Positions 1 to 64,000 of a stretch of DNA of 64,000 bases are shown piece by piece. The notes under the pieces were generated by a model. It had not been told where the DNA came from and made no database searches. It was given only the letters and a program-made list of their open reading frames with translations. Both the position numbers and the translations under genes were made by a program. The stretch spans positions 256,001 to 320,000 of the forward strand of contig CAWAGQ010000013.1 in NCBI GenBank assembly GCA_963781585.1, written 5' to 3'. This stretch comes from an uncultured Gemmatimonadaceae bacterium. GTDB lineage: Bacteria > Gemmatimonadota > Gemmatimonadetes > Gemmatimonadales > Gemmatimonadaceae. The first letter of the stretch is position 1, and every line of letters begins with the position of its first letter.

Positions 1-478
1 CGGATGGACAGGTGGGGTCCGCGTTGTTGCCGGGGCAGGTGCCGTTGCCGCCGATCCAGACGTTGTCCTTGTCGTCGAGTGTGATGCCGTGGTTCGACTG
101 CGGCCAGAAGTATCCCTGACCCGGCCCGCCCCACGCGTTGACGAGATTCCCCTCCGGGTCGAACTCCAGCACAGGAGGTGCGGCGGTACAACACGCGCTC
201 GTCGGCGGCGACTCGCCGCTCCCACCCTCCGTGGAATCCACCACGGTGTCCTGGCGATGCACGATGAACACGTGGTCGTGAGAATCCACGCCCACGCCGA
301 TGGCGTTGCCCAGCACCCAATGGTTAGGCAGCGGCTTGGGCCAGAGGGGGTCGACCTCGAAGCGCGGCGCCTGCACCATGCCCCCCTGCGAGGCCGAAAG
401 AGCGCGCTGTCCAGCACCCAGCGCCACAATCGCCGCCACCAGCCCAGTGGCCAGCACGAGTTCTCGCCTTCGAGTCAT
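1..478 (-). CDS. NHL-repeat (peptidylglycine lyase-like beta-propeller) secreted protein, 5' part (runs off window)
   Basis: Manual translation from ATG at 478: MTRRRELVLATGLVAAIVALGAGQRALSASQGGMVQAPRFEVDPLWPKPLPNHWVLGNAIGVGVDSHDHVFIVHRQD; paralogous to the adjacent NHL ORF. Confidence 0.8.
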   Translation of the reverse strand, partial: MTRRRELVLATGLVAAIVALGAGQRALSASQGGMVQAPRFEVDPLWPKPLPNHWVLGNAIGVGVDSHDHVFIVHRQDTVVDSTEGGSGESPPTSACCTAAPPVLEFDPEGNLVNAWGGPGQGYFWPQSNHGITLDDKDNVWIGGNGTCPGNNADPTCPS

Positions 479-628
479 GTCAGTAGCCGGTTGTCAGTAA
501 TCAGCGGTCACCTGTAAGCCGTCGGCGATCAGCGCCACCGCCCGGTCCATTTCACCTGCCCGATCCTCCTCGATCCCCTTTTCCACCAGCTCTCAGCAGT
601 CGGCAATCAAATCCAGGCGCGCTGCGCG

Positions 629-1918
629 TTACGGTCGTACGACTCCCTGATCTTTCGCCACCGCTCCCATCCCCTTGTACGAGAACTTCTGCACCCGCTT
701 TCCCTCGAACGCTTCCACCGTGTACAGGTTGCCGTGCGAGTCGGTGGCGATGTTGTGTACCGCGAGGAACTCGCCCGGGTAGCGCCCGCCGTCGCCGAAG
801 CTCGTGAGCAGGTCCAGCGTCTGCCGGTCCAGAACGTGGATCTTCATGTTCTGCCCATCGGCGACGTACAGGTAGCGCTGCTGCGGATCGCGCGAGAACG
901 CGATATCCCATACCGATCCCGCACGCAGGGTCTGCGGCGCCACGGTCTGCTCCTTCACGAACGACCCGTCCTTGCGGAAGACCTGGATCCGGTCGTTCTC
1001 CGCGTCGCAGACGTAGACCAGCCCGTCGTTCGAGAGTGCCGCGCATCGCACCCCCGCGAACTGCTTCGCCGGCGCGGCGCCCGGGGCGTATGGCGCAAGC
1101 CGGGCATCGTCGGGCGGACTGCCGTAGGCTCCCCAGAATCGCTTGATCGTTCCGGCATTCATGTCGACGACGGCGACGCGCCGATTGCGCGCGCCATCAG
1201 CCACGAACGCTTCGTTCGCCCCGGCATCGAACGACGAAACTTCCATTGGGCCGCCGAAGCTCTCACGACTCCTGCTGTCGGGCGGGATCACCGGCGCCGG
1301 ACCGCGCCCTCCACGGCCGCCCCGACCTCCGCGGCCCCCGCCGCGCCCGCCCCGGCTCACCCCGGCGTACGCCGTGTCGGCCGGGGCGGGCGCGGCGGGG
1401 GCGGGCATCGCGCCCGCCTTCCCGATCTCGCGCACGAACTTGCCGTCATGGGTGAAGACGAGGATGCGCGTATCGACTCCGCCGCTGCCGCCGATCCACA
1501 CATTCCCCTTGTCGTCAATGCCGAGCCCTGATGGCGCAACCGGCCAGTCGTACCCCTGATCGGGTCCGCCCCAGTGTCCCACCAGGTTCCCCTCGGCGTC
1601 GAACTCGAGCACGCCGGGTGCCGGCACGCAACACTCGCCCGACGGTGGATTCGTGGCAGCACCCATCTCGGTGCGCGCGTTGAAGCTCGTGGTGACGTTG
1701 AGCACGAAGACGTGGTCCCTCGAGTCCACCGCCACGCCGGTGGCCGAACCGAGGATCCAGTGGTTAGGCATCGGCTTGGGCCAGAGCAGATCCACTGCGA
1801 ACTTCGGCCCCTGGACCGTCTGTCCGCGCGCCGGCGCCGCCGGCGCGACGGCGAGGGCCAGCGCGAGTGCCAGGGCCGAAAGGGCGCCGGCGGCCGTGCC
1901 ATTCCTGCTCTGCGTCAT
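629..1918 (-). CDS. NHL-repeat secreted beta-propeller protein
   Basis: Signal peptide; WPKPMPNHWILG, VAVDSRDHVF, VYVCDAENDRIQVF, HNIATDSHGNLY NHL repeats; likely start MTQSRN after GGAG. Confidence 0.85.
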   Translation of the reverse strand: MTQSRNGTAAGALSALALALALAVAPAAPARGQTVQGPKFAVDLLWPKPMPNHWILGSATGVAVDSRDHVFVLNVTTSFNARTEMGAATNPPSGECCVPAPGVLEFDAEGNLVGHWGGPDQGYDWPVAPSGLGIDDKGNVWIGGSGGVDTRILVFTHDGKFVREIGKAGAMPAPAAPAPADTAYAGVSRGGRGGGRGGRGGRGGRGPAPVIPPDSRSRESFGGPMEVSSFDAGANEAFVADGARNRRVAVVDMNAGTIKRFWGAYGSPPDDARLAPYAPGAAPAKQFAGVRCAALSNDGLVYVCDAENDRIQVFRKDGSFVKEQTVAPQTLRAGSVWDIAFSRDPQQRYLYVADGQNMKIHVLDRQTLDLLTSFGDGGRYPGEFLAVHNIATDSHGNLYTVEAFEGKRVQKFSYKGMGAVAKDQGVVRP

Positions 1919-2009
1919 CGGTCTCTCCTGGTTCCGGTTGCCGGCCCCCTGTGCGCCGTGGCACCGGGCTGTATACTCGTTACGCGATCGCCGTACCGCG
2001 GCGACAATT

Positions 2010-2118
2010 GGGGTCAGACTCGATATTTGCAAAATGGGGGTCAGACTCGAATTCTCTGCAAAATGGGGTCAGACTCGAATTCCTTGGCGGCGTCGTTGAC
2101 AATCAGGGTCAGACTCGA
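2010..2118 (+). repeat. Four direct copies of GGGGTCAGACTCGA (REP-like intergenic repeat)
   Basis: Copies at 2010, 2037, 2065 and about 2105 (first G replaced); the same motif occurs as an inverted pair at 23787-23856. Confidence 0.8.
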
Positions 2119-2285
2119 TTTTCCGCGCCCCGTCCGGCAATGCGGGTCTGACGGACTCACATGAGGCCCGGACTGTTATTGCGCTTCCAGGCGCCCCGCG
2201 AGCACGCAGCGAGCTCGCCGTGGCAGCGTCCTAACTTTGCGTCGCGTCTGGCATCCGTCCAGAGTTCGCAGCGAAGCCGGAGCGC

Positions 2286-3683
2286 ATGGTGACGCGGCCA
2301 TTGCGCGAGGGACGCGGACTCCCGCAGCGGATCGCGCCTGGTGGCGTCGCCGCGCTCGCCGTGGGGCTCCTGCTCGCGACACCTGCACCCACCTCGGCGC
2401 ATGACATCCCGGCGCGTGTTGCCATACTCGCGTTCGTGAAGCCCGAAGGACAGACCCTGCACCTGCTGGTGCGCGTCCCACTCGAGTCGATCCGCGACGT
2501 CGAATTCCCGCTGCGCGGGCCCGGATACCTGGACATCGACCGGGCGGGGCCCATGCTGCGCGACGCCGCCCAGCTCTGGATCGCGGACTACATCCAGCTG
2601 TACGAGGGCGACTCCCTGCTCGCGAGCGCTCGCCTCATCGGCACCCGCGTCTCCCTGCCGTCGGACCGGTCGTTCAGCACCTACGACGCTGCGCACGCGC
2701 ACCTCATCGCGCCGCCGCTCCCGCCCGGGACCGACCTGATGTGGAACCAGGCGATGCTCGACGTGGAGTTCGAGTATGCGATCGCCTCCCCCCAGGCGCG
2801 GTTTTCCATCCGCCCCGCGCTCGCCCACCTGGGCGTGCGCACGAGCACGGTTCTGCGCTTCCTGCCCCCCGGACGTGGGGAGCGCGATTTCGAATACCTG
2901 GGCGATCCGGGACTGGTCCGGCTCGACCCGGAGTGGTACCAGGCGGCGCGCCGGTTCATCTCGCTCGGATTCTTCCACATTCTGGACGGGATCGACCACC
3001 TCCTGTTCATCTTCTGTCTCGTCATTCCCTTCCGGCGGATCCGTCCGCTCATCGCCGTGGTCACGTCGTTCACTGCCGCGCATTCCATCACCCTCTTTGC
3101 ATCGGCGCTCGGATTTGCGCCCACCGCGCTCTGGTTTCCTGCGCTCATCGAGGCCCTCATCGCACTCTCCATCGTCTACATGGCGCTGGAGAACATCGTC
3201 GGGCCCAGGCTCCAGCGCCGGTGGATCGTCGCCTTCGGATTCGGGCTGGTGCACGGATTCGGATTCTCCTTCATTCTCCGCGAGTCGATGCAGTTCGCCG
3301 GCTCGCACCTGGCGGCGTCGCTCGTGGCCTTCAACGTGGGCGTGGAGCTCGGCCAGGTCTTCGTGCTGGCACTGGCCATCCCCGTGCTGAACGCGCTCTT
3401 CCGCTTCGTGGTCGCCGAGCGGATGGGGACGATCCTGCTTTCGGCCCTGGTGGCCCACACCGCCTGGCACTGGATGCTCGGCCGGATCGCGATCCTGAAG
3501 CAGTACGAGTTCCAATGGCCGGCGTTCGATCTGGCACTCGTCGCGGACGTCGTGCGCGTACTGATGGCCGTACTGATCCTCAGCGGTGTGCTGCGGGTGC
3601 TGTACCTGCTCTACGGGCGGCTGCTGCGCCCGGCGCGGGAGACCGAACCCGGAGCCGCCGGACAATCGCCGGCCGCTTCGTGA
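2286..3683 (+). CDS. HupE/UreJ-family membrane protein with N-terminal periplasmic domain
   Basis: AHDIP mature N-terminus, GFFHILDGIDHLLF, FTAAHSITL, FGLVHGFGF motifs. Confidence 0.85.
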   Translation: MVTRPLREGRGLPQRIAPGGVAALAVGLLLATPAPTSAHDIPARVAILAFVKPEGQTLHLLVRVPLESIRDVEFPLRGPGYLDIDRAGPMLRDAAQLWIADYIQLYEGDSLLASARLIGTRVSLPSDRSFSTYDAAHAHLIAPPLPPGTDLMWNQAMLDVEFEYAIASPQARFSIRPALAHLGVRTSTVLRFLPPGRGERDFEYLGDPGLVRLDPEWYQAARRFISLGFFHILDGIDHLLFIFCLVIPFRRIRPLIAVVTSFTAAHSITLFASALGFAPTALWFPALIEALIALSIVYMALENIVGPRLQRRWIVAFGFGLVHGFGFSFILRESMQFAGSHLAASLVAFNVGVELGQVFVLALAIPVLNALFRFVVAERMGTILLSALVAHTAWHWMLGRIAILKQYEFQWPAFDLALVADVVRVLMAVLILSGVLRVLYLLYGRLLRPARETEPGAAGQSPAAS

Positions 3684-3743
3684 TTGCGTTACCGAGTGCT
3701 ACTCTATACGCCTACCACTCTAGTAGGAACGACAGGCTGAACG

Positions 3744-4259
3744 ATGCGCTATTCGGGCTGGACGACACTGATGGGAACGTGCATGTTGGCCACCGTCGCG
3801 TGCTCCGGGCCGCCGCGGACAAGTGCCTCGCCGAGCGCGGGCGCACCGGCGAGCGCGGGTGCACCGACGACCGCGGCTGCGCCGACGAGCGCGGGTGCGC
3901 CCATGAGCGCGGGTGCGCCGACGAGGACGCGCACGACTCTTGGGGGCGTCTATACGGCGGCGCAGGCGGCCCGCGGTCAGGACACATATGAGGTTTTGTG
4001 CCGGGGGTGCCACACACCGGCGTCGCATACCGGGGCCACGTTCACGACCTGGTGGAGCGGACAACTGGTCTCGGATTTGTTCTCGTACATTGGTCAGAGC
4101 ATGCCCGACAACGACCCGGGAAGCCTTGCGCCGGAGGAAAGTGCCGATCTGGTGGCGTATCTGCTCAGTCTGAATGCGATGCCGCCCGGGACGATCGAGT
4201 TGCCCCCGGACTCCGCCGCGCTGAGCACGATCCGCATCCAGGCGGTGGCGAAACCGTGA
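3744..4259 (+). CDS. Lipoprotein monoheme cytochrome c
   Basis: Lipobox TVAC; GVYTAAQAARG, CRGCH heme motif, MP axial Met; 18-bp tandem repeat (SAGAPx) linker at about 3830-3925. Confidence 0.85.
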   Translation: MRYSGWTTLMGTCMLATVACSGPPRTSASPSAGAPASAGAPTTAAAPTSAGAPMSAGAPTRTRTTLGGVYTAAQAARGQDTYEVLCRGCHTPASHTGATFTTWWSGQLVSDLFSYIGQSMPDNDPGSLAPEESADLVAYLLSLNAMPPGTIELPPDSAALSTIRIQAVAKP

Positions 4260-4345
4260 ACGCACAACGGCGGGCACCTGCATTCCGCCCATAACTCATT
4301 GTCGGCAGGCGTCGCGTGTCTACGCACAACAGAGGGAACGGAACA

Positions 4346-6652
4346 ATGTCGCAACGTCTCATCGCTCGGCGCACGATCGGCATGTCGCTCGTTGCCGGGG
4401 TAGCGTTCCTGGGCGTCTTCCTGGTTCGCGCGCAGCAGTCGAGTGCCGTGCAGGGATCGGGTGTGGTGCGCGGCAACAAGCCTGGCGAATGGCGCTACTG
4501 GGGTGCCGACGCATGGAGCACCAGGTACTCGGCTCTCGACCAGATCAACGCCTCGAACTTCAACTCCCTGAAGGTGGCCTGGCAGTGGACCCCGGGAGAG
4601 GGCGAGGACGAGTACTATCGCACTACCCCGCTCTACGCCAACGGCCGGCTGTTCACGGTGGCGACGAACCGGCGCATCGCGTTCGGCATCGATCCGGCGA
4701 CAGGCAAGACCCTCTGGAAGCGCGGCATCGACGAGGGCATTCGCTGGCAGAAGGCGCCGCGCCACTTCTCGGGCCGCGGCCTCGCGTACTGGACCGATGG
4801 CACCCAGGAGCGCGTGCTTGTCATCACGCCCGGATATCACCTGATGTCGATCGACGCAAGGACCGGCGAGTTCGATCCGAAGTTCGGCAAGAACGGCGTG
4901 GTCGATCTCGAGGAGGGGTTGGGATTCCAGCTCGTGCCGCTCGCCGTGGATGATACCGGAGAGTTGATCATCAGCGAGGGTGCGCCGCTGAGGAAAGCAA
5001 AGCCCGGGGAGAAGTGGGATCCCGTGACCAGGACCGGCGCCGATGGGTCGATCGGTCTTGATCCCGCACTGGGGCAGATCGCGTCGAGCTCACCGGGGAT
5101 CGTGGTGGGAGATGTCTTCGTCGTCGGCAACTCGGCGATGCACGGCTACTATCCCATTCGCCTCCACAACCTGCCGGGGTACATCCGCGGTTTCGACATC
5201 CGCACCGGCAAGCAGCTCTGGAAATTCAATCTCATCCCGCAACCGGGGGAATTTGGCGCCGACACGTGGGAGGCGGGATCGAAGATCGGTACGGATGGCG
5301 TGGGGAAGGTCGACGCGTGGGCGACGTATACCGCCGATCCGGAACTCGGTCTCGTGTACATCCCGACCGGGATGCCCCTGAGCGACGAGTACGGTGGTCA
5401 CCGCCCGGGCGCGAATCTGTTCGGCACCAGCGTCGTGGCGATCGACGTGAAGACCGGACTGCGCAAGTGGCACTTCCAGTTGGTGCACCACGACGTCTGG
5501 GACTACGACACGCCGATGGCGCCCAACCTGATGGACGTCACCATCAACGGGCAGGCCCGCAAGATCATCGCGGTGACCACCAAGCAGGGGTGGATCTACA
5601 CGTTCGACCGCGTCACCGGTCAGCCCATCTGGCCGATGCCCGAGACGGCGGTTCCGCAGAGTGAAGTCCCGGGTGAGAAGACCTGGGCCACCCAGCCGAT
5701 CCCGAGCCGCCCGGCGCCGTATTCACACCAGGGACTGCTCGAGTCAGACCTCATCGACTACACTCCGGCGATCAAGGATTCCGCGCTCAAGCTGGCCAGG
5801 CAATGCCGCATGGGACCGTACTACATTCCGCCGTCGCCGGCGAACGGGAAGGGTGAGAACGGGCCGAGCCAGTACCACTGTTCCTGGTACGCCCCCGGCG
5901 CGAGCGGTGGGGTGAACATCGATGGCGGCGCGGCCGCGGACCCGGAAACGGGGATGCTCTACGTGGGCGGTCAGAGCGGACTGGGAACGATCGAGGTGCA
6001 GCACGACCCGTGCTCGGAGCATCGGTACAGCCAGCCGCACGACAGCTGCGGCCAGATCGGCGCGCTGCCGGCCCCGCCGGGGTACACGCCGCCGGGTCCG
6101 GGTGGGGGAGAAGGCCGGGGCCGCGGCGGGTTCGGCCCCAGCGTGGCCACCTCGATCGCTGGCGTGTCGATCCTGAAGCCCGCCGAGCTGGGCGGCATCA
6201 CGGCCTACGACATGAACACCGGCGACAAGAAGTGGTGGGTGCCTAACGGGAATCAGTGGCGCGAGCAGTCGTCCAGCGATCCGCTTTTCGCCGGCGTGAC
6301 GCTGCCGCGGGTCCCGGTGTTCGGCGGTCAGGCCGAGGTGATCACGACCAAGACGCTGGTGATCCACGGTACGGGGCGGAACGGCCGGCCGGGTGGACGA
6401 GGGGCGCGGGGCGGCGCCGCGGGGGGCCGTGCCGACGGACCGGGAACGCAGCTCTACGCGTTCGACAAGGCGACGGGGAAGGAAGTGGGGGCAGTGGCGA
6501 TCCCGGCGGTGAACACGGCTGTGCCGATGACGTTCATGCACCAGGGCAGGCAGTACATCGTGTTCGCCACCGGTCAGGGTCAGAGCACGGGACTGACGGC
6601 GCTGGCGCTGCCAGGTGGAGGGCAGGGGGGAGGGTCGAAGACGCCGAGGTAG
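4346..6652 (+). CDS. PQQ-dependent dehydrogenase (glucose/quinate/shikimate-like)
   Basis: STRYSALDQINASN, GRGLAYW, GYIRGFDIRTGKQLWKF, WHFQLVHHDVWDYD, PMTFMHQGRQYIV motifs. Confidence 0.9.
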   Translation: MSQRLIARRTIGMSLVAGVAFLGVFLVRAQQSSAVQGSGVVRGNKPGEWRYWGADAWSTRYSALDQINASNFNSLKVAWQWTPGEGEDEYYRTTPLYANGRLFTVATNRRIAFGIDPATGKTLWKRGIDEGIRWQKAPRHFSGRGLAYWTDGTQERVLVITPGYHLMSIDARTGEFDPKFGKNGVVDLEEGLGFQLVPLAVDDTGELIISEGAPLRKAKPGEKWDPVTRTGADGSIGLDPALGQIASSSPGIVVGDVFVVGNSAMHGYYPIRLHNLPGYIRGFDIRTGKQLWKFNLIPQPGEFGADTWEAGSKIGTDGVGKVDAWATYTADPELGLVYIPTGMPLSDEYGGHRPGANLFGTSVVAIDVKTGLRKWHFQLVHHDVWDYDTPMAPNLMDVTINGQARKIIAVTTKQGWIYTFDRVTGQPIWPMPETAVPQSEVPGEKTWATQPIPSRPAPYSHQGLLESDLIDYTPAIKDSALKLARQCRMGPYYIPPSPANGKGENGPSQYHCSWYAPGASGGVNIDGGAAADPETGMLYVGGQSGLGTIEVQHDPCSEHRYSQPHDSCGQIGALPAPPGYTPPGPGGGEGRGRGGFGPSVATSIAGVSILKPAELGGITAYDMNTGDKKWWVPNGNQWREQSSSDPLFAGVTLPRVPVFGGQAEVITTKTLVIHGTGRNGRPGGRGARGGAAGGRADGPGTQLYAFDKATGKEVGAVAIPAVNTAVPMTFMHQGRQYIVFATGQGQSTGLTALALPGGGQGGGSKTPR

Positions 6653-6659
6653 GCAGCGG

Positions 6660-6698
6660 TCAGCTATCAGCGGTTCAGCGCTGGCCGCTGATAGCTGA
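6660..6698. terminator. 14-bp stem hairpin between convergent genes
   Basis: TCAGCTATCAGCGG...CCGCTGATAGCTGA perfect inverted repeat. Confidence 0.55.
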
Positions 6699-6701
6699 AG
6701 G

Positions 6702-7883
6702 TCATCCCTTCGATGCCGCCGCCTTCCCGGTGAAGATCTCCTTGAACGCCACCATGAAGCGGTCCATCTCGTCGGGGGTGCCGATCGAGACCCGGAGGTG
6801 TTCGTTCATCGGCGGGAAGGGCCGGCCCACCAGCACGCCCCGCTTGCGGAATTCCTCGGAGACCGGCGGAATCGGGCGCTTGATGTGCACCATGAAGAAA
6901 TTGGTCTCCGACGGAATCGTCGCATAGCCTAACGAATTCAGTCCGGCGGTGGTCTTCTTGCGCAGGTCGAGGGTGATCGCCTTCACCTTCGCCTGGTTCT
7001 CGGTGTCCTTGAGCGCAGCCACGCCGCCCCACTTGACCAGGGCATTGATCGTGCCGGTGCTGTAGGGGCGCATCTGCTGGATCAGATCCCTGGGGGCCAC
7101 GCAGTACCCGAGGCGCATCCCGGCCAGGGCCGCGATCTTGGAAAACGTGCGGGTGACGATCACCGGCCGCCCTTCCGTCACGTAGGGCACCGACGTCGCG
7201 TACTGTGGATCGTCCACGAAGTGGTGGTAGGCCTCGTCGATCAGCACCGGCATGTCTTCGGGGATGCCGTCGAGGAGCTGGCGGACTTCCTGCTTCGTGA
7301 CCACGCGCCCGGTGGGATTGTTCGGATTGCAGAGGTAGACGAAACCGACATCCCGATACCGCTTCTTCGTCGCGTTGATGAGCGCCGGGATGTCCTGGCG
7401 GTAGTCGTCGAGCAGCGGCAACTCGATCGCGGCCGCGCGGATGCTGGTCGCGTGCTGGTACACCTGCGTGTACGAGGGCTCCACCCCGACCACCTTCTTC
7501 CCGCCTTCCAGGAACGTGGTGCCGACCACGTCCAGGATCTCGCCCGAGCCCGCGCCCAGCATGATGTTCTCGGTCTTCACGCCGTGGTACTTGGCGATTT
7601 CGTCGGTGATGCCACCGTCCGGGTAGCCGTAGCGATTGGCGTACTTGAAGGCCTTGGTCATGGCCTCCATGACGGCGTCGGACGGGCCGTACGGATTCTC
7701 GTTGAACGAGAGCTTCGCCAGCTTGTCGTAGTCGTCAGGCGTGGTCCGTGCCCGCTGGCCTCCCTGGCGGGCCGCCGTGCCCTGCGCCCACAGGTCCACG
7801 CTCGGCTTCACGGTCAGGTAGCCGACCGCGGTCGCGATTCCTCCGACGAAGCTGCGGCGGGTTACTTCGTGCTTGGCGGACAT
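6702..7883 (-). CDS. HisC-like PLP aminotransferase (class I/II) with Tat signal
   Basis: TRRSFVGG twin-Arg signal; LSFNENPYGP, CNPNNPTG, DEAYHHF, RTFSKIAALAGMRLGY. Confidence 0.88.
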   Translation of the reverse strand: MSAKHEVTRRSFVGGIATAVGYLTVKPSVDLWAQGTAARQGGQRARTTPDDYDKLAKLSFNENPYGPSDAVMEAMTKAFKYANRYGYPDGGITDEIAKYHGVKTENIMLGAGSGEILDVVGTTFLEGGKKVVGVEPSYTQVYQHATSIRAAAIELPLLDDYRQDIPALINATKKRYRDVGFVYLCNPNNPTGRVVTKQEVRQLLDGIPEDMPVLIDEAYHHFVDDPQYATSVPYVTEGRPVIVTRTFSKIAALAGMRLGYCVAPRDLIQQMRPYSTGTINALVKWGGVAALKDTENQAKVKAITLDLRKKTTAGLNSLGYATIPSETNFFMVHIKRPIPPVSEEFRKRGVLVGRPFPPMNEHLRVSIGTPDEMDRFMVAFKEIFTGKAAASKG

Positions 7884-7966
7884 GGCACCCTCCGGTTGTC
7901 CTTCCCCGATGGACCTGCTGGCACCCCTCAACTAACGCTGCGGCGGCGAAGCCGTCCAGAGATTCG

Positions 7967-10216
7967 TTACGTCCATTTCAGATCCTGCTTCGACAGCGGC
8001 AGGGAGCGGATCCGCTTCCCGGTCGCCATGAAGATCGCGTTGCAGAGGGCCGGAATCACCGGCGGCAGCGCCGGCTCCCCGAGTCCGGTGACCGGATTCT
8101 CGGTCGTGCGGAAGTAGACCTCGATCGGCGGCGCCTGTCTGATGCGGAGCAGCGGGAACGTATTGAAGTTCGCCTGCACGGCGTGCCCATTCTCGATCGT
8201 GATTTCCTGGCCCAACGCTTCGGCAATGCCGTCGAGTACCGCCCCCTGCGCCTGGCTCTCGGCGTTGCTCGGGTTGATGATCTGGCTGCCGATGTCGCCG
8301 GCGACCCAGACCCGGTCCACCTTCACGGAACCCGCCTGGCTGACGGTTGCCTGGACCACTTCCGCGAAGTAGCCGCGGTGGCTGAAGTGGAATGCCACGC
8401 CCATCCCGGTTCCGCGCGGCAGGGTCTTTTTCCCCCATCCCGACTTCTCCACCACCAGTTCGAGCACTCCGCGCATCCGCTCGCCGTCGAACGACGGTCC
8501 CTGGAATCCGCGGCCGCCCCGGCCACCCGGATTCTGCGCCGGCGGCGGCGGCGCGGGTTTGTCGGTCGCCAGCATGGCGAGACGGAACTGCACCGGATCC
8601 TTGCCCGCCGCGTGCGCCAGCTCGTCGATGAACGACTGCATGACGAATGCGACTCCGTTGCTGGTCGGCGCGCGCAGCGCACCGGTGGGGACGCCGAGCG
8701 GCATGACCGACGCGTCGAGCGCATAGTTCACGATGAATGGCTGCGGAAACTCGGTGGCGCCAAGGCTCGCGCTCGACGCGAACCGATCCCCTTCGCCGAA
8801 CGAGACGAAGTGGTTGCGCCAGGCGACGAGGTTGCCGCTCGCGTCCAGCCCGCCCGTGAGATAGTGAAACCCGGCCGGCCGGTAGAAATCGTGCTGGATG
8901 TCGTCCTCACGCGACCAGAGGAGCTTCACCGGCACCCCGGCCTGTTTGGCGATCGCCGCCGCCTCCACCATGTAGTCGTTGTTGAGGCGGCGCCCGAAGC
9001 CGCCGCCGCTTCGCGTGAGGTGGACGGTGATGTCGCCCTCCTGCATGCCTAACGTCTGGGCCACCAGCCGGCGGCCGCCGGCCGGTTGCTGGGTGGGCGC
9101 CCAGATCTCGAGCGTGCCGTCACGGTACGAGGCCGTGCAGTTCTGCGGTTCGAGCGGAGCGTGGGAGATGAACGGGTAGAAATACGCCGCCTCCACCACC
9201 TTGGCCGCGCTCTTGAGGGCCGCGTCGGGATCGCCGTCACGGCGCAGCGAGCGCTGCGGTGGTTGCTTCGACAGCTCGGCGGCCCGCGCGGCGAACCCCG
9301 CGCTGCTCTGGCTCGCCGTTTCCCCTTCGTCCCAGGTGACCTTGAGCTTCGCTCGCGCGCTCTGTGCGGCCCACCAGGTCTCGCCGATTATCGCCACCCC
9401 ACCGAGCAGACCGCTCAGACCCCCCGACGAGCCGGGTTCCACGACGAATGCCTGACGCACTCCCGGGAGCGCCTTGATCTCGTCCAGGTTGGCGCTCACC
9501 ACCTTGCCGGCAAACACCGGGCACTTCTGGAACACCGCGTACTGCATGCCGGGGACCGTGACGTCGATCCCGTACAGCGGCTTGCCGGTCACGATCGAGT
9601 GATTGTCGACGCCGGGAACGCGGGTGCCGATGATGCGAAAGTCTTTCGGGTCCTTGAGCTGTACCGACTCCAGGTCCGGCGGCGTGAGCGTAGACGCCTT
9701 GGCGATCAGATCGCCGTAGGCCAGCTGTCGGTTGGTGCGGCGATGACGGACCACTCCGGCGGCGGTCTCGCACTCCGATTCCGGAACGCCCCACGTCTGT
9801 GCCGCGGCGGTGACCAGCATCACGCGGCCGGCGGCGCCGACGCGCCGCATCGGCATCCAGTTGGTCGGGGTCGCGGTGCTCCCGCCGGCCGACTGCGCGG
9901 TGAACTTCTCGGTGTCGAGCGAAGCTTGTTCGATCCGGACGTTCTTCCAGTCCACGTCCAGCTCGTCGGCGATCAGCATCGGCAGCGTCGTCTTCATCCC
10001 CTGCCCGATCTCGGGATTCTTGGCGATGATCGTCACCATCCCGTCGGGCGTGAGGCGGATATACGCGTTAGGCGCGAACTCCGGCGATCCGGACGCGGGG
10101 GCCCAGGCCTCGGCGGTGTCGGCCAGGGGCGAATAGCTGGAGAGCAGAATGCCGCCACCGGCAATCGCGGTCACCCGGAGGAAGTCTCGGCGGTTCACAC
10201 GGGCTGGGGTCGTCAT
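7967..10216 (-). CDS. Xanthine dehydrogenase-family molybdopterin subunit (IorB-like), Tat-exported
   Basis: NRRDFLR Tat signal; [34 protein letters not shown]. Confidence 0.9.
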
Positions 10217-10758
10217 ACCGCCTCCTTCCGCGCCGCTCCCGGCGCCGGATTCGATCCGCGCATGTCGTCAGGCACACCGTTCCGCCGGGAGTTTCCATCG
10301 GTTGCCGCCATCTCGGCGGCGCGGTGGATGGCCTGACGGATGCGCAGATAGGTCGCGCACCGGCAGATGTTGCCATTCATCGCACCGTCGATGTCCTGAT
10401 CGGTGGGATTCGGTGTTCTGGCGAGGAGGGCCGAGGCCGCCATCAGCTGCCCGGCCTGGCAATAGCCGCACTGGGGGACGTCAACCTCTTCCCAGGCGCG
10501 CTGCAACGGGTGCGTGCCGTCGGCCGACAACCCTTCTATGGTAGTGATCTCGGCGCCGGCGACTGTCGAAATCGCGAGCCGGCACGAGTGCACCGCGGTG
10601 CTGCCCCGCAGGACGGTGCAGGCGCCGCACTGTCCGATTCCGCAGCCGAACTTCGTCCCCTTGAGATCGAGGACGTCGCGCAGCACCCAGAGCAGCGGGG
10701 TGTCGGCGGCGACGTCCACGGTGGTGGATTTCCCGTTGACCTTGAAGGTGATGGGCAT
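10213..10758 (-). CDS. (2Fe-2S) subunit (IorA/CoxS-like)
   Basis: [27 protein letters not shown]; stop overlaps start of the Mo subunit. Confidence 0.92.
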
Positions 10759-10870
10759 GGGCGAACCGCTCCGTATTGTCGGTGGTTCGAAGATATCACG
10801 TTCGGGGCCATGGCGCGACGCAGAAGAAGACCCCGATTGGGGAGCCGGCCCCGGCCAGAGGCCCGGCTGG

Positions 10871-12082
10871 CTATTCCTTCCTCACGTATCGCTTGAGCGC
10901 CCTCGGCCCGACCTCGGCGCCGTAGATGTGGCCCGCGGCATCCACGGCCACGCCCTCCGCCGCGCTCGTTCCCCGCGCGTTCTCGTTAGGATCGGGAATG
11001 AAGGCCGTGACCTTTCCGTCCTTCGCGCTCCCGATCCGGATGCCGCGCTTCCACGCCACGTGGGCGGAGTCCACCGACCCCGATTCCGAATCGGCCACGT
11101 AGATGTTGTCGTTCCGGTCGATGAAGATCCCGCTCGGCCGGCTGAATTGATACCAGGTATCCAGGAGCTTGCCATCCTGGGTGAAGATCTGAATCCGGTT
11201 GTTGCCGCGATCACCTACGAACAGACGTCCGCGCGAGTCCATGGCCAGGGCGTGCGGCTGGTCGAACTCGCCCGGCCCGGTGCCGAAGTGTCCCCAGGTC
11301 GCGACCAGCGCCCCGTCCTTCGAGAACCTGAGGACGCGGGCATTCGGCAGGCCGTTGGCCGCGCGCGACGAGTGCCCCTCGGCCACGTAGATGTCGCCGC
11401 TCGGCGCCACCAGAACGTCGTTAGGCTGCCAGAAATACCCCGGCTCCCGCGCGCCCCCGGGCGTGCCGAGTGTCCGGAGAAGCTTCCCGTCGGGGCTGAA
11501 CTCGAACACCTGATGACCCTTCGGCGCCTCCCGCGCGCCTTCGGCTGCGCCGGTGGCGCCCCCCCGGCCCGCGCCGCGACCGGCGCTGTCGGCGTTCCCC
11601 CTGCCGCCCGCGCGACCTGCACCGCCGCGTGCGGCACTGTCGCCGCCGGCACCACCACGGCCCGCGCCCCCGCCGCGCCGTCCGCCGCCTCCCCCGGTGC
11701 ACGCACAATCCGTCACCCACACATTCCCGGCGCGATCCACGAAAATGCCGTGCGGCGAAAGCAGCATCCCGGCGCCGAACGACGTCAGCAGATTGCCATC
11801 GGCGTCGAAATGGAGAATCGAGGGAAGGTCTGAGCCGGCGCAGCTGTTCGCGCCGCAGCGTTCGGCGACCCAGATGCTCTTGCCGTCGGGCGCGATATCG
11901 ACCGCGCTGGTCGAACCCCATGTTCGTCCCGCGGGAAGCTTCGCCCAGCCCTCGATGGTCTGGTACGGGTTGGGCAGATCGTTCGTGGGCTCGGGTGCGG
12001 CCTGGGCCCGGCCCGTTCGGTGCAGCGTCGCCAGGGTGGCGGCGAAGACGATCGCAGATGCGACGCGACGGGGATGCGACAT
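10871..12082 (-). CDS. NHL-repeat (PAL-like) secreted protein
   Basis: [46 protein letters not shown]. Confidence 0.88.
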
Positions 12083-12448
12083 CGAACGGACACTCCCTCG
12101 AAACGAGGTGAAGGCGATTCAAGACCTGCAATGTTCCACCCGCCCGCGGCCGTCACCCATTCAGGAGCAGGCGCGGGTGGCCCTGGCCCGACTCCCGCGT
12201 GCCGTCGGCCACCCGGGACCCCGAGAGTGCGCCATCCTCCGACTCCCGTGTGCCGCCGGCAGCCCGGGGGAACAAGGGCGAGAGCCGCGGTCGCTCAAGA
12301 CTGCGAGGGGTGCAGCTCCGGTGCAATGGTGCGGTCCAATCCGACCGCCGTCGAGGCCATGCTTGCCGTGCGCGCCTGTCGCCCCCACTATGAGCCCGTG
12401 CCGATTCGTGTTCGGTTCTCGCCCTCTCCCCACACGCTCGAGGCGACG

Positions 12449-15400
12449 ATGTCCCGATTCGTCCGCGGTGCGCTGACCGCCGCCACGCTTCTCGCTACTG
12501 TCGCGCCCGGCGCCCTCCGGGCTCAGGGCGGGCAGGAAGACTCCACTTCGCGCGGTGGCCAGCGCGAGCTGCCACTCACGCCCTCCAAACCGCTGAAGTT
12601 CACCACCGACGAGGGGACATGGCTTTCGCTCGATGTCTCTCCGGACGGGAAGACCGTCGTCTTCGATCTGATCGGCGACCTGTACACGGTGCCGGTGACC
12701 GGCGGGAAGGCCACGCGCCTGACGAGCGGGCAGGCCTTCGACGGGCAGCCGCATTTCTCGCCGGACGGGAAGACGATCGTATTCGTGAGCGACCGGAGTG
12801 GATCGGACAACCTCTGGTTTGTCAGTCCCGAGGGCGGGGATCCGCGTCCGCTGACGCGTGAGACGGACCACGGATTCCTCTCTCCCACCTTCACCCCCGA
12901 CGGCAAGTACGTGGTGGTGTCGAAGGCCATGACCTGGAGCGGCTCGCAGTACGATCTCTGGATGTATCACGTGGGCGGCGGATCCGGTCTCCGGCTGACG
13001 GGGTCCGATTCGGCCGGCGGGCGTGGTGGCGCGCCGGCCGGCGGACGCGGCGGCGGCCCTCCGAACAACTTTGTCGGCCCGGCCGTGTCGCCGAACGAGC
13101 GCTACGTTTATGCCGCCATGCGCACCGGCGGCGGTGGCTACAACCAGACCTCGCTCGGCTGGCAGATCGGCATCTTCGATCGCGAGAACGGCCGCACCTT
13201 CATCAGGACGGACGCCCCGGGCTCGGGCATGCGTCCCGAAGTCAGTCCCGACGGCAAGTGGCTCACCTACGCCACCCGCATCGACTCCCTTACGGTGCTG
13301 ATGATCCGCGACCTGACATCGGGAGATGAGCACGTGCTGGTGCCGAAAATCCAGCGCGACGATCAGGAATCGCGTTTCAGCCGGGACCTTGTGCCGCCGT
13401 ACGCGTTTCTGCCCGACAGCAAGTCGCTGGTGATCGCGCATCACGGTCATTTGTGGCGGGTGAGCGTGCCTGAGGGGCGTGAGACGATGATCCCGTTCAG
13501 CGCCGATGTCGACCAGATGATCGCCGGAGCGATCAAGGAGCAGTATCCGTTCAACGACACCACGCTGGTGGTGCGGCAGATCCGGGATCAGGAGCCCTCC
13601 CCCGACGGGAAGCGGCTGGTGTTCACGGCGCTCGACCGGATCTGGGTGATGGACCTGCCGAGCGGGACGCCGCGCCGGCTGGTGCCCACCGAGGACGTTG
13701 GGGAGTTCGATCCGGCGTGGTCGCCCGACGGGCGGTTCGTGGTCTACGTGACCTGGAACGATGCCACGGGCGGCGACGTCTATCGCGCGTCGACCTCCGG
13801 TTCCGGGACGCCGGAAAAGCTGACCACGCAGTCGGCGTTCTACGCCTATCCGGTCTATTCGCCCGACGGGGCGCGCCTGGTGGTGAATCGCGGCCCCCGG
13901 GCGATGCGCCGCGGCCGGGACGAGCTCGAGGCGCCTAACGCGCAGGCGGTCTCGGTGGAGCTCATGTGGATGCCGGCCGGCGGCGGCGCGCTGACCGACA
14001 TCGCGCCCGTCAATTCGCCGGTGCGACCGAACTTCGTCACCAGCGATCCGGAACACATCTACCTCAGCATCGGTGGGCTGGAGCGGATGCGCTTCGACGG
14101 CACCGACCAGAAGACGATCCTGCGCATTGGTGGGGGAGGGCGCGGCGGTGGAGGCGGGGGCGGGGGCGGGGGAGGCCAGGTGCTCATTTCGCCGGACGGC
14201 GAGCGGGCGCTGGTGGCGTCCAACACCCACGTCTACGTGATCGAGGCCGTACCCGAGACCGGCAATCCACCCACGATCAACGCGACCAATCCCGGCCAGT
14301 CCCAGGTGCCGGTCCGGAAAATCACCACCGTGGGCGGCGAATTCCCGGCCTGGACCCACGACGGCCGGCAGGTGCTGTACTCGTTAGGTCATTCGCTCTT
14401 CACCTACGATCTGGCGGCGGCCGAGACGGCGGCGCGTGACTCCACGGCCCGTGCCGACTCCATCACCAGAGCCGGCCGCGGCGCCCGCGGCGGTGGAGCC
14501 GGCGCCGGCGGCGGGCGCGGAGCAGGGCGGGGTGCGGGCGGGGGCGCGCCGGCGCCGCCGATCTACGAGGCCGAGCGCCACGACGTCCTCATCAGCGTCA
14601 AGAAGGACCGTCCGAGTGGAAGCGTCGTACTGCGGGGTGCCCGCATCATCACCATGAAGGGCGATGAAGTCATCTCCCGGGGTGACATCGTGGTGACCGA
14701 CAACCGCATCGCCGCGGTGGGGCCGTCGGGCAGCGTGCGCATCCCCGCTGGCGCGCGGGTGATCAACGTGGCGGGAAAGACCATCATGCCGGGCTACGTG
14801 GACATCCACGCCCACATCTGGCCCGCGTTCGGCGTGCACAAGTCGCAGCCGTACGAGTATCTGGCGAACCTCGCGTACGGCGTGACGACGACTCGCGACC
14901 CGCAGACCTCCACAACCGACGTCCTCTCCTACAGTGACATGGTGGAGACGGGCGAATTCATCGGGCCGCGCATCTATGCCACCGGCCCGGGCGTCTTCGC
15001 GCAGGCCAACATCCGCACGATCGACGACGCACGAACGGTGCTGAAGCGGTACTCCGAGTTCTATTTCACCAACACCATCAAGCAATACATGACGGGCGAC
15101 CGCCACGTGCGGCAGCTGGTGTCGATGGCCGCCCGCGAGCAACACCTCATGCCGACGCTCGAAGGGGGTCTCGACTTCAAGAAGAACCTCACCGAAGCCA
15201 TGGACGGCTACTCCGGGAGCGAGCACACCCTTCCCATCGCGCCGCTGTACAAGGATGTCCTCGAGCTGTTCGCGACCACCGGTGGCGACACCTGGACGCC
15301 GACGCTCATCGTGCAGTACGGCGGCCCGTGGGCGGAGAACTACTGGTACGAGACCACCGATGTGCTGAACGACCCCAAGCTGAACCACTTCACTCCGCGT

Positions 15401-15880
15401 GGCGTGGTGGAGGAGAAGGCGTCACGCCGGCCGGGATGGTGGGCGCCCACGCAGTGGTCGTTCCAGCTCTTCGCCCAGCAGGCGGCCAAGCTCGTCGCGG
15501 CCGGCGGCCGGGTGGGGCTGGGGAGCCACGGCCAGCTTCAGGGGCTCGGCGCCCAGTGGGAGATCTGGAACATCGCGTCAGGCGGGATGCCGCGGCACGA
15601 CGTGCTGAAGGTGGCGACGATCTTTGGCGCGGAGGCGATCGGCCTGGAGACGGAGCTGGGGTCGCTGGAAGCGGGGAAGCTGGCCGACCTGCAGGTGCTC
15701 GACAAGAACCCGCTCGACGACATCCGCAACACCAATACGATTCGGTATGTGATGAAGAACGGGCGGCTGTACGACGGCAACACGCTCGACGAAATCTGGC
15801 CGCGACAGAAGCAGCTGGCCGGACTGTGGTGGTGGAGTCAGGCGGCCAACGCACAGGGGGGAAGCCGAAGCCGCGAATGA
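12449..15880 (+). CDS. TolB/PD40-repeat + amidohydrolase fusion, secreted
   Basis: Repeated SPDG motifs; MPGYVDIHAH metal-binding motif; GSLEAGKLADL; start MSRFVRG. Confidence 0.88.
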   Translation: MSRFVRGALTAATLLATVAPGALRAQGGQEDSTSRGGQRELPLTPSKPLKFTTDEGTWLSLDVSPDGKTVVFDLIGDLYTVPVTGGKATRLTSGQAFDGQPHFSPDGKTIVFVSDRSGSDNLWFVSPEGGDPRPLTRETDHGFLSPTFTPDGKYVVVSKAMTWSGSQYDLWMYHVGGGSGLRLTGSDSAGGRGGAPAGGRGGGPPNNFVGPAVSPNERYVYAAMRTGGGGYNQTSLGWQIGIFDRENGRTFIRTDAPGSGMRPEVSPDGKWLTYATRIDSLTVLMIRDLTSGDEHVLVPKIQRDDQESRFSRDLVPPYAFLPDSKSLVIAHHGHLWRVSVPEGRETMIPFSADVDQMIAGAIKEQYPFNDTTLVVRQIRDQEPSPDGKRLVFTALDRIWVMDLPSGTPRRLVPTEDVGEFDPAWSPDGRFVVYVTWNDATGGDVYRASTSGSGTPEKLTTQSAFYAYPVYSPDGARLVVNRGPRAMRRGRDELEAPNAQAVSVELMWMPAGGGALTDIAPVNSPVRPNFVTSDPEHIYLSIGGLERMRFDGTDQKTILRIGGGGRGGGGGGGGGGGQVLISPDGERALVASNTHVYVIEAVPETGNPPTINATNPGQSQVPVRKITTVGGEFPAWTHDGRQVLYSLGHSLFTYDLAAAETAARDSTARADSITRAGRGARGGGAGAGGGRGAGRGAGGGAPAPPIYEAERHDVLISVKKDRPSGSVVLRGARIITMKGDEVISRGDIVVTDNRIAAVGPSGSVRIPAGARVINVAGKTIMPGYVDIHAHIWPAFGVHKSQPYEYLANLAYGVTTTRDPQTSTTDVLSYSDMVETGEFIGPRIYATGPGVFAQANIRTIDDARTVLKRYSEFYFTNTIKQYMTGDRHVRQLVSMAAREQHLMPTLEGGLDFKKNLTEAMDGYSGSEHTLPIAPLYKDVLELFATTGGDTWTPTLIVQYGGPWAENYWYETTDVLNDPKLNHFTPRGVVEEKASRRPGWWAPTQWSFQLFAQQAAKLVAAGGRVGLGSHGQLQGLGAQWEIWNIASGGMPRHDVLKVATIFGAEAIGLETELGSLEAGKLADLQVLDKNPLDDIRNTNTIRYVMKNGRLYDGNTLDEIWPRQKQLAGLWWWSQAANAQGGSRSRE

Positions 15881-16034
15881 CGGCTGCTGAATGCGGACGC
15901 TGAGAGCCGACGGCTGCTCGCTACTCGCTCTATTGGACAGCTGACAGGTGAATGCTGAAACGCCGTTCCTGTTCGGGACCGCCGCTGCGGCCTCGAACAG
16001 GAACGGCGTTCTAAGTCAGGTGGTGCGATCGGCG

Positions 16035-17417
16035 TCAGGCGTTGCGGTCGATGCACCCCTTGAAGTTCGGGTTGTTGAGTTCGTCGGTGGTGATCGGCAT
16101 GTTGACGTCCGAGCCGTAAAGGGCGCCGGCCGCTTTGAACCACTGCCCACTCGGGAAGACGTGGTCGGCCGTGCGATTGTACTGCCGGATCAGCCGGCGC
16201 AGGTCGCCCAGCCGCTGGCCCCGCGCGAACGTCCAGAACGCCTTCTCGCGGAAGAACAGATTCACCGCCGCGTCGCCGGCCGCCGGGGTTGGCAAGGCGG
16301 CCATCACCGGCGTGCTGATGGCGCCGAGGTTCTGCGGTGCGGCGCGGAGCGCGTTCAGGATGGTCATCATCCCGGCCACGTCGTTCGCCTTGAGCTTCGC
16401 CTCGGCTTCGATCAGGCGCGCATCCACGCCCGACACCACCGGCGTCGGATCGGTGCGGCCCCAGAGGTTCTGGAACACCCAGTCGGTGGACGTGTCGAAG
16501 CCCTTGCCTTTCGACGAGTTGAGGGTCGAGCCGCTCACCGGGACGCGGGGATCACCGGCCGAGGCAAAGGGAATCGCGTTGTCGATGATGCCGCCCACGT
16601 CGAAGCTGTCCCCCACCGTCCACCGCTTCTGACTGGTGTTCAGGCTCCAGATGTTGTTGTTGCCACCGGTGAGCGAGAACGTGGAGCGCCACTGGAAGCT
16701 GGTGGCGACGCCGGCCACGAGGGTCGCAGCTTCGCTGAACTTGCCCTGGTCGACCAGCACACGAGCCTTGACAATGGTTGCCGCGTTCCGGACCGACACG
16801 GCGAGGGTATCCGTGCCCGTGGAGGCAGCCAGCGCCGAGTCCAGATGCGTGATGGCCACCGCGTAGACTTCGGCGTTCGTCAGGGGCGGCCCGTACTCCG
16901 GCGCGCCCGTCGAGGCATCGCTGAGTGGGATACCGTTACAGAAATCCTCGGCCAGCTGCATCTCGGCAAACCCGATGATGAAGTACATCTGGCCGAGCCC
17001 CGCTGCCGGGTCCGGCTTGTACTGGACCAGCGCGGCGAGTGCCTCGCGCGCGTTGGTGCGCACCCGGTACAACGTGCGCAGCATCCCCTGGATGTTGGCG
17101 TTGTTGTCGGTGATGGAGCGTTGATCGGTTTCGTTCCGCTGGAGGAATGTGTCGCTCGACTTCCACTCGTCGGTCATGAGGCCGCCGAGGAGCCAGGAAC
17201 TCTCGCCCCCGGCATTGGAGTCCCGGAACCGCGCGAGGGCCCCGATGCGCAATGCGTCCGCGGCCTCGGGGGAATTGATCGTGGCCGGTTTGATGATGTC
17301 CGGGTCGTCGGCGGCCAGGAGGTCGTTCTTGAACTGCGAGCAACCGGCCAGCGCCAGCGCGGTGCTGGTCAGGGCTCCCGCGACGACGAGCCGGCGCATC
17401 GAAATGGTCGTAGTCAT
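16035..17417 (-). CDS. SusD/RagB-like nutrient-binding lipoprotein
   Basis: Lipobox LAGC; REKAFWTFARGQRLGDLRRL; C-terminal ELNNPN; directly downstream of SusC. Confidence 0.88.
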   Translation of the reverse strand: MTTTISMRRLVVAGALTSTALALAGCSQFKNDLLAADDPDIIKPATINSPEAADALRIGALARFRDSNAGGESSWLLGGLMTDEWKSSDTFLQRNETDQRSITDNNANIQGMLRTLYRVRTNAREALAALVQYKPDPAAGLGQMYFIIGFAEMQLAEDFCNGIPLSDASTGAPEYGPPLTNAEVYAVAITHLDSALAASTGTDTLAVSVRNAATIVKARVLVDQGKFSEAATLVAGVATSFQWRSTFSLTGGNNNIWSLNTSQKRWTVGDSFDVGGIIDNAIPFASAGDPRVPVSGSTLNSSKGKGFDTSTDWVFQNLWGRTDPTPVVSGVDARLIEAEAKLKANDVAGMMTILNALRAAPQNLGAISTPVMAALPTPAAGDAAVNLFFREKAFWTFARGQRLGDLRRLIRQYNRTADHVFPSGQWFKAAGALYGSDVNMPITTDELNNPNFKGCIDRNA

Positions 17418-17438
17418 GTGAGTGAGTGCCGGCTAGGG

Positions 17439-20400
17439 TTAGTAACGGACGTTCATGCGGAGGGTGTAGTACCGCGGCGGTGCCGCCGTGAGCAGGGTCG
17501 ACTGGGTGTTGCCCTGGCTGTAGTTCTGCTCGGGGTCGGTCGCCGTCCAGTTGGTGAACACGTGGAGATTGCGAATGCCGAACGTGATGTTGGCCCCGCG
17601 GCTGCGGAAAATCCGCGACGCGACGAAATCGCTGAACGTGTAGGTCGCCGACAACTCGCGGATCCGCCAGAACGTGTCGCGTTCGATGTAGCCGGCTGAG
17701 GTCCGGTCGCTGGTGAACCGGTTGGCCATGCCGCGCGCCTGCTCCCAGAGCGGCGCCGACTCGCTGGTGATGTCGAAACAGCCATTGCTCCGCTGCTGGC
17801 AGAGGAACTGGCCTTCGGAATTCAGCACCCGGAACCCGCCCTTGTAGTCCGCCAGCACCGTGACGCGCAGCCGGCGTCCCAGCAGGTCGAGCGAATTGGT
17901 GATCGAATACTCGTCACGCGGCTGGGAGTACCCGAGGAACTTCTGCGCCGTATCGGCGCTGCCGCCGTTGACGTGTACTTCATTCGGCGTGATGATGCCG
18001 TCGCCATTATCGTCGGCCCACGTGAACGGGCGCTCCCAGTAGCCGTTGAGCGGATAACCCGGTGTCTGGCGCGTCGTGGTGCCGATGATCGGCGGGACGT
18101 CGGCACCGGCCGGCGTCTTCCCGAGCGTCACCAGCTTGTTGCTGTTGTGCGACAAGCTGAAGGTGATGTCCCACGTGACATTGCGGGTATCGAACGGCGT
18201 GGCGTTGAGCTGGGTCTCCCACCCCCAGTTCTTCACCGACCCGAGATTCACCAGCTGGCTGTTTGACGACGAGCCGGCCGACGGCGCGATCGTCAGGTTC
18301 ACGAGCGCGTCCTTCGACAGCTTGCTGTAGTACGTCACATCCAGATTCACCCGGTTGCCCAACAGCCGCGAGTCGAAGCCGCCTTCCCACTCGGTCGATC
18401 GCTCGGGCTTGAGCTGATCATTCCCGAGCTGGTTCGACCGGAGACCGCTGATGTCGGTGTTCCCGATGTTGGTCGTCACCACCGAGAACGTCCGGAGCGC
18501 GTCGTTCGGGCCCGGCTGCACGCCCGAGGCGCCAACCGCGGTGCGCAGGCGCAGCTCGTTGAGCCATGAAATGTGCGGGAAGAAGTTCTCGTCCGAGAGG
18601 AGCCACGACAGGGATGCCTTCGGGTAATAGACGCGCTGGAAGTTCGTGCCGAACGCGCTGTTCTGATCGGTGCGGATCGCCGCGGTCAGGAAGAGCCGAT
18701 CGCGGATGGCCGCGTCCTCTTCGACGTACAGCCCGAGCGTCTTGGTCAGCGTCGTGGAGTTGCTGGCGTTCGGGATCGTCCCCGCGCCCGGCGTCTCGGC
18801 ACCTGGTGGAAGCTGCTGTCCCCTGGCCGAATTGCTGAATGAGCTGAACTCGCCGAACTGCGTGCCGAGGATGGTCTTCAGGTTCACCCAGTCAGCGGCC
18901 TGCCAGGAGCTCGCGCTGGTGATATTCGTGGTGATGTTGCGGATGTTCGCGCGGGCATCGGTCGCCGACCCTTCGCGGTTCGTTCCGAAATTGGCGCACT
19001 GCTGGAATCGGCAGAGGACTTCATTCACCCGATCCGACAGGTCCACCCCGACGTCGGCACGGTTCTCCATCCAGGAGAACGGCCGCCAGTCGGCGTTGGC
19101 GCTGGCAATCCCGCGCTGCAGGTTCTGCGAGACCTCGTCCTGGAAGATCTCGGCCGGCGTCGCGAAGGCGTACCCGCGCAGCTGCTGTCCGAGGTTGCCG
19201 ATCCCGCTGTACCCCGGACCCGCTCCCTTCCACCCCGGGCCCATGTCGCCGTTGTACCAGAAGCTGTTCACGTTGTTGTCGACCTGCGGCAACCGCTGAT
19301 TGCTGCGAATGAAGTTCGTATTGAGCGCGAGGTCGAGCCGCGGCGAAACCGACGCATTCAGGTTCGAGCGGAACGACACTTTCTGCAGCGTGTTCGGTTG
19401 CTTCCATGCGTCTGGGAGCCCGGCCTTGAGGGTGTCGAGCCGGAGTCGCGAAAACTCGGGCATGCTGAACACGCCGATCTCGTTCTCGAGATCCCCGGCG
19501 GTGAAGTACCGCACCACGTCGGTGCCGCCACGAATCTGCAAGCCGAACAGGTTGCGGTTCCCGACGTCGATTGGCGTCGTCTCGGGATCGTGCCAGAGGT
19601 CCAACACCGACGTGCTGTCTTTCACGCACGATCCATCGGACAGGTCCTTCAGGAAGCAGGTGCGGGCCGTGGTGGGCGTGGCCGGCGAGTGTCCGAGAAT
19701 CGCGTACTGAACCGGATAGTTGTTGTAATCCTTGATCACTCCACCTTCGGCAAAGGTCGTCCACTCGGCGCGTCCGGCCCGGCCCTTCTTGGTGGTGATC
19801 ACGATGACGCCGTTGGCGGCGTCGGTGCCGTAGAGCGTCGCGGCCGACGGCCCCTTTACGATCTCGATGTTCTCGATTTCATCCGGGCTGAGGTCGTTCA
19901 CCCGATTGTCCGACGTGCCACCGACATTCAGGCCACCGTTGCCTGACGTCATGCGGATGCCATCGATGACGTAGATGGGATCATTGGAGAGCGACAGCGA
20001 CGCGGTCCCGCGAATGCGGATGCGGCTGCCGGCACCGGTCATGTTCGACGGCAGCACCTGCACCCCGGGCGCCTTGGCGACGAGCAGGTCGCCCATCGAG
20101 TTGATCGGTGTCATTGACACCTTCGACGCCGCATCGAGGGAGCTCACCGAGCTGCCGAGCTCCACCCGTCGTACTTCGCCGGTGGCCGTCGTCACGACCG
20201 GCGCCAGCGTGAGCGGAATCTGCTCGAGCGCGAAGTTCGCCGTCGCCTGCTGGCCGGCCGAGACGTTGAGCGACTTCTTCTGCTCGACGAACCCGACCCG
20301 AATCACGCGCACGACGCGAATCCCGGAGGGCACGTTGCGGACGGTAGCATCGCCCTCCTGGTTCGTGAGTCCGCCGAGCGTGGTCCCCACAATCGAGATC

Positions 20401-20552
20401 TGGGCCTGGTCCACTGGAGCGCTGGTTCGCGCATCGGTGACCTTGACTGTGACAGACCCCGTCTGCGCCGATGCCCGAATCGGCGCGATGATGAGAAACG
20501 CAAGCAGGGAAAGACCCGCGGACCACCATGCTGTTCGCACGCTGGACGACAT
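17439..20552 (-). CDS. SusC/RagA TonB-dependent receptor
   Basis: IENIEIVKGPSAATLYGTDAANGVIVITTKKG plug motif; C-terminal aromatic residue; start MSSSV after GGAGG. Confidence 0.93.
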   Translation of the reverse strand: MSSSVRTAWWSAGLSLLAFLIIAPIRASAQTGSVTVKVTDARTSAPVDQAQISIVGTTLGGLTNQEGDATVRNVPSGIRVVRVIRVGFVEQKKSLNVSAGQQATANFALEQIPLTLAPVVTTATGEVRRVELGSSVSSLDAASKVSMTPINSMGDLLVAKAPGVQVLPSNMTGAGSRIRIRGTASLSLSNDPIYVIDGIRMTSGNGGLNVGGTSDNRVNDLSPDEIENIEIVKGPSAATLYGTDAANGVIVITTKKGRAGRAEWTTFAEGGVIKDYNNYPVQYAILGHSPATPTTARTCFLKDLSDGSCVKDSTSVLDLWHDPETTPIDVGNRNLFGLQIRGGTDVVRYFTAGDLENEIGVFSMPEFSRLRLDTLKAGLPDAWKQPNTLQKVSFRSNLNASVSPRLDLALNTNFIRSNQRLPQVDNNVNSFWYNGDMGPGWKGAGPGYSGIGNLGQQLRGYAFATPAEIFQDEVSQNLQRGIASANADWRPFSWMENRADVGVDLSDRVNEVLCRFQQCANFGTNREGSATDARANIRNITTNITSASSWQAADWVNLKTILGTQFGEFSSFSNSARGQQLPPGAETPGAGTIPNASNSTTLTKTLGLYVEEDAAIRDRLFLTAAIRTDQNSAFGTNFQRVYYPKASLSWLLSDENFFPHISWLNELRLRTAVGASGVQPGPNDALRTFSVVTTNIGNTDISGLRSNQLGNDQLKPERSTEWEGGFDSRLLGNRVNLDVTYYSKLSKDALVNLTIAPSAGSSSNSQLVNLGSVKNWGWETQLNATPFDTRNVTWDITFSLSHNSNKLVTLGKTPAGADVPPIIGTTTRQTPGYPLNGYWERPFTWADDNGDGIITPNEVHVNGGSADTAQKFLGYSQPRDEYSITNSLDLLGRRLRVTVLADYKGGFRVLNSEGQFLCQQRSNGCFDITSESAPLWEQARGMANRFTSDRTSAGYIERDTFWRIRELSATYTFSDFVASRIFRSRGANITFGIRNLHVFTNWTATDPEQNYSQGNTQSTLLTAAPPRYYTLRMNVRY

Positions 20553-20940
20553 GTTGCCTCCGACGCTGGGGGGAGCGACCGTTGCGGTCGGGCACCCGGC
20601 GGGGCTGCCCGACGAACGGCACGCCAACGGAGTGCTGACGGCTTGTGTGGCGGCCATAGCTTCGCACGCCAAATGTTCGGGTGTCAAGTGTTTCGGAGCC
20701 AAAGAGTCGTCTGGTCCCTGTCCCGGGCTGGTGTCTGTGCGATGCCGGCGGGGGGGCGATTCGTCTCCAGCGCCGCTCCCACGCGAGCATCTACGGTGGG
20801 GCTCCGGGCAGTAGCCATTGGCGACCCGCGGCCCCGTCGAGTCGTGTGGCGCCGCAAGTAGTCGGCGGTCTTCGGGCTGTGCGGTGGCGCGCCAACGGTG
20901 GCCGCGTCGCGCTTCGGAGCAACGCGAATGGCGCCCCCCG

Positions 20941-22254
20941 CTAACGCCAGAGCACTTCCTCGCGTGTCACCCGGATGTTGTGGCGCGCGAGGGATGGGAA
21001 GACCATCTCGTACGGGACGTCGAGCGGGGTGAGTACCCCCCGCTTCGGCAGCGCGCCGCGGAGGATCAGTTGCGCTCCGAGGCTCATGGTGTAGCCAACC
21101 GTCCGCTGCATCGACGTGAACCCGGTACGAAAATCCCGGCGGTCCACCAGGTCGTAAACCACCCTGACGCGTTCGGCGCCGCCGGTTCGCCGATCCGGCG
21201 ATCCCACTTGGTCGGCGGAGGAGTTTGGGGGTCCGCGACCCGGCCCCTTCGAAGAGCGCGTTCCCCGTACGTCGACGCGAACAAAGGTCAGATCCGCATC
21301 GCCCTCCCCGTACCGGAACTGCGGCTGCGATGCGAGGACGGCGGCGACGAATTCCGGTGGTGAGACCTGGGCGTCGCCCACGCTGACCGGCCGTTCCTCC
21401 AGAAATCCGCTCTTCACCATCGTGTCCCAGAATGCGCAGTGCCCGGGAAGCCGACCGGTGTATCGTCCCATCTCGCGCACCTGGTCGCGGATCCCGAACA
21501 GCTCCGCGTAGTGCACGGCGTCGCCATTGGGATAGCACTCGAGCGGCGATTCGATCGCCGGAACGTCGATTCGGTGCACGTGCTGCGGCTCGAAAATGCG
21601 TGTGGCATCGATGGTCTCGACCTCGCCGCCCGCGATGAGGCGCGCGGGCCTGTGGTAGGACCTCATGACCCCCAGCGCCGACCACGAGAACCTGTACTTC
21701 AGCGGGTTGTCTCGTGCGCCCGGCGCCGGAATGCCGGCCCCGTAGGCATGGAACTCGTGCACCGCGTCGAGTTCGCTCAGCGCCTGCGCGCCCAGCACCA
21801 GGTCGAGACCCGGATCCAGCCCGAATTCGGTGAGGATGGCGATCCCCTTCTGCTTCGCCACGCGATCGATGTCGCGCACCGCGGCGCGTGCCGCGGCGAT
21901 CTTCGCCGGATCGGGTTCGCCCGGTGAAACGAAGTACATGCTGCTCACGAGGCTCACGCCGCACTCGGCGGCCAGGCGGCCGATCGGGAGCGCGAAGTGG
22001 CCGGGAAGCGCTTCCACGACGACATCGGCATCGTGCATCAGCGCGGCCACGGCTACTTCGTCGCGCGCGTCGACAATGCGACCCGACACGCGGTCGGGTG
22101 GGTATGCGTGGAGCAGCTCCCGGAGCGACGGATCGGCGTCGGCCACGACCACGCGTGCGACGTCGGCCTCACGCGCCAGATCGTGGAGCGCGGCCTTGCC
22201 CTGCATGCCCGCGCCCAGCAGCAGCACCCGGGCGCCTCGCCCGACCGGCGCCAC
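20941..22254 (-). CDS. Saccharopine dehydrogenase-like oxidoreductase
   Basis: LLGAGMQG Rossmann motif, EFGLDPGLD, NPLKYRFSWS, SMQRTVGY; start uncertain. Confidence 0.85.
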   Translation of the reverse strand: MAPVGRGARVLLLGAGMQGKAALHDLAREADVARVVVADADPSLRELLHAYPPDRVSGRIVDARDEVAVAALMHDADVVVEALPGHFALPIGRLAAECGVSLVSSMYFVSPGEPDPAKIAAARAAVRDIDRVAKQKGIAILTEFGLDPGLDLVLGAQALSELDAVHEFHAYGAGIPAPGARDNPLKYRFSWSALGVMRSYHRPARLIAGGEVETIDATRIFEPQHVHRIDVPAIESPLECYPNGDAVHYAELFGIRDQVREMGRYTGRLPGHCAFWDTMVKSGFLEERPVSVGDAQVSPPEFVAAVLASQPQFRYGEGDADLTFVRVDVRGTRSSKGPGRGPPNSSADQVGSPDRRTGGAERVRVVYDLVDRRDFRTGFTSMQRTVGYTMSLGAQLILRGALPKRGVLTPLDVPYEMVFPSLARHNIRVTREEVLWR

Positions 22255-22271
22255 GTCGGTGTCCGGCCTGC

Positions 22272-23699
22272 CTAACGTGCCGCGACCACGGGAGCGGTGC
22301 TCGCGAACTTCGTCCACGGCCCGGCCGGCATGTCACGCAGGAGCCCGGACATCCACTGGTATTCCGCGTGCTGCGCCAGAAAGGCGTCGGCCTTGAAATC
22401 GCCGCCGCACAGATGGCCGGTCGATGCCCAGAGTTGCATGCCGTCGATCATCGAGGCGTCCGCGACTTTGGCTTGCACCGTGCCGCCCGGGAAGTACGGC
22501 GCCCAGCTCCATTCCGGGATGCCGCGCGGCGAGTCCTCGACCGTGCCACAGAGACTGCGCTCGCTCGGTCCATCGCCCCTGGTGATCACGTCGTACCGGT
22601 CAGCCTCGAACTGCTTCGCGACGTCGACGTCGATCTTCCCCTTCTGCTGGGCCATCACCTGATTCCATCGGGTGTGGCGCGCATTGGGCGAGTTCCCCGT
22701 CTTCGTGTAGTCGAAGGTCGTCTCTTCCCGCGCCAGCTTGGGCTTGACCGGGAAGTTGGAGCCGACGAAGAAGCCGTTCTTCGTGCTGTCCACCGTCCAG
22801 TTCTTCAGGCCCAGCTCGAGGAGCGCGATCTCGCCGGTCTTGTTGTCGCCGATGAGCCAGTCGTTCGCATAGCCGCCGTTGTTGTGATCGGTCATGGTGC
22901 GAACGTAGTCTCCGATCGACTCGGCGTACTGCAGCGCTTTCCGCGACCGATAGAACTCGGGGGTGCCGGTGGTGTCGAAGCCGGCGAAGCCCGCGATGGT
23001 GGTTTCCGTGATCACGATGCCGGCGTCGTTCATGCCGAAGTCGTCGGCGCTCGTGATGACGCCGGGGAGTCCGTCCATCAGGATCCGGTGGCCGTGCGCC
23101 GGCTCGATGTCGAACACGATGTTCCAGCGCTCACCGGTGATGTAATCGGTCCAGGCGTTATGGCCGATCACGATCCGGTGATCGGTGGTCCAGTCGCCGG
23201 TCGCGATGAACGCGCTGCAATTGCCCGGCGCCTTGGCGCTCGCCGGCTGGCCCTGCTGTGCGTCGAGCCACGGGACGTAGTAGCCCGGCAACTCCTCGAC
23301 CGCGTTGAGCGCGACGATATCCCAGCGATCGGCGGCGACCTGGCGTGCGGCGAGGCCCTCCACGATCCCGTCGATTTCGGCCTGGTACTCGGAGTCGATA
23401 CGCGGCCAGAGCATGGTCTGCGCCGCATTTCTATAGAAGGCCCAGTCGCGGTTCGAGGTGTGCTGGAGCAGGGGCTTCTCGACCCGCAGCAGGTCCGCGA
23501 TCTCGCCGGACAGCAGGTACCCATGCTGGAATCCGATCTGCGCAGGGGTTCCGGCGAGGTGTATCTCAATCCAGCCCCCGTTGGTGGACCGCGAGCTCCC
23601 GGCGAGTCGCGGGTCGGTGGAGGAGTCCGCCTTGCGGGCACAGGCGACGATCGAAGCGAGGAGAATGGTCGCGAGAGCAAGAAGTCTGGTATGGCGCAC
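22272..23699 (-). CDS. Ntn-hydrolase lipoprotein (C45 / phospholipase B-like)
   Basis: Lipobox IVAC; GFQHGYLL; CSAFIATG nucleophile motif; NNGGYANDWL. Confidence 0.8.
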   Translation of the reverse strand: MRHTRLLALATILLASIVACARKADSSTDPRLAGSSRSTNGGWIEIHLAGTPAQIGFQHGYLLSGEIADLLRVEKPLLQHTSNRDWAFYRNAAQTMLWPRIDSEYQAEIDGIVEGLAARQVAADRWDIVALNAVEELPGYYVPWLDAQQGQPASAKAPGNCSAFIATGDWTTDHRIVIGHNAWTDYITGERWNIVFDIEPAHGHRILMDGLPGVITSADDFGMNDAGIVITETTIAGFAGFDTTGTPEFYRSRKALQYAESIGDYVRTMTDHNNGGYANDWLIGDNKTGEIALLELGLKNWTVDSTKNGFFVGSNFPVKPKLAREETTFDYTKTGNSPNARHTRWNQVMAQQKGKIDVDVAKQFEADRYDVITRGDGPSERSLCGTVEDSPRGIPEWSWAPYFPGGTVQAKVADASMIDGMQLWASTGHLCGGDFKADAFLAQHAEYQWMSGLLRDMPAGPWTKFASTAPVVAAR

Positions 23700-23786
23700 G
23701 ATGTCCTCCCCAGTGCCGGAACGGGTCATGGGTCCACCGCTTGAGAATAGTGCGGCGGCCCGGGAACGCGAGAGCCGCCGGGATAA

Positions 23787-23856
23787 TTGGGGTCAGACGC
23801 GAATGCCGGAAATTCGCGGCTGCCCCCTGATTCTCGGATTTCGAGTCTGACCCCAA
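23787..23856. repeat. Inverted pair of the GGGGTCAGACTCGA REP-like motif
   Basis: TTGGGGTCAGACGCGAA...TTCGAGTCTGACCCCAA, 16/17 complementary. Confidence 0.75.
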
Positions 23857-23924
23857 CTATGCAATTATCCCACGTGTCTGGACACGACATCGCTCACATC
23901 TCGCGCCGCACCACGCCGGGAGCG

Positions 23925-24182
23925 TCACTCGCCTCCCGGAGTGCCCTCCGCAGCCGCGCGGCGCACTCTCGCCAGCAGTTCCGCGCCGCGCCTGCCGTCG
24001 GCGGCGACGTCGACCCCGGTCAACTGGCGAGCCATCTCGGCGAGGCGGCGCAATGAGCGCACGTATGCCCGGCAGTGTCGACACATGAGCAGATGCATGC
24101 GCACGCCGACACGCTCACGCAGCGACGCGGTGGCGAGTCGGTCGGTTCCAACCAGTTCGACGACCTCTCTACACGGCAACAT
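23925..24182 (-). CDS. Zinc-finger (zf-HC2/ZAS) anti-sigma factor
   Basis: MLPCREV...HLLMCRHC (HxxxCxxC); overlaps the end of the ECF sigma gene. Confidence 0.85.
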   Translation of the reverse strand: MLPCREVVELVGTDRLATASLRERVGVRMHLLMCRHCRAYVRSLRRLAEMARQLTGVDVAADGRRGAELLARVRRAAAEGTPGGE

Positions 24183-24771
24183 CTGCGGTTCCCCGAATTC
24201 CCTTTGATTCCATGCACTCGCGCAATGCGTTCCGCGCCCGAAACAAGACAACGCCCAGGTGATTGCTGGTAAGACCGAGAATCTTACAGATCTCATCGGT
24301 ATTCAGCTGCTCGACCTCGCGCAATACGAACGCGAGCCGCCGACGGTCCGGAAGTCTATCCAGGCACTCCTCCAGCCAACTCATGGCCTGCTTGCCCATG
24401 GTGTATTCGTCCGGGGAGCGTGGCGGGCGAGACCACTGGCCATCCTGGCCGAATCGGGCCTCGAAGACGGCGTCGATATCATCCACCGCCTCTTCGCGCG
24501 CGTTCGCGCGACGGCGCTCCTGGACCTTCCTGTAGAGAATCCCGAAAAGCCAGGCCTTGACCGCAGCACGTCCGTCGTACTCGTGGGCCTTCTGAACAAA
24601 AACCATGAGCGCGTCCTGCACCACGTCCCACGCCGCGTCGTCGGAAAGTCCTGACGCGAGCGCCACGCGCCGCAGCGGCCCCAGGTTTTCGCGTGCGATC
24701 TCCTCGAGCACAGCGGGATCACGCCGACGGACGGCGTCGACCCAATCTGGTTCCTGCTGGGGAACGGACAC
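24169..24771 (-). CDS. ECF sigma-70 factor
   Basis: DVVQDA, WLFGILYRK region 2; LPDRRRLAFVLRE...EICKILG...LFRARNALRECM region 4; start uncertain. Confidence 0.88.
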   Translation of the reverse strand: MSVPQQEPDWVDAVRRRDPAVLEEIARENLGPLRRVALASGLSDDAAWDVVQDALMVFVQKAHEYDGRAAVKAWLFGILYRKVQERRRANAREEAVDDIDAVFEARFGQDGQWSRPPRSPDEYTMGKQAMSWLEECLDRLPDRRRLAFVLREVEQLNTDEICKILGLTSNHLGVVLFRARNALRECMESKGIRGTADVAV

Positions 24772-24893
24772 GACCGGAAGGTGAGCGAGGGACGTGTGTA
24801 ATGCCACGCTCCCACGGTGCAATTACTGTCGTCCATGTCGCGCGAGCACTACTGCGCGACGCAGCACCACTGGAAATGCGCGGAGGAGTGCAT

Positions 24894-25337
24894 ATGTCTG
24901 GAAGAATTCGCCTCGGAACCATTGCCGGCGTCGGCGGTGGAGTGGTGTTTGGAATGTTGATGGCAATGATGGGCATGTTGCCCACGATCGCCGGGATGGT
25001 GGGATCCACCTCGGCCGTGGTGGGATTCCTGATTCACCTCATCATCAGCGCTATCATCGGTGCGGGATTTGGCCTCGTGTTCGGCAGGGCGGCGGGCTCG
25101 GTCCCAGGCGCGTTGACTGCCGGTGCCGCGTACGGCGTGATCTGGTGGGTCCTCGGCCCGCTCACGCTCATGCCCCTGATGATGGGGATGGGTCTGGGTT
25201 CGCAGTGGAACAGCGCCGCGATCGCGAACGCCATGCCGAGTCTCATGGGCCACGTGATCTACGGACTTGTCACCGGATTCATCTACCTGAAGCTACCCTA
25301 CCGCCACTTGCACAATGCTGCCGTGCGGACCGCCTGA
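24894..25337 (+). CDS. Met/His-rich four-TM membrane protein
   Basis: GGVVFGMLMAMMGML, GFLIHLIISA, WWVLGPLTLMP, SLMGHVIYG; RBS GGAGG. Confidence 0.7.
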   Translation: MSGRIRLGTIAGVGGGVVFGMLMAMMGMLPTIAGMVGSTSAVVGFLIHLIISAIIGAGFGLVFGRAAGSVPGALTAGAAYGVIWWVLGPLTLMPLMMGMGLGSQWNSAAIANAMPSLMGHVIYGLVTGFIYLKLPYRHLHNAAVRTA

Positions 25338-25535
25338 GCCGCAAATGTGCCCCCGCATGGCGCTACAATGCGGGGGCCTCGCGCCCCGTTGCTCCCGTCG
25401 GGGCGACCTCGAGACCGAACGAGGTCTGTCCACCAGTGACAGACGCAATGAGATCCGACGGACAAGGCTCTCCCGAAGACTACGTTGCGGGATGCGGTAA
25501 CCTGCGGTGGAGCAGCAGGCCAGCGGCTTACCGGA

Positions 25536-28337
25536 CTACCCGCCAGTGCGGGCCGGATCCTTGTGCACGACGAGCGTCGCGGTGCGCTCCTCGCCGTCGA
25601 CGTTGAGCCTCACCGTGTAGATCCCCGGCGGCACGAGTGGCATCGCGTTACCGCGCCCCCCACCGCCTCCACCAGAACCCGCACCACCGGCGCGGCCGCC
25701 ACCTCCCGCACCCGCGCCGCGTCCACGAGCCACGGCCGCCGAATCGCGCGGCGGCGGCGCGCGGAGATTCCACCACACCCGGTTGATGCCCGCCTCCGCG
25801 GGACCGGCAAGCGTCCGGATTGTCGTTCCCTTGTAATCATCGATCGTCAGGCGCGCGCTGTCCCGCGACGACGCGCTCACGTAGTAGCTGATCGCCGCGC
25901 CATAGGGCGAATTGTGTCCCGCGTGCGACGGCGTATCGAACTCGGTCGCAAAACTCTCGGTGGTGGTCGGCGGTCGGAGCTCGTACTCGTAGGCCGGCCT
26001 CGGATCGAACAGGTGCGCGCGTTCGGCGAGCACCTGCGGCGTGAGTTGCTGCAAGGGCGCGATGTCGTCGAGAATCCAGAACCCGCGGCCCCAGGTCGCG
26101 ACCACCAGGTCGTCGAAGTCCTCCTGCACGACAATCCACGCGATGGGGGTGTGTGGCAGGTTGTTCTGGAGTGATAGCCAGTGCGCGCCCTCGTCCACGG
26201 TCACGTACAGCCCGTTTTCGGTGCCGAGGTAGAGCATGCCCGCCCGGCGCGGGTCTTCCGTGACCACGCGCGCGTACGCGAAGACGTCCTGTGGGATCCC
26301 CGCGCCGATCGACTTCCACGTCTGTCCATAATCCTTCGTCACGTACACGTAGGTGGTGTTGTCCACGGCGCGGTGGCGATCGACCGAGAGGTACGCGGTG
26401 CCCGCGGCATGGCGCGATGGCTCCACGCACCAAACGAACCCCCAGGGCGGGAGACCCGCGATGTTCGCCGTGACATTGGTCCAATGCCCGCCTCCGTCAC
26501 GCGTCACGCTCACCACGCCGTCGTTGCTCCCGGTCCAGATCACGCCCCGCTCGATAGGCGATTCGGAGATCGCGATCAGCGTGCCCGGGACATCCTGTGT
26601 CTCGGGCCAGATTCCGGGAGGGACAATCTGTTTGCTCTTGTCGTTGGTGGTGAGGTCGGGGGAGATCTGCCGCCATGTCTGGCCGCCGTCGTCGCTCTCG
26701 TGCACGAACTGGCTGCCCGCGTAGATGCGGTGCGGATCGTGGGGCGACATCGCGAGTGGGATGGCCCAGTTGCGCCGGAACGGCCGATCAGCGACCGACG
26801 CGCCGCGTCCGCCACCGCCACCGCCACCGCCACCGCCACCGCCACCACCGCCCCCGCGCCCCGATGGCCACGGCCCAGTGCCGAGGTTGAGGCCCGTGCG
26901 CATATCCATGTGCTCGACGTTGTTCGACGTACTGGCCCACACGATGTTGTCGTCCAATGCGTCGGGGATGACCCATCCGCTTTCCGCGCCGATCGTCCAG
27001 ACCCACAGGTCGGGCGGAATGATGCCGGTCCCGTCCGGCAGCGACGGCACACCGCTGCTCTGGATCAGGCTGTTGCTCGGGCCGCGATACGAGGGGCCGT
27101 CCTGGCGGCTCCCGTACACGTTGTACGGATTGCGGCGATCCACCGCCACGCGGTTCACCTGCGCGTTAGGCAGGGAGATGTGGAACCACGAGCGTCCGCG
27201 GTTGGACGAGATGTTCACGTACCGGTCGTTGGCCACCAGGATGCGATTGGCGTTGGTGGGATCGAACCAGACGTCGTGGTGGTCGGGGAAGTTCTCGGGG
27301 ATGATCGTGGTTGTCTTGCCGCCGTCGGTCGAGTGATAGAGAGCCTGGGCGAGGAAGTAGACGTCGTCGGCATTGTCGGGCGAGACGCCCAGCCGACCGA
27401 AGTAGCGCGCGCGGCGGTTGATTGCCGCATCCTTGCTTGCGACGACCCAGTTGTCACCGCCGTCGTCCGAGCGCCAGAGGTTGCCCTGGTCCGCTGTTTC
27501 CACCAACGCATACACCCGCTTCGCATTGCTCGGCGCCATGCCGATCGTGATGCGGCCGAGCGGCGGGTGGGGAAGACCGTGTCCTTCGAGGCGACGCCAG
27601 GTGGTACCGCCGTCGCGCGACATGTAGATGCCGCTCCCCGGGCCACCGCTCTCGCTGTACCACGAATGAATGACCAGTTGCCAGGTGGCCGCGAAGACCA
27701 CCTGCGGGTTCACCGGGTCCACGATGACGTCGATCGCTCCCGTGTTCTCGTCGACGAACAGCACGCGCTTCCACGTGCGGCCACCGTCGGTAGTGCGGAA
27801 TACGCCGCGCTGTTGCTGAGGGCCGTAGCAATGGCCCATGGCAGCGACGAAGACGGTGTTGGCGTTGCGCGGATCGATCACCACACGACCGATACGGCCC
27901 GTGCTGTCGAGCCCCATATGCGTCCACGTCTTTCCCGCGTCGGTGGATCGGTACACACCGTTACCGATTTCGATGTTCGGGCGGATGTTCGGATCACCGG
28001 TGCCGGCCCACACTACGCCCGGATTCGAGCGCGAAACCGCGAGCGCACCGATCGACGCCACGATCTGTCCGTCGAAGACCGGTCGCCAGTGGAGACCGGC
28101 ATCGTCGCTCTTGAAGATCCCGCCCGACGGCGTCCCGGCGTACACCACGTTCGGATCGCCCGCCACGCCGGCGACCGCGTTCACGCGATTGCCGGGTGGG
28201 CCGATGTAGCGATACTGGAGCGCCTGGTACGCAGCCGGGCTGAGTGACTGGGCCGCGACGGTGGTGGCGACAAGCGTGGCGCAGATGACTGCCAGCGATG
28301 TGGTCGTCGTTCGAATGCCGTGGGATGAGCGCGCCAT
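25536..28337 (-). CDS. VPS10/BNR-repeat glycosyl hydrolase-like secreted protein
   Basis: Repeated SxDGGxTW (BNR/Asp-box) motifs; ISPDLTTND. Confidence 0.85.
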   Translation of the reverse strand: MARSSHGIRTTTTSLAVICATLVATTVAAQSLSPAAYQALQYRYIGPPGNRVNAVAGVAGDPNVVYAGTPSGGIFKSDDAGLHWRPVFDGQIVASIGALAVSRSNPGVVWAGTGDPNIRPNIEIGNGVYRSTDAGKTWTHMGLDSTGRIGRVVIDPRNANTVFVAAMGHCYGPQQQRGVFRTTDGGRTWKRVLFVDENTGAIDVIVDPVNPQVVFAATWQLVIHSWYSESGGPGSGIYMSRDGGTTWRRLEGHGLPHPPLGRITIGMAPSNAKRVYALVETADQGNLWRSDDGGDNWVVASKDAAINRRARYFGRLGVSPDNADDVYFLAQALYHSTDGGKTTTIIPENFPDHHDVWFDPTNANRILVANDRYVNISSNRGRSWFHISLPNAQVNRVAVDRRNPYNVYGSRQDGPSYRGPSNSLIQSSGVPSLPDGTGIIPPDLWVWTIGAESGWVIPDALDDNIVWASTSNNVEHMDMRTGLNLGTGPWPSGRGGGGGGGGGGGGGGGGRGASVADRPFRRNWAIPLAMSPHDPHRIYAGSQFVHESDDGGQTWRQISPDLTTNDKSKQIVPPGIWPETQDVPGTLIAISESPIERGVIWTGSNDGVVSVTRDGGGHWTNVTANIAGLPPWGFVWCVEPSRHAAGTAYLSVDRHRAVDNTTYVYVTKDYGQTWKSIGAGIPQDVFAYARVVTEDPRRAGMLYLGTENGLYVTVDEGAHWLSLQNNLPHTPIAWIVVQEDFDDLVVATWGRGFWILDDIAPLQQLTPQVLAERAHLFDPRPAYEYELRPPTTTESFATEFDTPSHAGHNSPYGAAISYYVSASSRDSARLTIDDYKGTTIRTLAGPAEAGINRVWWNLRAPPPRDSAAVARGRGAGAGGGGRAGGAGSGGGGGGRGNAMPLVPPGIYTVRLNVDGEERTATLVVHKDPARTGG

Positions 28338-28506
28338 AGGTGTGCTCCGAAGGAATCCTCGGGAATCTGAGCCGCGGAATCCCTGACGCCAGACAACCGT
28401 GGTGCAGGGGAGAGCCGGGCGCGGCGGTCATCCCCGGCCGCGCCTTCGTGCCGGCGCAGACGACAGTCCGGAAACTGCGTGATTCCGGCGCGTGCCCACA
28501 CGGCGC

Positions 28507-28893
28507 TCAGCTCATTCGGTCAGCCAGCGCTTCCTTCACCTCGTCGGTCGCCTTGAAGATGCCGTGCACTTTCACCGACTCGATCGTGGCCCGCGCCAGC
28601 TGCGGCGGTACGTCACTGGCAATCGCCAGCAACCCTACGACGTGCAGTGAGAGTCGCTCGTTCGCGTCGCGACTTCGTTCCAGGGCCTTGCGTCCATAGC
28701 TCAGCGCCCCGACGACTGCGGCATGGCGCACCGCGGTCTCACGGACAACATCGGCATGCTTGGCGAGCTGGTCGTGGATGGCGACCCGAATGAACTCGCT
28801 GCGGTTGGCGTAGAACCCCTGCTCGACCAGCAGCTCGATCTGCCCCAGGTCGACCGCACTGAGGTTGGTCGTGAGCTTCTCCATCTCCGGCAT
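28507..28893 (-). CDS. CopG/ribbon-helix-helix regulator
   Basis: EKLTTNLSAVDLGQIELLVEQGFYANRSEFIRVAI RHH pattern. Confidence 0.8.
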   Translation of the reverse strand: MPEMEKLTTNLSAVDLGQIELLVEQGFYANRSEFIRVAIHDQLAKHADVVRETAVRHAAVVGALSYGRKALERSRDANERLSLHVVGLLAIASDVPPQLARATIESVKVHGIFKATDEVKEALADRMS

Positions 28894-29046
28894 GGTGGCC
28901 CTCCGGTTGGATTCCCATCACCATCCGTATGGATGGTGCAGGGAATCTCGCAATCGTGGCGCCGGTTGTCAACGGGGCCGCATCCTACTTCACTCCCTCA
29001 CGTCGGACGAGAGAGGATTGCCGCCCCTGAGATCCGACCCGCGATC

Positions 29047-32000
29047 CTACGGCACGACCCGGATCGGCGGCGCGAGAATCCTCGGCATTCCCGCGAGCAG
29101 TGTGTTGATCTTCGCGATCCGGCCGGCCACCAGTGCATCAAGCCGCGCCTGCGCCTGATCGGTCTCCGTCTTGAGCTCACCGGCGCGCAAGGTTTCGCCC
29201 GCAGTCGGCGCGCGGGCCCCACGCGACGCCATACCCGTCACGGACTGCACCTCCTCGCGCAGCCGCGGATACTGCCGGTAGCCAAGCCCCGCCAAGGGAC
29301 GCGCGAGCACCGAATCGCGGAAGTGTGTGAGGTCGCCCAAGGCACCGGTGATCTCGGTGAGTGCCGCCGGAATCGACTTGTTGGCGCTGTCGGGTGCGCT
29401 CTCCAGCGCCGCCTGCGTTGCCGTGAGCTGGCGCGCGAGATCGTCGATCGCGTTGATGATGTTGTTCACGCGGACACCGAGATCCTGCAGCTGGCGCGCG
29501 GCCGCAATCTGCTGGGTCAGCGCCGCGGGCGTGGTCTCGAAGCGCGGATCGCCCTCGACGGTCAGGTCTTTCGAGATCCGTTGCGATCCGGCGGCGAGCG
29601 TGACGGTGTAATCGCCCGGGAGCACGTCGATGCCGCCCCCGCCGCGTCCACCCCGCCCACCGCGCCCGCCGGGTGCCGGCTCGGCTTCGCCGCCTCCCGC
29701 GGCCCCACCCCTGCCAGCTCCCGCGGCACCACCGGCGCCGGCCGCACGGCCCGCCGGCGCACCGGCACCGCCGCCGCGCGCCCCGCGGCCGCCGCGACCT
29801 CCGCGGCCGCCCGCCGCGACAACCGGGGCTTCGTAACTGAGGTTCCACGTCACCCGATTCAGCCCGGCCTGGCCGGGGGCGTTCAGACGATCCACGACGC
29901 GCCCGCCGTTCTTCTCCGCCACCGTGATCGACGCGCGCTGCGGCGACTTCAGGTAATAGGTGATGATCGCGCCGTTGGGCGGATTCTCGCCGCGCCACAC
30001 CTTCTGTCCGGCGTTGCCCTCGCGATTCCACAGATTCCAGTTCGTCGCGGTCCGCAGGTCGAACAACGTCGCTTCGCTCGCCACTGCCGCATTCAGATTC
30101 TGGAGCCACGCGATGTCGTCCAGGATGTAGAGACCGCGTCCGTGCGTCGCCATCAGCAGGTCGTTCTCGCGCGGGTGCACCTGGAGGTCCCGCACCTGGA
30201 GCACCGGCAGGTCACCGCGCAGCGAGTACCAGTGCGCGCCGCGGTCCCATGACGCCCAGGCGCCCATCTCGGTGCCGATGTACAGCAGGTTCCGGTTTCG
30301 GCGATCTTCCCGCACCACGTGGACCCACGCCGTCGACTGCGGCAGGTCGCCCATGATTGGTTTCCACGTCCGGCCGAAATCCGTCGTCATGTACGCGTAC
30401 GGCGAATAGTCGTCGTCCTGGTGGTGATCGGCGGCGACGTATGCCGTGCCCGGGTCAAAGTGCGATGCCTCGACGGTCGGGATCCAGGCGTTCGGCTTCA
30501 GCCCCGGCACGTTGGTGAACACGTTCGACCAGGTCTTCCCCCCGTCACGCGTCACCTGGACGTTGCCGTCGTCGGTGCCCACCCAGATGAGATTCGGGTC
30601 GAGATCGGAGACGGCAATCGAGATGATCGTGCAGTAGAACTCGGCCGCCGTGTTGTCCACGACGATCGGACCGCCTGACGACTGCTGCTTGGCCGGATCG
30701 TTCGTGGTGAGGTCGGGCGAGATCACCTGCCACGACTGGCCGCGATTGGTGCTCTTGAACAGCACGTTGCCGCCGAAGTACACGGCGCCCGGTTCCTTCA
30801 CCGACACCGCGATCGGGGAATTCCAGTTGAAGCGGTACTTGTGGCCGATCATCGCGTCGCCTACGGAACCGACGCGATTGGGATACGGGTAGATCTGCTT
30901 CTGGATGCCCGACCGCAGGTCGGTCACGTAGATCATGCCGCCCTGCGCGTCGGAGTACACGACGTTGGAATCGGCGAGGTCCGTAACGCCCTCGAAGCCG
31001 TCGCCGCCCGAGATCGTGAACCAGTCGGTCTTGCCGATGCCGCCGTACACGCCGAGGCTTGGCCCGCACCACGTGCCGTTGTCCTGCAGCCCACCGCAGA
31101 CCATGTACGGCTTCCGCATGTCGTAGTTGATGTGGTAGAACTGGGTGAACGGGAACGTGTTTTCCACCTCCCACGTGCGGCCGCCGTCGAAACTCTTCTG
31201 CCACCCGCCGTCGGATCCCTCGAGGATGCGCTTCGGGTCGGCGGGATCGATCCACATCGCCTGGTGGTCGCCGTGGACGCCCTGCGCGATCGTCCGGAAG
31301 TTCGCGCCGCCGTCCTCCGACAGGTTCAGGGAGCCCGACAGGGAGAAGATCCGGTTCGCGTTGGAGGGGTCGACGCGGATGTCGGAGTAGTAGAACGGCC
31401 GGAAGTTGATGTTGGGGTCGCGGTTGACCGTGCGCCACGCCTCGCCGGCGTCGTCGCTGCGCCAGAGCTCCCCTTCGGTCTTCGTCTCGCTCACCACGTA
31501 GACCACGTCGGGGTCGCTCGCGGCGACCGCAATGCCGATACGGTCCATGTCGCCGCGGGGAAGGCCGCGCCGCACGTTCGCGCCCGAGAGTCGCTCCCAG
31601 CTGTCGCCGCCGTTCACCGACTTGTAGACCGCCGTGTTGCCGCCGCCCGACTCCAGGTGCCAGGCCCAGCGGCGGTAGGTGTACATGCCGGCGTAAACGA
31701 TGTTGAAGTTGTGCGGATCGACGGCCACGTCGGAGCAGGCGGTCTGCGGGTCGACGTACAGGACCTTCTTCCACGTCCGGCCGCCGTCGGTCGTCTTGAA
31801 GACGCCGCGCTGCTCGTTAGGTCCCCACTCCCGGCCGAGCCCGCAGACGTAGACCTGCTCCGGGTCGCGGGGATTCACCACGATCCGCGCGATCTTGTCG
31901 GACTGCTCGAGACCGATCTTCGTCCAGTGGTCGCCGGCATCGATCGACTTGTACATGCCGTTGCCGACCGAGGCGTTGTTGCGCGGGTTCTCTTCGCCGG

Positions 32001-32349
32001 TGCCGACGTAGATGACGTTCGGATCGCTCGGCGCGATCGCGATCGCGCCGATCGAGGAGATGTCCTGGTCGTCGAAGATCGGACGAAAGGTGACGCCGCC
32101 GTTGGTCGTCCGGATGATGCCGCCGTTGGCGCCGGCCACGTAGTAGGTCGAGGGATCGCCCGGCACCCCGGCCACCACCGAGACGCGACCGGCGTTGTTG
32201 GCCGGGCCGACGGAGCGCCAGTCGATCGCCCGCAGCGCGGAAGCGATGGGATCGGAGGGCGGCGCGGCCGGCCGGGCCACCTGCTGGGCGCCGGCGGCGG
32301 CGGACGCCGCGAGAGCAAGCGCGGCGAGGCAACGGGCGGAAGGACGCAT
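29047..32349 (-). CDS. VPS10/BNR-repeat glycosyl hydrolase-like secreted protein
   Basis: WRSVGPANNAGRV, multiple Asp-boxes, GGLQDNG, YRFNWNSP; start MRPSAR. Confidence 0.87.
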   Translation of the reverse strand: MRPSARCLAALALAASAAAGAQQVARPAAPPSDPIASALRAIDWRSVGPANNAGRVSVVAGVPGDPSTYYVAGANGGIIRTTNGGVTFRPIFDDQDISSIGAIAIAPSDPNVIYVGTGEENPRNNASVGNGMYKSIDAGDHWTKIGLEQSDKIARIVVNPRDPEQVYVCGLGREWGPNEQRGVFKTTDGGRTWKKVLYVDPQTACSDVAVDPHNFNIVYAGMYTYRRWAWHLESGGGNTAVYKSVNGGDSWERLSGANVRRGLPRGDMDRIGIAVAASDPDVVYVVSETKTEGELWRSDDAGEAWRTVNRDPNINFRPFYYSDIRVDPSNANRIFSLSGSLNLSEDGGANFRTIAQGVHGDHQAMWIDPADPKRILEGSDGGWQKSFDGGRTWEVENTFPFTQFYHINYDMRKPYMVCGGLQDNGTWCGPSLGVYGGIGKTDWFTISGGDGFEGVTDLADSNVVYSDAQGGMIYVTDLRSGIQKQIYPYPNRVGSVGDAMIGHKYRFNWNSPIAVSVKEPGAVYFGGNVLFKSTNRGQSWQVISPDLTTNDPAKQQSSGGPIVVDNTAAEFYCTIISIAVSDLDPNLIWVGTDDGNVQVTRDGGKTWSNVFTNVPGLKPNAWIPTVEASHFDPGTAYVAADHHQDDDYSPYAYMTTDFGRTWKPIMGDLPQSTAWVHVVREDRRNRNLLYIGTEMGAWASWDRGAHWYSLRGDLPVLQVRDLQVHPRENDLLMATHGRGLYILDDIAWLQNLNAAVASEATLFDLRTATNWNLWNREGNAGQKVWRGENPPNGAIITYYLKSPQRASITVAEKNGGRVVDRLNAPGQAGLNRVTWNLSYEAPVVAAGGRGGRGGRGARGGGAGAPAGRAAGAGGAAGAGRGGAAGGGEAEPAPGGRGGRGGRGGGGIDVLPGDYTVTLAAGSQRISKDLTVEGDPRFETTPAALTQQIAAARQLQDLGVRVNNIINAIDDLARQLTATQAALESAPDSANKSIPAALTEITGALGDLTHFRDSVLARPLAGLGYRQYPRLREEVQSVTGMASRGARAPTAGETLRAGELKTETDQAQARLDALVAGRIAKINTLLAGMPRILAPPIRVVP

Positions 32350-32591
32350 CTGTCGAAATCCCCGGAAAGAGGCTGAAGCGTGGCGTGCGGACGCGAAAAC
32401 GGCCGCAACAATATGATAGGGCAGTGTTCCCACGAAGCCAGACGGGAGGAAACACCTGCATGCCAGCGGCGGGGGGACCGGGACGCGTACTGGTCCGCGA
32501 TCAGCGCGGCCCATGGATGGCTCGGGAGGCACCCGCCTCCGCGGCTCCTCGCCGACGTGACGCGCGCCCTCAAGCAGGATCATATTCAGGC

Positions 32592-33011
32592 GTGACGTCC
32601 ACGTCCGCCGGGTATTCCGGCACGCCCCTGGCCGCCAAGCTCGGCATCAAACCGGGATTCCGGGTCAAGGTGAAGAACGCGCCGACGAACTACCAGGCGC
32701 TGCTGCGTCCGCTGCCTAACGACGTCCAGATCTCTCCGCGCCTCAAGGCCCCGGTGCAGCTCTGGCATCTGTTCGTGCGGTCGCGCGCGGAGCTCGCTCG
32801 GCATCTGCATCGGGCGCTGCGCGAGATGGCACCCGGCGGGATGATCTGGATCTCGTGGCCGAAGAAGGCCTCCGGGGTGAAGACGGACATGACCGAGGAT
32901 GCGGTCCGGGCGGCGGCGCTGCCGATCGGCCTGGTGGACGTCAAGGTCTGCGCGGTGGATGAAACGTGGTCGGGGCTCAAACTCGTCAGGCGCAGGGGCG
33001 TGCGAGCCTGA
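32592..33011 (+). CDS. DUF3052-family protein
   Basis: AGYSGTPLAAKLGIK...IWISWPKKASG...GLVDVKVCAVDETWSGLKLV. Confidence 0.8.
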   Translation: MTSTSAGYSGTPLAAKLGIKPGFRVKVKNAPTNYQALLRPLPNDVQISPRLKAPVQLWHLFVRSRAELARHLHRALREMAPGGMIWISWPKKASGVKTDMTEDAVRAAALPIGLVDVKVCAVDETWSGLKLVRRRGVRA

Positions 33012-33019
33012 GCCGGGGC

Positions 33020-34564
33020 CTACCGCTTCGGGAACGCGTGACCGGCGAGTTGCGCGGCGATCCAGTCCTGCACCCGCTCCACCTGCGTGTTCGGCACCGT
33101 GTAGTTGTTCGCCTGGAACGAGAACAGGAGCATGCGCCCGTCGGCGGTGGTCACGTAGCCCGAGAGCGCGTGTGACCGATCGACCGTGCCGGTCTTGGCG
33201 TGCACGTTCCCCTCGGCCGGGGTGCCTCGCATGCGGTTCGCGATCGTACCGTCCACGCCGCCGATGGGCAGGGCGTCGTAGAACACCTTGAAGTCGTCGC
33301 GCTTGCGCATCGCGTCGAGGATCCTGACGATCGTTTCCGGCGTGACATAGTCGTGTCGCGACAGCCCGCTGCCGTCGCGCACCACCAACCCGGCTGTGTC
33401 GGCGCCAAACGCGACCACCTGGCCTTCCACCACCCGGCGACCGCTGTCCGCCGATCCCACGCCGGCACGCTCCAGGCCGAGGGTCCGCAGCAGGATCTCG
33501 CCGATCTGGTTCTGCGACGGCTTGAAGAACTTCGGCATGATCTCACCGAGGGTCGGCGAGGACATGTCGAACAGATGGGTCTGATCGGCGATGACCGCGT
33601 CAGGCGTGCGGACGATTTCACCACGCATCGCGATCCCTCGGTCACCGAGCGCCTCGGCGAACGCGCCCAGCCAGGCGCTCGCTGGATCGCGGAGGGTCAC
33701 CTGGGCGCTCACGCTGTCGTGGGGGAGCACCCAGCCCGTCAAATGCACCACCGGTCGCGGCCCGCGCATGTCGGACGTGGCGCGTACTGCGCCGCCACGG
33801 GCTCCTCCGCGGCCCCCACCACCGAAGCCGCCTCCTCCGCGACCGCCTCGCGCGGCGGGCGCCGCCGCCACGGTGACGAAGTCGGCGACGATGTCCGGCA
33901 CCGTCCGCGCGGGCGCGGTGCGAACAACTACCGAATCCCCAGCGTAATCGCCGCCAAAAACCGTGACGCGCGCGACGCCGTTGTTGAAGAACAATTCATC
34001 CACTGCGGCGCCCGACGGCGTGTCGAGGTTCCCCCAGTCCCACGGTCCGATGGTGGTATCCGGGAACGCGTTGCCCCCCTTGACGAGCGACCCCGCGATC
34101 TCGCGGACGCTGCGCGCATACAGCGAATCGGCGGCTGCCCGGAGCGGCAGCATTGCGTCCCCCATCATCGCGTCGCTCACCGATGGATCGCCCCGTCCGG
34201 CGACGATGAGGTCGCCGCGGAGCACGCCGTTCTCCAGCGGTCCCGAGGCAAAGAACGCGGTCGTGAAACGATAGTCGGCGCCAAGTTGCACGAAGGCGGT
34301 CGAGCCGGTGAGCAGCTTCTCGTTGGAAGCGGGCATGAAGAGCTTGCCCGCGTTGTGCGAATAGAGCGTGTCGCCGGTGGCGGGATCGACGATCAGGATG
34401 CCCCAGTTGGCATTCCGGAACATCGGATCGGCCACGAGCGAATCGACGCTCCGCCGGAACGCGCTCCGCGTCACGACCGGGGTCGGGGGGCCGCCCGCGG
34501 GGGGCCCGGGATGGCAGGCCACCGCGGTCCCGGCAACGCACAGCAACCCGAGGAGATTGCGCAT
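33020..34564 (-). CDS. dacB: D-Ala-D-Ala carboxypeptidase/endopeptidase (S13, PBP4)
   Basis: PASNEK (SxxK), SQN, DGSGLSR, HAKTGT; lipobox VAC. Confidence 0.9.
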   Translation of the reverse strand: MRNLLGLLCVAGTAVACHPGPPAGGPPTPVVTRSAFRRSVDSLVADPMFRNANWGILIVDPATGDTLYSHNAGKLFMPASNEKLLTGSTAFVQLGADYRFTTAFFASGPLENGVLRGDLIVAGRGDPSVSDAMMGDAMLPLRAAADSLYARSVREIAGSLVKGGNAFPDTTIGPWDWGNLDTPSGAAVDELFFNNGVARVTVFGGDYAGDSVVVRTAPARTVPDIVADFVTVAAAPAARGGRGGGGFGGGGRGGARGGAVRATSDMRGPRPVVHLTGWVLPHDSVSAQVTLRDPASAWLGAFAEALGDRGIAMRGEIVRTPDAVIADQTHLFDMSSPTLGEIMPKFFKPSQNQIGEILLRTLGLERAGVGSADSGRRVVEGQVVAFGADTAGLVVRDGSGLSRHDYVTPETIVRILDAMRKRDDFKVFYDALPIGGVDGTIANRMRGTPAEGNVHAKTGTVDRSHALSGYVTTADGRMLLFSFQANNYTVPNTQVERVQDWIAAQLAGHAFPKR

Positions 34565-34741
34565 GGCGCGAAGATCAACGTGGGCGGGATGGCGTCAAGC
34601 CCGACGCGCTCCCCCGGCTCGGCGATCCGGATGCGAGCTCCATCTGGCGGAACATGGCCACGCGCGCGAACGTGGAGCCGTCGAGAGCCGCCCTCCGGTC
34701 GCGCGGGAGGGCATGCGCGAACCCTCCACTCGCAGCGTCAT

Positions 34742-37700
34742 ATGCGCACCCACGTCTTCCTGCTCGCAGCCGCCGCGATGGCGGCCTCCTCGTCCGTTCC
34801 GGCTCAGGCACCCGCCGGGCCGACGCGGCTCCTGCGCAGCCCCTCAATCAGCGGCGAGTCCATCGCGTTCGCCTACGCCCAGGACATCTGGGTGGTCGAC
34901 CGGAAGGGGGGCATCGCCAGGAGACTGACCTCCTCACCGGGAGAAGAGAGCAACCCGAAAATCTCGCCGGACGGGAAGTGGGTGGCCTTCAGTGGACAGT
35001 ACACGGGCAACACCGACGTGTACGTGGTCCCGATCGAGGGCGGGATTCCCAAACGCCTCACGTTTCACAACGGCGCCGACATGGTGCAGGGCTGGTCGCC
35101 GGACGGGACGAAAATCCTCTTCTCGTCGAATCGCGAGACGAACGGCCCGAACGCCCAGGCGCGGTTCTTCACCGTGCCGGTGGCGGGTGGCCTCGAAGTG
35201 GCGCTCCCGATGAATCGTGCGTATCAGGGCCGGTATTCGCCCGACGGCACGCACATCGCCTATCGCATGAACTCCTCGTGGGACGAGGAGCGCCGGAATT
35301 ATCGTGGCGGCCAGAATCGCCCGATCTGGATCATCGACCTCAAAACGCTCGAGGTCACCTCGCCCCCCGGCTGGACGGATTCCAAGCAGATGGAGCCGGC
35401 GTGGGTCGGCGACGTCGTGTACTACATCGACGACGTCGACGGCGTCGCCAACGTGTGGGCGTACGACACGAAGGCGAAACGCCCGCCCACCCAGATGACC
35501 CACTTCTCCGATTACGACGTGAAGACGCTCGACGCGGGCTCCGGGGCAGTGGTGTTCGAGCAGGCGGGGTACATCCACGAGCTCGACCCGAAGAGCGGAC
35601 GCGAGCATGTGGTCAACATCACTGCCGCGGGTGACTTCCCCTGGATGGTGGCCGAATGGAAGGACGTCGGCGGAAATCTCACCAACATGGCGATTTCGCC
35701 GACGGGCCGCCGTGCGGTGGTCGAGGCGCGGGGCGAGATCTTCACCATCCCTGCGACCACCGGCGACGTGCGCGACCTCACCAACTCGGCGTCGTCTGCC
35801 GAGCGCGAGCCGGCGTGGAGTCCCGACGGCAAGTGGATCTCGTACTTCAGCGACAAGTCGGGCGAATACAAGCTCGTGATCGCAGACGCGACCGAGGCGA
35901 CGCCGCCGCGCGAGATCGCGCTCCCTCATCCGACGCATTACTACACAGCCGAGTGGTCGCCCGACAGCAAGATGCTGCTGTACCACGACACCAACCTGCA
36001 CCTCTGGGTGATGGACGTCGCCACCGGCAAGGCAAAGATCGTGGGCGACGATCCATGGATGGTGCCCACGCGCACGATGAATCCGACCTGGAGTCCCGAC
36101 TCCAAATGGATCGCCTATGTCCGGCACCTGAATTCGCTGTTCAAGCAGGTCGTCGTCTACAACGTCGAGACGGGGAAAACCACGCCGGTCACCGACGGTC
36201 TCGCTGACGCCACCTGGCCGGCGTGGGACGCGAGCGGGAAGTACCTCTGGTTCCTCGCTTCCACCGACTACGCGCTCCGGTCGCAGTGGCTGGACATGTC
36301 CGCCACCGATCACACCGAGGACTTCAGCGTCTACCTCACGGTGCTGGGCAAGAGCGATCCGTCGCCATTCCTGCCCGAGAGTGATGAGGAAGGCGGGCCG
36401 CCGACGTCCACCAACAGCGGCGGACGTGGTGGCGGTGGGCGCGGCGGTGCGGGGCGCGGTGGCGCCCCCGGCGGGGCAGCCGAGACGGAAGCCCAGACGC
36501 CGTTGCCCCAGCGCGGGCCGGCCACGGTCAACATCGATTTCGACGGCCTGTCGAACCGGATTCTCGCGGTGCCGGGGATTCCGGCCCGTGCCTACACGCG
36601 CCTCAAGGCGGGCGTGCCGGGATTCATCTACTACACGGATCCGGGTGCGGGTGGTGGCGGGCGTGGGGGACGCGGCGCGGCGGGTGGCGGGGCAACGGTG
36701 CAGCGCTATTCGCTGCGCGACAAGCGCGCGACCACCTTCCTCACCGGCGCCACCGATTTCGAGATCAGTGCCGACGGGCACAAGATGCTCTATCGCTCCG
36801 GTGGCGGTGGTGGTGGACGGGGCGGACGTGGCGGCGGCGCGGCGGCGAAGCCGTCGCTCTTCATCGTCGACGCGGACCGCAATCCTCCGGCGGCCGGCGC
36901 GGGCGCCATCAGCAACACGTTCCGCATGTCGTGGGATCCGCGCGACGAGTACGCGCAGATCTTCGCCGAGGCGTGGCGCAACCAGCGCGACTATCTCTAC
37001 GTCCCCAATCAGCACGGCTCCGATTGGCCGCGGATGAAGACCATGTACGGCGTGTACCTGCCGTACGTGAATCATCGCGCCGATCTGAACTACGTGGTCG
37101 ACATGATGGGGTCCGAGATCGCCATCGGACACTCGTACGTGCGCGGCGGCGAGATGCCCGAGAATCCCACCGGCGAGAACGCGCAGGGTGGCCAGCTCGG
37201 CGCCGACTTCACGATCGATCAGGGTCGCTACAGGATCACCAGAATCTACGACGCCGAAAGCTGGAACCCCGATTTGCGCGCCCCACTCGCGACGCCGGGC
37301 GTGGACGTGCGGGTCGGCGACTATGTAGTTGCGGTCAACGGCCAGGAGCTGAAGGCGCCCGACAGCATCTGGCGCCTGCTGGAAAACACCGCGGACCATC
37401 AGACCACGCTGCTCGTGAATCAGCGTCCCACGATGGAGGGGGCGCGCACCGCGCGGGTGATGCCGGTCGCCAGCGACCAGGGGCTGCGCACACGCGCGTG
37501 GATCGAAGGGAACCGGCGGCTTGTCGATTCCCTCTCACACGGAACGTTGGCCTACGTGTATCTGCCCAACACCGGTGGCCCGGGTTACGAGAGCTTCAAC
37601 CGTTACTACTTCGCCCAGCAGGACAAGCAGGGCGCGGTCATCGACGAGCGGTACAACGGTGGTGGTCAGGCGGCCGACTACATCATTGATGTGCTGGAGC

Positions 37701-38176
37701 GGAAGTTCGACGGCTACTTCAACAACGTCGCGGGCGATCGCGTGCCGTTCACCAGCCCGGCGGCCGGCATCTGGGGCCCGAAGGTGATGATCATCAATGA
37801 AATGGCGGGATCGGGCGGTGACCTGATGCCCTACATGTTCCACTACCGCAAGATCGGCACGCTGGTAGGCAAGCGGACGTGGGGCGGATTGGTCCACACT
37901 GCCGACACGCCACCGTTCATCGACGGCGGATCGGCGATCGCGCCGCGCGGCGGCTTCTTCGGCGTCGACGGCAAATGGCATGTGGAGAACGAGGGCATCG
38001 CTCCCGACATCGACGTCGAGGATTGGCCCAAGGACATCGCGGCCGGTCACGACATGCAGCTCGAGCGCGCGGTGCAGGAGGGGATGAAGCAGCTGGCGGA
38101 TCACCCCGTCGCACGGCTGATGAAGGAACCGGCGCCGCCGACATGGGGGGCGCGGAAGAAGCCGATTCAGCCGTAG
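34742..38176 (+). CDS. Tricorn-like S41 protease
   Basis: PD40 propellers, YRGGQ, PDZ domain, DERYNGGG, AGSGGD, GKRTWGG, VENEGIAPD. Confidence 0.92.
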   Translation: MRTHVFLLAAAAMAASSSVPAQAPAGPTRLLRSPSISGESIAFAYAQDIWVVDRKGGIARRLTSSPGEESNPKISPDGKWVAFSGQYTGNTDVYVVPIEGGIPKRLTFHNGADMVQGWSPDGTKILFSSNRETNGPNAQARFFTVPVAGGLEVALPMNRAYQGRYSPDGTHIAYRMNSSWDEERRNYRGGQNRPIWIIDLKTLEVTSPPGWTDSKQMEPAWVGDVVYYIDDVDGVANVWAYDTKAKRPPTQMTHFSDYDVKTLDAGSGAVVFEQAGYIHELDPKSGREHVVNITAAGDFPWMVAEWKDVGGNLTNMAISPTGRRAVVEARGEIFTIPATTGDVRDLTNSASSAEREPAWSPDGKWISYFSDKSGEYKLVIADATEATPPREIALPHPTHYYTAEWSPDSKMLLYHDTNLHLWVMDVATGKAKIVGDDPWMVPTRTMNPTWSPDSKWIAYVRHLNSLFKQVVVYNVETGKTTPVTDGLADATWPAWDASGKYLWFLASTDYALRSQWLDMSATDHTEDFSVYLTVLGKSDPSPFLPESDEEGGPPTSTNSGGRGGGGRGGAGRGGAPGGAAETEAQTPLPQRGPATVNIDFDGLSNRILAVPGIPARAYTRLKAGVPGFIYYTDPGAGGGGRGGRGAAGGGATVQRYSLRDKRATTFLTGATDFEISADGHKMLYRSGGGGGGRGGRGGGAAAKPSLFIVDADRNPPAAGAGAISNTFRMSWDPRDEYAQIFAEAWRNQRDYLYVPNQHGSDWPRMKTMYGVYLPYVNHRADLNYVVDMMGSEIAIGHSYVRGGEMPENPTGENAQGGQLGADFTIDQGRYRITRIYDAESWNPDLRAPLATPGVDVRVGDYVVAVNGQELKAPDSIWRLLENTADHQTTLLVNQRPTMEGARTARVMPVASDQGLRTRAWIEGNRRLVDSLSHGTLAYVYLPNTGGPGYESFNRYYFAQQDKQGAVIDERYNGGGQAADYIIDVLERKFDGYFNNVAGDRVPFTSPAAGIWGPKVMIINEMAGSGGDLMPYMFHYRKIGTLVGKRTWGGLVHTADTPPFIDGGSAIAPRGGFFGVDGKWHVENEGIAPDIDVEDWPKDIAAGHDMQLERAVQEGMKQLADHPVARLMKEPAPPTWGARKKPIQP

Positions 38177-38361
38177 CGGCCCGCGCGGGTCGACTCGCGG
38201 TAGTGACCAGCCTGGTCGCAACTTCGCATCGCGCGCCTCCAGGCGCGCGGTGTCACGGCGCGCGATCCTCCTTGCTGCCGTGGGCGATCAGCTGCATACT
38301 GCGCCCCGCTCCGTGCGCCAAAACTCGCACAATGTTGTGGGCACTACCGGAGGTGTGACCG

Positions 38362-39540
38362 ATGCCCGAGATCCTGACGAGATTGTTCAAGGAGTTCGAT
38401 CACGGGACGATCTCGCGCCGCCAGTTGCTGCAGGCGCTCGGGATCGCCGCAGTGGCCGCTCCCGTCTCGGCGCTGGCACAGGGACGCTGCGGCGGGACGC
38501 GCGCCGGCTCGCCCGAGTGCGACAGGACGCCCGCCAAACCGCCGTTCGAGCCAACGGGTTGGAAGACGGTATTGCTCGATCATTTCACGATGCAGTGTGA
38601 GGACCCGCGTCGTGAGGCGGCGTACTACACCACGCTCATGAACTGGAAAGTCCGCAGCGACGACGGATCGACGATCGTGCTGGACATCGGCGACGATGTC
38701 GGCGGCGTGGTCATTCGCGGCGGATATCAGGGGCCGCCGCCGCCTCCGCCACGGGCCGATGCGCCACCGGCCGACAGCGCGGCGGCCGGGCGCGGTCGGG
38801 GAAGGGGCGGCGCACGCGCCCCGCGCCACGTGGTGTGGGACTCGTTCTGCTGGGGCATCGAGCCGTGGGATACGAAGAAGGTGGAGACGGAGCTCAGGAA
38901 GCGCGGCCTCAATCCCGTGGCCGACCACGCGGGGAGCGATTTCCAGAGCTTCCACGTGAGGGATGCAGACGGATTCGATCTGCAGATCAGCAACGGCAAT
39001 CGCCGGAACCGGAGACGGGGGGCCGCGCGCGGCCAGCTCACCGCTGCGGCGCCGTTCGATCCGACCGCCTGGAAGACGGTCTGGCTCGATCACATCTCGT
39101 TCCAATCGTCGAACTACAAGGAGAGCGTTGCATTCTACAGCGCCTTGTTAGGCTGGAAGGGAACGGGTGATGAGGGGAGCCAGAACGAGTGCGAGATCGG
39201 CGACGTGGGCAACATCATCATCCGCGGCGGGAACCCGAACGCGCGCGGCGGCGGGCCGGGACGTGCTGGCGCGGCGGGCGACAGCGCAGGCGGACGCGGC
39301 GGCCAGGCCGGCACGCCGGCCCGGCGTGCGACGATCGACCACATCGCGTTCGGGATCTCGCCCTGGGACCCGGACCAGGTGAAGGCGGAACTCGACAAGC
39401 GCGGGCTGACGGGTCGTGCCGACACGGGGGGCAACGGCGACATTCACGTCGCGCCCTACCAGAGTTATCACACGACCACGCCCGACGGATTCGATCTCCA
39501 GATCAGCAACGCCACGCGCGTGGGCCGCGAAGTGCGGTAG
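38362..39540 (+). CDS. Duplicated VOC/glyoxalase-family protein with Tat-like signal
   Basis: SRRQLLQALG; two internal repeats WKTV(L/W)LDH...DGFDLQISN. Confidence 0.8.
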   Translation: MPEILTRLFKEFDHGTISRRQLLQALGIAAVAAPVSALAQGRCGGTRAGSPECDRTPAKPPFEPTGWKTVLLDHFTMQCEDPRREAAYYTTLMNWKVRSDDGSTIVLDIGDDVGGVVIRGGYQGPPPPPPRADAPPADSAAAGRGRGRGGARAPRHVVWDSFCWGIEPWDTKKVETELRKRGLNPVADHAGSDFQSFHVRDADGFDLQISNGNRRNRRRGAARGQLTAAAPFDPTAWKTVWLDHISFQSSNYKESVAFYSALLGWKGTGDEGSQNECEIGDVGNIIIRGGNPNARGGGPGRAGAAGDSAGGRGGQAGTPARRATIDHIAFGISPWDPDQVKAELDKRGLTGRADTGGNGDIHVAPYQSYHTTTPDGFDLQISNATRVGREVR

Positions 39541-39654
39541 CCAACCGGAAGCCGCGCGCGACTGCGCGGGGATGCCAGGCTGTGCGCGCCGTCGTCGCGT
39601 CGTGGGCCGCGGCGCCGTCATGAGCTGCCGTGCGTCGCGGCCTGGCTGCGGCTC

Positions 39655-42819
<3,165 letters not shown>

Positions 42820-43005
42820 GGCGGGACCTCGGGGGCACGAGCCGAGAGAAGATGCGGTATCCCGAAAATGTACGACGTGAAGGGGTGCCGGGCGAGGCGG
42901 AGGGGGGCCGGTGCGCGCGCGTGCCACCCGGTGACGAGGTGCGTGAATGCTGGTGGTGGGAGTCGAGGCGGGTGCGTAGACCGCGGGCCGTCTGGTGACC
43001 TCTCA

Positions 43006-43410
43006 ATGCAGCCGAATCCGAAACTCCTGCGCTCGTGGCGTGCGAAATTGTGCGTTGGGGATTTCAGCCGGCGGACGGAGGAGTCGTACGTGAGCTGGGG
43101 TGCGTCGCTTCATCGAACGCAATCAGCTCCGCCACCCGCAAGACATGAGGGAACGCGAAGTCGTGCAGTTTCTGACCTTCCTTGCCGTCGAGCGCACACT
43201 CGCTGCCGCCACCCAGGCCCAGGCAGTTGCGGCGCTCCAGTTCCTGTAACCCTGCGCCATTCCTTTGCGACGCATTTGCTTGGAGGCAGGCCATGACATC
43301 CGAACGGTACCGGAGCGATTGGGGCGTCGTGACGTATCGACGACGATGATCTACACGCGCGTGCTGAATCGCGTTCGGTCGGGTGTTCGCAGCCCGGTGG
43401 ACCGCGTATT
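43006..43410 (+). pseudogene. intI: Integron integrase remnant with frameshifts and a large internal deletion
   Basis: KLL...FSRRTEESYVSW/VRRFI...RHPQDM...EVVQFLTFLAVER...TQAQAVAALQFL joined directly to [20 protein letters not shown]...[14 protein letters not shown]...GVRSPVD, which are IntI-type N- and C-termini. Confidence 0.85.
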
Positions 43411-43423
43411 CGGGCCCGCAGGG

Positions 43424-43452
43424 TTGTCGGATTCGGCTGCGCTCCGTATGGT
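43424..43452 (+). promoter_or_regulatory. Candidate cassette promoter (Pc-like)
   Basis: TTGTCG-N17-TATGGT upstream of the attI-like core. Confidence 0.3.
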
Positions 43453-43489
43453 GGGCGCTGGTTGGGGTGTTGGGAGGGGAATGGGAAGA

Positions 43490-43514
43490 GGGGTTCAATA
43501 CTTGTTAGACGCCT
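43490..43514 (+). other. attI-like site; core GTTAGAC at 43504
   Basis: GTTRRRY core about 100 bp 3' of intI; GTTAGACGCCT is the reverse complement of 51508-51518. Confidence 0.65.
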
Positions 43515-43549
43515 ACAATCATCGCGGCGGAGCAAACCCTGGAGATCCG

Positions 43550-44053
43550 ATGGCGTATCGTAACAAGGTGTTTGTCTCATTCGACGGCGACTCGGATATC
43601 CACTACTACCGGCTCATGCGCGCGTGGAAGCAGAACGACCGCACGGACTTCGACTTCGTCGATGCTCATGATCTGACCCAAGCTCGCGATACGAGCACTG
43701 AAGACTCGATCAAGCGCAGCCTGTTGCAGCGGCTCGCGAACACCAAAGTCTTCGTATCTCTTATCGGGGAGAAGACGAAGTACCTCTATAAGTTTGTCCG
43801 ATGGGAGCTCGAGCAGGCAATTCGCCTCGATGTCCCGATCATCGGCGTAAACCTGAACGGCCGGCGCTCGCAGGACGCCGACCGATGCCCGCCACTTCTG
43901 CGCGACCAACTCGCCGTCTACGTCACGTTTAACCCTGCGATCATCCAGTACGCCCTCGAGCACTGGCCAACCGAGTGGCAAACCCTTCGACGCGAAGGCA
44001 AGACTGGCGCGCGGTACTATACGGACAGCGTGTATTCACGGCTCGGCCTGTAG
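43550..44053 (+). CDS. thsB: Thoeris ThsB TIR-domain protein
   Basis: [25 protein letters not shown]...DAHDL...[13 protein letters not shown]...LIGEKTK...FVRWELEQA (catalytic Glu). Confidence 0.85.
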
Positions 44054-44065
44054 CCGCCACGGCGC

Positions 44066-44992
44066 ATGTTGAGCACCTCTATTGCCGCTGTCCGGCACAT
44101 CTCGGTCGTCAAGTTGGGCGAGTCGATCCTCGAGGCGCTGGGCGTTCTATGGCTCATTCTCGAGATCACGGCTTACTTTTCCACCCAGTCGTCCGCGGTC
44201 ATCAGGCCGTACTGGTGGCTGTTTCTGATCGGGGGCGTTGGAGCAGGCCTCGTCCGCGCTTGGCCTCGACTCGCGGCTTCAGAGATTGTCGAGGGATCGG
44301 ACTGCACCATCGAGATCCGAGTGTGCGATATCCTCTCTCTTCGACACGTCGCACTGGTTGTCGGAACGAACGACACTTTCGATACCGCGCTTTCTGATGG
44401 CACGATTAGCAGCGAGAGCGTTCAGGGTCAGGCGACACTCCGCTTGCTTGCATCTCCGGAACAGCTGAATCGAGAACTCGACCATTCACTCGCTGGAACG
44501 GCGGCCACCGAGTTGTCTTACGATGACAAACCCTTCGGCAACTTAAAGCGATACCCAATTGGGACCGTGGCGAGTGTGGATGCTGGTACGCGGCGCATAT
44601 ACTTCGCCGCCATCGCCTCGCTCAACGCGCACCGCGTGGCCCACACAACCCGCCGGGATATCGCCGATGCGCTACCCCGGATTTGGGAACACATCCGCGA
44701 GCGAGGAGGGCTACACCCCCTGGCGTGTCCCGTGCTCGGATCGGGCTACTCACGATTGGACGCTACACGCGAGGAGCTCATTCGGGAGATCATCCGGTCA
44801 TTCGTGCCGGCAGTGAGGGCTGGAATGTTCTGCCGCGGACTGACGATCGCGGTTAGTCCCCGAGACTTTCGTGATGGACGCGTGAGTCTCACCGCGCTCG
44901 GGAGCTTCCTCGCGCACGAGTGCAAGTACGGAAGCGCGGGGCTGAGCCGGGACGTGGGCGGGCCACTCGGAACACCTCAAGGTTCAGCCTGA
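44066..44992 (+). CDS. thsA: Thoeris type II ThsA: two N-terminal TM helices + Macro domain
   Basis: Two hydrophobic helices, then IEIRVCDIL...VVGTNDTFDT...ISSESVQGQ...YPIGTVA...PVLGSGYSRL; directly follows the TIR gene. Confidence 0.8.
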   Translation: MLSTSIAAVRHISVVKLGESILEALGVLWLILEITAYFSTQSSAVIRPYWWLFLIGGVGAGLVRAWPRLAASEIVEGSDCTIEIRVCDILSLRHVALVVGTNDTFDTALSDGTISSESVQGQATLRLLASPEQLNRELDHSLAGTAATELSYDDKPFGNLKRYPIGTVASVDAGTRRIYFAAIASLNAHRVAHTTRRDIADALPRIWEHIRERGGLHPLACPVLGSGYSRLDATREELIREIIRSFVPAVRAGMFCRGLTIAVSPRDFRDGRVSLTALGSFLAHECKYGSAGLSRDVGGPLGTPQGSA

Positions 44993-47900
44993 TGCCTCGG
45001 ATCTTCGACAACATCCACGATGATCTGCTTCCTGCCCTGCGCGCCATGCTGGAGGTCGCGAATCGTTCCGACTTCAGCGTTGGCTATTTCAACCTCCGCG
45101 GATGGAAGACCCTCGATGATCTCGTCGAGCGGTGGCCGGGAGGTGGGGGCAACCAGTGCCGGCTTCTGGTCGGAATGCAGCGACTCCCGCAGGATGAGCT
45201 CCGCGCGGCCCTGAGTGTCGCTGCCCCGGGGCACGATGAACTCGACAACCAAACTGCGCAGCGACTCAAGAAGAAGCTTGCCGAGGAGTTTCGCAATCAA
45301 CTGACCTTCGGTGTCCCGTCCAATGCAGACGAAGCAGGGCTGCGGCGTCTTGCCGGGCAACTCAGGGCCGGCAAGGTTGTCGTCAAACTGTTCCTCCGGC
45401 ACGCGCTGCACGCCAAGCTGTACCTGCTCTTCCGCACGGACCCCGTCAATCCGATCGTCGGTTACCTGGGCAGCAGCAACTTGACGCTGTCCGGCCTCTC
45501 GCATCAAGGTGAGCTGAACATCGACGTCCTCGATCACGATGCCGCCACGAAACTGGCGAACTGGTTTGAGGACCGCTGGAACGACCGCTGGTGTGTCGAC
45601 ATCACCGAGGAGCTGATCCAGGTCATCGGCGAAAGCTGGGCGCGCGAGGAGGCACTGGCGCCGTACCACATCTACGTGAAGATGGCCTACCATCTTGCGC
45701 AGGAAGCCCGCGCCGGCCTCGCTGAGTTCCGCATCCCTCCAGAGTTCGGGAATCGGCTCTTCGACTATCAGGTTGCTGCCGTCAAGATCGCCGCACACCA
45801 TCTAAACAAGCGCGGCGGCGTGCTGATCGGCGATGTCGTGGGTCTCGGCAAGACGTTGATGGCATCTGCCTTGGCCAAGATCTTCCAGGACGATCACTTC
45901 ACCGAAACCCTGATTATCTGCCCCAAGAATCTCGTGAAGATGTGGGAGGACTACGTCTCCGAGTACCGATTGCTCGCAAAGGTCCTCTCAGTCACCCGCG
46001 CCGCTCGCGAGCTCCCGGAGCTTCGGCGCTATCGCGTGGTGCTCATCGACGAGAGCCAGAACCTCCGCAATCGCGAGGGCAAGCGCTACCGCGCCATTCA
46101 GGAGTACATACAGGAGAACGAAAGCAAATGCATCCTGTTGTCCGCGACGCCCTATAACAAGACCTACCTCGACCTCTCGAGCCAGTTGCGCCTGTTCGTT
46201 GCCGAAGACAAGGACATGGGGATTCGCCCGGAGCGTCTTCTCCGTGAGCTGGGTGAGACCGAGTTCATCCGACGTCACCAGTCACCGGTACGCTCGCTTG
46301 CCGCGTTCGAGAAGAGCGAATATGCCGATGATTGGCGCGAATTGATGCGTTTGTACATGGTGCGCCGGACGCGGAGCTTCATCCAGGACAACTACGCCGC
46401 AACCGATCCGGCAAATGGGCGCAAGTTCCTGACCTTCGAAGACGGCACGCGATCGTACTTTCCTGACCGAATACCCAAGACAGTCAAGTTCCGCATTGAC
46501 GAGAAGAGTCCTTCCGATCAGTACGCGCGGCTTTTCGCCCCTGACGTTGTCGTCGCGATCAACGGGCTTAGCCTGCCCCGGTATGGACTTGCGAACTACG
46601 TGGCCGCCACGCCACACAAGGCACCCACGACAGCGGAGGCAAAGCAGTTGCAGGATCTGTCGCGCGCAGGCAAGCGCCTCATGGGCTTCTGCCGCACCAA
46701 CCTCTTCAAGAGGCTCGAAAGCAGTGGCGATGCTTTCGGACAGTCCATCGAACGACACGTTCTGCGCAACTACATCGTCCTGCACGCCATCGAACACGCC
46801 TTGCCCCTGCCGCTGGGAACGCAGGATACAGGCCTCCTTGACGCTGGCAACTATGACGAAGATGTCGACGACGAGGCTGCGACAGCCGAACTGTTCGAGG
46901 ACGAGAACGGCGATGGTGTGACCGCCCCGCCGCGTGCCGCGCTGCGCAGCGTCGAAGATTTCAAGAAGCGAGCGGCGGAACTCTACGAATCCTACGCGAC
47001 TCAATTCAAGCGGCGCTTCAAGTGGCTCCGGCCGGACTTGTTCGTCAAGTCACTCGCAACCGATCTTGAGGCGGATGCCGTGAGCTTGCTCGAGGTCCGC
47101 ACACGCTGCGGCCAGTGGGACCCGTCAAAGGATGCCAAACTCGATGCGCTCTATAACCTTTTGGAGAAGCGCCACCCCCGCGAGAAGGTACTCATATTCA
47201 CCCAGTTCGCAGACACAGTCCGTTACCTCGAGGCGCAGCTTCGCGCACGCGGAGTCAAGCGGCTCGCTGGCGTCACCGGAGAGGACGAGGACCCCACGAG
47301 CTACGCCTGGCGCTTCAGCCCGGACAGCAACAAGAAACGCAAGCGCCTGCGGCCCGATGAAGAGCTACGTGTTCTGCTCGCGACCGATGTCCTCAGCGAA
47401 GGCCAGAACCTTCAGGACGGGGCCATCATCGTCAACTTCGACCTCCCTTGGGCCATCATCAGGCTCGTTCAGCGGGCAGGTCGCGTCGATCGCATTGGGC
47501 AGAAATCGGAGAAGATCCTTTGCTATTCTTTCCTGCCGGCTGATGGCGTCGAGAACCTGATCCGCCTGCGCGCGCGGGTGCGCCAGCGGCTGCACGAGAA
47601 CGCCGAGGTTGTTGGCACGGACGAAGCTTTCTTTGAGAACGAGAGAGAGCGCCAGAAGCTCCTCGACCTTTACCACGAGAAGTCAGGCATTCTCGATGGG
47701 GAAGCGGAGACCGAAGTGGACCTCGCTTCATACGCCTACCAGATCTGGAAGAACGCCATTGACCGTGATCCAGACCTGCGGAAGTCAATTCCGGCGCTCC
47801 CGCCGGTGGTCTTCTCGACTCGTCCACACGAAAGCACCGAGCGGAAGCCGCATGGCGCCCTCGTCTACCTTCGGACTGCCGAAGGCAATGACGCGCTCGC

Positions 47901-48387
47901 GTGGGTCGACAAGGCCGGCAACAACGTCACCGAGTCCCAGTTCGAGATCCTGAAGGCGGCGGAGTGCACACCCGATACCCGCGCGTTACCCCGCCAAGCA
48001 GATCATCATGACCTCGTACGGAAGGCGGTTGACTTTGTCGTGTCCGAGGAGAAATCGGTCGGCGGCCAGCTGGGCCGCCCATCCGGTGCCCGGTTCCGTA
48101 CTTACGAGCGCCTTAAACGCTACGCCGAGCAGGTCAAAGGCACGCTATTCCAGTCGCCCGAGCTCGCGAAGGCCATCGAAGAGATCTACCGCTTTCCACT
48201 TCGGCAATCGGCCACCGACACCCTGAATCGCCAGCTGCGAGCTGGGATCTCGGACGATAAGCTGGCCGAGCTGGTGATGGCGCTCCGCGACGACGATCGG
48301 CTGTGCTTGGTCCACGAGGAAGAGCACTCCGCCGAGCCCCAGATCATCTGCTCCCTCGGCCTGGCCCCGGCCGAGAGCGGGAGCTGA
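44992..48387 (+). CDS. PLD (HKD) nuclease - SNF2-like helicase fusion
   Basis: SVGYF, LHAKLYL, GSSNLT (PLD); GDVVGLGKT, IDESQN, LSATP, SEGQNLQ, QRAGRVDRIGQ (helicase); ATG overlaps thsA TGA. Confidence 0.9.
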   Translation: MPRIFDNIHDDLLPALRAMLEVANRSDFSVGYFNLRGWKTLDDLVERWPGGGGNQCRLLVGMQRLPQDELRAALSVAAPGHDELDNQTAQRLKKKLAEEFRNQLTFGVPSNADEAGLRRLAGQLRAGKVVVKLFLRHALHAKLYLLFRTDPVNPIVGYLGSSNLTLSGLSHQGELNIDVLDHDAATKLANWFEDRWNDRWCVDITEELIQVIGESWAREEALAPYHIYVKMAYHLAQEARAGLAEFRIPPEFGNRLFDYQVAAVKIAAHHLNKRGGVLIGDVVGLGKTLMASALAKIFQDDHFTETLIICPKNLVKMWEDYVSEYRLLAKVLSVTRAARELPELRRYRVVLIDESQNLRNREGKRYRAIQEYIQENESKCILLSATPYNKTYLDLSSQLRLFVAEDKDMGIRPERLLRELGETEFIRRHQSPVRSLAAFEKSEYADDWRELMRLYMVRRTRSFIQDNYAATDPANGRKFLTFEDGTRSYFPDRIPKTVKFRIDEKSPSDQYARLFAPDVVVAINGLSLPRYGLANYVAATPHKAPTTAEAKQLQDLSRAGKRLMGFCRTNLFKRLESSGDAFGQSIERHVLRNYIVLHAIEHALPLPLGTQDTGLLDAGNYDEDVDDEAATAELFEDENGDGVTAPPRAALRSVEDFKKRAAELYESYATQFKRRFKWLRPDLFVKSLATDLEADAVSLLEVRTRCGQWDPSKDAKLDALYNLLEKRHPREKVLIFTQFADTVRYLEAQLRARGVKRLAGVTGEDEDPTSYAWRFSPDSNKKRKRLRPDEELRVLLATDVLSEGQNLQDGAIIVNFDLPWAIIRLVQRAGRVDRIGQKSEKILCYSFLPADGVENLIRLRARVRQRLHENAEVVGTDEAFFENERERQKLLDLYHEKSGILDGEAETEVDLASYAYQIWKNAIDRDPDLRKSIPALPPVVFSTRPHESTERKPHGALVYLRTAEGNDALAWVDKAGNNVTESQFEILKAAECTPDTRALPRQADHHDLVRKAVDFVVSEEKSVGGQLGRPSGARFRTYERLKRYAEQVKGTLFQSPELAKAIEEIYRFPLRQSATDTLNRQLRAGISDDKLAELVMALRDDDRLCLVHEEEHSAEPQIICSLGLAPAESGS

Positions 48388-48396
48388 GGTGTGCCG

Positions 48397-51393
48397 ATGG
48401 CTCTGAACGCTGCGCGCGCTCGGGAACGTCTCGCCAAGGGTGACCTGCGCGCTCTGTTTATCGAAGAACTCGGATGGGATCGTCATACGGCAACCCTGAG
48501 GGTAACCGTGGACGGCTCAACGCTCGATCTACACGCGCTCGCTCAGAAGCGCGGCATGGTCGCCTACCATTGCCCCGCGCCTGCGGGCCAGCCCCTGCCT
48601 GATTACAGCCACCGCCGCAAGATCGAGCATCAAGTCGCCAAGTCAGCACACGAGCACCTCATCATTTTCACCGACCCGGGCAACCAGACTCAGGTCTGGC
48701 AGTGGGTGAAACGAGAACTCGGAAAGCCGACCGCGTGTCGGGAGCATGCCTACCACCGCTCCCAGCCCGGTGACGCACTGCTCCAGAAGTTGAACGCCAT
48801 TGCGTTCACGCTAGAAGAGGAGGATCGGCTTTCTCTTCCGGACGTCACTCGGCGTGCTCGTGCCGGGTTCGATGTCGAGAGGGTTACCAAGCGCTTCTAC
48901 GACCGCTTCCAGAAGGAGCACGGAGCCTTTCTCAAGTTCATCACCGGCATTACCCAGAGCACCGACCGCGAGTGGTACGCCTCGGTCATGTTGAACCGGT
49001 TGATGTTCGTCTACTTCGTGCAGCGCAAGGGTTTCCTCGACGGCGACCGCCACTACCTCCGCAACCGGCTCGCGCGCATGCGCGCCGAGCATGGCAAGGA
49101 CAAGTTCTACTCCTTCTACCGGTACTTCCTCCTCCGCCTCTTTCATGAGGGGCTCGGCGGCAAGGCGCGCACGCGCGAGCTCGAGGCGCTCGTCGGTCAC
49201 ATCCCGTACCTGAACGGTGGCCTCTTCGACGTCCACGAGCTGGAGAAATCGGATCGCTACGGCAAGACCATCCGGATCCCCGACTCGGCGTTCGAACGCA
49301 TCTTCGACTACTTCGATCAGTACCAGTGGCACCTGGACGAGCGGCCGCTCCGCGCCGACAACGAGATCAACCCAGACGTACTGGGCTACATCTTCGAGAA
49401 GTACATCAACCAGAAACAGATGGGGGCGTACTACACGAAGGAGGACATCACCGAGTACATCAGCAAGAACACTGTGCTGCCGTACCTCTTCGATTCCGCG
49501 CGCACCAAATGCAGAGTTGCGTTCGAGAATGCTAAAGGCCCCACGGTCTGGGACCTGCTGAAGTCCGACCCCGACCGGTACATCTACTCTGCCGTTCGCC
49601 ACGGCGCCGGGGAACCGCTGCCGGCGGACATCTCCGCTGGGCTGAATCCACCGACTTTGCACAAAGCGGTGGGCGACGGCCCCGTCATGACCCTTGAGCT
49701 CAGGAAGGGCTGGAACAGGCCGGCACCCGCGACGCACGCGCTCCCGACGGAGACATGGCGTGAGGTAATCGCGCGCCGGACGCGTTATGAGGAGATCAAG
49801 AAGGGGCTCGCTGCTGGCGAGGTGAGGGACATCAACGACCTCATTACCCTCAACCTCGACATTCGCCAGTTCGCCCAGGATGCCATCGAGAACTGCGAAG
49901 GCCCGGACCTCCTTCGTGCCTTCTGGCATGCCATCGAGAAGGTGACCATCCTCGACCCGACGTGCGGGTCGGGCGCGTTCCTCTTCGCGGCCCTGAATAT
50001 CCTCGAACCGCTGTACGAGGCCTGCCTGGACCGGATGGAGGCCTTCGTTGACGATCTCGCTCGGTCGGGAGAGAAGCATCGCCCGGAAAAGTATTCCGAC
50101 TTCCGGAAGGTGCTGGATCGCATCGCGGCCCATCCCAATCGCCGTTACTTCATCTTCAAGAGCATCATCCTCAACAACCTCTTCGGCGTGGACATCATGG
50201 AAGAGGCGGTGGAGATCTGTAAGCTCCGCCTCTTCCTTAAGCTTGCGGCGCAGGTGGAGCCGGACTCCGCGCGCGACAACCTCGGCATTGAGCCTTTGCC
50301 GGATATCGATTTCAACATTCGCGCCGGCAACACGCTCGTCGGCTACGCGACGCTTGATGCCGTGAAAGAGGCACTCGGCAGCAAGCTCGACTTCGACAAC
50401 GCGGCCGACAAGATCGCGGTTAAGGCCGCAGATCTCCAGCAGGTCTTCGACGCATTCCGGGCGCGGCAGGTGGAGGGCGACGGTTCTGTTCCGGCGGAGC
50501 ACAAGCAGGAGCTCCGCAAGCGTCTGAGCGCCCTGGATGAGGAACTCAACCGTCACCTTGCGAATGAGTACGGCGTCGAGTGGACGAAGAAAGACGCCTA
50601 CACCAAGTGGCTGAAGTCCCATCAGCCATTCCACTGGTTCGTCGAATTCTACGGGATCATGAGCGGTGGCGGGTTCGACGTGATAATTGGGAACCCGCCG
50701 TATCTGGAGTACTCCAAGGTTGCCGAGTATTCAGTCCGCGGGTACGCGACTGAGCGATGCTCGAATCTCTACGTGTATACGGTCGAGAGGTCGCTCGCTC
50801 TGAACGGCCCCCGTGGGAGCTTGGGGATGATCATCCCAATCTCAGCCGCATGTTCCGGCGCCATGCAGCCGCTCCGTGACCACCTCACGCAGCGGGCCGG
50901 ATCGCTCTGGCTCTCTCATTTTTCAAACCGCCCGGGTCAGCTGTTCAATGGAGCCCAGAACCGTCTGACGATACTTGTCGCCTCGAGACGGCGTGGAGAC
51001 CGAAAGGTCTTCTCCACTCGATACCATAGATGGGACGCCAGAAATGGCGAACGAGACAGCCTGTTTCCCGTCTTGCGTTACCTCGAGACAGGCGAGGAGG
51101 CGCCCATGTTTCATGGGCTTCTCCCCAAGATTGGTACTCCCGAAGCAGCCGCTGTGCTGAAGAAGATCAGATGTGCCAAGACGGTCGCGTTCTTCACCAC
51201 AAGGCGCGGCAAGTACAAGCTCTTCTGGGTGCGCGTGCCCGGCTATTTCTGTGTCTTTCTTCCCGGCCGCTTGCCGCGCGGCTTTCAAGGCAGGCCGGAT
51301 CCTGTTCTTGTCCCCGTTCACCAAGCATCCGAGGCGTGTCACGAAGGAGTCTGCCCTCCGGCGCAACGAGGTGGTCGCCGCGCTCGCAGATGA
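48397..51393 (+). CDS. Eco57I/type IIG-like N6-adenine DNA methyltransferase, C-terminus probably truncated near 51255
   Basis: PYLNGGLF, LGYIFE, GAYYT, LDPTCGSGAF (motif I), IIGNPPY (motif IV); the tail after RVPGYFC looks out of frame. Confidence 0.85.
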   Translation: MALNAARARERLAKGDLRALFIEELGWDRHTATLRVTVDGSTLDLHALAQKRGMVAYHCPAPAGQPLPDYSHRRKIEHQVAKSAHEHLIIFTDPGNQTQVWQWVKRELGKPTACREHAYHRSQPGDALLQKLNAIAFTLEEEDRLSLPDVTRRARAGFDVERVTKRFYDRFQKEHGAFLKFITGITQSTDREWYASVMLNRLMFVYFVQRKGFLDGDRHYLRNRLARMRAEHGKDKFYSFYRYFLLRLFHEGLGGKARTRELEALVGHIPYLNGGLFDVHELEKSDRYGKTIRIPDSAFERIFDYFDQYQWHLDERPLRADNEINPDVLGYIFEKYINQKQMGAYYTKEDITEYISKNTVLPYLFDSARTKCRVAFENAKGPTVWDLLKSDPDRYIYSAVRHGAGEPLPADISAGLNPPTLHKAVGDGPVMTLELRKGWNRPAPATHALPTETWREVIARRTRYEEIKKGLAAGEVRDINDLITLNLDIRQFAQDAIENCEGPDLLRAFWHAIEKVTILDPTCGSGAFLFAALNILEPLYEACLDRMEAFVDDLARSGEKHRPEKYSDFRKVLDRIAAHPNRRYFIFKSIILNNLFGVDIMEEAVEICKLRLFLKLAAQVEPDSARDNLGIEPLPDIDFNIRAGNTLVGYATLDAVKEALGSKLDFDNAADKIAVKAADLQQVFDAFRARQVEGDGSVPAEHKQELRKRLSALDEELNRHLANEYGVEWTKKDAYTKWLKSHQPFHWFVEFYGIMSGGGFDVIIGNPPYLEYSKVAEYSVRGYATERCSNLYVYTVERSLALNGPRGSLGMIIPISAACSGAMQPLRDHLTQRAGSLWLSHFSNRPGQLFNGAQNRLTILVASRRRGDRKVFSTRYHRWDARNGERDSLFPVLRYLETGEEAPMFHGLLPKIGTPEAAAVLKKIRCAKTVAFFTTRRGKYKLFWVRVPGYFCVFLPGRLPRGFQGRPDPVLVPVHQASEACHEGVCPPAQRGGRRARR

Positions 51394-51478
51394 GGCGTAC
51401 GTCGCGCACGTCGCAAGCGGCGGGAAGACAGACCAGATCGTGAAGAAGCTGGCGGAGTGGAAGGTGCCGCTTCTGTGA
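51255..51478 (+). pseudogene. 3' remnant of a DprA/Smf (SLOG)-like gene
   Basis: AGRILFLSPF...RRVTKESALRRNEVVAALADEAYVAHVASGGKT resembles the DprA-like C-terminal RN..VAALAD motif; no N-terminus. Confidence 0.6.
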
Positions 51479-51511
51479 AGACGTCGCGCATTGGAGCCGT
51501 CGAGGGCAGGC

Positions 51512-51569
51512 GTCTAACGAAGTAAAGATTCGTGCCGCGCGATAGCCGCGGCACAATCTGGGGTTGAAC
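51512..51569 (+). other. attC site 1
   Basis: R'' GTCTAAC, stem AGATT(C)GTGCCGCG/CGCGGCACAATCT with an extrahelical base, R' GTTGAAC. Confidence 0.8.
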
Positions 51570-51782
51570 TCAGTCCGCCCCGCGGCAGGGCCTTGGAGTT
51601 TCAGGCGGGTGCGTGACCCGAGGCGACGTCCAGGACGCCCAGCGAAGCGAGCGTCAGGCGGCCTGCCGAGCCCAGACCGGGGGCCGCGCACCGGACCAGC
51701 CGCGCGCGATTGAGGCCGGCGCAGCGTTGGCCGTGCGCTCCGGCGATCATGGGGCGCGGCTTCGCCGGACCACGCGCGCGGA

Positions 51783-52952
51783 TCATGCGGCGACTGTGGC
51801 AGTCGGTGGGGTGGAGCACGGCGAGGACCACGAGTCCGGCGGCGCGCGCGATCGGGTGAAGTGGTCGATGACCACGAGGCGACCGCGCCGACAGACCGGG
51901 CAGCAGGGGTCCGGCGCGGTTGGTGGCTGGTCGTGCGCGACCGGAGTCTGCGCCGGGATGTTGCTCGCGGACTTCGGGACGCCGTCGCGAGCGTGAAGCT
52001 CGAGGAGATCGCGGGCCCGTTCCAGCTGCGTGCGGCGGCCGGGGCTCAGGAGACCATAGGAGCGGACCTTGGTGAAGCCTCGGGGGAGGACGTGCTGGAG
52101 GAAACGGCCGATGAAGGTGTTCACCGGCAGCGTCAGGCGCCGGGTCTCCCCGGTGCGTGCGTGGGTATAGCGGAAGGTGACGCGATCATTGCTGAAGCGT
52201 TCGATGCGGTGGTTGGTGAGGGCGACGCGGTAGATGTAGCGGGAGAGATAGAGTGCGGCGTGCTGCCCGGTGCCGATGGCCTTGACGTGGACCGTCCAGC
52301 GGTGGGTCCACACGCCGGGATCGACCTCGCCGGCGAGGCCGGCTCGTGCGAACGCGTCGCGCATCTTCGCCCGGAAGATCGGGGAGAGCATGTAGCCCGG
52401 GACGAGGAAACGAGAATGAGCGGGCTTGATCCAGGCCGTGCCGTCCGCGCCGAGGCCGCCGGCGCTGACGAGGAGGTGGACGTGGGGATGGTGCTCCAGG
52501 GTGCGCGACCAGGTGTGGAGTACGGCGAGGATGGCGGGAGTGCCGCCCACCCAGTTCGGGTCCTTACAGAGCGTGAGGACAGTGGCAGCTGCTTCGCGTA
52601 GAAGGGCGGCGTATACCAGGCGCTGGTGCGATCGGGCGACGGACCGCAGCCCCTGTGGGAGGGTGAACGTGAGGAGGTAGTGGCCGGTGTGGAGAAGCCG
52701 CTGCCGGACTCGCTCCAACCATCTCTGGGCCCGATCGTCCTGGCACGTGGGACAGTGGCGGTTGCGGCAGGAGTGGTAGCGGTACGCGAGGGCAGCGCAC
52801 TCGTCGCAGCGGTAGAGCGAGCCACCGAGGGCCGGTGTGCGACACTGGACGATGTCGTTCATGGCCCTCCGGTGGGAGGGCAGGAGCGGTCCGGCGTGGG
52901 TCCGCAGATACTCGGGCCCCGCCCTGCGGAGGATGTCCGCGAGCTCCACCAC
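51783..52952 (-). CDS. IS91-family (Y2) rolling-circle transposase with Zn-binding domain
   Basis: CRTPALGG...CDEC...HSCRNRHCPTC; LHTW...HPHVH (HUH); YLSRYIYR (YxxxY); RFLQHVLPRGF. Confidence 0.92.
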   Translation of the reverse strand: MVELADILRRAGPEYLRTHAGPLLPSHRRAMNDIVQCRTPALGGSLYRCDECAALAYRYHSCRNRHCPTCQDDRAQRWLERVRQRLLHTGHYLLTFTLPQGLRSVARSHQRLVYAALLREAAATVLTLCKDPNWVGGTPAILAVLHTWSRTLEHHPHVHLLVSAGGLGADGTAWIKPAHSRFLVPGYMLSPIFRAKMRDAFARAGLAGEVDPGVWTHRWTVHVKAIGTGQHAALYLSRYIYRVALTNHRIERFSNDRVTFRYTHARTGETRRLTLPVNTFIGRFLQHVLPRGFTKVRSYGLLSPGRRTQLERARDLLELHARDGVPKSASNIPAQTPVAHDQPPTAPDPCCPVCRRGRLVVIDHFTRSRAPPDSWSSPCSTPPTATVAA

Positions 52953-52999
52953 GGCCCGTCTCGGGGGCAGTGGCTGTCTGAACCGACGGGCCTAACGAC

Positions 53000-53872
53000 T
53001 CAAGAGCGACGCGCCATGAGATCGTTGATCGGACTCAGCGCGGCGTCGTGGAGCTCCCGGGTGAGGTGGGTGTAGATGGCGGTTGTTCTGGGACTGGTGT
53101 GGCCCAGATACTCCTGGATCAATCGCAGATTGACACCGGCCTCCAGCAGGTGCGTGGCGTAGCTGTGCCGGAGCGTGTGGACGTGCGCGCGCTTGTGGAT
53201 ACCGCTGGCCCTGACAGCACGGACGAAGGCGCTCTGAAGGCTGGCGCGGGAGATGGGGCCCACGGCCGGGTCGCTCAGGACGCCGGCATGGGATCGGGTG
53301 ATCGTGGGGAAGAGCCAGAGGGGATTACGGTGCGTCCGCCAGTGCTCTCGCAACAGCGCGAGGGTGGCGTCCGGGAGCGGGACGTAGCGATCCTTGCGGC
53401 GCTTGCCGTGAATGTGGAGCAGCTTCCGGGCACCATCGACATCGGGGACCTGGAGGCGGGCGCCCTCCAAGAGGCGGAGGCCGCAGGCGTAGATGGTCGT
53501 CAGGCAGACGCGGTAGACGGGAAGTCGAAGATGATCCAGGATTTGCCAGACCTCGCCGCGGCTCAGGACGACCGGGAGCTTCTTCTCCCCCTTGGGCCGG
53601 GCCACCTTGAGGACCATCCACTCGCGCCCAAGCGTGTGCTGGTAGAAGAACTTGAGGCCGCAGAGGGCGATGGTGTGGGTGCCCCGGGCGACCTTCTGAA
53701 CGGTGGTGAGGTGAAGGAGGTAGTCGCGGAGCTGCTCTTCCGTGAGGGTGTCGGGTGAGGCATGATAGAAGCGGGCCAGCTGAGCGACGGAGCGGACGTA
53801 GGCTTCGACGGTGCGATCGGAGTAGCCGCGGAGCTGGAGATCCTGGATCATGCGTTGGCGGAGCGGTGTCAT
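53000..53872 (-). CDS. Tyrosine recombinase (phage-integrase family, SAM-like N-terminus)
   Basis: MTPLRQRMIQDLQLRGYSDRT; GLRLLE, HTLRHSYATHLLE, LGH...TTAIY (R-H-R-H-Y intact). Confidence 0.92.
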   Translation of the reverse strand: MTPLRQRMIQDLQLRGYSDRTVEAYVRSVAQLARFYHASPDTLTEEQLRDYLLHLTTVQKVARGTHTIALCGLKFFYQHTLGREWMVLKVARPKGEKKLPVVLSRGEVWQILDHLRLPVYRVCLTTIYACGLRLLEGARLQVPDVDGARKLLHIHGKRRKDRYVPLPDATLALLREHWRTHRNPLWLFPTITRSHAGVLSDPAVGPISRASLQSAFVRAVRASGIHKRAHVHTLRHSYATHLLEAGVNLRLIQEYLGHTSPRTTAIYTHLTRELHDAALSPINDLMARRS

Positions 53873-53991
53873 GGTGTCCTCGCTGAAGGGGTTCAGCGTG
53901 AACATTGGACATCACTCCGCCAACTTCATCAGCCACGGTGGAGTAAGGGCACGCACCGAAATCGCAGTGCTAGACGCCGAAGGCGGATTGA

Positions 53992-54085
53992 GTTCAACCA
54001 CGCGTTGCAGCCGACGCGGGCGCCATGGTGGCGGCTTCGCCGCTTTGATTGGACTGCCCGCGCAGCTGAACGCTAGGCGTTAGGC
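53992..54085 (+). other. attC site 2
   Basis: GTTCAAC-CACGCGTTGCAGCCGACGCGGGC...GCCCGCGCAGCTGAACGCTAGGC-GTTAGGC imperfect hairpin. Confidence 0.85.
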
Positions 54086-54098
54086 GGAGCTTCAAGTC

Positions 54099-54593
54099 AT
54101 GAGCACTTCAGAGCTGGACACTCAGTCTGCAGCGGAGCGACGATCGGCGGAAGCCCGGTTGCGGGCGCTTATCGCCAAGTGCGTTCCCGCGCACCAACGG
54201 CTCACCGGCGCATTGCGACGATGGCTGCGAAAGCGCCTGCCCACCGCCCATGAGGTGGTCTATGAGTATTCTGACTGCCTCGTCATCAGCTATTCACCGA
54301 ACGAGCGCGGGTATGACGGGGTCCTTGCCATCCGCGCGAGCGCCGACGGAGTCAAGCTGTACCTCAATCGTGGCACGGGATTGCCGGATCCTGAGAAACT
54401 GTTGCGGGGGTCCGGCAAACAGACGCGCTGGATTCCCGTGGAGGGCGCATCCACACTCGCTCGCTCGGCGGTCGTGGACGTGATCGACAGAGCCATCGCT
54501 CGAAGTCGCGTCCCGTTTGGGCGCACCGGCCTTGGGTTGGTGGTCATTCGTTCGGAAGTGGCCAAGGCGCGTGGGCGGCGTCGCCCCGCCTAA
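54099..54593 (+). CDS. DUF1801/YdhG-like cassette protein
   Basis: LRKRLPTAHEVVYEY...LPDPEKLLRGSGKQTRWI; its stop lies in a degenerate R'' GCCTAAA (54588) matching the cassette start GTTAGGCGG. Confidence 0.65.
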   Translation: MSTSELDTQSAAERRSAEARLRALIAKCVPAHQRLTGALRRWLRKRLPTAHEVVYEYSDCLVISYSPNERGYDGVLAIRASADGVKLYLNRGTGLPDPEKLLRGSGKQTRWIPVEGASTLARSAVVDVIDRAIARSRVPFGRTGLGLVVIRSEVAKARGRRRPA

Positions 54594-54653
54594 AAAACCC
54601 CTGGAGCTGGCGGGAAGGGAATCTCGTAGAACATTCCTCTCGTAGGACCCTGC

Positions 54654-55618
54654 GTGAGGCACGCACACATCGCGTTCATGGTTGCTGCAGCAGCCGTGCT
54701 GCAAGGGCAGCAACCGCAGCTGCCGCCGGCGCCTGGCAAACTGGTGGATATTGGAGGTAGGCGACTCCACGTCATGTGCAGCGGCTCCGGCTCACCCACG
54801 GTCGTCCTCGAGGCGGGCGCCTCGTCTTTCGCGATCGACTGGACGCTGGTGCAACGGTCGGTGGCTCGCACCGCGTGTCTGTTCCTACGACCGCGGTGGT
54901 ATGGGATGGAGTGATCCGTCTTCGGGTACCTTCATCGACGCCGCAAGAAGACCTCCACAAGCTGCTGGCGGCAGTTTCGGAGCACCCTCCATTCATCCTC
55001 GTCGGGGCCTCACGAGGTGGACTCTTTATCCGTGCGTTTCAGGCCGACTATCCGTCGGAAGTCGCCGGGTTGGTATTTGTCGACCCGTCGACTGAAGACC
55101 GCCTATTCACCGTCTTTGAAGGTCACGACGTGTTGATCGCATCGCTGACCGCCCAGCAGCTTCGCTCGACACTTCCGACAGCACCGGTCGTGGTCCCGCG
55201 CCGGCAACCGCAGACCGGCGCGCCCTTCGACCGCCTGCCGCCGCAGCTCCATCGAACTCGCGTGCTGCTTGACGAACGGCTCATTGCCTCATACCCAGAT
55301 ACCGTCACACCAGAGGTTGTCGCCGCCTTCTCCGAGAGCGAACGAGCGCTCTTGGCGCGCCTCCGAGCGCTTCGTGCTCCGACGCGACACCCGCTCGGCA
55401 GCCTTCCCACGGTCGTTCTGACGCGGGGCAATCCGAGAAACAACGAACGCGAGGCGGCGCATCGTTCCCTGGCCTGTCTCTCGACGGATTCACGCCACAC
55501 CATCGTCGCCGGCGCCGGCCACGAGATCCATCTGTTCAAACCGAACGCCGTCGTTCAGGCAATCGAGGACGTGATCGAAGCCGTTCGTTACAATGCGCCC
55601 CTGCGAACGCTGCGTTAA
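54654..55618 (+). pseudogene. Alpha/beta hydrolase, two frameshifts
   Basis: GKLVDIGGRRLH...PTVVLEAG / RVCSYDRGGMGWSD / ILVGASRGG...GAGHEIH are split across three frames. Confidence 0.75.
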
Positions 55619-55660
55619 CGCGGGCGTGAGACATCACCACAAATCGCGGATTGCAGCCAG

Positions 55661-56368
55661 GTGTTGACTGACCTCGAGCTGATGCAGTTGCACGTGGACG
55701 CCGAATTCACGCAGGACGCGGCTGGCCATCTGGTGTCAACGAATGAGCCAACAGCGGCCCCCGCGCCACGGTTCTTCCTGGGCCAGACCGCGCTCGGCGT
55801 TGTTCGCCGCTACCGGCGCGACGTGTCACTTGCACGCCGAAGGATGCTGGAGGCCGCCCTCGCGGACGCCGGAGGTGATCGCTCCAATGTGGCCCTCGAC
55901 GGGCCGCTCGATCCGACGCCGTTCGAGGAGATTCTGTCAAAGGAAGCGCCCATCCAGCATACCTCAGTTGGAATCGCATTCCGCTTCCCGGACGTGTTGC
56001 CAGCAGATCCTGCCACCCGGATCCTATGTAGCACCGCAGAGGCCTCGCTGCTACATCCGTTGCTTGCGGCATGGGCGCCGGACATCCAGTTGTCCGCACC
56101 ACTCGTGGCGTACGTCTCTTATGGCGTGGCTGTCGCCGTGTGCGGCAGCGTGCGGATCACGCCCCGCGCGCATGAAGCAGGAGTAGAGACGGCTGCACCC
56201 TATCGGGGCCATGGCTACGCGAGTGCCGCCGTGGCGGCGTGGGCGACGACCGTGCGCGCACTCGGAGTAGAGCCGTTGTACAGTACAACGTGGCGGAACG
56301 CGGCCTCGCAGGGCGTCGCGCGGAGCTTGGGGCTTGTTCCATTTGGGCGCGATCTGCATATCACGTGA
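55661..56368 (+). CDS. GNAT-family acetyltransferase
   Basis: EAGVETAAPYRGHGYA...PLYSTTWRNAASQGVARSLG. Confidence 0.8.
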   Translation: MLTDLELMQLHVDAEFTQDAAGHLVSTNEPTAAPAPRFFLGQTALGVVRRYRRDVSLARRRMLEAALADAGGDRSNVALDGPLDPTPFEEILSKEAPIQHTSVGIAFRFPDVLPADPATRILCSTAEASLLHPLLAAWAPDIQLSAPLVAYVSYGVAVAVCGSVRITPRAHEAGVETAAPYRGHGYASAAVAAWATTVRALGVEPLYSTTWRNAASQGVARSLGLVPFGRDLHIT

Positions 56369-56381
56369 CGGCCCTCGTGAC

Positions 56382-56496
56382 GTCTGACAACGCGTTGCAG
56401 CCGGCAGGAACGCAAACGGTAGGTGACACAATCCCCTCCGCGAAACACAGCGTTGATGCCATCCGACCCCTGACGGGCGAATAGTCGCGTTTAGAC
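56382..56496 (+). other. Degenerate attC
   Basis: GTCTGAC-AACGCGTTGCAGCCGGCAGG...GTTTAGAC; its left part matches attC2. Confidence 0.5.
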
Positions 56497-56626
56497 GAAC
56501 AATTGCCGCTGTCGTGAATATCTGATCAATTCGACAACGGATCGCGAGTTGTGCAGGATGCGGACGTGTCTACGGGCAAGCGCGAGGGCGATGAAGCCGC
56601 CCAGGCTGCCGGAAGAGGTGCCGGCA

Positions 56627-57189
56627 TGAAGATGGCGTATCGAGAACGGTGGGAGGCGGAGATCGCGGCGATGCGGCGGGTGCTCGCCGGCTTTGCGATG
56701 CGGGAGGAGTGTAAGTGGGGTAAGCCGACCTACACGGTGGATGGGAAGAACATCGTCATCATGCAGGGCTTCAAAGAATACTTCGCGCTGGGCTTCTTTC
56801 AGGGCGCCCTGCTGAAGGACCCCAGGAAGGTGCTGGTGCAGCTCCGTCAGGTACACGCCGGGCGGGTGATGAAGTTCACCAGCGTGAAGGACATCACGGC
56901 GAAAGCAGCCACCATCAAGGCCTACGTGCGCGAAGCCATCGCAATGGAGAAGGCTGGGCGGCGGATGGAGCGCAGGAAAACCTCGGATTATCCGGTTCCC
57001 AAGGAGCTGGCGGAGAGTTTCCGAAGGGACCCGCGGTTCAAGCGCGCCTTCGAGGCGCTGACGCCGGGGCGGCAGCGGAGTTACCTCTACCACTTTGCCG
57101 CGGCCAAGCAGTCGGCGACGCGGGTGGCACGGATCGAAAAGGCGAGGCCGGCGATTTTCGAAGGCAGAGGGTTCCTGGAGAGGCGCTAG
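56627..57189 (+). CDS. YdeI/OmpD-associated (DUF1801 + OmdA) protein
   Basis: EECKWGKPTY, FFQGALLKDP, FEALTPGRQRSY, AKQSATRVARIEK; start uncertain. Confidence 0.85.
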
Positions 57190-57273
57190 TCATTCACAGC
57201 ACGACGGCCTGACCGGCCGGCTCCTCGAGGAGAAAGCGACCATGAGTCGTCGCAGTGACCGGTCGTTCGCGCC

Positions 57274-57357
57274 GGATAACCAGGCATGGCAGCGGATGAT
57301 TGGACTTCCTCGCTTCGCTCGCGCGGCCACTCGCCGCTGAATGCCACAACGTTAGGC
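57274..57357 (+). other. attC site
   Basis: GGATAAC-CAGGCATGGCAGCGGATGA...TCGCCGCTGAATGCCACAAC-GTTAGGC. Confidence 0.7.
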
Positions 57358-57361
57358 ATAC

Positions 57362-57559
57362 ATGACTGGAGGAATGGCAAGGATGAACGCACAACCCACC
57401 TCGCGGCAGACTCTTGGGAAGTGGACCGGCATCGGACTCGCACTTGGTGTGGCGCTCGGCGCAGCGTTAGGCAACGTTGGGCTCGGCGTGGCGTTCGGCG
57501 TTATAGCGGGTGCGGTGATGGGGGCAACGATAAGCAGGCGCTCGAAGGACGACGGCTGA
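57362..57559 (+). CDS. Small glycine-zipper membrane protein (cassette)
   Basis: GIGLALGVALGAALGNVGLGVAFGVIAGAVMG directly after GTTAGGC; start may be 57375 or 57383. Confidence 0.6.
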   Translation: MTGGMARMNAQPTSRQTLGKWTGIGLALGVALGAALGNVGLGVAFGVIAGAVMGATISRRSKDDG

Positions 57560-58427
57560 CCTGCACGTCACGCTCGGGCTGACCGTCGTGGTGGGCATGG
57601 TGGTGGCGCTCGTTCCAGCGCTGCTGTCGTGGCGCGGCGATCTCGCGCATGCCCTCCGCGGCGGGGCACGGGGCGGGCACAGCGAGGGGGCGCGGTTGCG
57701 TTCCGGATTGCTGGTCCTGCAGGCGACGCTCGCGGACGTGCTGCTGGTGGGCGCCTCGCTGTTCGTGCGCAGCCTCGATGCGGTGCGCGACCTGCGCATG
57801 TCGCCGAGGACGTGGTGCAGCAGAACCTGTCGGGCGGGACGCGCTACCACTTCTACATCCCCATCGAGCAGTTCACGCGGACCTGGGGGAATGGGCTCGT
57901 GGTTCGCGTACGGGGGGACGTGGCTCGCGAGGCCGGGGCCGTGCGGGATGCGCTGCAACGGGTCATCCCGGCCGCCGTCGTACGTCATGGTCCGGCGGCT
58001 CGACGACATCGTCGGCACCGCGCAGCGACCGTGGCGGCTGGGGGCGACGATGTTCAGCATGTTCGGGCTTCTCGCCCTGGTCGTGGCGTCGGTCGGACTG
58101 TACGGCACCATCAGCTATGGCGTGGCGCAGCGCATGCACGAACCTGGTGTGCGCGTGGCCCTGGGGGCGCAGCGAGGGAACATCATGCGCCTGGTGGTAG
58201 GCCACGGATTCTGGCTGGCGCTCGCGGGCACCGTCCTCGGCGCGTTGATCGCACTCGCCGCGGGGCCGCTGATCCAGCCGCTCCTCTTCCGGCAGTCGGT
58301 CCGTGATCCGATCGTGTTCGCGGGCGTCGCTGTGCTGATGGTGGGCCTGGCATTGCTCGCGAGCGCGGTGCCGGCGAGGCGTGCGGTGCGGGCGGACCCG
58401 AACTCGGCGCTGCGTTCGGCGGATTGA
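57560..58427 (+). pseudogene. Fragmented ADOP/MacB-FtsX ABC permease
   Basis: LLVGASLFVRSL; frameshifted middle; FGLLALVVASVGLYG...GVRVALGA...PARRAVRADP C-terminus; no N-terminus. Confidence 0.75.
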
Positions 58428-58648
58428 GCGCCTGACGCGGCAGCCGGAACCCGGTCCGCGCATGCGCCGGAGCGGCGAGGCCGGCGCGGCTTGCAGATGC
58501 CGGTGAGCCGCAGCGCCTCGTCCGCAGCGGGCGTGGGCATCGAACGCAGCGCTCCGCGGGAGGGGAGCGCCCAGCATGCGATTGCGGCGGGCCGATACCG
58601 ACATCAGAATGTCGCGTGTGGTAGTTTTCCAACGCACCGAGCGCCGCC

Positions 58649-58739
58649 GCTTACCGTGCTTGCTGCTGACGATCGGGTCCAGGAACCCCGCTGCGCTCGC
58701 GATGGCGTGATCGCCTCGCAGCAGAAGCTGTCGTTAGGC
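58649..58739 (+). other. Degenerate attC
   Basis: GCTTGCTGCTGACG...CGCAGCAGAAGC-TGTC-GTTAGGC. Confidence 0.6.
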
Positions 58740-58776
58740 AGCCGGTGGCGCGCCGAGCAGCCAGACGGGGACTGAA

Positions 58777-58944
58777 ATGAGAAGCCAGACCAGCACCGCA
58801 CTCTACGTAGTGTTGATGGCAGCCGTGATCGTCGCGATCGATGTGTTGTTCTTCAGGAACCGGTTCTGGGAACGGCTAACGGTGAACGTAGGAATCGTCC
58901 TGGTATTCGCAGCCTTCTACTTCAGATTCCTGACACGTCCATGA
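58777..58944 (+). CDS. 55-aa two-TM small protein (cassette; absent from the ORF track)
   Basis: MRSQTSTALYVVLMAAVIVAIDVLFFRNRFWERLTVNVGIVLVFAAFYFRFLTRP; cassette ends GTTAGGCAGCCGGTG / CACCCGCTGCTTAAC are nearly complementary. Confidence 0.7.
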   Translation: MRSQTSTALYVVLMAAVIVAIDVLFFRNRFWERLTVNVGIVLVFAAFYFRFLTRP

Positions 58945-59047
58945 CTATGGCGGAGGGCTCACGTGTGGCGATAGTTGGCCGCACCCGCTGCTTAACGCCT
59001 GGTGGTTGGGCCGGCAGGCCCACACATCAACTCTGAGAGGATGGGAC

Positions 59048-60527
59048 ATGCCTCCTGGACTCCGACAACTATTCAAGGGAACCCTGCTGCTCGCCTGCGC
59101 TACTGCTCAGACAGCGGCTCAGACGCCGGCGCTCTCGACGGCGCCAGTCGGGCAGCGGGATCTGTCCGAGTATGAGGGGCTCTACAACTACCGCGACGGT
59201 GGCAGGTTGTCCATCGTCGCAGGCGGCGACCGACTGGTGGCAGTCATCGGCGGAGCGAAGTATCGGCTTCGTGCCGCGGGCGTGGACACGTTCACGAACC
59301 CCGGAGGTGACCCGATTCCCTTTTTGCGTGACGCCAACGGTCGGATCGTGGCCTTCAAGGAGCACGATGATACGTTTCGGAGGCGCTCATCGAGCGTGCC
59401 GGTGTCCGTGCGGCTGCTGTTCGAGCCGCGTCCGAAGGACGCGGCAGGACGGCCGGTCGTCTACCATTACGCACCGCCCCGGCAGCTTGCGGACGGTATT
59501 CGCGCCGGCGTGGCTGGATCGGACACTCTCTGGCCGGCGGTTGCGGGGCGGCTCGTAGACGGCGTCATGGATCGGCACGTACCCCGATGTGCATTCGATC
59601 CTCGTCTATCACAAGGGTGCGTTTCGACTCGAGGAGTACTTCTACGGCTACAATCGCGATCGGCCGCACCAGATGCGCTCCCTCACCAAGAGCGTGATCT
59701 CGCTGCTTGCCGGAGTGGCCGTGGACCGGGGACTGCTCCGCGCCGATGAACCCGTGCTCGGGCAGCTCGGCTATCCGGCCTACCGGAATCCCGATGCTCG
59801 CAAGGGGCGAGTGACGCTGACGGACCTCCTGAGTAACCAGTCGGGCTTCGCCTGTGACGACCACGACGACGCTTCGCCGGGCAATGAGGTGAAGCTGTAC
59901 GACACGCCGGATTGGGTGAAGGCGTTCGTCGATCTGCCCATGGTGGCCGATCCGGGCACCGTCGGACGCTACTGCTCCGGCGGCATTCTCACGGCAGGCC
60001 GAATCGTCGAACGCGCGGCGGGCAAGTCCCTGCCGGCTTTCGCGCAGGAGGCCTTGTTCGGGCCGCTCGGTATTCAACGATCCGAGTGGCACTGGGACTT
60101 CAGGCTCGATCGCAGCCAGCGCAATGAGTTCGGGCAGATCTACCTCACGCCCCGTGACATGCTGAAGCTCGGGATCCTCATCCAGCGCCGCGGGGAGTGG
60201 GGAAACCGGCGGGTTGTGTCCACCACATGGATCGACGCCGCCGTTGCCCGGCAGTCGCATGTCGACGACAGCGACTACGGCCTGGGGATCTGGCATCGCT
60301 GGTACCGCGTGCAGGCGCGAAGCGGGGACCGCCGCGTCGACACCATCATGCTCTCGGGGAACGGCGGCCAGAAGGTGTATCTCGTTCCGTCCCTCGATCT
60401 GATCGTCGTATTCACGGGAGGTGCCTACAACACGGAGTCGCCTGCGAACGAGATGATGGCAGGGGTGCTCCTGCCGGCGCTGATTGAGGCCGAGGCGACC
60501 ATGTTGCGCCCCTCGGGTGGCGGCTGA
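59048..60527 (+). pseudogene. Serine hydrolase (class C beta-lactamase-like), one frameshift near 59570
   Basis: Signal peptide in 59006 frame; RSLTKS (SxxK), YCSG, SGNGGQ in 59589 frame. Confidence 0.75.
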
Positions 60528-60732
60528 GCGACAGGTCGTTAGGCTGCGGTAACAATCCTACGCACATGGCAATTGCAGGCGTCCGCCGCCTATGCGGCGA
60601 ATTCGGGCCAGTTTCTGAAGAACACATTTCCCCCGAAGGGAGGCTTCTGTTCGTTGCAGTCGCGATTGACTCATTCGACTGGCGTCAGCAGTCGCGGGGG
60701 ATACTGTGCCCTTGACCGTTAGGCTTTGGGAG

Positions 60733-60821
60733 GAAACGTTACAGCCGACAAGCCGCACACGAGCGTAGTTGGACTTCCAGGTTCAGCCCGCGGCTTGCGG
60801 GTGAACGTCAAGCCGTTAGGC
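60733..60821 (+). other. attC with degenerate R''
   Basis: ACGTTACAGCCGACAAGCCGC...GCGGCTTGCGGGTGAACGT-CAAGCC-GTTAGGC. Confidence 0.65.
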
Positions 60822-60842
60822 ATACGCATCAAGGACGTAATC

Positions 60843-61193
60843 ATGACGTCTGCTTCCATGTGGCCGGCGGAGCTCGACGCCCTCGTGGCGGCCCCCGCGC
60901 AGCATCGGCTGTTGCTGGAGAATGACAGGGTGCGCGTGCTGGACACGCGTATCGCTCCGGGTGAACGCACACCAGTGCACACGCACCAATGGCCTGCCGC
61001 ACACTACGTCGTGAGTTGGAGCGCGTTCGTACGGCGCGACGCCGAGGGCGCTGTGCTGCTGGATACCCGCGCAACCGCTGGCGCGCCAAGCCCGCCTTCC
61101 GCGCTCTGGGGTGAACCGCTCGCGCCGCATTCGCTGGAAAACGTCGGGCCAACGCCACTGCATGTCATCAGTGTCGAGCTGAAGACCGGGTGA
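60843..61193 (+). CDS. Cupin-domain protein (cassette)
   Basis: LLENDRVRVL...PGERTPVHTH...HSLENVG...VELK. Confidence 0.8.
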   Translation: MTSASMWPAELDALVAAPAQHRLLLENDRVRVLDTRIAPGERTPVHTHQWPAAHYVVSWSAFVRRDAEGAVLLDTRATAGAPSPPSALWGEPLAPHSLENVGPTPLHVISVELKTG

Positions 61194-61299
61194 CTGACCT
61201 GCGGGCGTTGATGACGCATTTCACACGGTCGCTGCCGGCGAACCTGGATGCCGAAGATGATCGCTGGCTCGTGACAATCCTCGCCGCGAGACCTCCCGC

Positions 61300-61869
61300 G
61301 TGAACGCCCGCCTCCCGGGACTGCTCGCACTGATCTGCTGTTGCGCCCAGGCGTCGGCGCAAGCGGGGAGGTGCCCGACGATCGAGCGCGCGGCCACGAT
61401 CGAGCGGATCGGCGCGTTCTCGAACACGCGCTACCGCGACGAGCACGCGTACGGCTATTCGGTGATGCTGTGGCGAGCCGGGGATTGCGTGTTCGGCCTG
61501 TTCGAATCCGCCCAGGGGCTCGCCGAGGACACACCGATCGGCGAGTTGCGCGACGTTACCTTTGACCGCCTTTCCGGTCTCCTGACGTTCTCGGCGAAGC
61601 TGACGACCGGGCTCACGACCACGCGCGGGTCGAACGCACTCGTACCCGCGCACGACCTGTTCTCGTTCAGCGGCACGCTGCAGGCGGACACGCTCAGGGG
61701 GGAGATCTCCCACGCCCTTGCCAACGAGCCGGGGGTCGCGGTGGCACGCACCACGGTCGTGCTTCCGGCGTCGAGCACGGCTGCCGAGCTGATGCTCGAC
61801 GCCGCGTCGTACGCGGACTGGGTGACGGCGTGGGAGCCGATCCTGAAGCGCCGCGGGCCGAAGTGGTAG
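61300..61869 (+). CDS. Secreted hypothetical protein
   Basis: Signal peptide [18 protein letters not shown] with plausible codon usage. Confidence 0.55.
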
Positions 61870-61915
61870 CCCGCCGGCGTTATGTCGATGCGCACTGCCT
61901 AACAAGGAGGTCCCG

Positions 61916-62401
61916 ATGAGCCCAAAAAAGAACAGGCAACAATCCGCCCAGACCGCCACCCCGGTGAACAAGCGGTCCAGGGGGTTCACAGACCCCGAAC
62001 GAATCGCGATGAAGGAGCGCGCCCATGAGCTGAAGTCCGACGCGCGACGCGGCCCGCGCGCGGACCAGGCGGATGGGGAAGGCGACGTGCTCGCGAAGAT
62101 TGCCGAGATGCCGGAACCGGATCGCATCATGGCCCGGCGGCTCCACGCGATCATCAAAGCCAGCGCGCCGACTCTCTCGCCGAAAACCTGGTACGGGATG
62201 CCCGCGTATGCGAAAGACGGAAACGTCGTCTGCTTCTTCCAAAGCGCGCAGAAGTTCAAGACGAGGTACGCAACGTTCGGGTTCAGCGACAATTCGAACC
62301 TCGACGACGGCGCGATGTGGCCCACGTCGTTCGCGCTGAAGCAATTGACCGCCACCGAAGAAGCCAGGATCGTCGCGCTCGTGAAGAAGGCCGTCAGTTG
62401 A
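61916..62401 (+). CDS. DUF1801/YdhG-like protein
   Basis: [18 protein letters not shown]...[14 protein letters not shown]...[22 protein letters not shown]. Confidence 0.85.
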
Positions 62402-62510
62402 GGTTTGCGGCACCTGCTCGTGATGGCGCCGTCAGCCGCAATCGGTGGCATTCTTCGCACGGGCCAACCAGCTCGGCAGACGAAGCGACCTGCCTGACGA
62501 AGCGACCCGG

Positions 62511-62948
62511 TTAGCGGGTCAGCGGCTCCAGAATCGCCACCGCGCGTCGGAGGACCTTCAGGTCCGCGGCGCTGACACCGCCGATCAGGGCTTCCATGGC
62601 GGCCAACCGTCGCGTCCGGGCGTCACGCAACACCCGTTCCCCTTCCCGGGTGGCGCGAATCCTGACCGCGCGCGCATCGTGCGGGTGCGGGGCCCGCGCT
62701 ACCAGGCGCTCCACTTCCATCGCCTGAATCAGGCGCGTCATCGTGGGCGGCCGCACGTGCTCGATGACTGCCAATTCGCCGAGCGTGCGCGGTCCTCCGC
62801 CCAGCACCAGCACCGACAGCACGGACAGTCGGGGACCGGTGATGCCGCCGCGGTCGTCGTGCCGGGCAACGCGCCGCAACAGGTGAACGGCGACCGAATG
62901 CAGCCGGTCGGCGATTGCCGCGCGGCTGTCACGGCGGGTGGACGGCAT
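62511..62948 (-). CDS. MarR-family regulator
   Basis: LSVLSVL...TLGELAVIEHVRPPTMTRLI...DARAVRIRATREG. Confidence 0.88.
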   Translation of the reverse strand: MPSTRRDSRAAIADRLHSVAVHLLRRVARHDDRGGITGPRLSVLSVLVLGGGPRTLGELAVIEHVRPPTMTRLIQAMEVERLVARAPHPHDARAVRIRATREGERVLRDARTRRLAAMEALIGGVSAADLKVLRRAVAILEPLTR

Positions 62949-63098
62949 GGGTCTCTCCGGCCGGCCCGCGCCCGGCTCCCGGGGGCTTGCGCGCCGGCGC
63001 GCTGGCGATTAGTTAGGTACGCTAACTAAATAACAGCGCATCGCGCCCGGCACAAGGGCACCGGGCCCGGCGCCGCGCGCGGACCCCGGGAGCACTTC

Positions 63099-63797
63099 AT
63101 GCCGACGCTGAGCGAATTGCAGGCCGCCATTCGGGCGCGCGACCTCCCACAGGTGAAGACGATACTGGCGGCCGCGCCCGCGCTGGCCGCTGAGCGCCCC
63201 GCGGGGAGTGCGAGCGCCACGCTGCTCGCGGTCTATGTGGGATCGTCGGAGATGGTGGATCTGCTGATGCCGCTGGTGACGCCCGATGCCTGCGAGGCGG
63301 CAGCGCTGGGCGCCGCCGACCGGCTGCACCAGTTGCTGGACGCAGATCCGTCGCAAGTGAACGCCAGGAGCGGTGACGGATGGACACCGCTCCATCTGGC
63401 CGGCTTCTTCGGACGACGCGAGGCGGCCGAACTGCTCCTCGCCCGGGGTGCCCCGGTCGCCGCGGTCGCCGACACTCCGGACCGGAACCAGCCGTTGCAG
63501 GCGTCGTTGTCGGGCAACCTCGACGAGGCCATCGTGCGCGCCCTCGTGGCGCACGGAGCCGACGTCAATGCCGCCGGTGCCAGCGGCGTTACCGCCCTCC
63601 ACAGCGCGGCCGCCCGCGGAAGCGAGACCATGGTGCGGTTTCTTCTGGAGCACGGCGCGCGCGCGAATGCCACGCTCGGCGACGGGCGCACCCCGGCCGA
63701 TCTCGCCGACGAGCGCGGCCACGCGGCCGTGCGCGACCTGCTGCGCGCGGTCGCCGGCGGATCGGCGGAATCGGCTCGCCAGGCCTGGGCGCCGTGA
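63099..63797 (+). CDS. Ankyrin-repeat protein
   Basis: DGWTPLHLAGFFG, GADVNA, GVTALHSAA, GRTPADLA. Confidence 0.88.
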   Translation: MPTLSELQAAIRARDLPQVKTILAAAPALAAERPAGSASATLLAVYVGSSEMVDLLMPLVTPDACEAAALGAADRLHQLLDADPSQVNARSGDGWTPLHLAGFFGRREAAELLLARGAPVAAVADTPDRNQPLQASLSGNLDEAIVRALVAHGADVNAAGASGVTALHSAAARGSETMVRFLLEHGARANATLGDGRTPADLADERGHAAVRDLLRAVAGGSAESARQAWAP

Positions 63798-63903
63798 TGC
63801 GCGAGCCCAGGTGATATTGCTTTCCATTGCAAAGTACTCTATGCTATGTCCGGAGATGGCAGTCCCGTGATACCTCGAAGCCAACCCGCTCCGGAACCGC
63901 CGA

Positions 63904-64000
63904 ATGAACTGGTCGTCACTGCTGAAGCGCCCGAGCGCCTTTCTCCCCGTGGCCATGTCGCTCGCCGCACTCGCCGTCGTGCTGGGCTACCTCGCCATGT
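63904..64000 (+). CDS. Membrane protein, 5' partial
   Basis: MNWSSLLKRPSAFLPVAMSLAALAVVLGYLAM... Confidence 0.5.
   Translation, partial: MNWSSLLKRPSAFLPVAMSLAALAVVLGYLAM

Follow-up and report, generated by a model that had tools for sequence, protein, structure and literature searches.

In the window, that is, the whole stretch of 64,000 nucleotides that was analysed, a block of about 8 kb is probably a single, oversized and composite integron cassette. It would occupy the attI-proximal position in a decayed chromosomal integron and combine a Thoeris scaffold, a foreign operon and an attC site split by an insertion sequence (IS). The ends of the block form an exact inverted pair, its reading frames abut, its left end falls at an attI junction, and contig C7 of the same genome contains an intact integron paralogue with the same attI; therefore, the block is best read as one cassette. 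Since neither 40 relatives nor four public runs showed a second copy, an empty site or a circle junction, the label "cassette" is a purely structural one. The features referred to below are as follows.

43005..43439, + strand: intI remnant (delta-intI), as shown by three-frame translations and by alignment with the intact intI of C7 (3' end)
43440..43510, + strand: attI-like region with the core GTTAGAC at its end and the crossover G|TT at 43504|43505, from homology to the sequence 3' of the C7 intI
43505..51518, + strand: body of the putative oversized cassette, beginning with TTAGACGCCT... and closing with R'' (...AGGCGTCTAAC), delimited by the inverted pair, the GC content and the lack of a credible internal attC
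43550..44053, + strand: thsB, TIR-domain protein of 167 aa (Pfam ThsB_TIR, 1.6e-17; PADLOC ThsB1, 1.7e-76 over the full length)
44066..44992, + strand: thsA of type II Thoeris, 308 aa, full length (Pfam ThsA_Macro, 7.5e-43, residues 82-263; PADLOC ThsA, 5.6e-46)
44992..48387, + strand: PLD (HKD-like) and SNF2 helicase, 1131 aa, apparently intact (Pfam PLDc_2, SNF2-rel_dom, Helicase_C)
48391..51393, + strand: Eco57I-type N6-adenine methylase, truncated (PADLOC REase_MTase_IIG PDLC03628, 7e-304, profile positions 1-937 of 1100)
51236..51478, + strand: 3' remnant of a DprA/SLOG-like gene, about 80 codons (PADLOC PsyrA, 2.3e-5; alignment to relatives)
51508..51518, + strand: R'' box of the cassette attC, GTCTAAC plus 4 more complementary bases (11-nt pair; comparison of IS junctions)
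51519..53998, - strand: IS91-family element with an IntI-like recombinase, 2.48 kb (IS91 transposase model; multiple copies with different flanks)
51519-51562, within the IS: its terminal hairpin
51562-51579 and 53982-53999: 18-nt inverted repeats of the IS
51783-52952: transposase gene of the IS (NCBIfam IS91)
53000-53905: recombinase gene of the IS (IntI-like)
53999..54085, + strand: attC remainder of the local array family (L''...L', spacer, R' GTTAGGC) with the crossover 54079|54080 (fold; repeat comparison)

The integron at this place is decayed, chromosomal and of the "inverted" type, in which intI points toward the cassettes. The local intI is dead: its remnant consists of an N-terminal SAM-like part fused to a C-terminal part, the middle, including the IntI-specific insertion, is absent, the frame is shifted and the stop codon is gone. 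The protein encoded on C7 qualifies as a genuine IntI (TIGR02249, 434.7 bits with a cut-off of 265). Homology between the window and C7 spans the 3' end of intI and attI through GTTAGAC (43504-43510), after which both loci diverge. The left boundary of the block lies at the G|TT crossover of this attI, beside an integrase gene of which only the remnant is left, and the left copy of the 11-nt end sequence is the attI-cassette junction of the decayed, inverted-orientation integron. Downstream, the block is part of an array with attC-like hairpins on the same strand, ending in GTTAGGC at 54085, 57357, 58739 and 60821.

At the ends of the block, GTTAGACGCCT (43504-43514) has an exact 11-nt inverted partner, AGGCGTCTAAC (51508-51518), so that R'' is complementary to the first bases of the cassette over 11 of 11 nt, as for a split R'. 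The 11-mer is found twice in the window, once on each strand, whereas two or more matches were obtained in none of 100 dinucleotide shuffles (mean 0.00). In the whole 5.7-Mb genome it also has two matches, both at the ends of the block; because the same 11-mer read backwards likewise has two, the genome-wide count is in itself unremarkable and it is the placement that matters. The R-box consensus covers 7 of the 11 nt, and the 4 further complementary bases have a chance probability of about 0.5%, as estimated from base composition. Within the window the 7-mer GTCTAAC occurs only at the two block ends, with a chance expectation of 2.09. The same end signature is present on C7, where GTTAGGCAGCG pairs with CGCTGCCTAAC over 11 nt in cassette B and the end pairs with R'' over 9 nt in cassette C. 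In the other cassettes of the window array, the R'' boxes are degenerate and have no extended complementarity.

The block is also set apart by its composition, with a GC content of 0.60-0.62 as compared to 0.67 in the genome and 0.66-0.73 in neighbouring bins, and a GC3 of 0.69-0.81 in its five frames as compared to 0.81-0.90 in four flanking core genes. No credible attC was found inside 43515-51500 with home-made strict and relaxed scans, which missed some of the array attCs, for example the one ending at 60821. The strict scan yielded nothing on the + strand and one weak match on the - strand (50544-50679, within the methylase gene); the relaxed scan yielded weak matches only, all in the methylase coding sequence and devoid of R-box complementarity. 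The gaps between the genes are 12 nt (thsB stop at 44053, thsA start at 44066), -1 nt (the thsA TGA at 44990-92 and the helicase ATG at 44992-94 have one A in common) and 3-9 nt (helicase stop at 48387, methylase start at GTG 48391 or ATG 48397), leaving no intergenic space for an attC. The preliminary description of this DNA had reported the exact reverse-complement ends, the abutting or overlapping genes, the lack of room for an internal attC and a content of Thoeris II, PLD-helicase, m6A methylase and SLOG-remnant genes, and in all of this it is borne out.

The same description had taken 51508-51569 ("attC1") to be the cassette's own attC. It is true that 51512-51569 forms a hairpin whose boxes resemble R'' and R', and 51508-51569 folds in an attC-like manner (-22.6 kcal/mol for the bottom strand, z -7.1); in this fold the R box measures 11 bp, the spacer is unpaired and one base bulges out of the L'' arm. 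However, this site is a chimera: only R'', up to 51518, belongs to the cassette, and the rest is the terminal hairpin of the IS. Positions 51519-51569 are part of a repeat that is also found at C7:174.7 kb, at C7:185.3 kb and in the related genomes G001 and G016, with different genes before each copy. The 44-nt core of the hairpin is identical at three places in the genome and in G001, near-identical in G016, and always joined to the IS. This genome contains three copies of the IS, one in the window and two on C7, which are 100% identical and have different flanks; related genomes with the element number at least three (G001, G016 and G014). In all five cases seen (A, B, C, G001 and G016), its left junction lies directly past the AAC of R'', after G(T/C)CTAAC. 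The sequence shared by the identical copies starts inside or at ..CTAAC, being different upstream of every copy and identical downstream, while past ..GTTCAAC the right flank differs among C, G001 and G014; the R'' boxes of the three IS-hit cassettes pair with their own left ends. There is, in the window, no contiguous attC running from R''-L'' to L'-R', as the IS interrupts it right past R''. Of the single cassette with its own split attC, the true attI junction at the left and the complementary R'' at the right are upheld, but from 51519 onwards the presumed site is IS hairpin.

The transposase of the IS belongs to the IS91 Y2 HUH type (NF033538, 353.1 bits with a cut-off of 125; Pfam Y2_Tnp and Zn_Tnp_IS91). 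Its recombinase has the integron integrase model as best match, with 201.5 bits and thus under the cut-off of 265, shares 35% identity with the C7 IntI and is devoid of the IntI insertion. Among the titles and abstract openings listed by literature searches, none describes an attC-homing element combining IS91 with an IntI-like recombinase. Beyond the IS, the attC remainder (53999-54085), joined to R'' and the first bases of the cassette, folds in an attC-like manner (-37.5 kcal/mol for the bottom strand, z -6.6), and it has ACGCGTTGCAGCCG in common with 56389-56402. It is 100% identical to the sequence 3' of the IS copy at C7:172 kb and may therefore have come with the IS; two origins are conceivable, namely what is left of the cassette's own attC or a segment that the element carries along.

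The first two genes form a type II Thoeris pair. ThsB has a TIR domain (Pfam PF08937, 64.2 bits with a cut-off of 21.2). ThsA carries a Macro domain at its C-terminus in place of SIR2-SLOG (Pfam PF20016, 146.8 bits with a cut-off of 25) and, according to a hydropathy scan only (Kyte-Doolittle windows above 1.4), two N-terminal hydrophobic helices at residues 12-40 and 45-63, as expected of a protein with two transmembrane segments. Relatives of ThsB, with 43-72% identity, are found in 30 metagenome loci, the match covering the full length at 57-72% identity in 19 of them; thsA adjoins the thsB relative in 21, and alignments of thsA homologues extend to residue 302-308 of 308 in 12. These homologues form ordinary two-gene cassettes of about 1.5 kb. 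In loci L096-L099 an attC starts 13-15 nt 3' of the thsA stop, and in L096-L100 the upstream attC ends in GTTATGC, 31-40 nt 5' of thsB; altogether, the Thoeris loci contain 8 attC-like matches in 0.117 Mb. As in the metagenome cassettes, thsB of the block starts a short distance (39 nt) past the G|TT junction, with its own GGAG.

The other three genes have a different distribution. The helicase, in which the motifs GLGKT, DESQ and H-x-K...GSSN are present, is 66-85% identical over its full length to proteins of 77 loci from many phyla; the methylase adjoins it in 72 of these, and 25 contain a SLOG homologue downstream of the methylase. In the block, the methylase contains NPPY and the SAM-binding motif, and relatives of full length (1083 and 1126 aa) match it only up to the vicinity of residue 950 (about 51250). 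Its last 45 or so codons are the SLOG gene read out of frame, and the C-terminal 130-150 residues, approximately, are missing. At the SLOG remnant, a 101-aa ORF has PADLOC PsyrA (DprA/SLOG-like) as its sole match; alignment to relatives of 187 and 218 aa, which match Pfam DNA_processg_A, indicates the loss of about 100 N-terminal residues. About 0.75 kb has been deleted from the module, comprising the C-terminus of the methylase and the N-terminus of the SLOG protein. Thus, the families of the multi-layer defence proposed earlier are present, but one of its layers is broken.

Homology to the module extends from the helicase ATG to the SLOG stop, and in this block the module occupies exactly the stretch from the thsA stop to R''. 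ThsA, ThsB or IntI was found near it in none of the 77 loci, 56 of which have more than 1.5 kb of upstream sequence. The 1.17 Mb of these loci gave no strict and 7 relaxed attC-like matches, none at the end of the module. A link between the Thoeris pair and the module is likewise absent from the 77 module loci and the 30 Thoeris loci. As judged from these comparisons, the cargo is two separate modules and not one island.

The block was probably built up in several steps. The scaffold would have been a type II Thoeris two-gene cassette, made up of leader, thsB, thsA, short spacer and attC. Into this, whether prior to arrival of the cassette or at its present site, a foreign three-gene operon of 6.5 kb may have been placed, immediately after the thsA stop and immediately ahead of the spacer that precedes R''; a TGA is present at both junctions of this operon. 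The loss of about 0.75 kb from the methylase and SLOG genes would be a later event, as would the insertion of the attC-homing IS91/IntI-like element at AA|C of the R'' of the cassette. The insertion would have made two hairpins of one attC, so that the first came to be read as "attC1". By analogy with their families, ThsB is expected to sense infection and produce a signal of the His-ADPR type, and ThsA to bind this signal by its Macro domain and stop the cell by means of its two membrane helices. The helicase and methylase may constitute a modification-dependent restriction module, probably crippled here.

Other histories are less probable. It is rather unlikely that IntI took up a ready-made five-gene island and transferred it whole, as an 8-kb circle, with the 62-nt site 51508-51569 as its own attC, split on integration. 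The exact 11-nt pair would agree with such an event, as would the clean fold of the chimeric site with its bulged base on the canonical arm, and the similar GC3 of the five frames fits a common stay in an earlier host. However, the 44-nt core recurs with the IS at three places in the genome and in G001 and G016, behind other R'' boxes and genes, and none of the 40 relatives searched contains a block-wide match to an 8.3-kb query (43400-51700). Furthermore, the modules are unlinked elsewhere, the larger one being free of Thoeris or IntI neighbours and of attC-like matches at its ends, and thsB-thsA homologues exist as two-gene cassettes of their own. The mobilisation of the whole island as one, as put forward in the preliminary description, is not supported by these comparisons.

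A fusion in place of neighbouring cassettes (at least two, one with Thoeris and one with helicase, methylase and SLOG), by loss of the intervening attC, is very unlikely. The block does carry deletions, and the attC that directly follows thsA in the homologous cassettes is absent here. In a fused block, however, the left end would stem from the first cassette and R'' from the last, so that an 11-nt match between them is unexpected; moreover, the helicase module is without cassette ends in 77 of 77 loci, and there is no attC relic at the junction of thsA and helicase, both genes being full length and overlapping by one base. It is equally improbable that the block is no cassette at all but a defence island that arrived beside the dead intI otherwise, the 11-nt pair being R-box consensus plus chance: although the consensus share, the GTTAGAC core of the C7 attI and the backwards control allow for this, the right copy lies exactly at the insertion point of an attC-homing IS, which marks R'' in 5 of 5 junctions, the C7 attI homology stops exactly at the left copy, extended end/R'' pairing exists in two other cassettes, and the Thoeris pair begins past the junction in the manner of the metagenome cassettes.

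The composite cassette and its insert can be compared with known systems. Known attC-homing elements are the IS1111-attC insertion sequences and the group IIC-attC introns. Like these, the insert at 51519-53998 uses one fixed attC bond and one orientation, but, belonging to the IS91 family (Y2 HUH) and encoding an IntI-like tyrosine recombinase, it falls outside both the IS110 family and the retroelements. In the module, the best PADLOC model for the helicase is C3a139 "HKD+Snf2" (5.8e-46); the methylase shares its Eco57I-type N6-methylase nature with PADLOC type IIG (PDLC03628), and in the block it is paired with an SNF2 helicase that bears a PLD nuclease-like domain. An identity as DISARM or BREX was considered and rejected: DrmD reaches 128.9 bits against 610 and PglX 67.5 against 500, all NCBIfam DISARM/BREX models being far under their cut-offs, and the five-frame block has no further reading frame to encode DrmA or DrmB. 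The module differs from these systems in its conserved third partner, a DprA/SLOG-like protein.

Type II Thoeris is defined by Sabonis et al. (bioRxiv 10.1101/2024.01.03.573942) by a ThsA in which a C-terminal Macro domain takes the place of SIR2-SLOG. The system of Bacillus amyloliquefaciens Y2, as presented there, resembles the block, at the family level only, in having a ThsB TIR protein and a ThsA whose two N-terminal transmembrane helices precede a C-terminal Macro domain. Two-gene, ThsB-containing cassettes (BRiCs) of mobile integrons are described by Kieffer et al. (bioRxiv 10.1101/2024.07.02.601719). Like the block, both these and the metagenome cassettes L096-L099 combine a leading TIR (ThsB-like) gene with an effector gene behind it and have a short leader past G|TT. 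In the former two the attC follows a few bases past the second stop, whereas in the block, which is about five times longer, 6.5 kb of unrelated genes lie in between. Moreover, the second gene of the BRiCs is said by these authors not to be a ThsA homologue, while that of the block is a type II thsA. According to the text of the survey by Darracq et al. (bioRxiv 10.1101/2024.07.02.601686), defence systems in integrons never have more than two components, and long loci such as BREX and CRISPR-Cas are absent. Because IntegronFinder is stated to have a default clustering distance of 4 kb (PMC4889954), that survey, which is based on it, would not link an 8-kb cassette. As in the cassettes of sedentary chromosomal integrons that it covers, anti-phage genes are stored here in a chromosomal array; the systems in the survey's text have at most two components, although its supplementary tables might list larger units, whereas the block has five reading frames and two systems.

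The block that spans 43505..51518 of the window (C13:256001-320000) lies in a genome of 5.7 Mb with 67% GC in 17 contigs, and contains five frames: thsB, thsA, a helicase, a methylase and a SLOG remnant. Its GC content (43-51 kb, 0.60-0.62) is below that of the adjoining bins (0.66-0.73), and GC3 is 0.69-0.81 in the five frames versus 0.81-0.90 in four core genes. The similar GC3 values weakly favour an earlier host common to all five. In a preliminary description, the block was proposed to be a single integron cassette, on the grounds of an 11-nt inverted pair at its ends and of a gene packing too tight for internal attC sites. The features on which the argument turns are the following.

43504-43514: 11-mer GTTAGACGCCT, matched at 51508-51518 by AGGCGTCTAAC, an exact reverse complement
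43005-43439, upstream of the block and on the same strand: intI remnant, integrase pieces in two frames
51519-53998 (copy A), and on contig C7 of the same genome (G000) 172170-174744 (copy B) and 182856-185348 (copy C): 2.48-kb IS91-family element (IS) with an IntI-like recombinase

The inverted pair is confirmed as exact at 43504-43514 and 51508-51518, and so is the abutment or overlap of the genes: the thsB-thsA gap is 12 nt, TGATG at 44990-44994 is common to the thsA end and the helicase start, and helicase and methylase are 3 or 9 nt apart. The profile matches also bear out the gene families that had been assigned. Two exact copies of the 11-mer occur in the window, a number reached by 0 of 100 shuffles, and two genome-wide, both at the block ends. 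Since a control pattern read backwards also has two copies genome-wide, only the placement is telling.

The left end can be read by comparison with C7, which encodes an intact, full-length IntI paralogue of 333 aa (TIGR02249, 434.7 bits versus a cut-off of 265). Homology between window and C7 covers the 3' end of intI and a further ~100 nt, through GTTAGAC, and then gives way to divergence, which places the attI|cassette junction at 43504|43505. The C7 intI is oriented towards its own cassettes, as in the window, and the window integron belongs to the "inverted integron-integrase" type, as mentioned in Cury et al. 2016 (PMC4889954). Its integrase remnant retains a SAM-like portion at the N-terminus and the catalytic end at the C-terminus, and has lost its middle and its stop codon. 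Downstream, the same strand carries attC-like hairpins with a terminal GTTAGGC at 54085, 57357, 58739 and 60821.

Several further observations concern these two integrons. The second one (C7:185789-186860, L128), with its intact IntI of the inverted type, has an attI end that is also GTTAGAC, and its first cassette, of about 440 bp, has the IS in its attC too. The intI stop is TAG in the C7 copy and TCG in the window, and its loss produces a single open frame, 43265-44053, from the integrase C-terminus through attI into thsB. A 24-nt inverted repeat, 88% complementary, connects the first codons of the remnant (43008-43031) with a stretch just past its end (43417-43440). The window array is eroded at 56380-56402, where a half attC (GTCTGAC AAC GCGTTGCAGCCG...) lacks its 3' arm. 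At 54654-55618 an apparent alpha/beta-hydrolase cassette gene, read by eye, is frameshifted. Two GTTAGGC cores at 60718-60821, 97 nt apart with one attC-like hairpin and no gene between them, could represent an empty cassette, or else a scar left by a deletion.

The cargo consists of two unrelated modules. The first is a Thoeris pair, with a ThsB_TIR domain in ThsB (PADLOC ThsB1, 1.7e-76) and a ThsA_Macro domain in ThsA (7.5e-43). According to the available text of 10.1101/2024.01.03.573942, ThsB makes His-ADPR on infection, which is bound by the Macro domain of ThsA, whose membrane part, made of two helices, then halts the cell. The architecture of the window proteins fits this scheme, and a corresponding activity may be presumed. 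ThsB has relatives (43-72% identity) at 30 metagenome loci, and thsA adjoins in 21 of them; a corresponding ThsA scan, with 215 pattern matches and 0 confirmed relatives, was discarded. In loci L096-L099 an attC starts 13-15 nt past the thsA stop, and in L096-L100 GTTATGC, the end of the preceding attC, lies 31-40 nt 5' of thsB; in all, eight attC-like matches occur in 0.117 Mb of Thoeris loci. With attCs on its flanks, the Thoeris pair is elsewhere an ordinary cassette of about 1.5 kb, matching the two-gene ThsB cassettes of mobile integrons in the available text of 10.1101/2024.07.02.601719.

The second module is made up of a helicase (PLDc_2, SNF2 and Helicase_C), an Eco57I-type methylase (PADLOC type IIG model PDLC03628, 7e-304) and a SLOG frame of 101 aa with a weak PsyrA (DprA/SLOG-like) match. 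Helicase relatives with 66-85% identity are found in many phyla; from 582 confirmed stretches, 77 loci were kept. Of these, 72 have the methylase next after the helicase and 25 contain a downstream DprA/SLOG-like gene, the homology extending from the helicase ATG to the SLOG stop. ThsA, ThsB and IntI occur in none of the 77, 56 of which have more than 1.5 kb upstream. Furthermore, 1.17 Mb of helicase loci contains no strict and seven relaxed attC-like matches, none at a module end. This three-gene module appears, from its homologues, to have spread horizontally very widely. Loci L012-L088 are distributed over Nitrospirota, Planctomycetota, Alpha- and Gammaproteobacteria, Clostridia, Verrucomicrobiota and Acidobacteriota, with one Bathyarchaeia MAG (L064).

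In the window, this module is probably disabled. The helicase motifs (GLGKT, DESQ, H-x-K...GSSN) and the NPPY and SAM motifs of the methylase are retained. In alignments with full-length relatives (1083 and 1126 aa), homology of the methylase extends to about residue 950, beyond which its frame passes out of phase through the SLOG gene, of which only the last ~80 codons are left, versus 187-218 in relatives. A deletion in methylase/SLOG has removed about 0.75 kb. The helicase/methylase pair resembles modification-dependent restriction and scores below the cut-off of the DISARM and BREX models.

The joint between the modules is sharp. Window thsA is full length, with alignments reaching residues 302-308 of 308 in 12 loci, and the helicase keeps its usual start codon. 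The 6.5-kb module thus occupies precisely the interval from the stop codon of thsA to a 29-nt spacer, which precedes the 11-mer holding R'', the cassette's own attC box. TGA stands at both module junctions, where microhomology may have been involved. A foreign operon would thus have entered an ordinary two-gene cassette in the gap that separates its stop codon from its attC. A candidate attC relic at the 3' end of thsA (last 72 nt, 44920-44992) was rejected, the stretch being coding and conserved in homologues. Over 43515-51500, a strict home-made attC scan gave no match on the plus strand and one weak match, in the methylase, on the minus strand; a relaxed scan gave only weak structures, in methylase coding sequence and without R-box pairing. 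These scans recover 51512-51569 and 53992-54085, and 57274-57357 only on the opposite strand in relaxed mode; their sensitivity is limited, as they miss array attCs such as the one ending at 60821. An attC covariance model from 11 natural sites (window, C7 and metagenome loci; MAFFT) was abandoned because the 168-column alignment was structurally inconsistent.

At the right end the picture is more complex. The site named attC1 (51508-51569), which had been taken as the cassette's own 62-nt attC, is a chimera of R'' and a terminal IS hairpin that is repeated at the other copies. When an 8.3-kb query containing the block was used, only 190 nt at its right end matched elsewhere at >85% identity: twice on C7 and in the relatives' genomes G001, G016 and G014. 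With 51480-54100 as query, the genome itself yielded three copies, at 100% identity across 51514-54088 and 51509-54001. Left of ..CTAAC their flanks differ (R'' boxes GTCTAAC, GCCTAAC, GTCTAAC), and they are identical from GAAGTAAAG... via the hairpin, the IS91 transposase gene and the recombinase gene to ...GAGTTCAAC. Differing left flanks and an identical interior identify 51519-53998 as a mobile element inserted directly after the AAC of R''. The left junction is the same in G001 and G016 as in the window; after ...GAGTTCAAC a different attC body follows in copy C, and yet others stand right of the IS in G001 and G014. The transposase is of the Y2 type (NF033538, 353 bits versus a cut-off of 125). 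For the recombinase the best model is integron integrase, with a score of 201.5 bits that falls short of the cut-off (265); its identity to the C7 IntI is 35%, and the IntI-specific insertion is absent.

Alternatively, the element could be a cassette of the ordinary kind, "K", which would span 51564-54079 and carry an attC of its own (GTTCAAC...), and its 18-nt inverted repeats are compatible with both readings. The hairpin 51519-51562, however, always accompanies the IS, and other attC bodies are present in copy C and G001, which favours an element opened at R''; the cassette reading was rejected. With the inserted element accepted, a later IntI excision of a K-type unit, 51564-54079, is possible and would account for the identical 53999-54085 in two copies. 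This stretch, which follows copies A and B, is 100% identical to C7:172170-172260 and different at the third copy. The attC body 53999-54085 may have been carried along by the IS, for example as an IntI-excised 51564-54079, rather than being the cassette's own.

R'', together with the preceding four bases, is part of the upstream cassette and not of the IS. The start of the copy B cassette, GTTAGGCAGCG, pairs over 11 nt with its R'' region, CGCTGCCTAAC, and at copy C this pairing is 9 nt; the logic of an attC split on integration is therefore sound for R'' and fails for the rest of the site, which is IS hairpin. The chimeric version of the site also folds well (-22.6 kcal/mol, z -7.1). Once the IS is removed by coordinates, R'', 53999-54079 and the first ten bases of the cassette form a long attC-like hairpin, its bottom strand folding at -37.5 kcal/mol (z -6.6). 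An excised circle would join ...GTCTAAC-attC-G to TTAGACGCCT.

The interpretation given in the preliminary description is partly supported: the block is best read as one oversized composite cassette, and the 62-nt site is not its own attC. That a ready-made island was mobilised as a whole is not proven, the 8.3-kb query being matched as a block in 0 of the 40 relatives searched. Among 20 public sequencing runs listed with matching words, the best contains 0.23 of the sampled words and none is an RNA run. Four runs compared with 43000-54500 gave only short low-depth contigs, none of them across 51518|51519 or across the junctions at attI and at thsA/helicase, and so lent support to none of these junctions. 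One 195-nt contig of run X2 (a single contig, depth 2.6) matches 51208-51260 and is then unlike the window; it would be compatible with a near-identical relative whose methylase is intact. An apparent X2 joint, 51578>53975, was set aside because one side measures 24 nt and lies within the IS inverted repeats.

The case is weakened by its being a single instance in a decayed integron, with one module broken and a mobility that is putative. It can tentatively be imagined, though we hold it to be rather unlikely, that cassettes of integrons are not confined to one or two small genes, that a small cassette may grow by taking up a whole operon between its last stop and attC, that a two-system unit of about 8 kb is still a substrate of IntI, that integrons move and stockpile defence islands, and that the IS doubles the site and may reshuffle the units. 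If this were true, integrons would mobilise defence islands that are invisible to current finders with their 4-kb rule. Searches of the literature yielded no report on larger cassettes and, at title and abstract level, no description of an IS91/IntI-like element homing to attC; the split attC is a further example of such homing.

In the available text of surveys, integron-borne defences are described as "streamlined", as cassettes must be small. Among the defence-system types treated in the available text of Darracq et al. (10.1101/2024.07.02.601686), those in integrons have at most two components and long loci are absent. The available text of Cury et al. (PMC4889954) gives a size of about 2 kb for the largest cassettes known and clusters attC sites within 4 kb, a default of IntegronFinder that would part the intI remnant from its array and constitutes a blind spot. 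Excision was lower for very large synthetic cassettes in the available text of Loot et al. (PMC5371416), with the largest inserts tested at about 3 kb. The present cassette differs from all of these in its 8 kb and five frames, and measured against the published limits it is an outlier that would escape default detection. Structurally well-bounded, it is a counter-example to the small-cassette rule, and it illustrates how an oversized unit can arise, by a foreign operon between stop codon and attC.

Follow-up and report, generated by a model that had tools for sequence, protein, structure and literature searches.

Besides ISAzo26, several members of the IS91 family recorded in ISfinder, namely ISSod25, ISSde12, ISWz1, ISMno23 and ISCARN110, have an upstream tyrosine recombinase gene. 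In the literature searched, we found neither a published role for the ISAzo26-type recombinase nor a description of attC targeting by such IS91-type elements. For IS91 itself, the passages of PMC13181058 on its ends and transposition describe the absence of target duplication, a tetranucleotide adjoining oriIS, one palindrome at terIS and one or two at oriIS, and a functional intermediate that is a single-stranded circle of the bottom strand, which follows rolling-circle logic. As attC-targeting elements, the relevant part of PMC9229058 mentions the IS1111-attC group and the group IIC-attC introns. In integrons, according to the sections of Nivina et al. (2016, PMC5027507) on strand choice, the top-strand AAC of an attC site is located in the R'' box and recombination there inverts the cassette; IntI does recombine the top strand at low frequency, and those sections state that neither mobile nor chromosomal integrons have ever been seen to contain an inverted cassette.

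Here we analysed a window, by which we mean the whole stretch of 64,000 nucleotides (contig CAWAGQ010000013.1, positions 256,001 to 320,000) from an uncultured Gemmatimonadaceae bacterium, in which an element with an IS91-type transposase gene and a recombinase gene lies in an integron cassette array. Our main reading, to which we give a probability of roughly 0.7, is that it is an active rolling-circle element of the IS91 family, belonging to the subgroup with an upstream recombinase gene, whose joined ends form an attC mimic and which targets integron attCs. An earlier note on this DNA had proposed that the element is selfish and IS91-like, has a tyrosine recombinase and targets or mimics cassettes. 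This core idea holds, and the accompanying suggestion of an action on folded single strands is retained as probable.

Copies and boundaries of the element

The boundaries of the mobile unit were determined by comparison of its copies. The three copies in this genome, C13 (the one in the window), C7a and C7b, show 0 differences from CTAAC (51514) through GTTCAAC (53998), while their left flanks diverge up to G(T/C). A further copy, 100% identical, was found in one genome of the same genus, which gives four different flanks in all. All four copies are joined alike, with G(Y)CTAAC on the left and with GTTCAAC followed by the host L'' on the right. The copies outside the window are located approximately as follows.

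G000 C7, 172261-174740: identical element copy
G000 C7, 182860-185339: identical element copy
G001 C13, 6260-8739: identical element copy

By this comparison the mobile unit is 2480 bp in length and occupies positions 51518-53997 of the window, with its genes on the minus strand. Its ends are ambiguous by the 3-nt AAC common to both, and 51516-53995 is equally possible. Because 51518-53997 is common to all copies, the site that had been taken for a first host attC ("attC1") belongs to the element, and the stem-loop at 51519-51562 is part of it as well, since the three copies are identical there while their left flanks diverge. On the right, C13 and C7a have the host attC in common up to G/TTAGGC, and the attC body of C7b is unlike that of either. 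Target duplication is absent: the rejoined flanks give intact attCs, and the ambiguity consists of the common AAC alone.

The earlier note had placed the element at 51563-53998, starting on the attC1 crossover, with the 17-nt repeats as its limits and a host attC directly on each side. The start at 51563 is refuted by the identity of the copies from CTAAC (51514) onwards, the left flanks diverging beyond that point. The boxes GTTGAAC (51563-51569) and GTTCAAC (53992-53998) are indeed there, but they are not two termini between two host attCs. We therefore regard a unit of 51563-53998 as very improbable, even though the repeat and its hairpins are real and the sequence ..ACTGA/GTTC looks like the ori end of a classical element with a GTTC target after it. 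The same stem-loop lies to the left of 51563 in all copies, whereas the right-hand attC bodies vary, and it follows the lineage of the element rather than the host attCs. When the stem-loop was searched by BLAST against this genome, it matched within the three element copies only, and in the metagenomes the internal box of the element (whole or cut by the contig start) adjoined the matching stem-loop in 13/13 contigs. In Smithellaceae, three identical copies were found in one chromosome, extending from G/TTGAAC through ...TATACGTT and flanked by GTTATGG, GTTGGGC and GTTAGCA.

Genes and encoded enzymes

The element encodes two enzymes.

51783-52952, minus strand: IS91-family Y2 HUH transposase, 389 aa (Pfam Y2_Tnp and Zn_Tnp_IS91, NCBIfam IS91)
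53000-53905, minus strand: tyrosine recombinase, 301 aa, with SAM_4 and Phage_integrase domains

The transposase scored 153.7 bits with Y2_Tnp, 95.1 bits with Zn_Tnp_IS91 and 353.1 bits with NF033538 (IS91), for which the cut-off is 125, and its Zn-binding Cys residues, its HUH motif (HVH) and its YxxxY motif are conserved in the alignment. The recombinase possesses the R-K-HxxR-H-Y residues, and RKHRHY is kept in 13/13 element recombinases. Its best NCBIfam family is integron integrase, TIGR02249, with 201.5 bits, which is below the cut-off of 265; the match is split over two stretches (model positions 5-181 and 216-314), and true IntIs reach 380-470 bits with this model. Alignment with the genome's own IntI revealed a 31-column gap in 13/13 element recombinases, corresponding to the absence of the IntI-specific insert (31 residues), and in a small tree the element recombinases are sister to IntI with support of 84/68. 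Judged from its sequence, the recombinase is IntI-like but without the IntI-specific insert.

Structure of the element ends

The following features were assigned at the two ends of the element.

51519-51525, minus strand: ori-end spacer, conserved, GAAGTAA (+) / TTACTTC (-), unpaired in the folded junction and similar to the terminal motif of oriIS in IS1294 and IS91
51526-51559, minus strand: L-box-like stem-loop of the attC mimic (fold z -3.1 and -3.4)
51563-51579, minus strand: inverted copy of the ter end inside the ori end, forming the left arm of the 17-nt repeat
51575-51585, minus strand: ori-proximal palindrome, hairpin CCGC-CCC-GCGG
53975-53985, minus strand: ter-end subterminal hairpin CGCC-GAA-GGCG
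53982-53998, minus strand: ter end, the right arm of the repeat, terminating in GTTCAAC

One palindrome is thus found at the 5' end of the element and two at the 3' end, as in the ter and ori of the IS91 family. Both hairpins, as well as the 17-nt inverted repeat, had been reported before and were confirmed; the arms of the repeat (51562-51579 and 53982-53999) are 18 nt long and 94% complementary, and are the best long pair in the region. The repeat consists of the ter end paired with an internal inverted copy located 45 nt inside the ori end. Within this internal copy lies the R'-like box GTTGAAC (51563-51569), and the hybrid attC on the right now has the GTTCAAC of the ter end (53992-53998) for its R''. 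In the stem-loop at 51526-51559, a bulged C (51531) separates a stem of 5 bp from one of 8 bp, the loop of 7 nt contains a conserved GGCT, and the stems covary between lineages.

Relatives whose recombinases are 46-84% identical were found in Gemmatimonadota, Acidobacteriota, Desulfobacterota and Vibrionaceae, and they have the same covarying end architecture. This architecture is kept in 18/18 rows representing 14 distinct elements, in which the arms vary between lineages yet stay complementary. The complementarity reaches 10 nt past the R box and covaries across phyla, as read from per-sequence folds, the MAFFT alignment of the ori region having misaligned the 3' halves between lineages. We concluded that the inverted repeat in these sequences is more than chance. 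It is hardly credible to us that the element is an ordinary cassette with antisense genes, moved by the host IntI, and that the repeat is the normal complementarity of R' and R''. The TTGAAC at the start and the GTTCAAC in the next attC do resemble a cassette's own R' and R'', but the extent and covariation of the complementarity past the R box go against this explanation, and an ordinary cassette would keep its downstream attC constant and its upstream neighbour variable, whereas the copies show the reverse.

Joining of the two ends yields a junction in which the strand antisense to the genes is predicted to fold as a hairpin. Its R box, GTTCAAC/GTTGAAC, is perfect and extends to 17 bp, and is followed by a spacer of 7 nt versus 3 nt and then by a stem in which a bulge separates 5 bp from 8 bp. 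This matches the layout of an attC, in which R boxes of the forms RYYYAAC and GTTRRRY pair, the spacer stays unpaired, the L stem has a bulge and the loop varies. The same layout was obtained from per-sequence folds of 13/13 correctly built junction rows, the fourteenth, L054, being left out for its wrong length; the spacer of the mimic is asymmetric (7 nt versus 0-3 nt). The R boxes of the integrated hybrid sites are not predicted to pair. In the relative L025, the 21-nt ori terminus is duplicated and two extra T are present at the junction, a configuration more easily explained by imprecise action of an HUH enzyme than by conservative recombination.

Insertion into host attC sites

The host sequences on the two sides of the element are the following.

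51512-51517, plus strand: host-derived piece of the split R'' box, GTCTAA (copy comparison, left flank G(T/C))
53998-54085, plus strand: remainder of the invaded host attC, namely C, L'', loop, L' and R' GTTAGGC (54079-54085)
54099-61900, plus strand: host cassette array downstream, with R' GTTAGGC at 57351, 58733, 60538, 60718 and 60815

Rejoining of the flanks (51512-51517 and 53998-54085) restores one canonical host attC of 94 nt. The element sits inside this one attC, at R'', and contributes an attC-like hairpin of its own. Insertion took place on the top strand, at the AAC of R'', which lies opposite the IntI crossover and is the top-strand equivalent of the triplet cleaved by IntI. Flanks rejoined by script fold as canonical attCs with an extra base on the AAC arm. 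Unlike a gene cassette, which is bounded at the G/TT of R', the unit lies between R'' boxes, with its own hairpin upstream in the orientation of the array; as the R'' boxes are swapped on insertion, an attC-like site is left on both sides.

The homologues bore out the expectation that conserved ends adjoin attCs. The ends were present in all 18 rows, and among the 20 informative insertions, judged by reading the folds by eye without a dedicated attC detector, 15 were placed in clear attCs and 3 in probable attCs, and 2 (L018 and L026) were outside attCs; the automatic choice of the R' partner was wrong at several sites (C7b, L027 and L028 among them), where the reading by eye was used instead. 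The insertions of L018 and ISAzo26 adjoin plain hairpins, and the relatives L012 and L019 are located beside intI in an attI-looking site, apparently in cassette orientation. No insertion at the R' bottom-strand GCCTAAC, the commonest such heptamer in these arrays, was seen among the insertions examined. Depending on the assignment of the AAC, the flank reads RYYY (GTCT, GCCT) or YAAC, which is related but not identical to the classical IS91 tetranucleotides, namely GTTC, CTTG or GTCC on the strand antisense to tnpA. The junction triplets of donor and target are identical in every case, including the ATT lineages L018 and L024; because donor and target have AAC in common, the junctions do not separate a tyrosine recombinase (AA/C) from an HUH enzyme.

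The orientation of the element is fixed, with its genes antisense to the cassettes. Both genes are intact, on the minus strand and antisense to the array, just as the earlier note had them: Pfam family matches were obtained for 6/7 array ORFs on the plus strand and for 0/5 on the minus strand. At the Desulfobacterota loci, the ORFs closest to the element on each side run antisense to it (6/6 upstream and 5/5 downstream); in Salinivibrio, 8/8 annotated neighbouring CDS are on the strand opposite the element; and the 3' flank starts with GTTA in 13/13 metagenome contigs. A true intI, scoring above the TIGR02249 cut-off, is located about 0.2-1.1 kb from the element in G000 C7, L031, L012 and L019. 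The GC skew, in which a lagging-strand template bias was looked for, is positive on the host-top strand in C13 and noisy, with local reversal, in C7.

We regard it as improbable that the element moves as an inverted cassette by tyrosine recombination of top strands, through its own recombinase or the host IntI, with the Y2 enzyme not involved in the junctions. Read in the sense of its genes, the element is cassette-like (G/TTGAAC, genes, R'' GTTCAAC, stem-loop, G/TT), and the host attC common to C13 and C7a looks as though IntI had moved the element core together with the attC; the low-frequency top-strand activity of IntI in the sections of PMC5027507 cited above is also consistent with such movement. 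On the other hand, the same sections report no inverted cassette in integrons, the Y2 gene has stayed intact in every lineage, catalytic motifs included, and the terminal motifs match the ori and ter of the IS91 family.

We also considered that the C13 array had been brought in by one-ended transposition from the ori end of the element, and rejected it. Counting against it are a truncated gene fragment (stop at 51478) between a restriction-modification gene and the split attC, and the right flank of the C13 array, which is syntenic in a same-genus genome with its own degraded copy.

Proposed mechanism

For an IS91-family rolling-circle element that targets attCs, which is the reading we prefer, the following course is proposed. 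As for IS91, the Y2 enzyme would cut the ori and ter ends and copy the element out as a single-stranded circle. The folded junction would pair with the folded or single-stranded top strand of a host attC, and strands would then be exchanged at the AAC. Weighing against the preferred reading are the insertions outside attCs (L018, L026 and ISAzo26), the attI-looking sites of L012 and L019, the asymmetric spacer of the mimic, the R boxes of the hybrid sites that are not predicted to pair, and the ori terminus of L025. We tentatively suggest, at a little under even odds, that the integrating enzyme is the element's own IntI-related recombinase. It is favoured over the Y2 enzyme because neither enzyme has lost a catalytic residue in any of the lineages examined; integration by the Y2 enzyme is possible, although less probable. 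A division of labour, in which the HUH enzyme copies out the circle and the insert-less IntI-related recombinase joins the folded junction to the attC top strand, is a conjecture of the same low standing. If it is true, the recombinase would be a mirror-image integron integrase, an arrangement not known from any transposon; it would produce the inverted cassettes that are said never to occur, and it would leave hybrid attCs that let the host IntI later shuffle the element core and its neighbours.

It is doubtful, in our estimation, that the Y2 enzyme alone cuts and joins as in classical IS91. The attC preference would then reflect a tetranucleotide by a hairpin together with a single-stranded template strand, and the recombinase would be an accessory which might aid ter recognition, restrain transposition like the Orf121 of IS91, or resolve products. 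In favour of this are the homology of the element ends to the ori and ter of IS1294 and IS91, the absence of target duplication, the non-attC insertions of L018 and ISAzo26 at plain hairpins, the imprecise ori terminus of L025, and the location of the recombinase gene, which occupies the position that orf121, upstream of tnpA, has in IS91 according to PMC13181058. However, the six catalytic residues of the recombinase are kept in 13/13 lineages, which is unexpected for a mere DNA binder, the commonest heptamer (R' bottom-strand GCCTAAC) is without any insertion seen, and the R box-spacer-L box layout of the joined ends is not needed by a classical IS91 end.

Implications

The choice of the bottom strand by IntI is thought to protect integron arrays from wrong-way insertions. 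The present family systematically takes the top-strand position unused by IntI, in at least four phyla, and would constitute a third kind of attC-targeting parasite besides the IS1111-attC elements and the group IIC-attC introns. It points to a specific function for the recombinase gene of the ISAzo26-like IS91 subgroup, which has had no explanation, and offers a natural system for studying the recognition of hairpin strand polarity by a tyrosine recombinase or an HUH enzyme. Since an attC-like site is left on either side of every insertion, new cassette boundaries may arise from such elements, and IS91-type read-through might also carry cassettes between arrays.

Comparison with known systems

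The annotated record of ISAzo26 resembles the window element in having the recombinase gene upstream of the Y2 gene, in the same order. Its recombinase is 42% identical to that of the window element and belongs to one clade with it in the tree, and its ends are alike, with GTTGGAC... at the start, an internal GTCCAAC after the inverted copy of the 5' end, and a long stem. In contrast, the copy of ISAzo26 that we examined is on a plasmid beside a plain palindrome, outside any integron, while the clade of the window element has TTGAAC/GTTCAAC boxes and is seated in attC R'' boxes.

The transposases of IS91, IS801 and IS1294 are Y2 HUH enzymes like that of the window element (27-29% identity). 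These elements likewise make no target duplication and have a ter end with one palindrome adjoining the cut. The 3' terminus of the window family (..CTTTAyTTC, CCTATTAC or CTTTATAC, then GTT) is similar to those of IS1294 (ending in ..TTCCTATACGT) and IS91 (ending in ..TTCCTATCGAT), and its 5' end (GAAC, 3-5 nt and a palindrome) to the ter ends of both, a likeness of about 10 nt judged by eye. In the ori region of IS1294 that was read, an inverted copy of the ter end was not seen. Unlike the window element, the three are without a recombinase gene, and their targets are GTTC, CTTG or GTCC anywhere rather than a structured site.

Integron cassettes, like the window element, are bounded at conserved GTT/AAC triplets within arrays next to intI, and their hairpin site has the same R box, unpaired spacer and bulged L stem. 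The window element differs from them in that the crossover is at R'' on the top strand, the unit is inverted and it codes for enzymes of its own. The IS1111-attC elements and the group IIC-attC introns also invade attCs in an orientation-specific manner and exploit the structure of the site, by means of enzymes unrelated to those of the window element, namely an IS110-family transposase in the former and a reverse transcriptase with a ribozyme in the latter. To our knowledge, neither of them brings in a replacement attC-like site, as the window element does.

Genes and boundaries of the element

The element carries two genes on the - strand, as the earlier note had claimed, and Pfam and NCBIfam profile matches showed that both are real:

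51783-52952, - strand: IS91-family Y2 HUH transposase (Pfam Y2_Tnp and Zn_Tnp_IS91)
53000-53905, - strand: tyrosine recombinase (Phage_int_SAM_4 and Phage_integrase domains)

The transposase scored 353 bits on the NCBIfam IS91 model (cut-off 125), and the alignment showed that its Zn-binding cysteines, HUH and YxxxY are all kept. The recombinase scored 201.5 bits, under the integron integrase (IntI) cut-off of 265 bits. In the alignments of the element recombinases, the catalytic residues R-K-HxxR-H-Y were complete in 13 of 13 lineages and the 31-residue IntI-specific insert was lacking; in a small tree they formed one clade (support 92/96) adjoining the IntI clade (84/68).

All data used here are assemblies, many of them metagenome bins; the genome containing the window (G000) is 93.5% complete with 7.2% contamination. 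The inverted repeat described earlier is present (arms 51562-51579 and 53982-53999; 18 nt, 94% complementary), as are the two small hairpins. G000 carries three identical copies of the element, one in the window on contig C13 and two on contig C7 (C7a and C7b), the latter within a true integron's array, where intI scored 434 bits on TIGR02249. In the window orientation, the three copies show 0 differences from CTAAC at 51514 to GTTCAAC at 53998; their left flanks are unrelated up to G[T/C], and to the right C7b runs into another attC body than C13 and C7a. A 100% identical copy in G001, a sister genome of the same genus, has GCCTAAC at its left junction and yet another sequence at its right. 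The stem-loop at 51519-51562, which had been taken for the attC of the previous cassette, is identical in copies whose flanks differ and therefore belongs to the element, with which it moves. The mobile unit spans 51518-53997 (2480 bp), its cut being uncertain by 3 nt because AAC is shared by both sides. The same boundaries follow from one complete Smithellaceae chromosome, whose three copies are identical from G|TTGAAC to TATACGTT| and have the flanks GTTATGG, GTTGGGC and GTTAGCA beyond it. Judged from these copy comparisons, the boundaries are established and the target is not duplicated, and the identical copies in different sites can be read as a sign that the element is active. A second inverted repeat (51441-51459 and 53913-53931; 19 nt, 89% complementary), with the upstream cassette gene's end on one side and the recombinase gene's leader on the other, is probably due to chance, though unusually good.

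Insertion into the R'' box of host attC sites

When the flanks of the window copy were rejoined by script, one canonical attC of 94 nt was obtained, reading GTCTAAC, L'', loop, L', GTTAGGC, with the extra base on the AAC arm; the element therefore lies within the R'' box and runs antisense to the cassettes. The R'' swap gives two hybrid sites, GTCTAAC..GTTGAAC and GTTCAAC..GTTAGGC, each of which retains the L stem and has two mismatches in the R stem. Twenty insertion rows were informative, with attC calls made from folds and by eye. The expectation that homologues abut attCs held for 15 clear attCs (14 different sites) and 3 probable ones, and failed for 2 rows:

Probable attC insertions: L017, L030, G001-C13
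Insertions outside attCs: L018, L026

None of the informative insertions lies at the bottom-strand GCCTAAC of R', though this is far commoner. The R'' position and the fixed orientation are thereby established. In the text excerpted from Nivina et al. (PMC5027507), the top-strand 5'-AAC-3' triplet is the R'' position of an attC, top-strand recombination there would invert a cassette, and inverted cassettes are given as not observed.

A metagenome pattern scan gave 13 contigs, every one of which has a 3' flank starting with GTTA and the stem-loop next to the element's internal box; the sites rebuilt from contigs with both flanks long enough were canonical attCs (4 of 4). In a Salinivibrio record the same element occupies a Vibrionaceae array (junction ACTTAA|C), where 8 of 8 annotated neighbouring CDS are on the strand opposite the element. 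At the Desulfobacterota loci, which are low in GC, the closest ORFs on both sides run antisense to the element (6 of 6 upstream, 5 of 5 downstream). In C13 and C7a the invaded attC is common up to G|TTAGGC and the left neighbours differ, a pattern that we infer to reflect later shuffling by the host IntI, since the element core plus host attC resembles an ordinary cassette.

Conserved ends and their predicted fold

A scan of one genome per species gave 29 loci of relatives, which together with same-order genomes yielded 18 rows in which both ends are present; these correspond to 14 distinct elements. Their hosts are Gemmatimonadota, Chloroflexota, Acidobacteriota and Desulfobacterota, and their recombinase identities fall between 84% and 46%, except in a more remote branch at about 40%. 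The inverted ends, whose conservation had been proposed as a check, are kept in all 18 rows. In gene sense, every relative starts with (G/A)|TT(G/T)(A/G)AC, 3-5 nt and a hairpin; near the 3' end lies an inverted copy of this start, ending GTTCAAC or a close variant, followed by a stem-loop, a pyrimidine-rich spacer (CTTTAyTTC, CTTAATAC, CCTATTAC or CTTTATAC) and a final (G/A)TT. Arm and stem sequences vary by lineage yet stay complementary, and the joined ends, on the strand antisense to the genes, give the same fold in each lineage: above a basal stem of 12-17 bp come an internal loop, 5-7 nt long and on the 5' side, an L stem with a bulge or mismatch, and a loop whose length varies. This predicted fold is attC-like. 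Its apical loop keeps GGCT or GCT in 12 of 12 aligned lineages despite differing stems (- strand GGCT at 51544-51547 in the window), which may be a protein contact.

A degraded relative (L050 11282-11530; G001:C26 ~101281-101529) has lost most of the Y2 gene and contains a group II intron (Rfam RF02001, 102 bits) whose first bases, GTGTG, follow immediately on the ..GGCGGATTGAGTT of the ter hairpin; thus the element end is itself a target of a hairpin-seeking intron.

Integron context

The element is surrounded by an array of cassettes that run on the + strand. Of the seven + strand ORFs at 54.8-62.4 kb, six match Pfam families, among them hydrolase, GNAT, DUF1801/OmdA, beta-lactamase-family and cupin; the five long - strand ORFs of the array region have no Pfam match, and GTTAGGC boxes lie a short way upstream of array gene starts. 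At 43100-43408 (+), an ORF of 267 aa aligns to the integron-integrase model at positions 26-74 and 272-315 only, and the tree groups it with the true IntI of G000. It resembles what is left of an intI after an internal deletion, and it points the same way as the array 8 kb further downstream. The C13 array may therefore be what remains of a second, decayed integron, not a stray cluster. Two large ORFs lie between remnant and array (44920-51393, +), the second being an Eco57I/MmeI-type restriction-modification methylase. At 51290-51478 (+), a 101-aa ORF with its end at 51478 has no family match in Pfam or NCBIfam; its C-terminal half may resemble the end of a DprA/SLOG-type protein, and the ORF looks like a cassette gene that has been truncated. 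The beta-lactamase-family (PF00144) cassette gene at 59006-60527 (+) may carry a frameshift, since it consists of two overlapping ORFs (59006-59749 and 59589-60527); a 74% similar copy adjoins the degraded element of G001.

The intI of the main G000 integron (G000:C7:185783-186859, - strand) is co-directional with its own cassettes, and a likely attI (..CAATATTT GTTAGAC) lies ~100 nt past its stop, an arrangement known as the inverted-integrase layout. C7b occupies the attC of the first cassette, as does the Smithellaceae copy L031, and true intI genes lie ~0.2-1.1 kb from the element in four loci. The relatives L012 (reverse strand) and L019 (3650-3870) are 210-340 nt from an intI gene, and the flank of L012 (..CAATATATAG|TT) is similar to the G000 attI. 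Both may be attI insertions in cassette orientation, on contigs that stop short of the 3' junction.

Proposed mechanism

The Y2 enzyme would cut at the ori end (downstream of its gene) and at the ter end, releasing as a circle the strand antisense to the genes. On this strand the junction hairpin bears AAC on the 5' arm and thus has the polarity of a host attC top strand; exchange at AAC between the junction hairpin and the host hairpin would give exactly the observed product. Either enzyme could make this exchange, as the shared AAC masks the cut. We put the probability that the element's own recombinase performs the integration step at roughly 45%, which is favoured by its conserved catalytic residues in every lineage, by the layout of R box, spacer and L box, of no use in classical IS91, and by the sparing of R'. 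Integration by the Y2 enzyme is rated somewhat less probable. It accords with the kinship of the ends to classical ones, with the insertions that adjoin plain hairpins outside attCs, and with the relative L025 (~2470-2513), in which a tandem duplication covers the final 21 nt of the ori end and the junction has two extra T, perhaps a trace of imprecise initiation or termination.

Comparison with known IS91-family elements

IS91-family elements with a recombinase gene are already known by name, as are other attC-targeting elements. PMC9229058 mentions, without explanation in the excerpted text, that an IS91-like element lies next to an attC in Shewanella. The parts of the full-text literature covered, to which subscription journals and ISfinder notes do not belong, hold no description of R''-specific attC targeting, a self-carried attC mimic or a recombinase role. 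According to the excerpts of PMC13181058, IS91 makes no duplication and has a tetranucleotide beside oriIS, one palindrome at terIS and one or two at oriIS; its functional intermediate is a bottom-strand single-stranded circle, and its upstream ORF, orf121, sharpens recognition of ter. The window family fits these rules on duplication and palindromes; beside its ori end, depending on how the shared AAC is assigned, it has RYYY (GTCT, GCCT) or YAAC, which are related but not identical to the classical tetranucleotides (GTTC, CTTG or GTCC). Read from two copies each, the ori ends of IS91 and IS1294 are, in tnpA sense, ..TTCCTATCGAT| and ..TTCCTATACGT|, then GAAC or CAAG, and the IS91 ter end is CGAG, 2 nt and a palindrome; the window family has ..CCTATTAC or CTTTATAC, then GTT at its 3' end, and GAAC, 3-5 nt and a palindrome at its 5' end. 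The two sets of ends look homologous. On an Aromatoleum aromaticum EbN1 plasmid, a recombinase is annotated, followed by an "IS91-like element ISAzo26 family transposase"; this ISAzo26 copy has the end architecture of the window element, with boxes GTTGGAC / GTCCAAC, but unlike it lies beside a plain palindrome, outside any integron.
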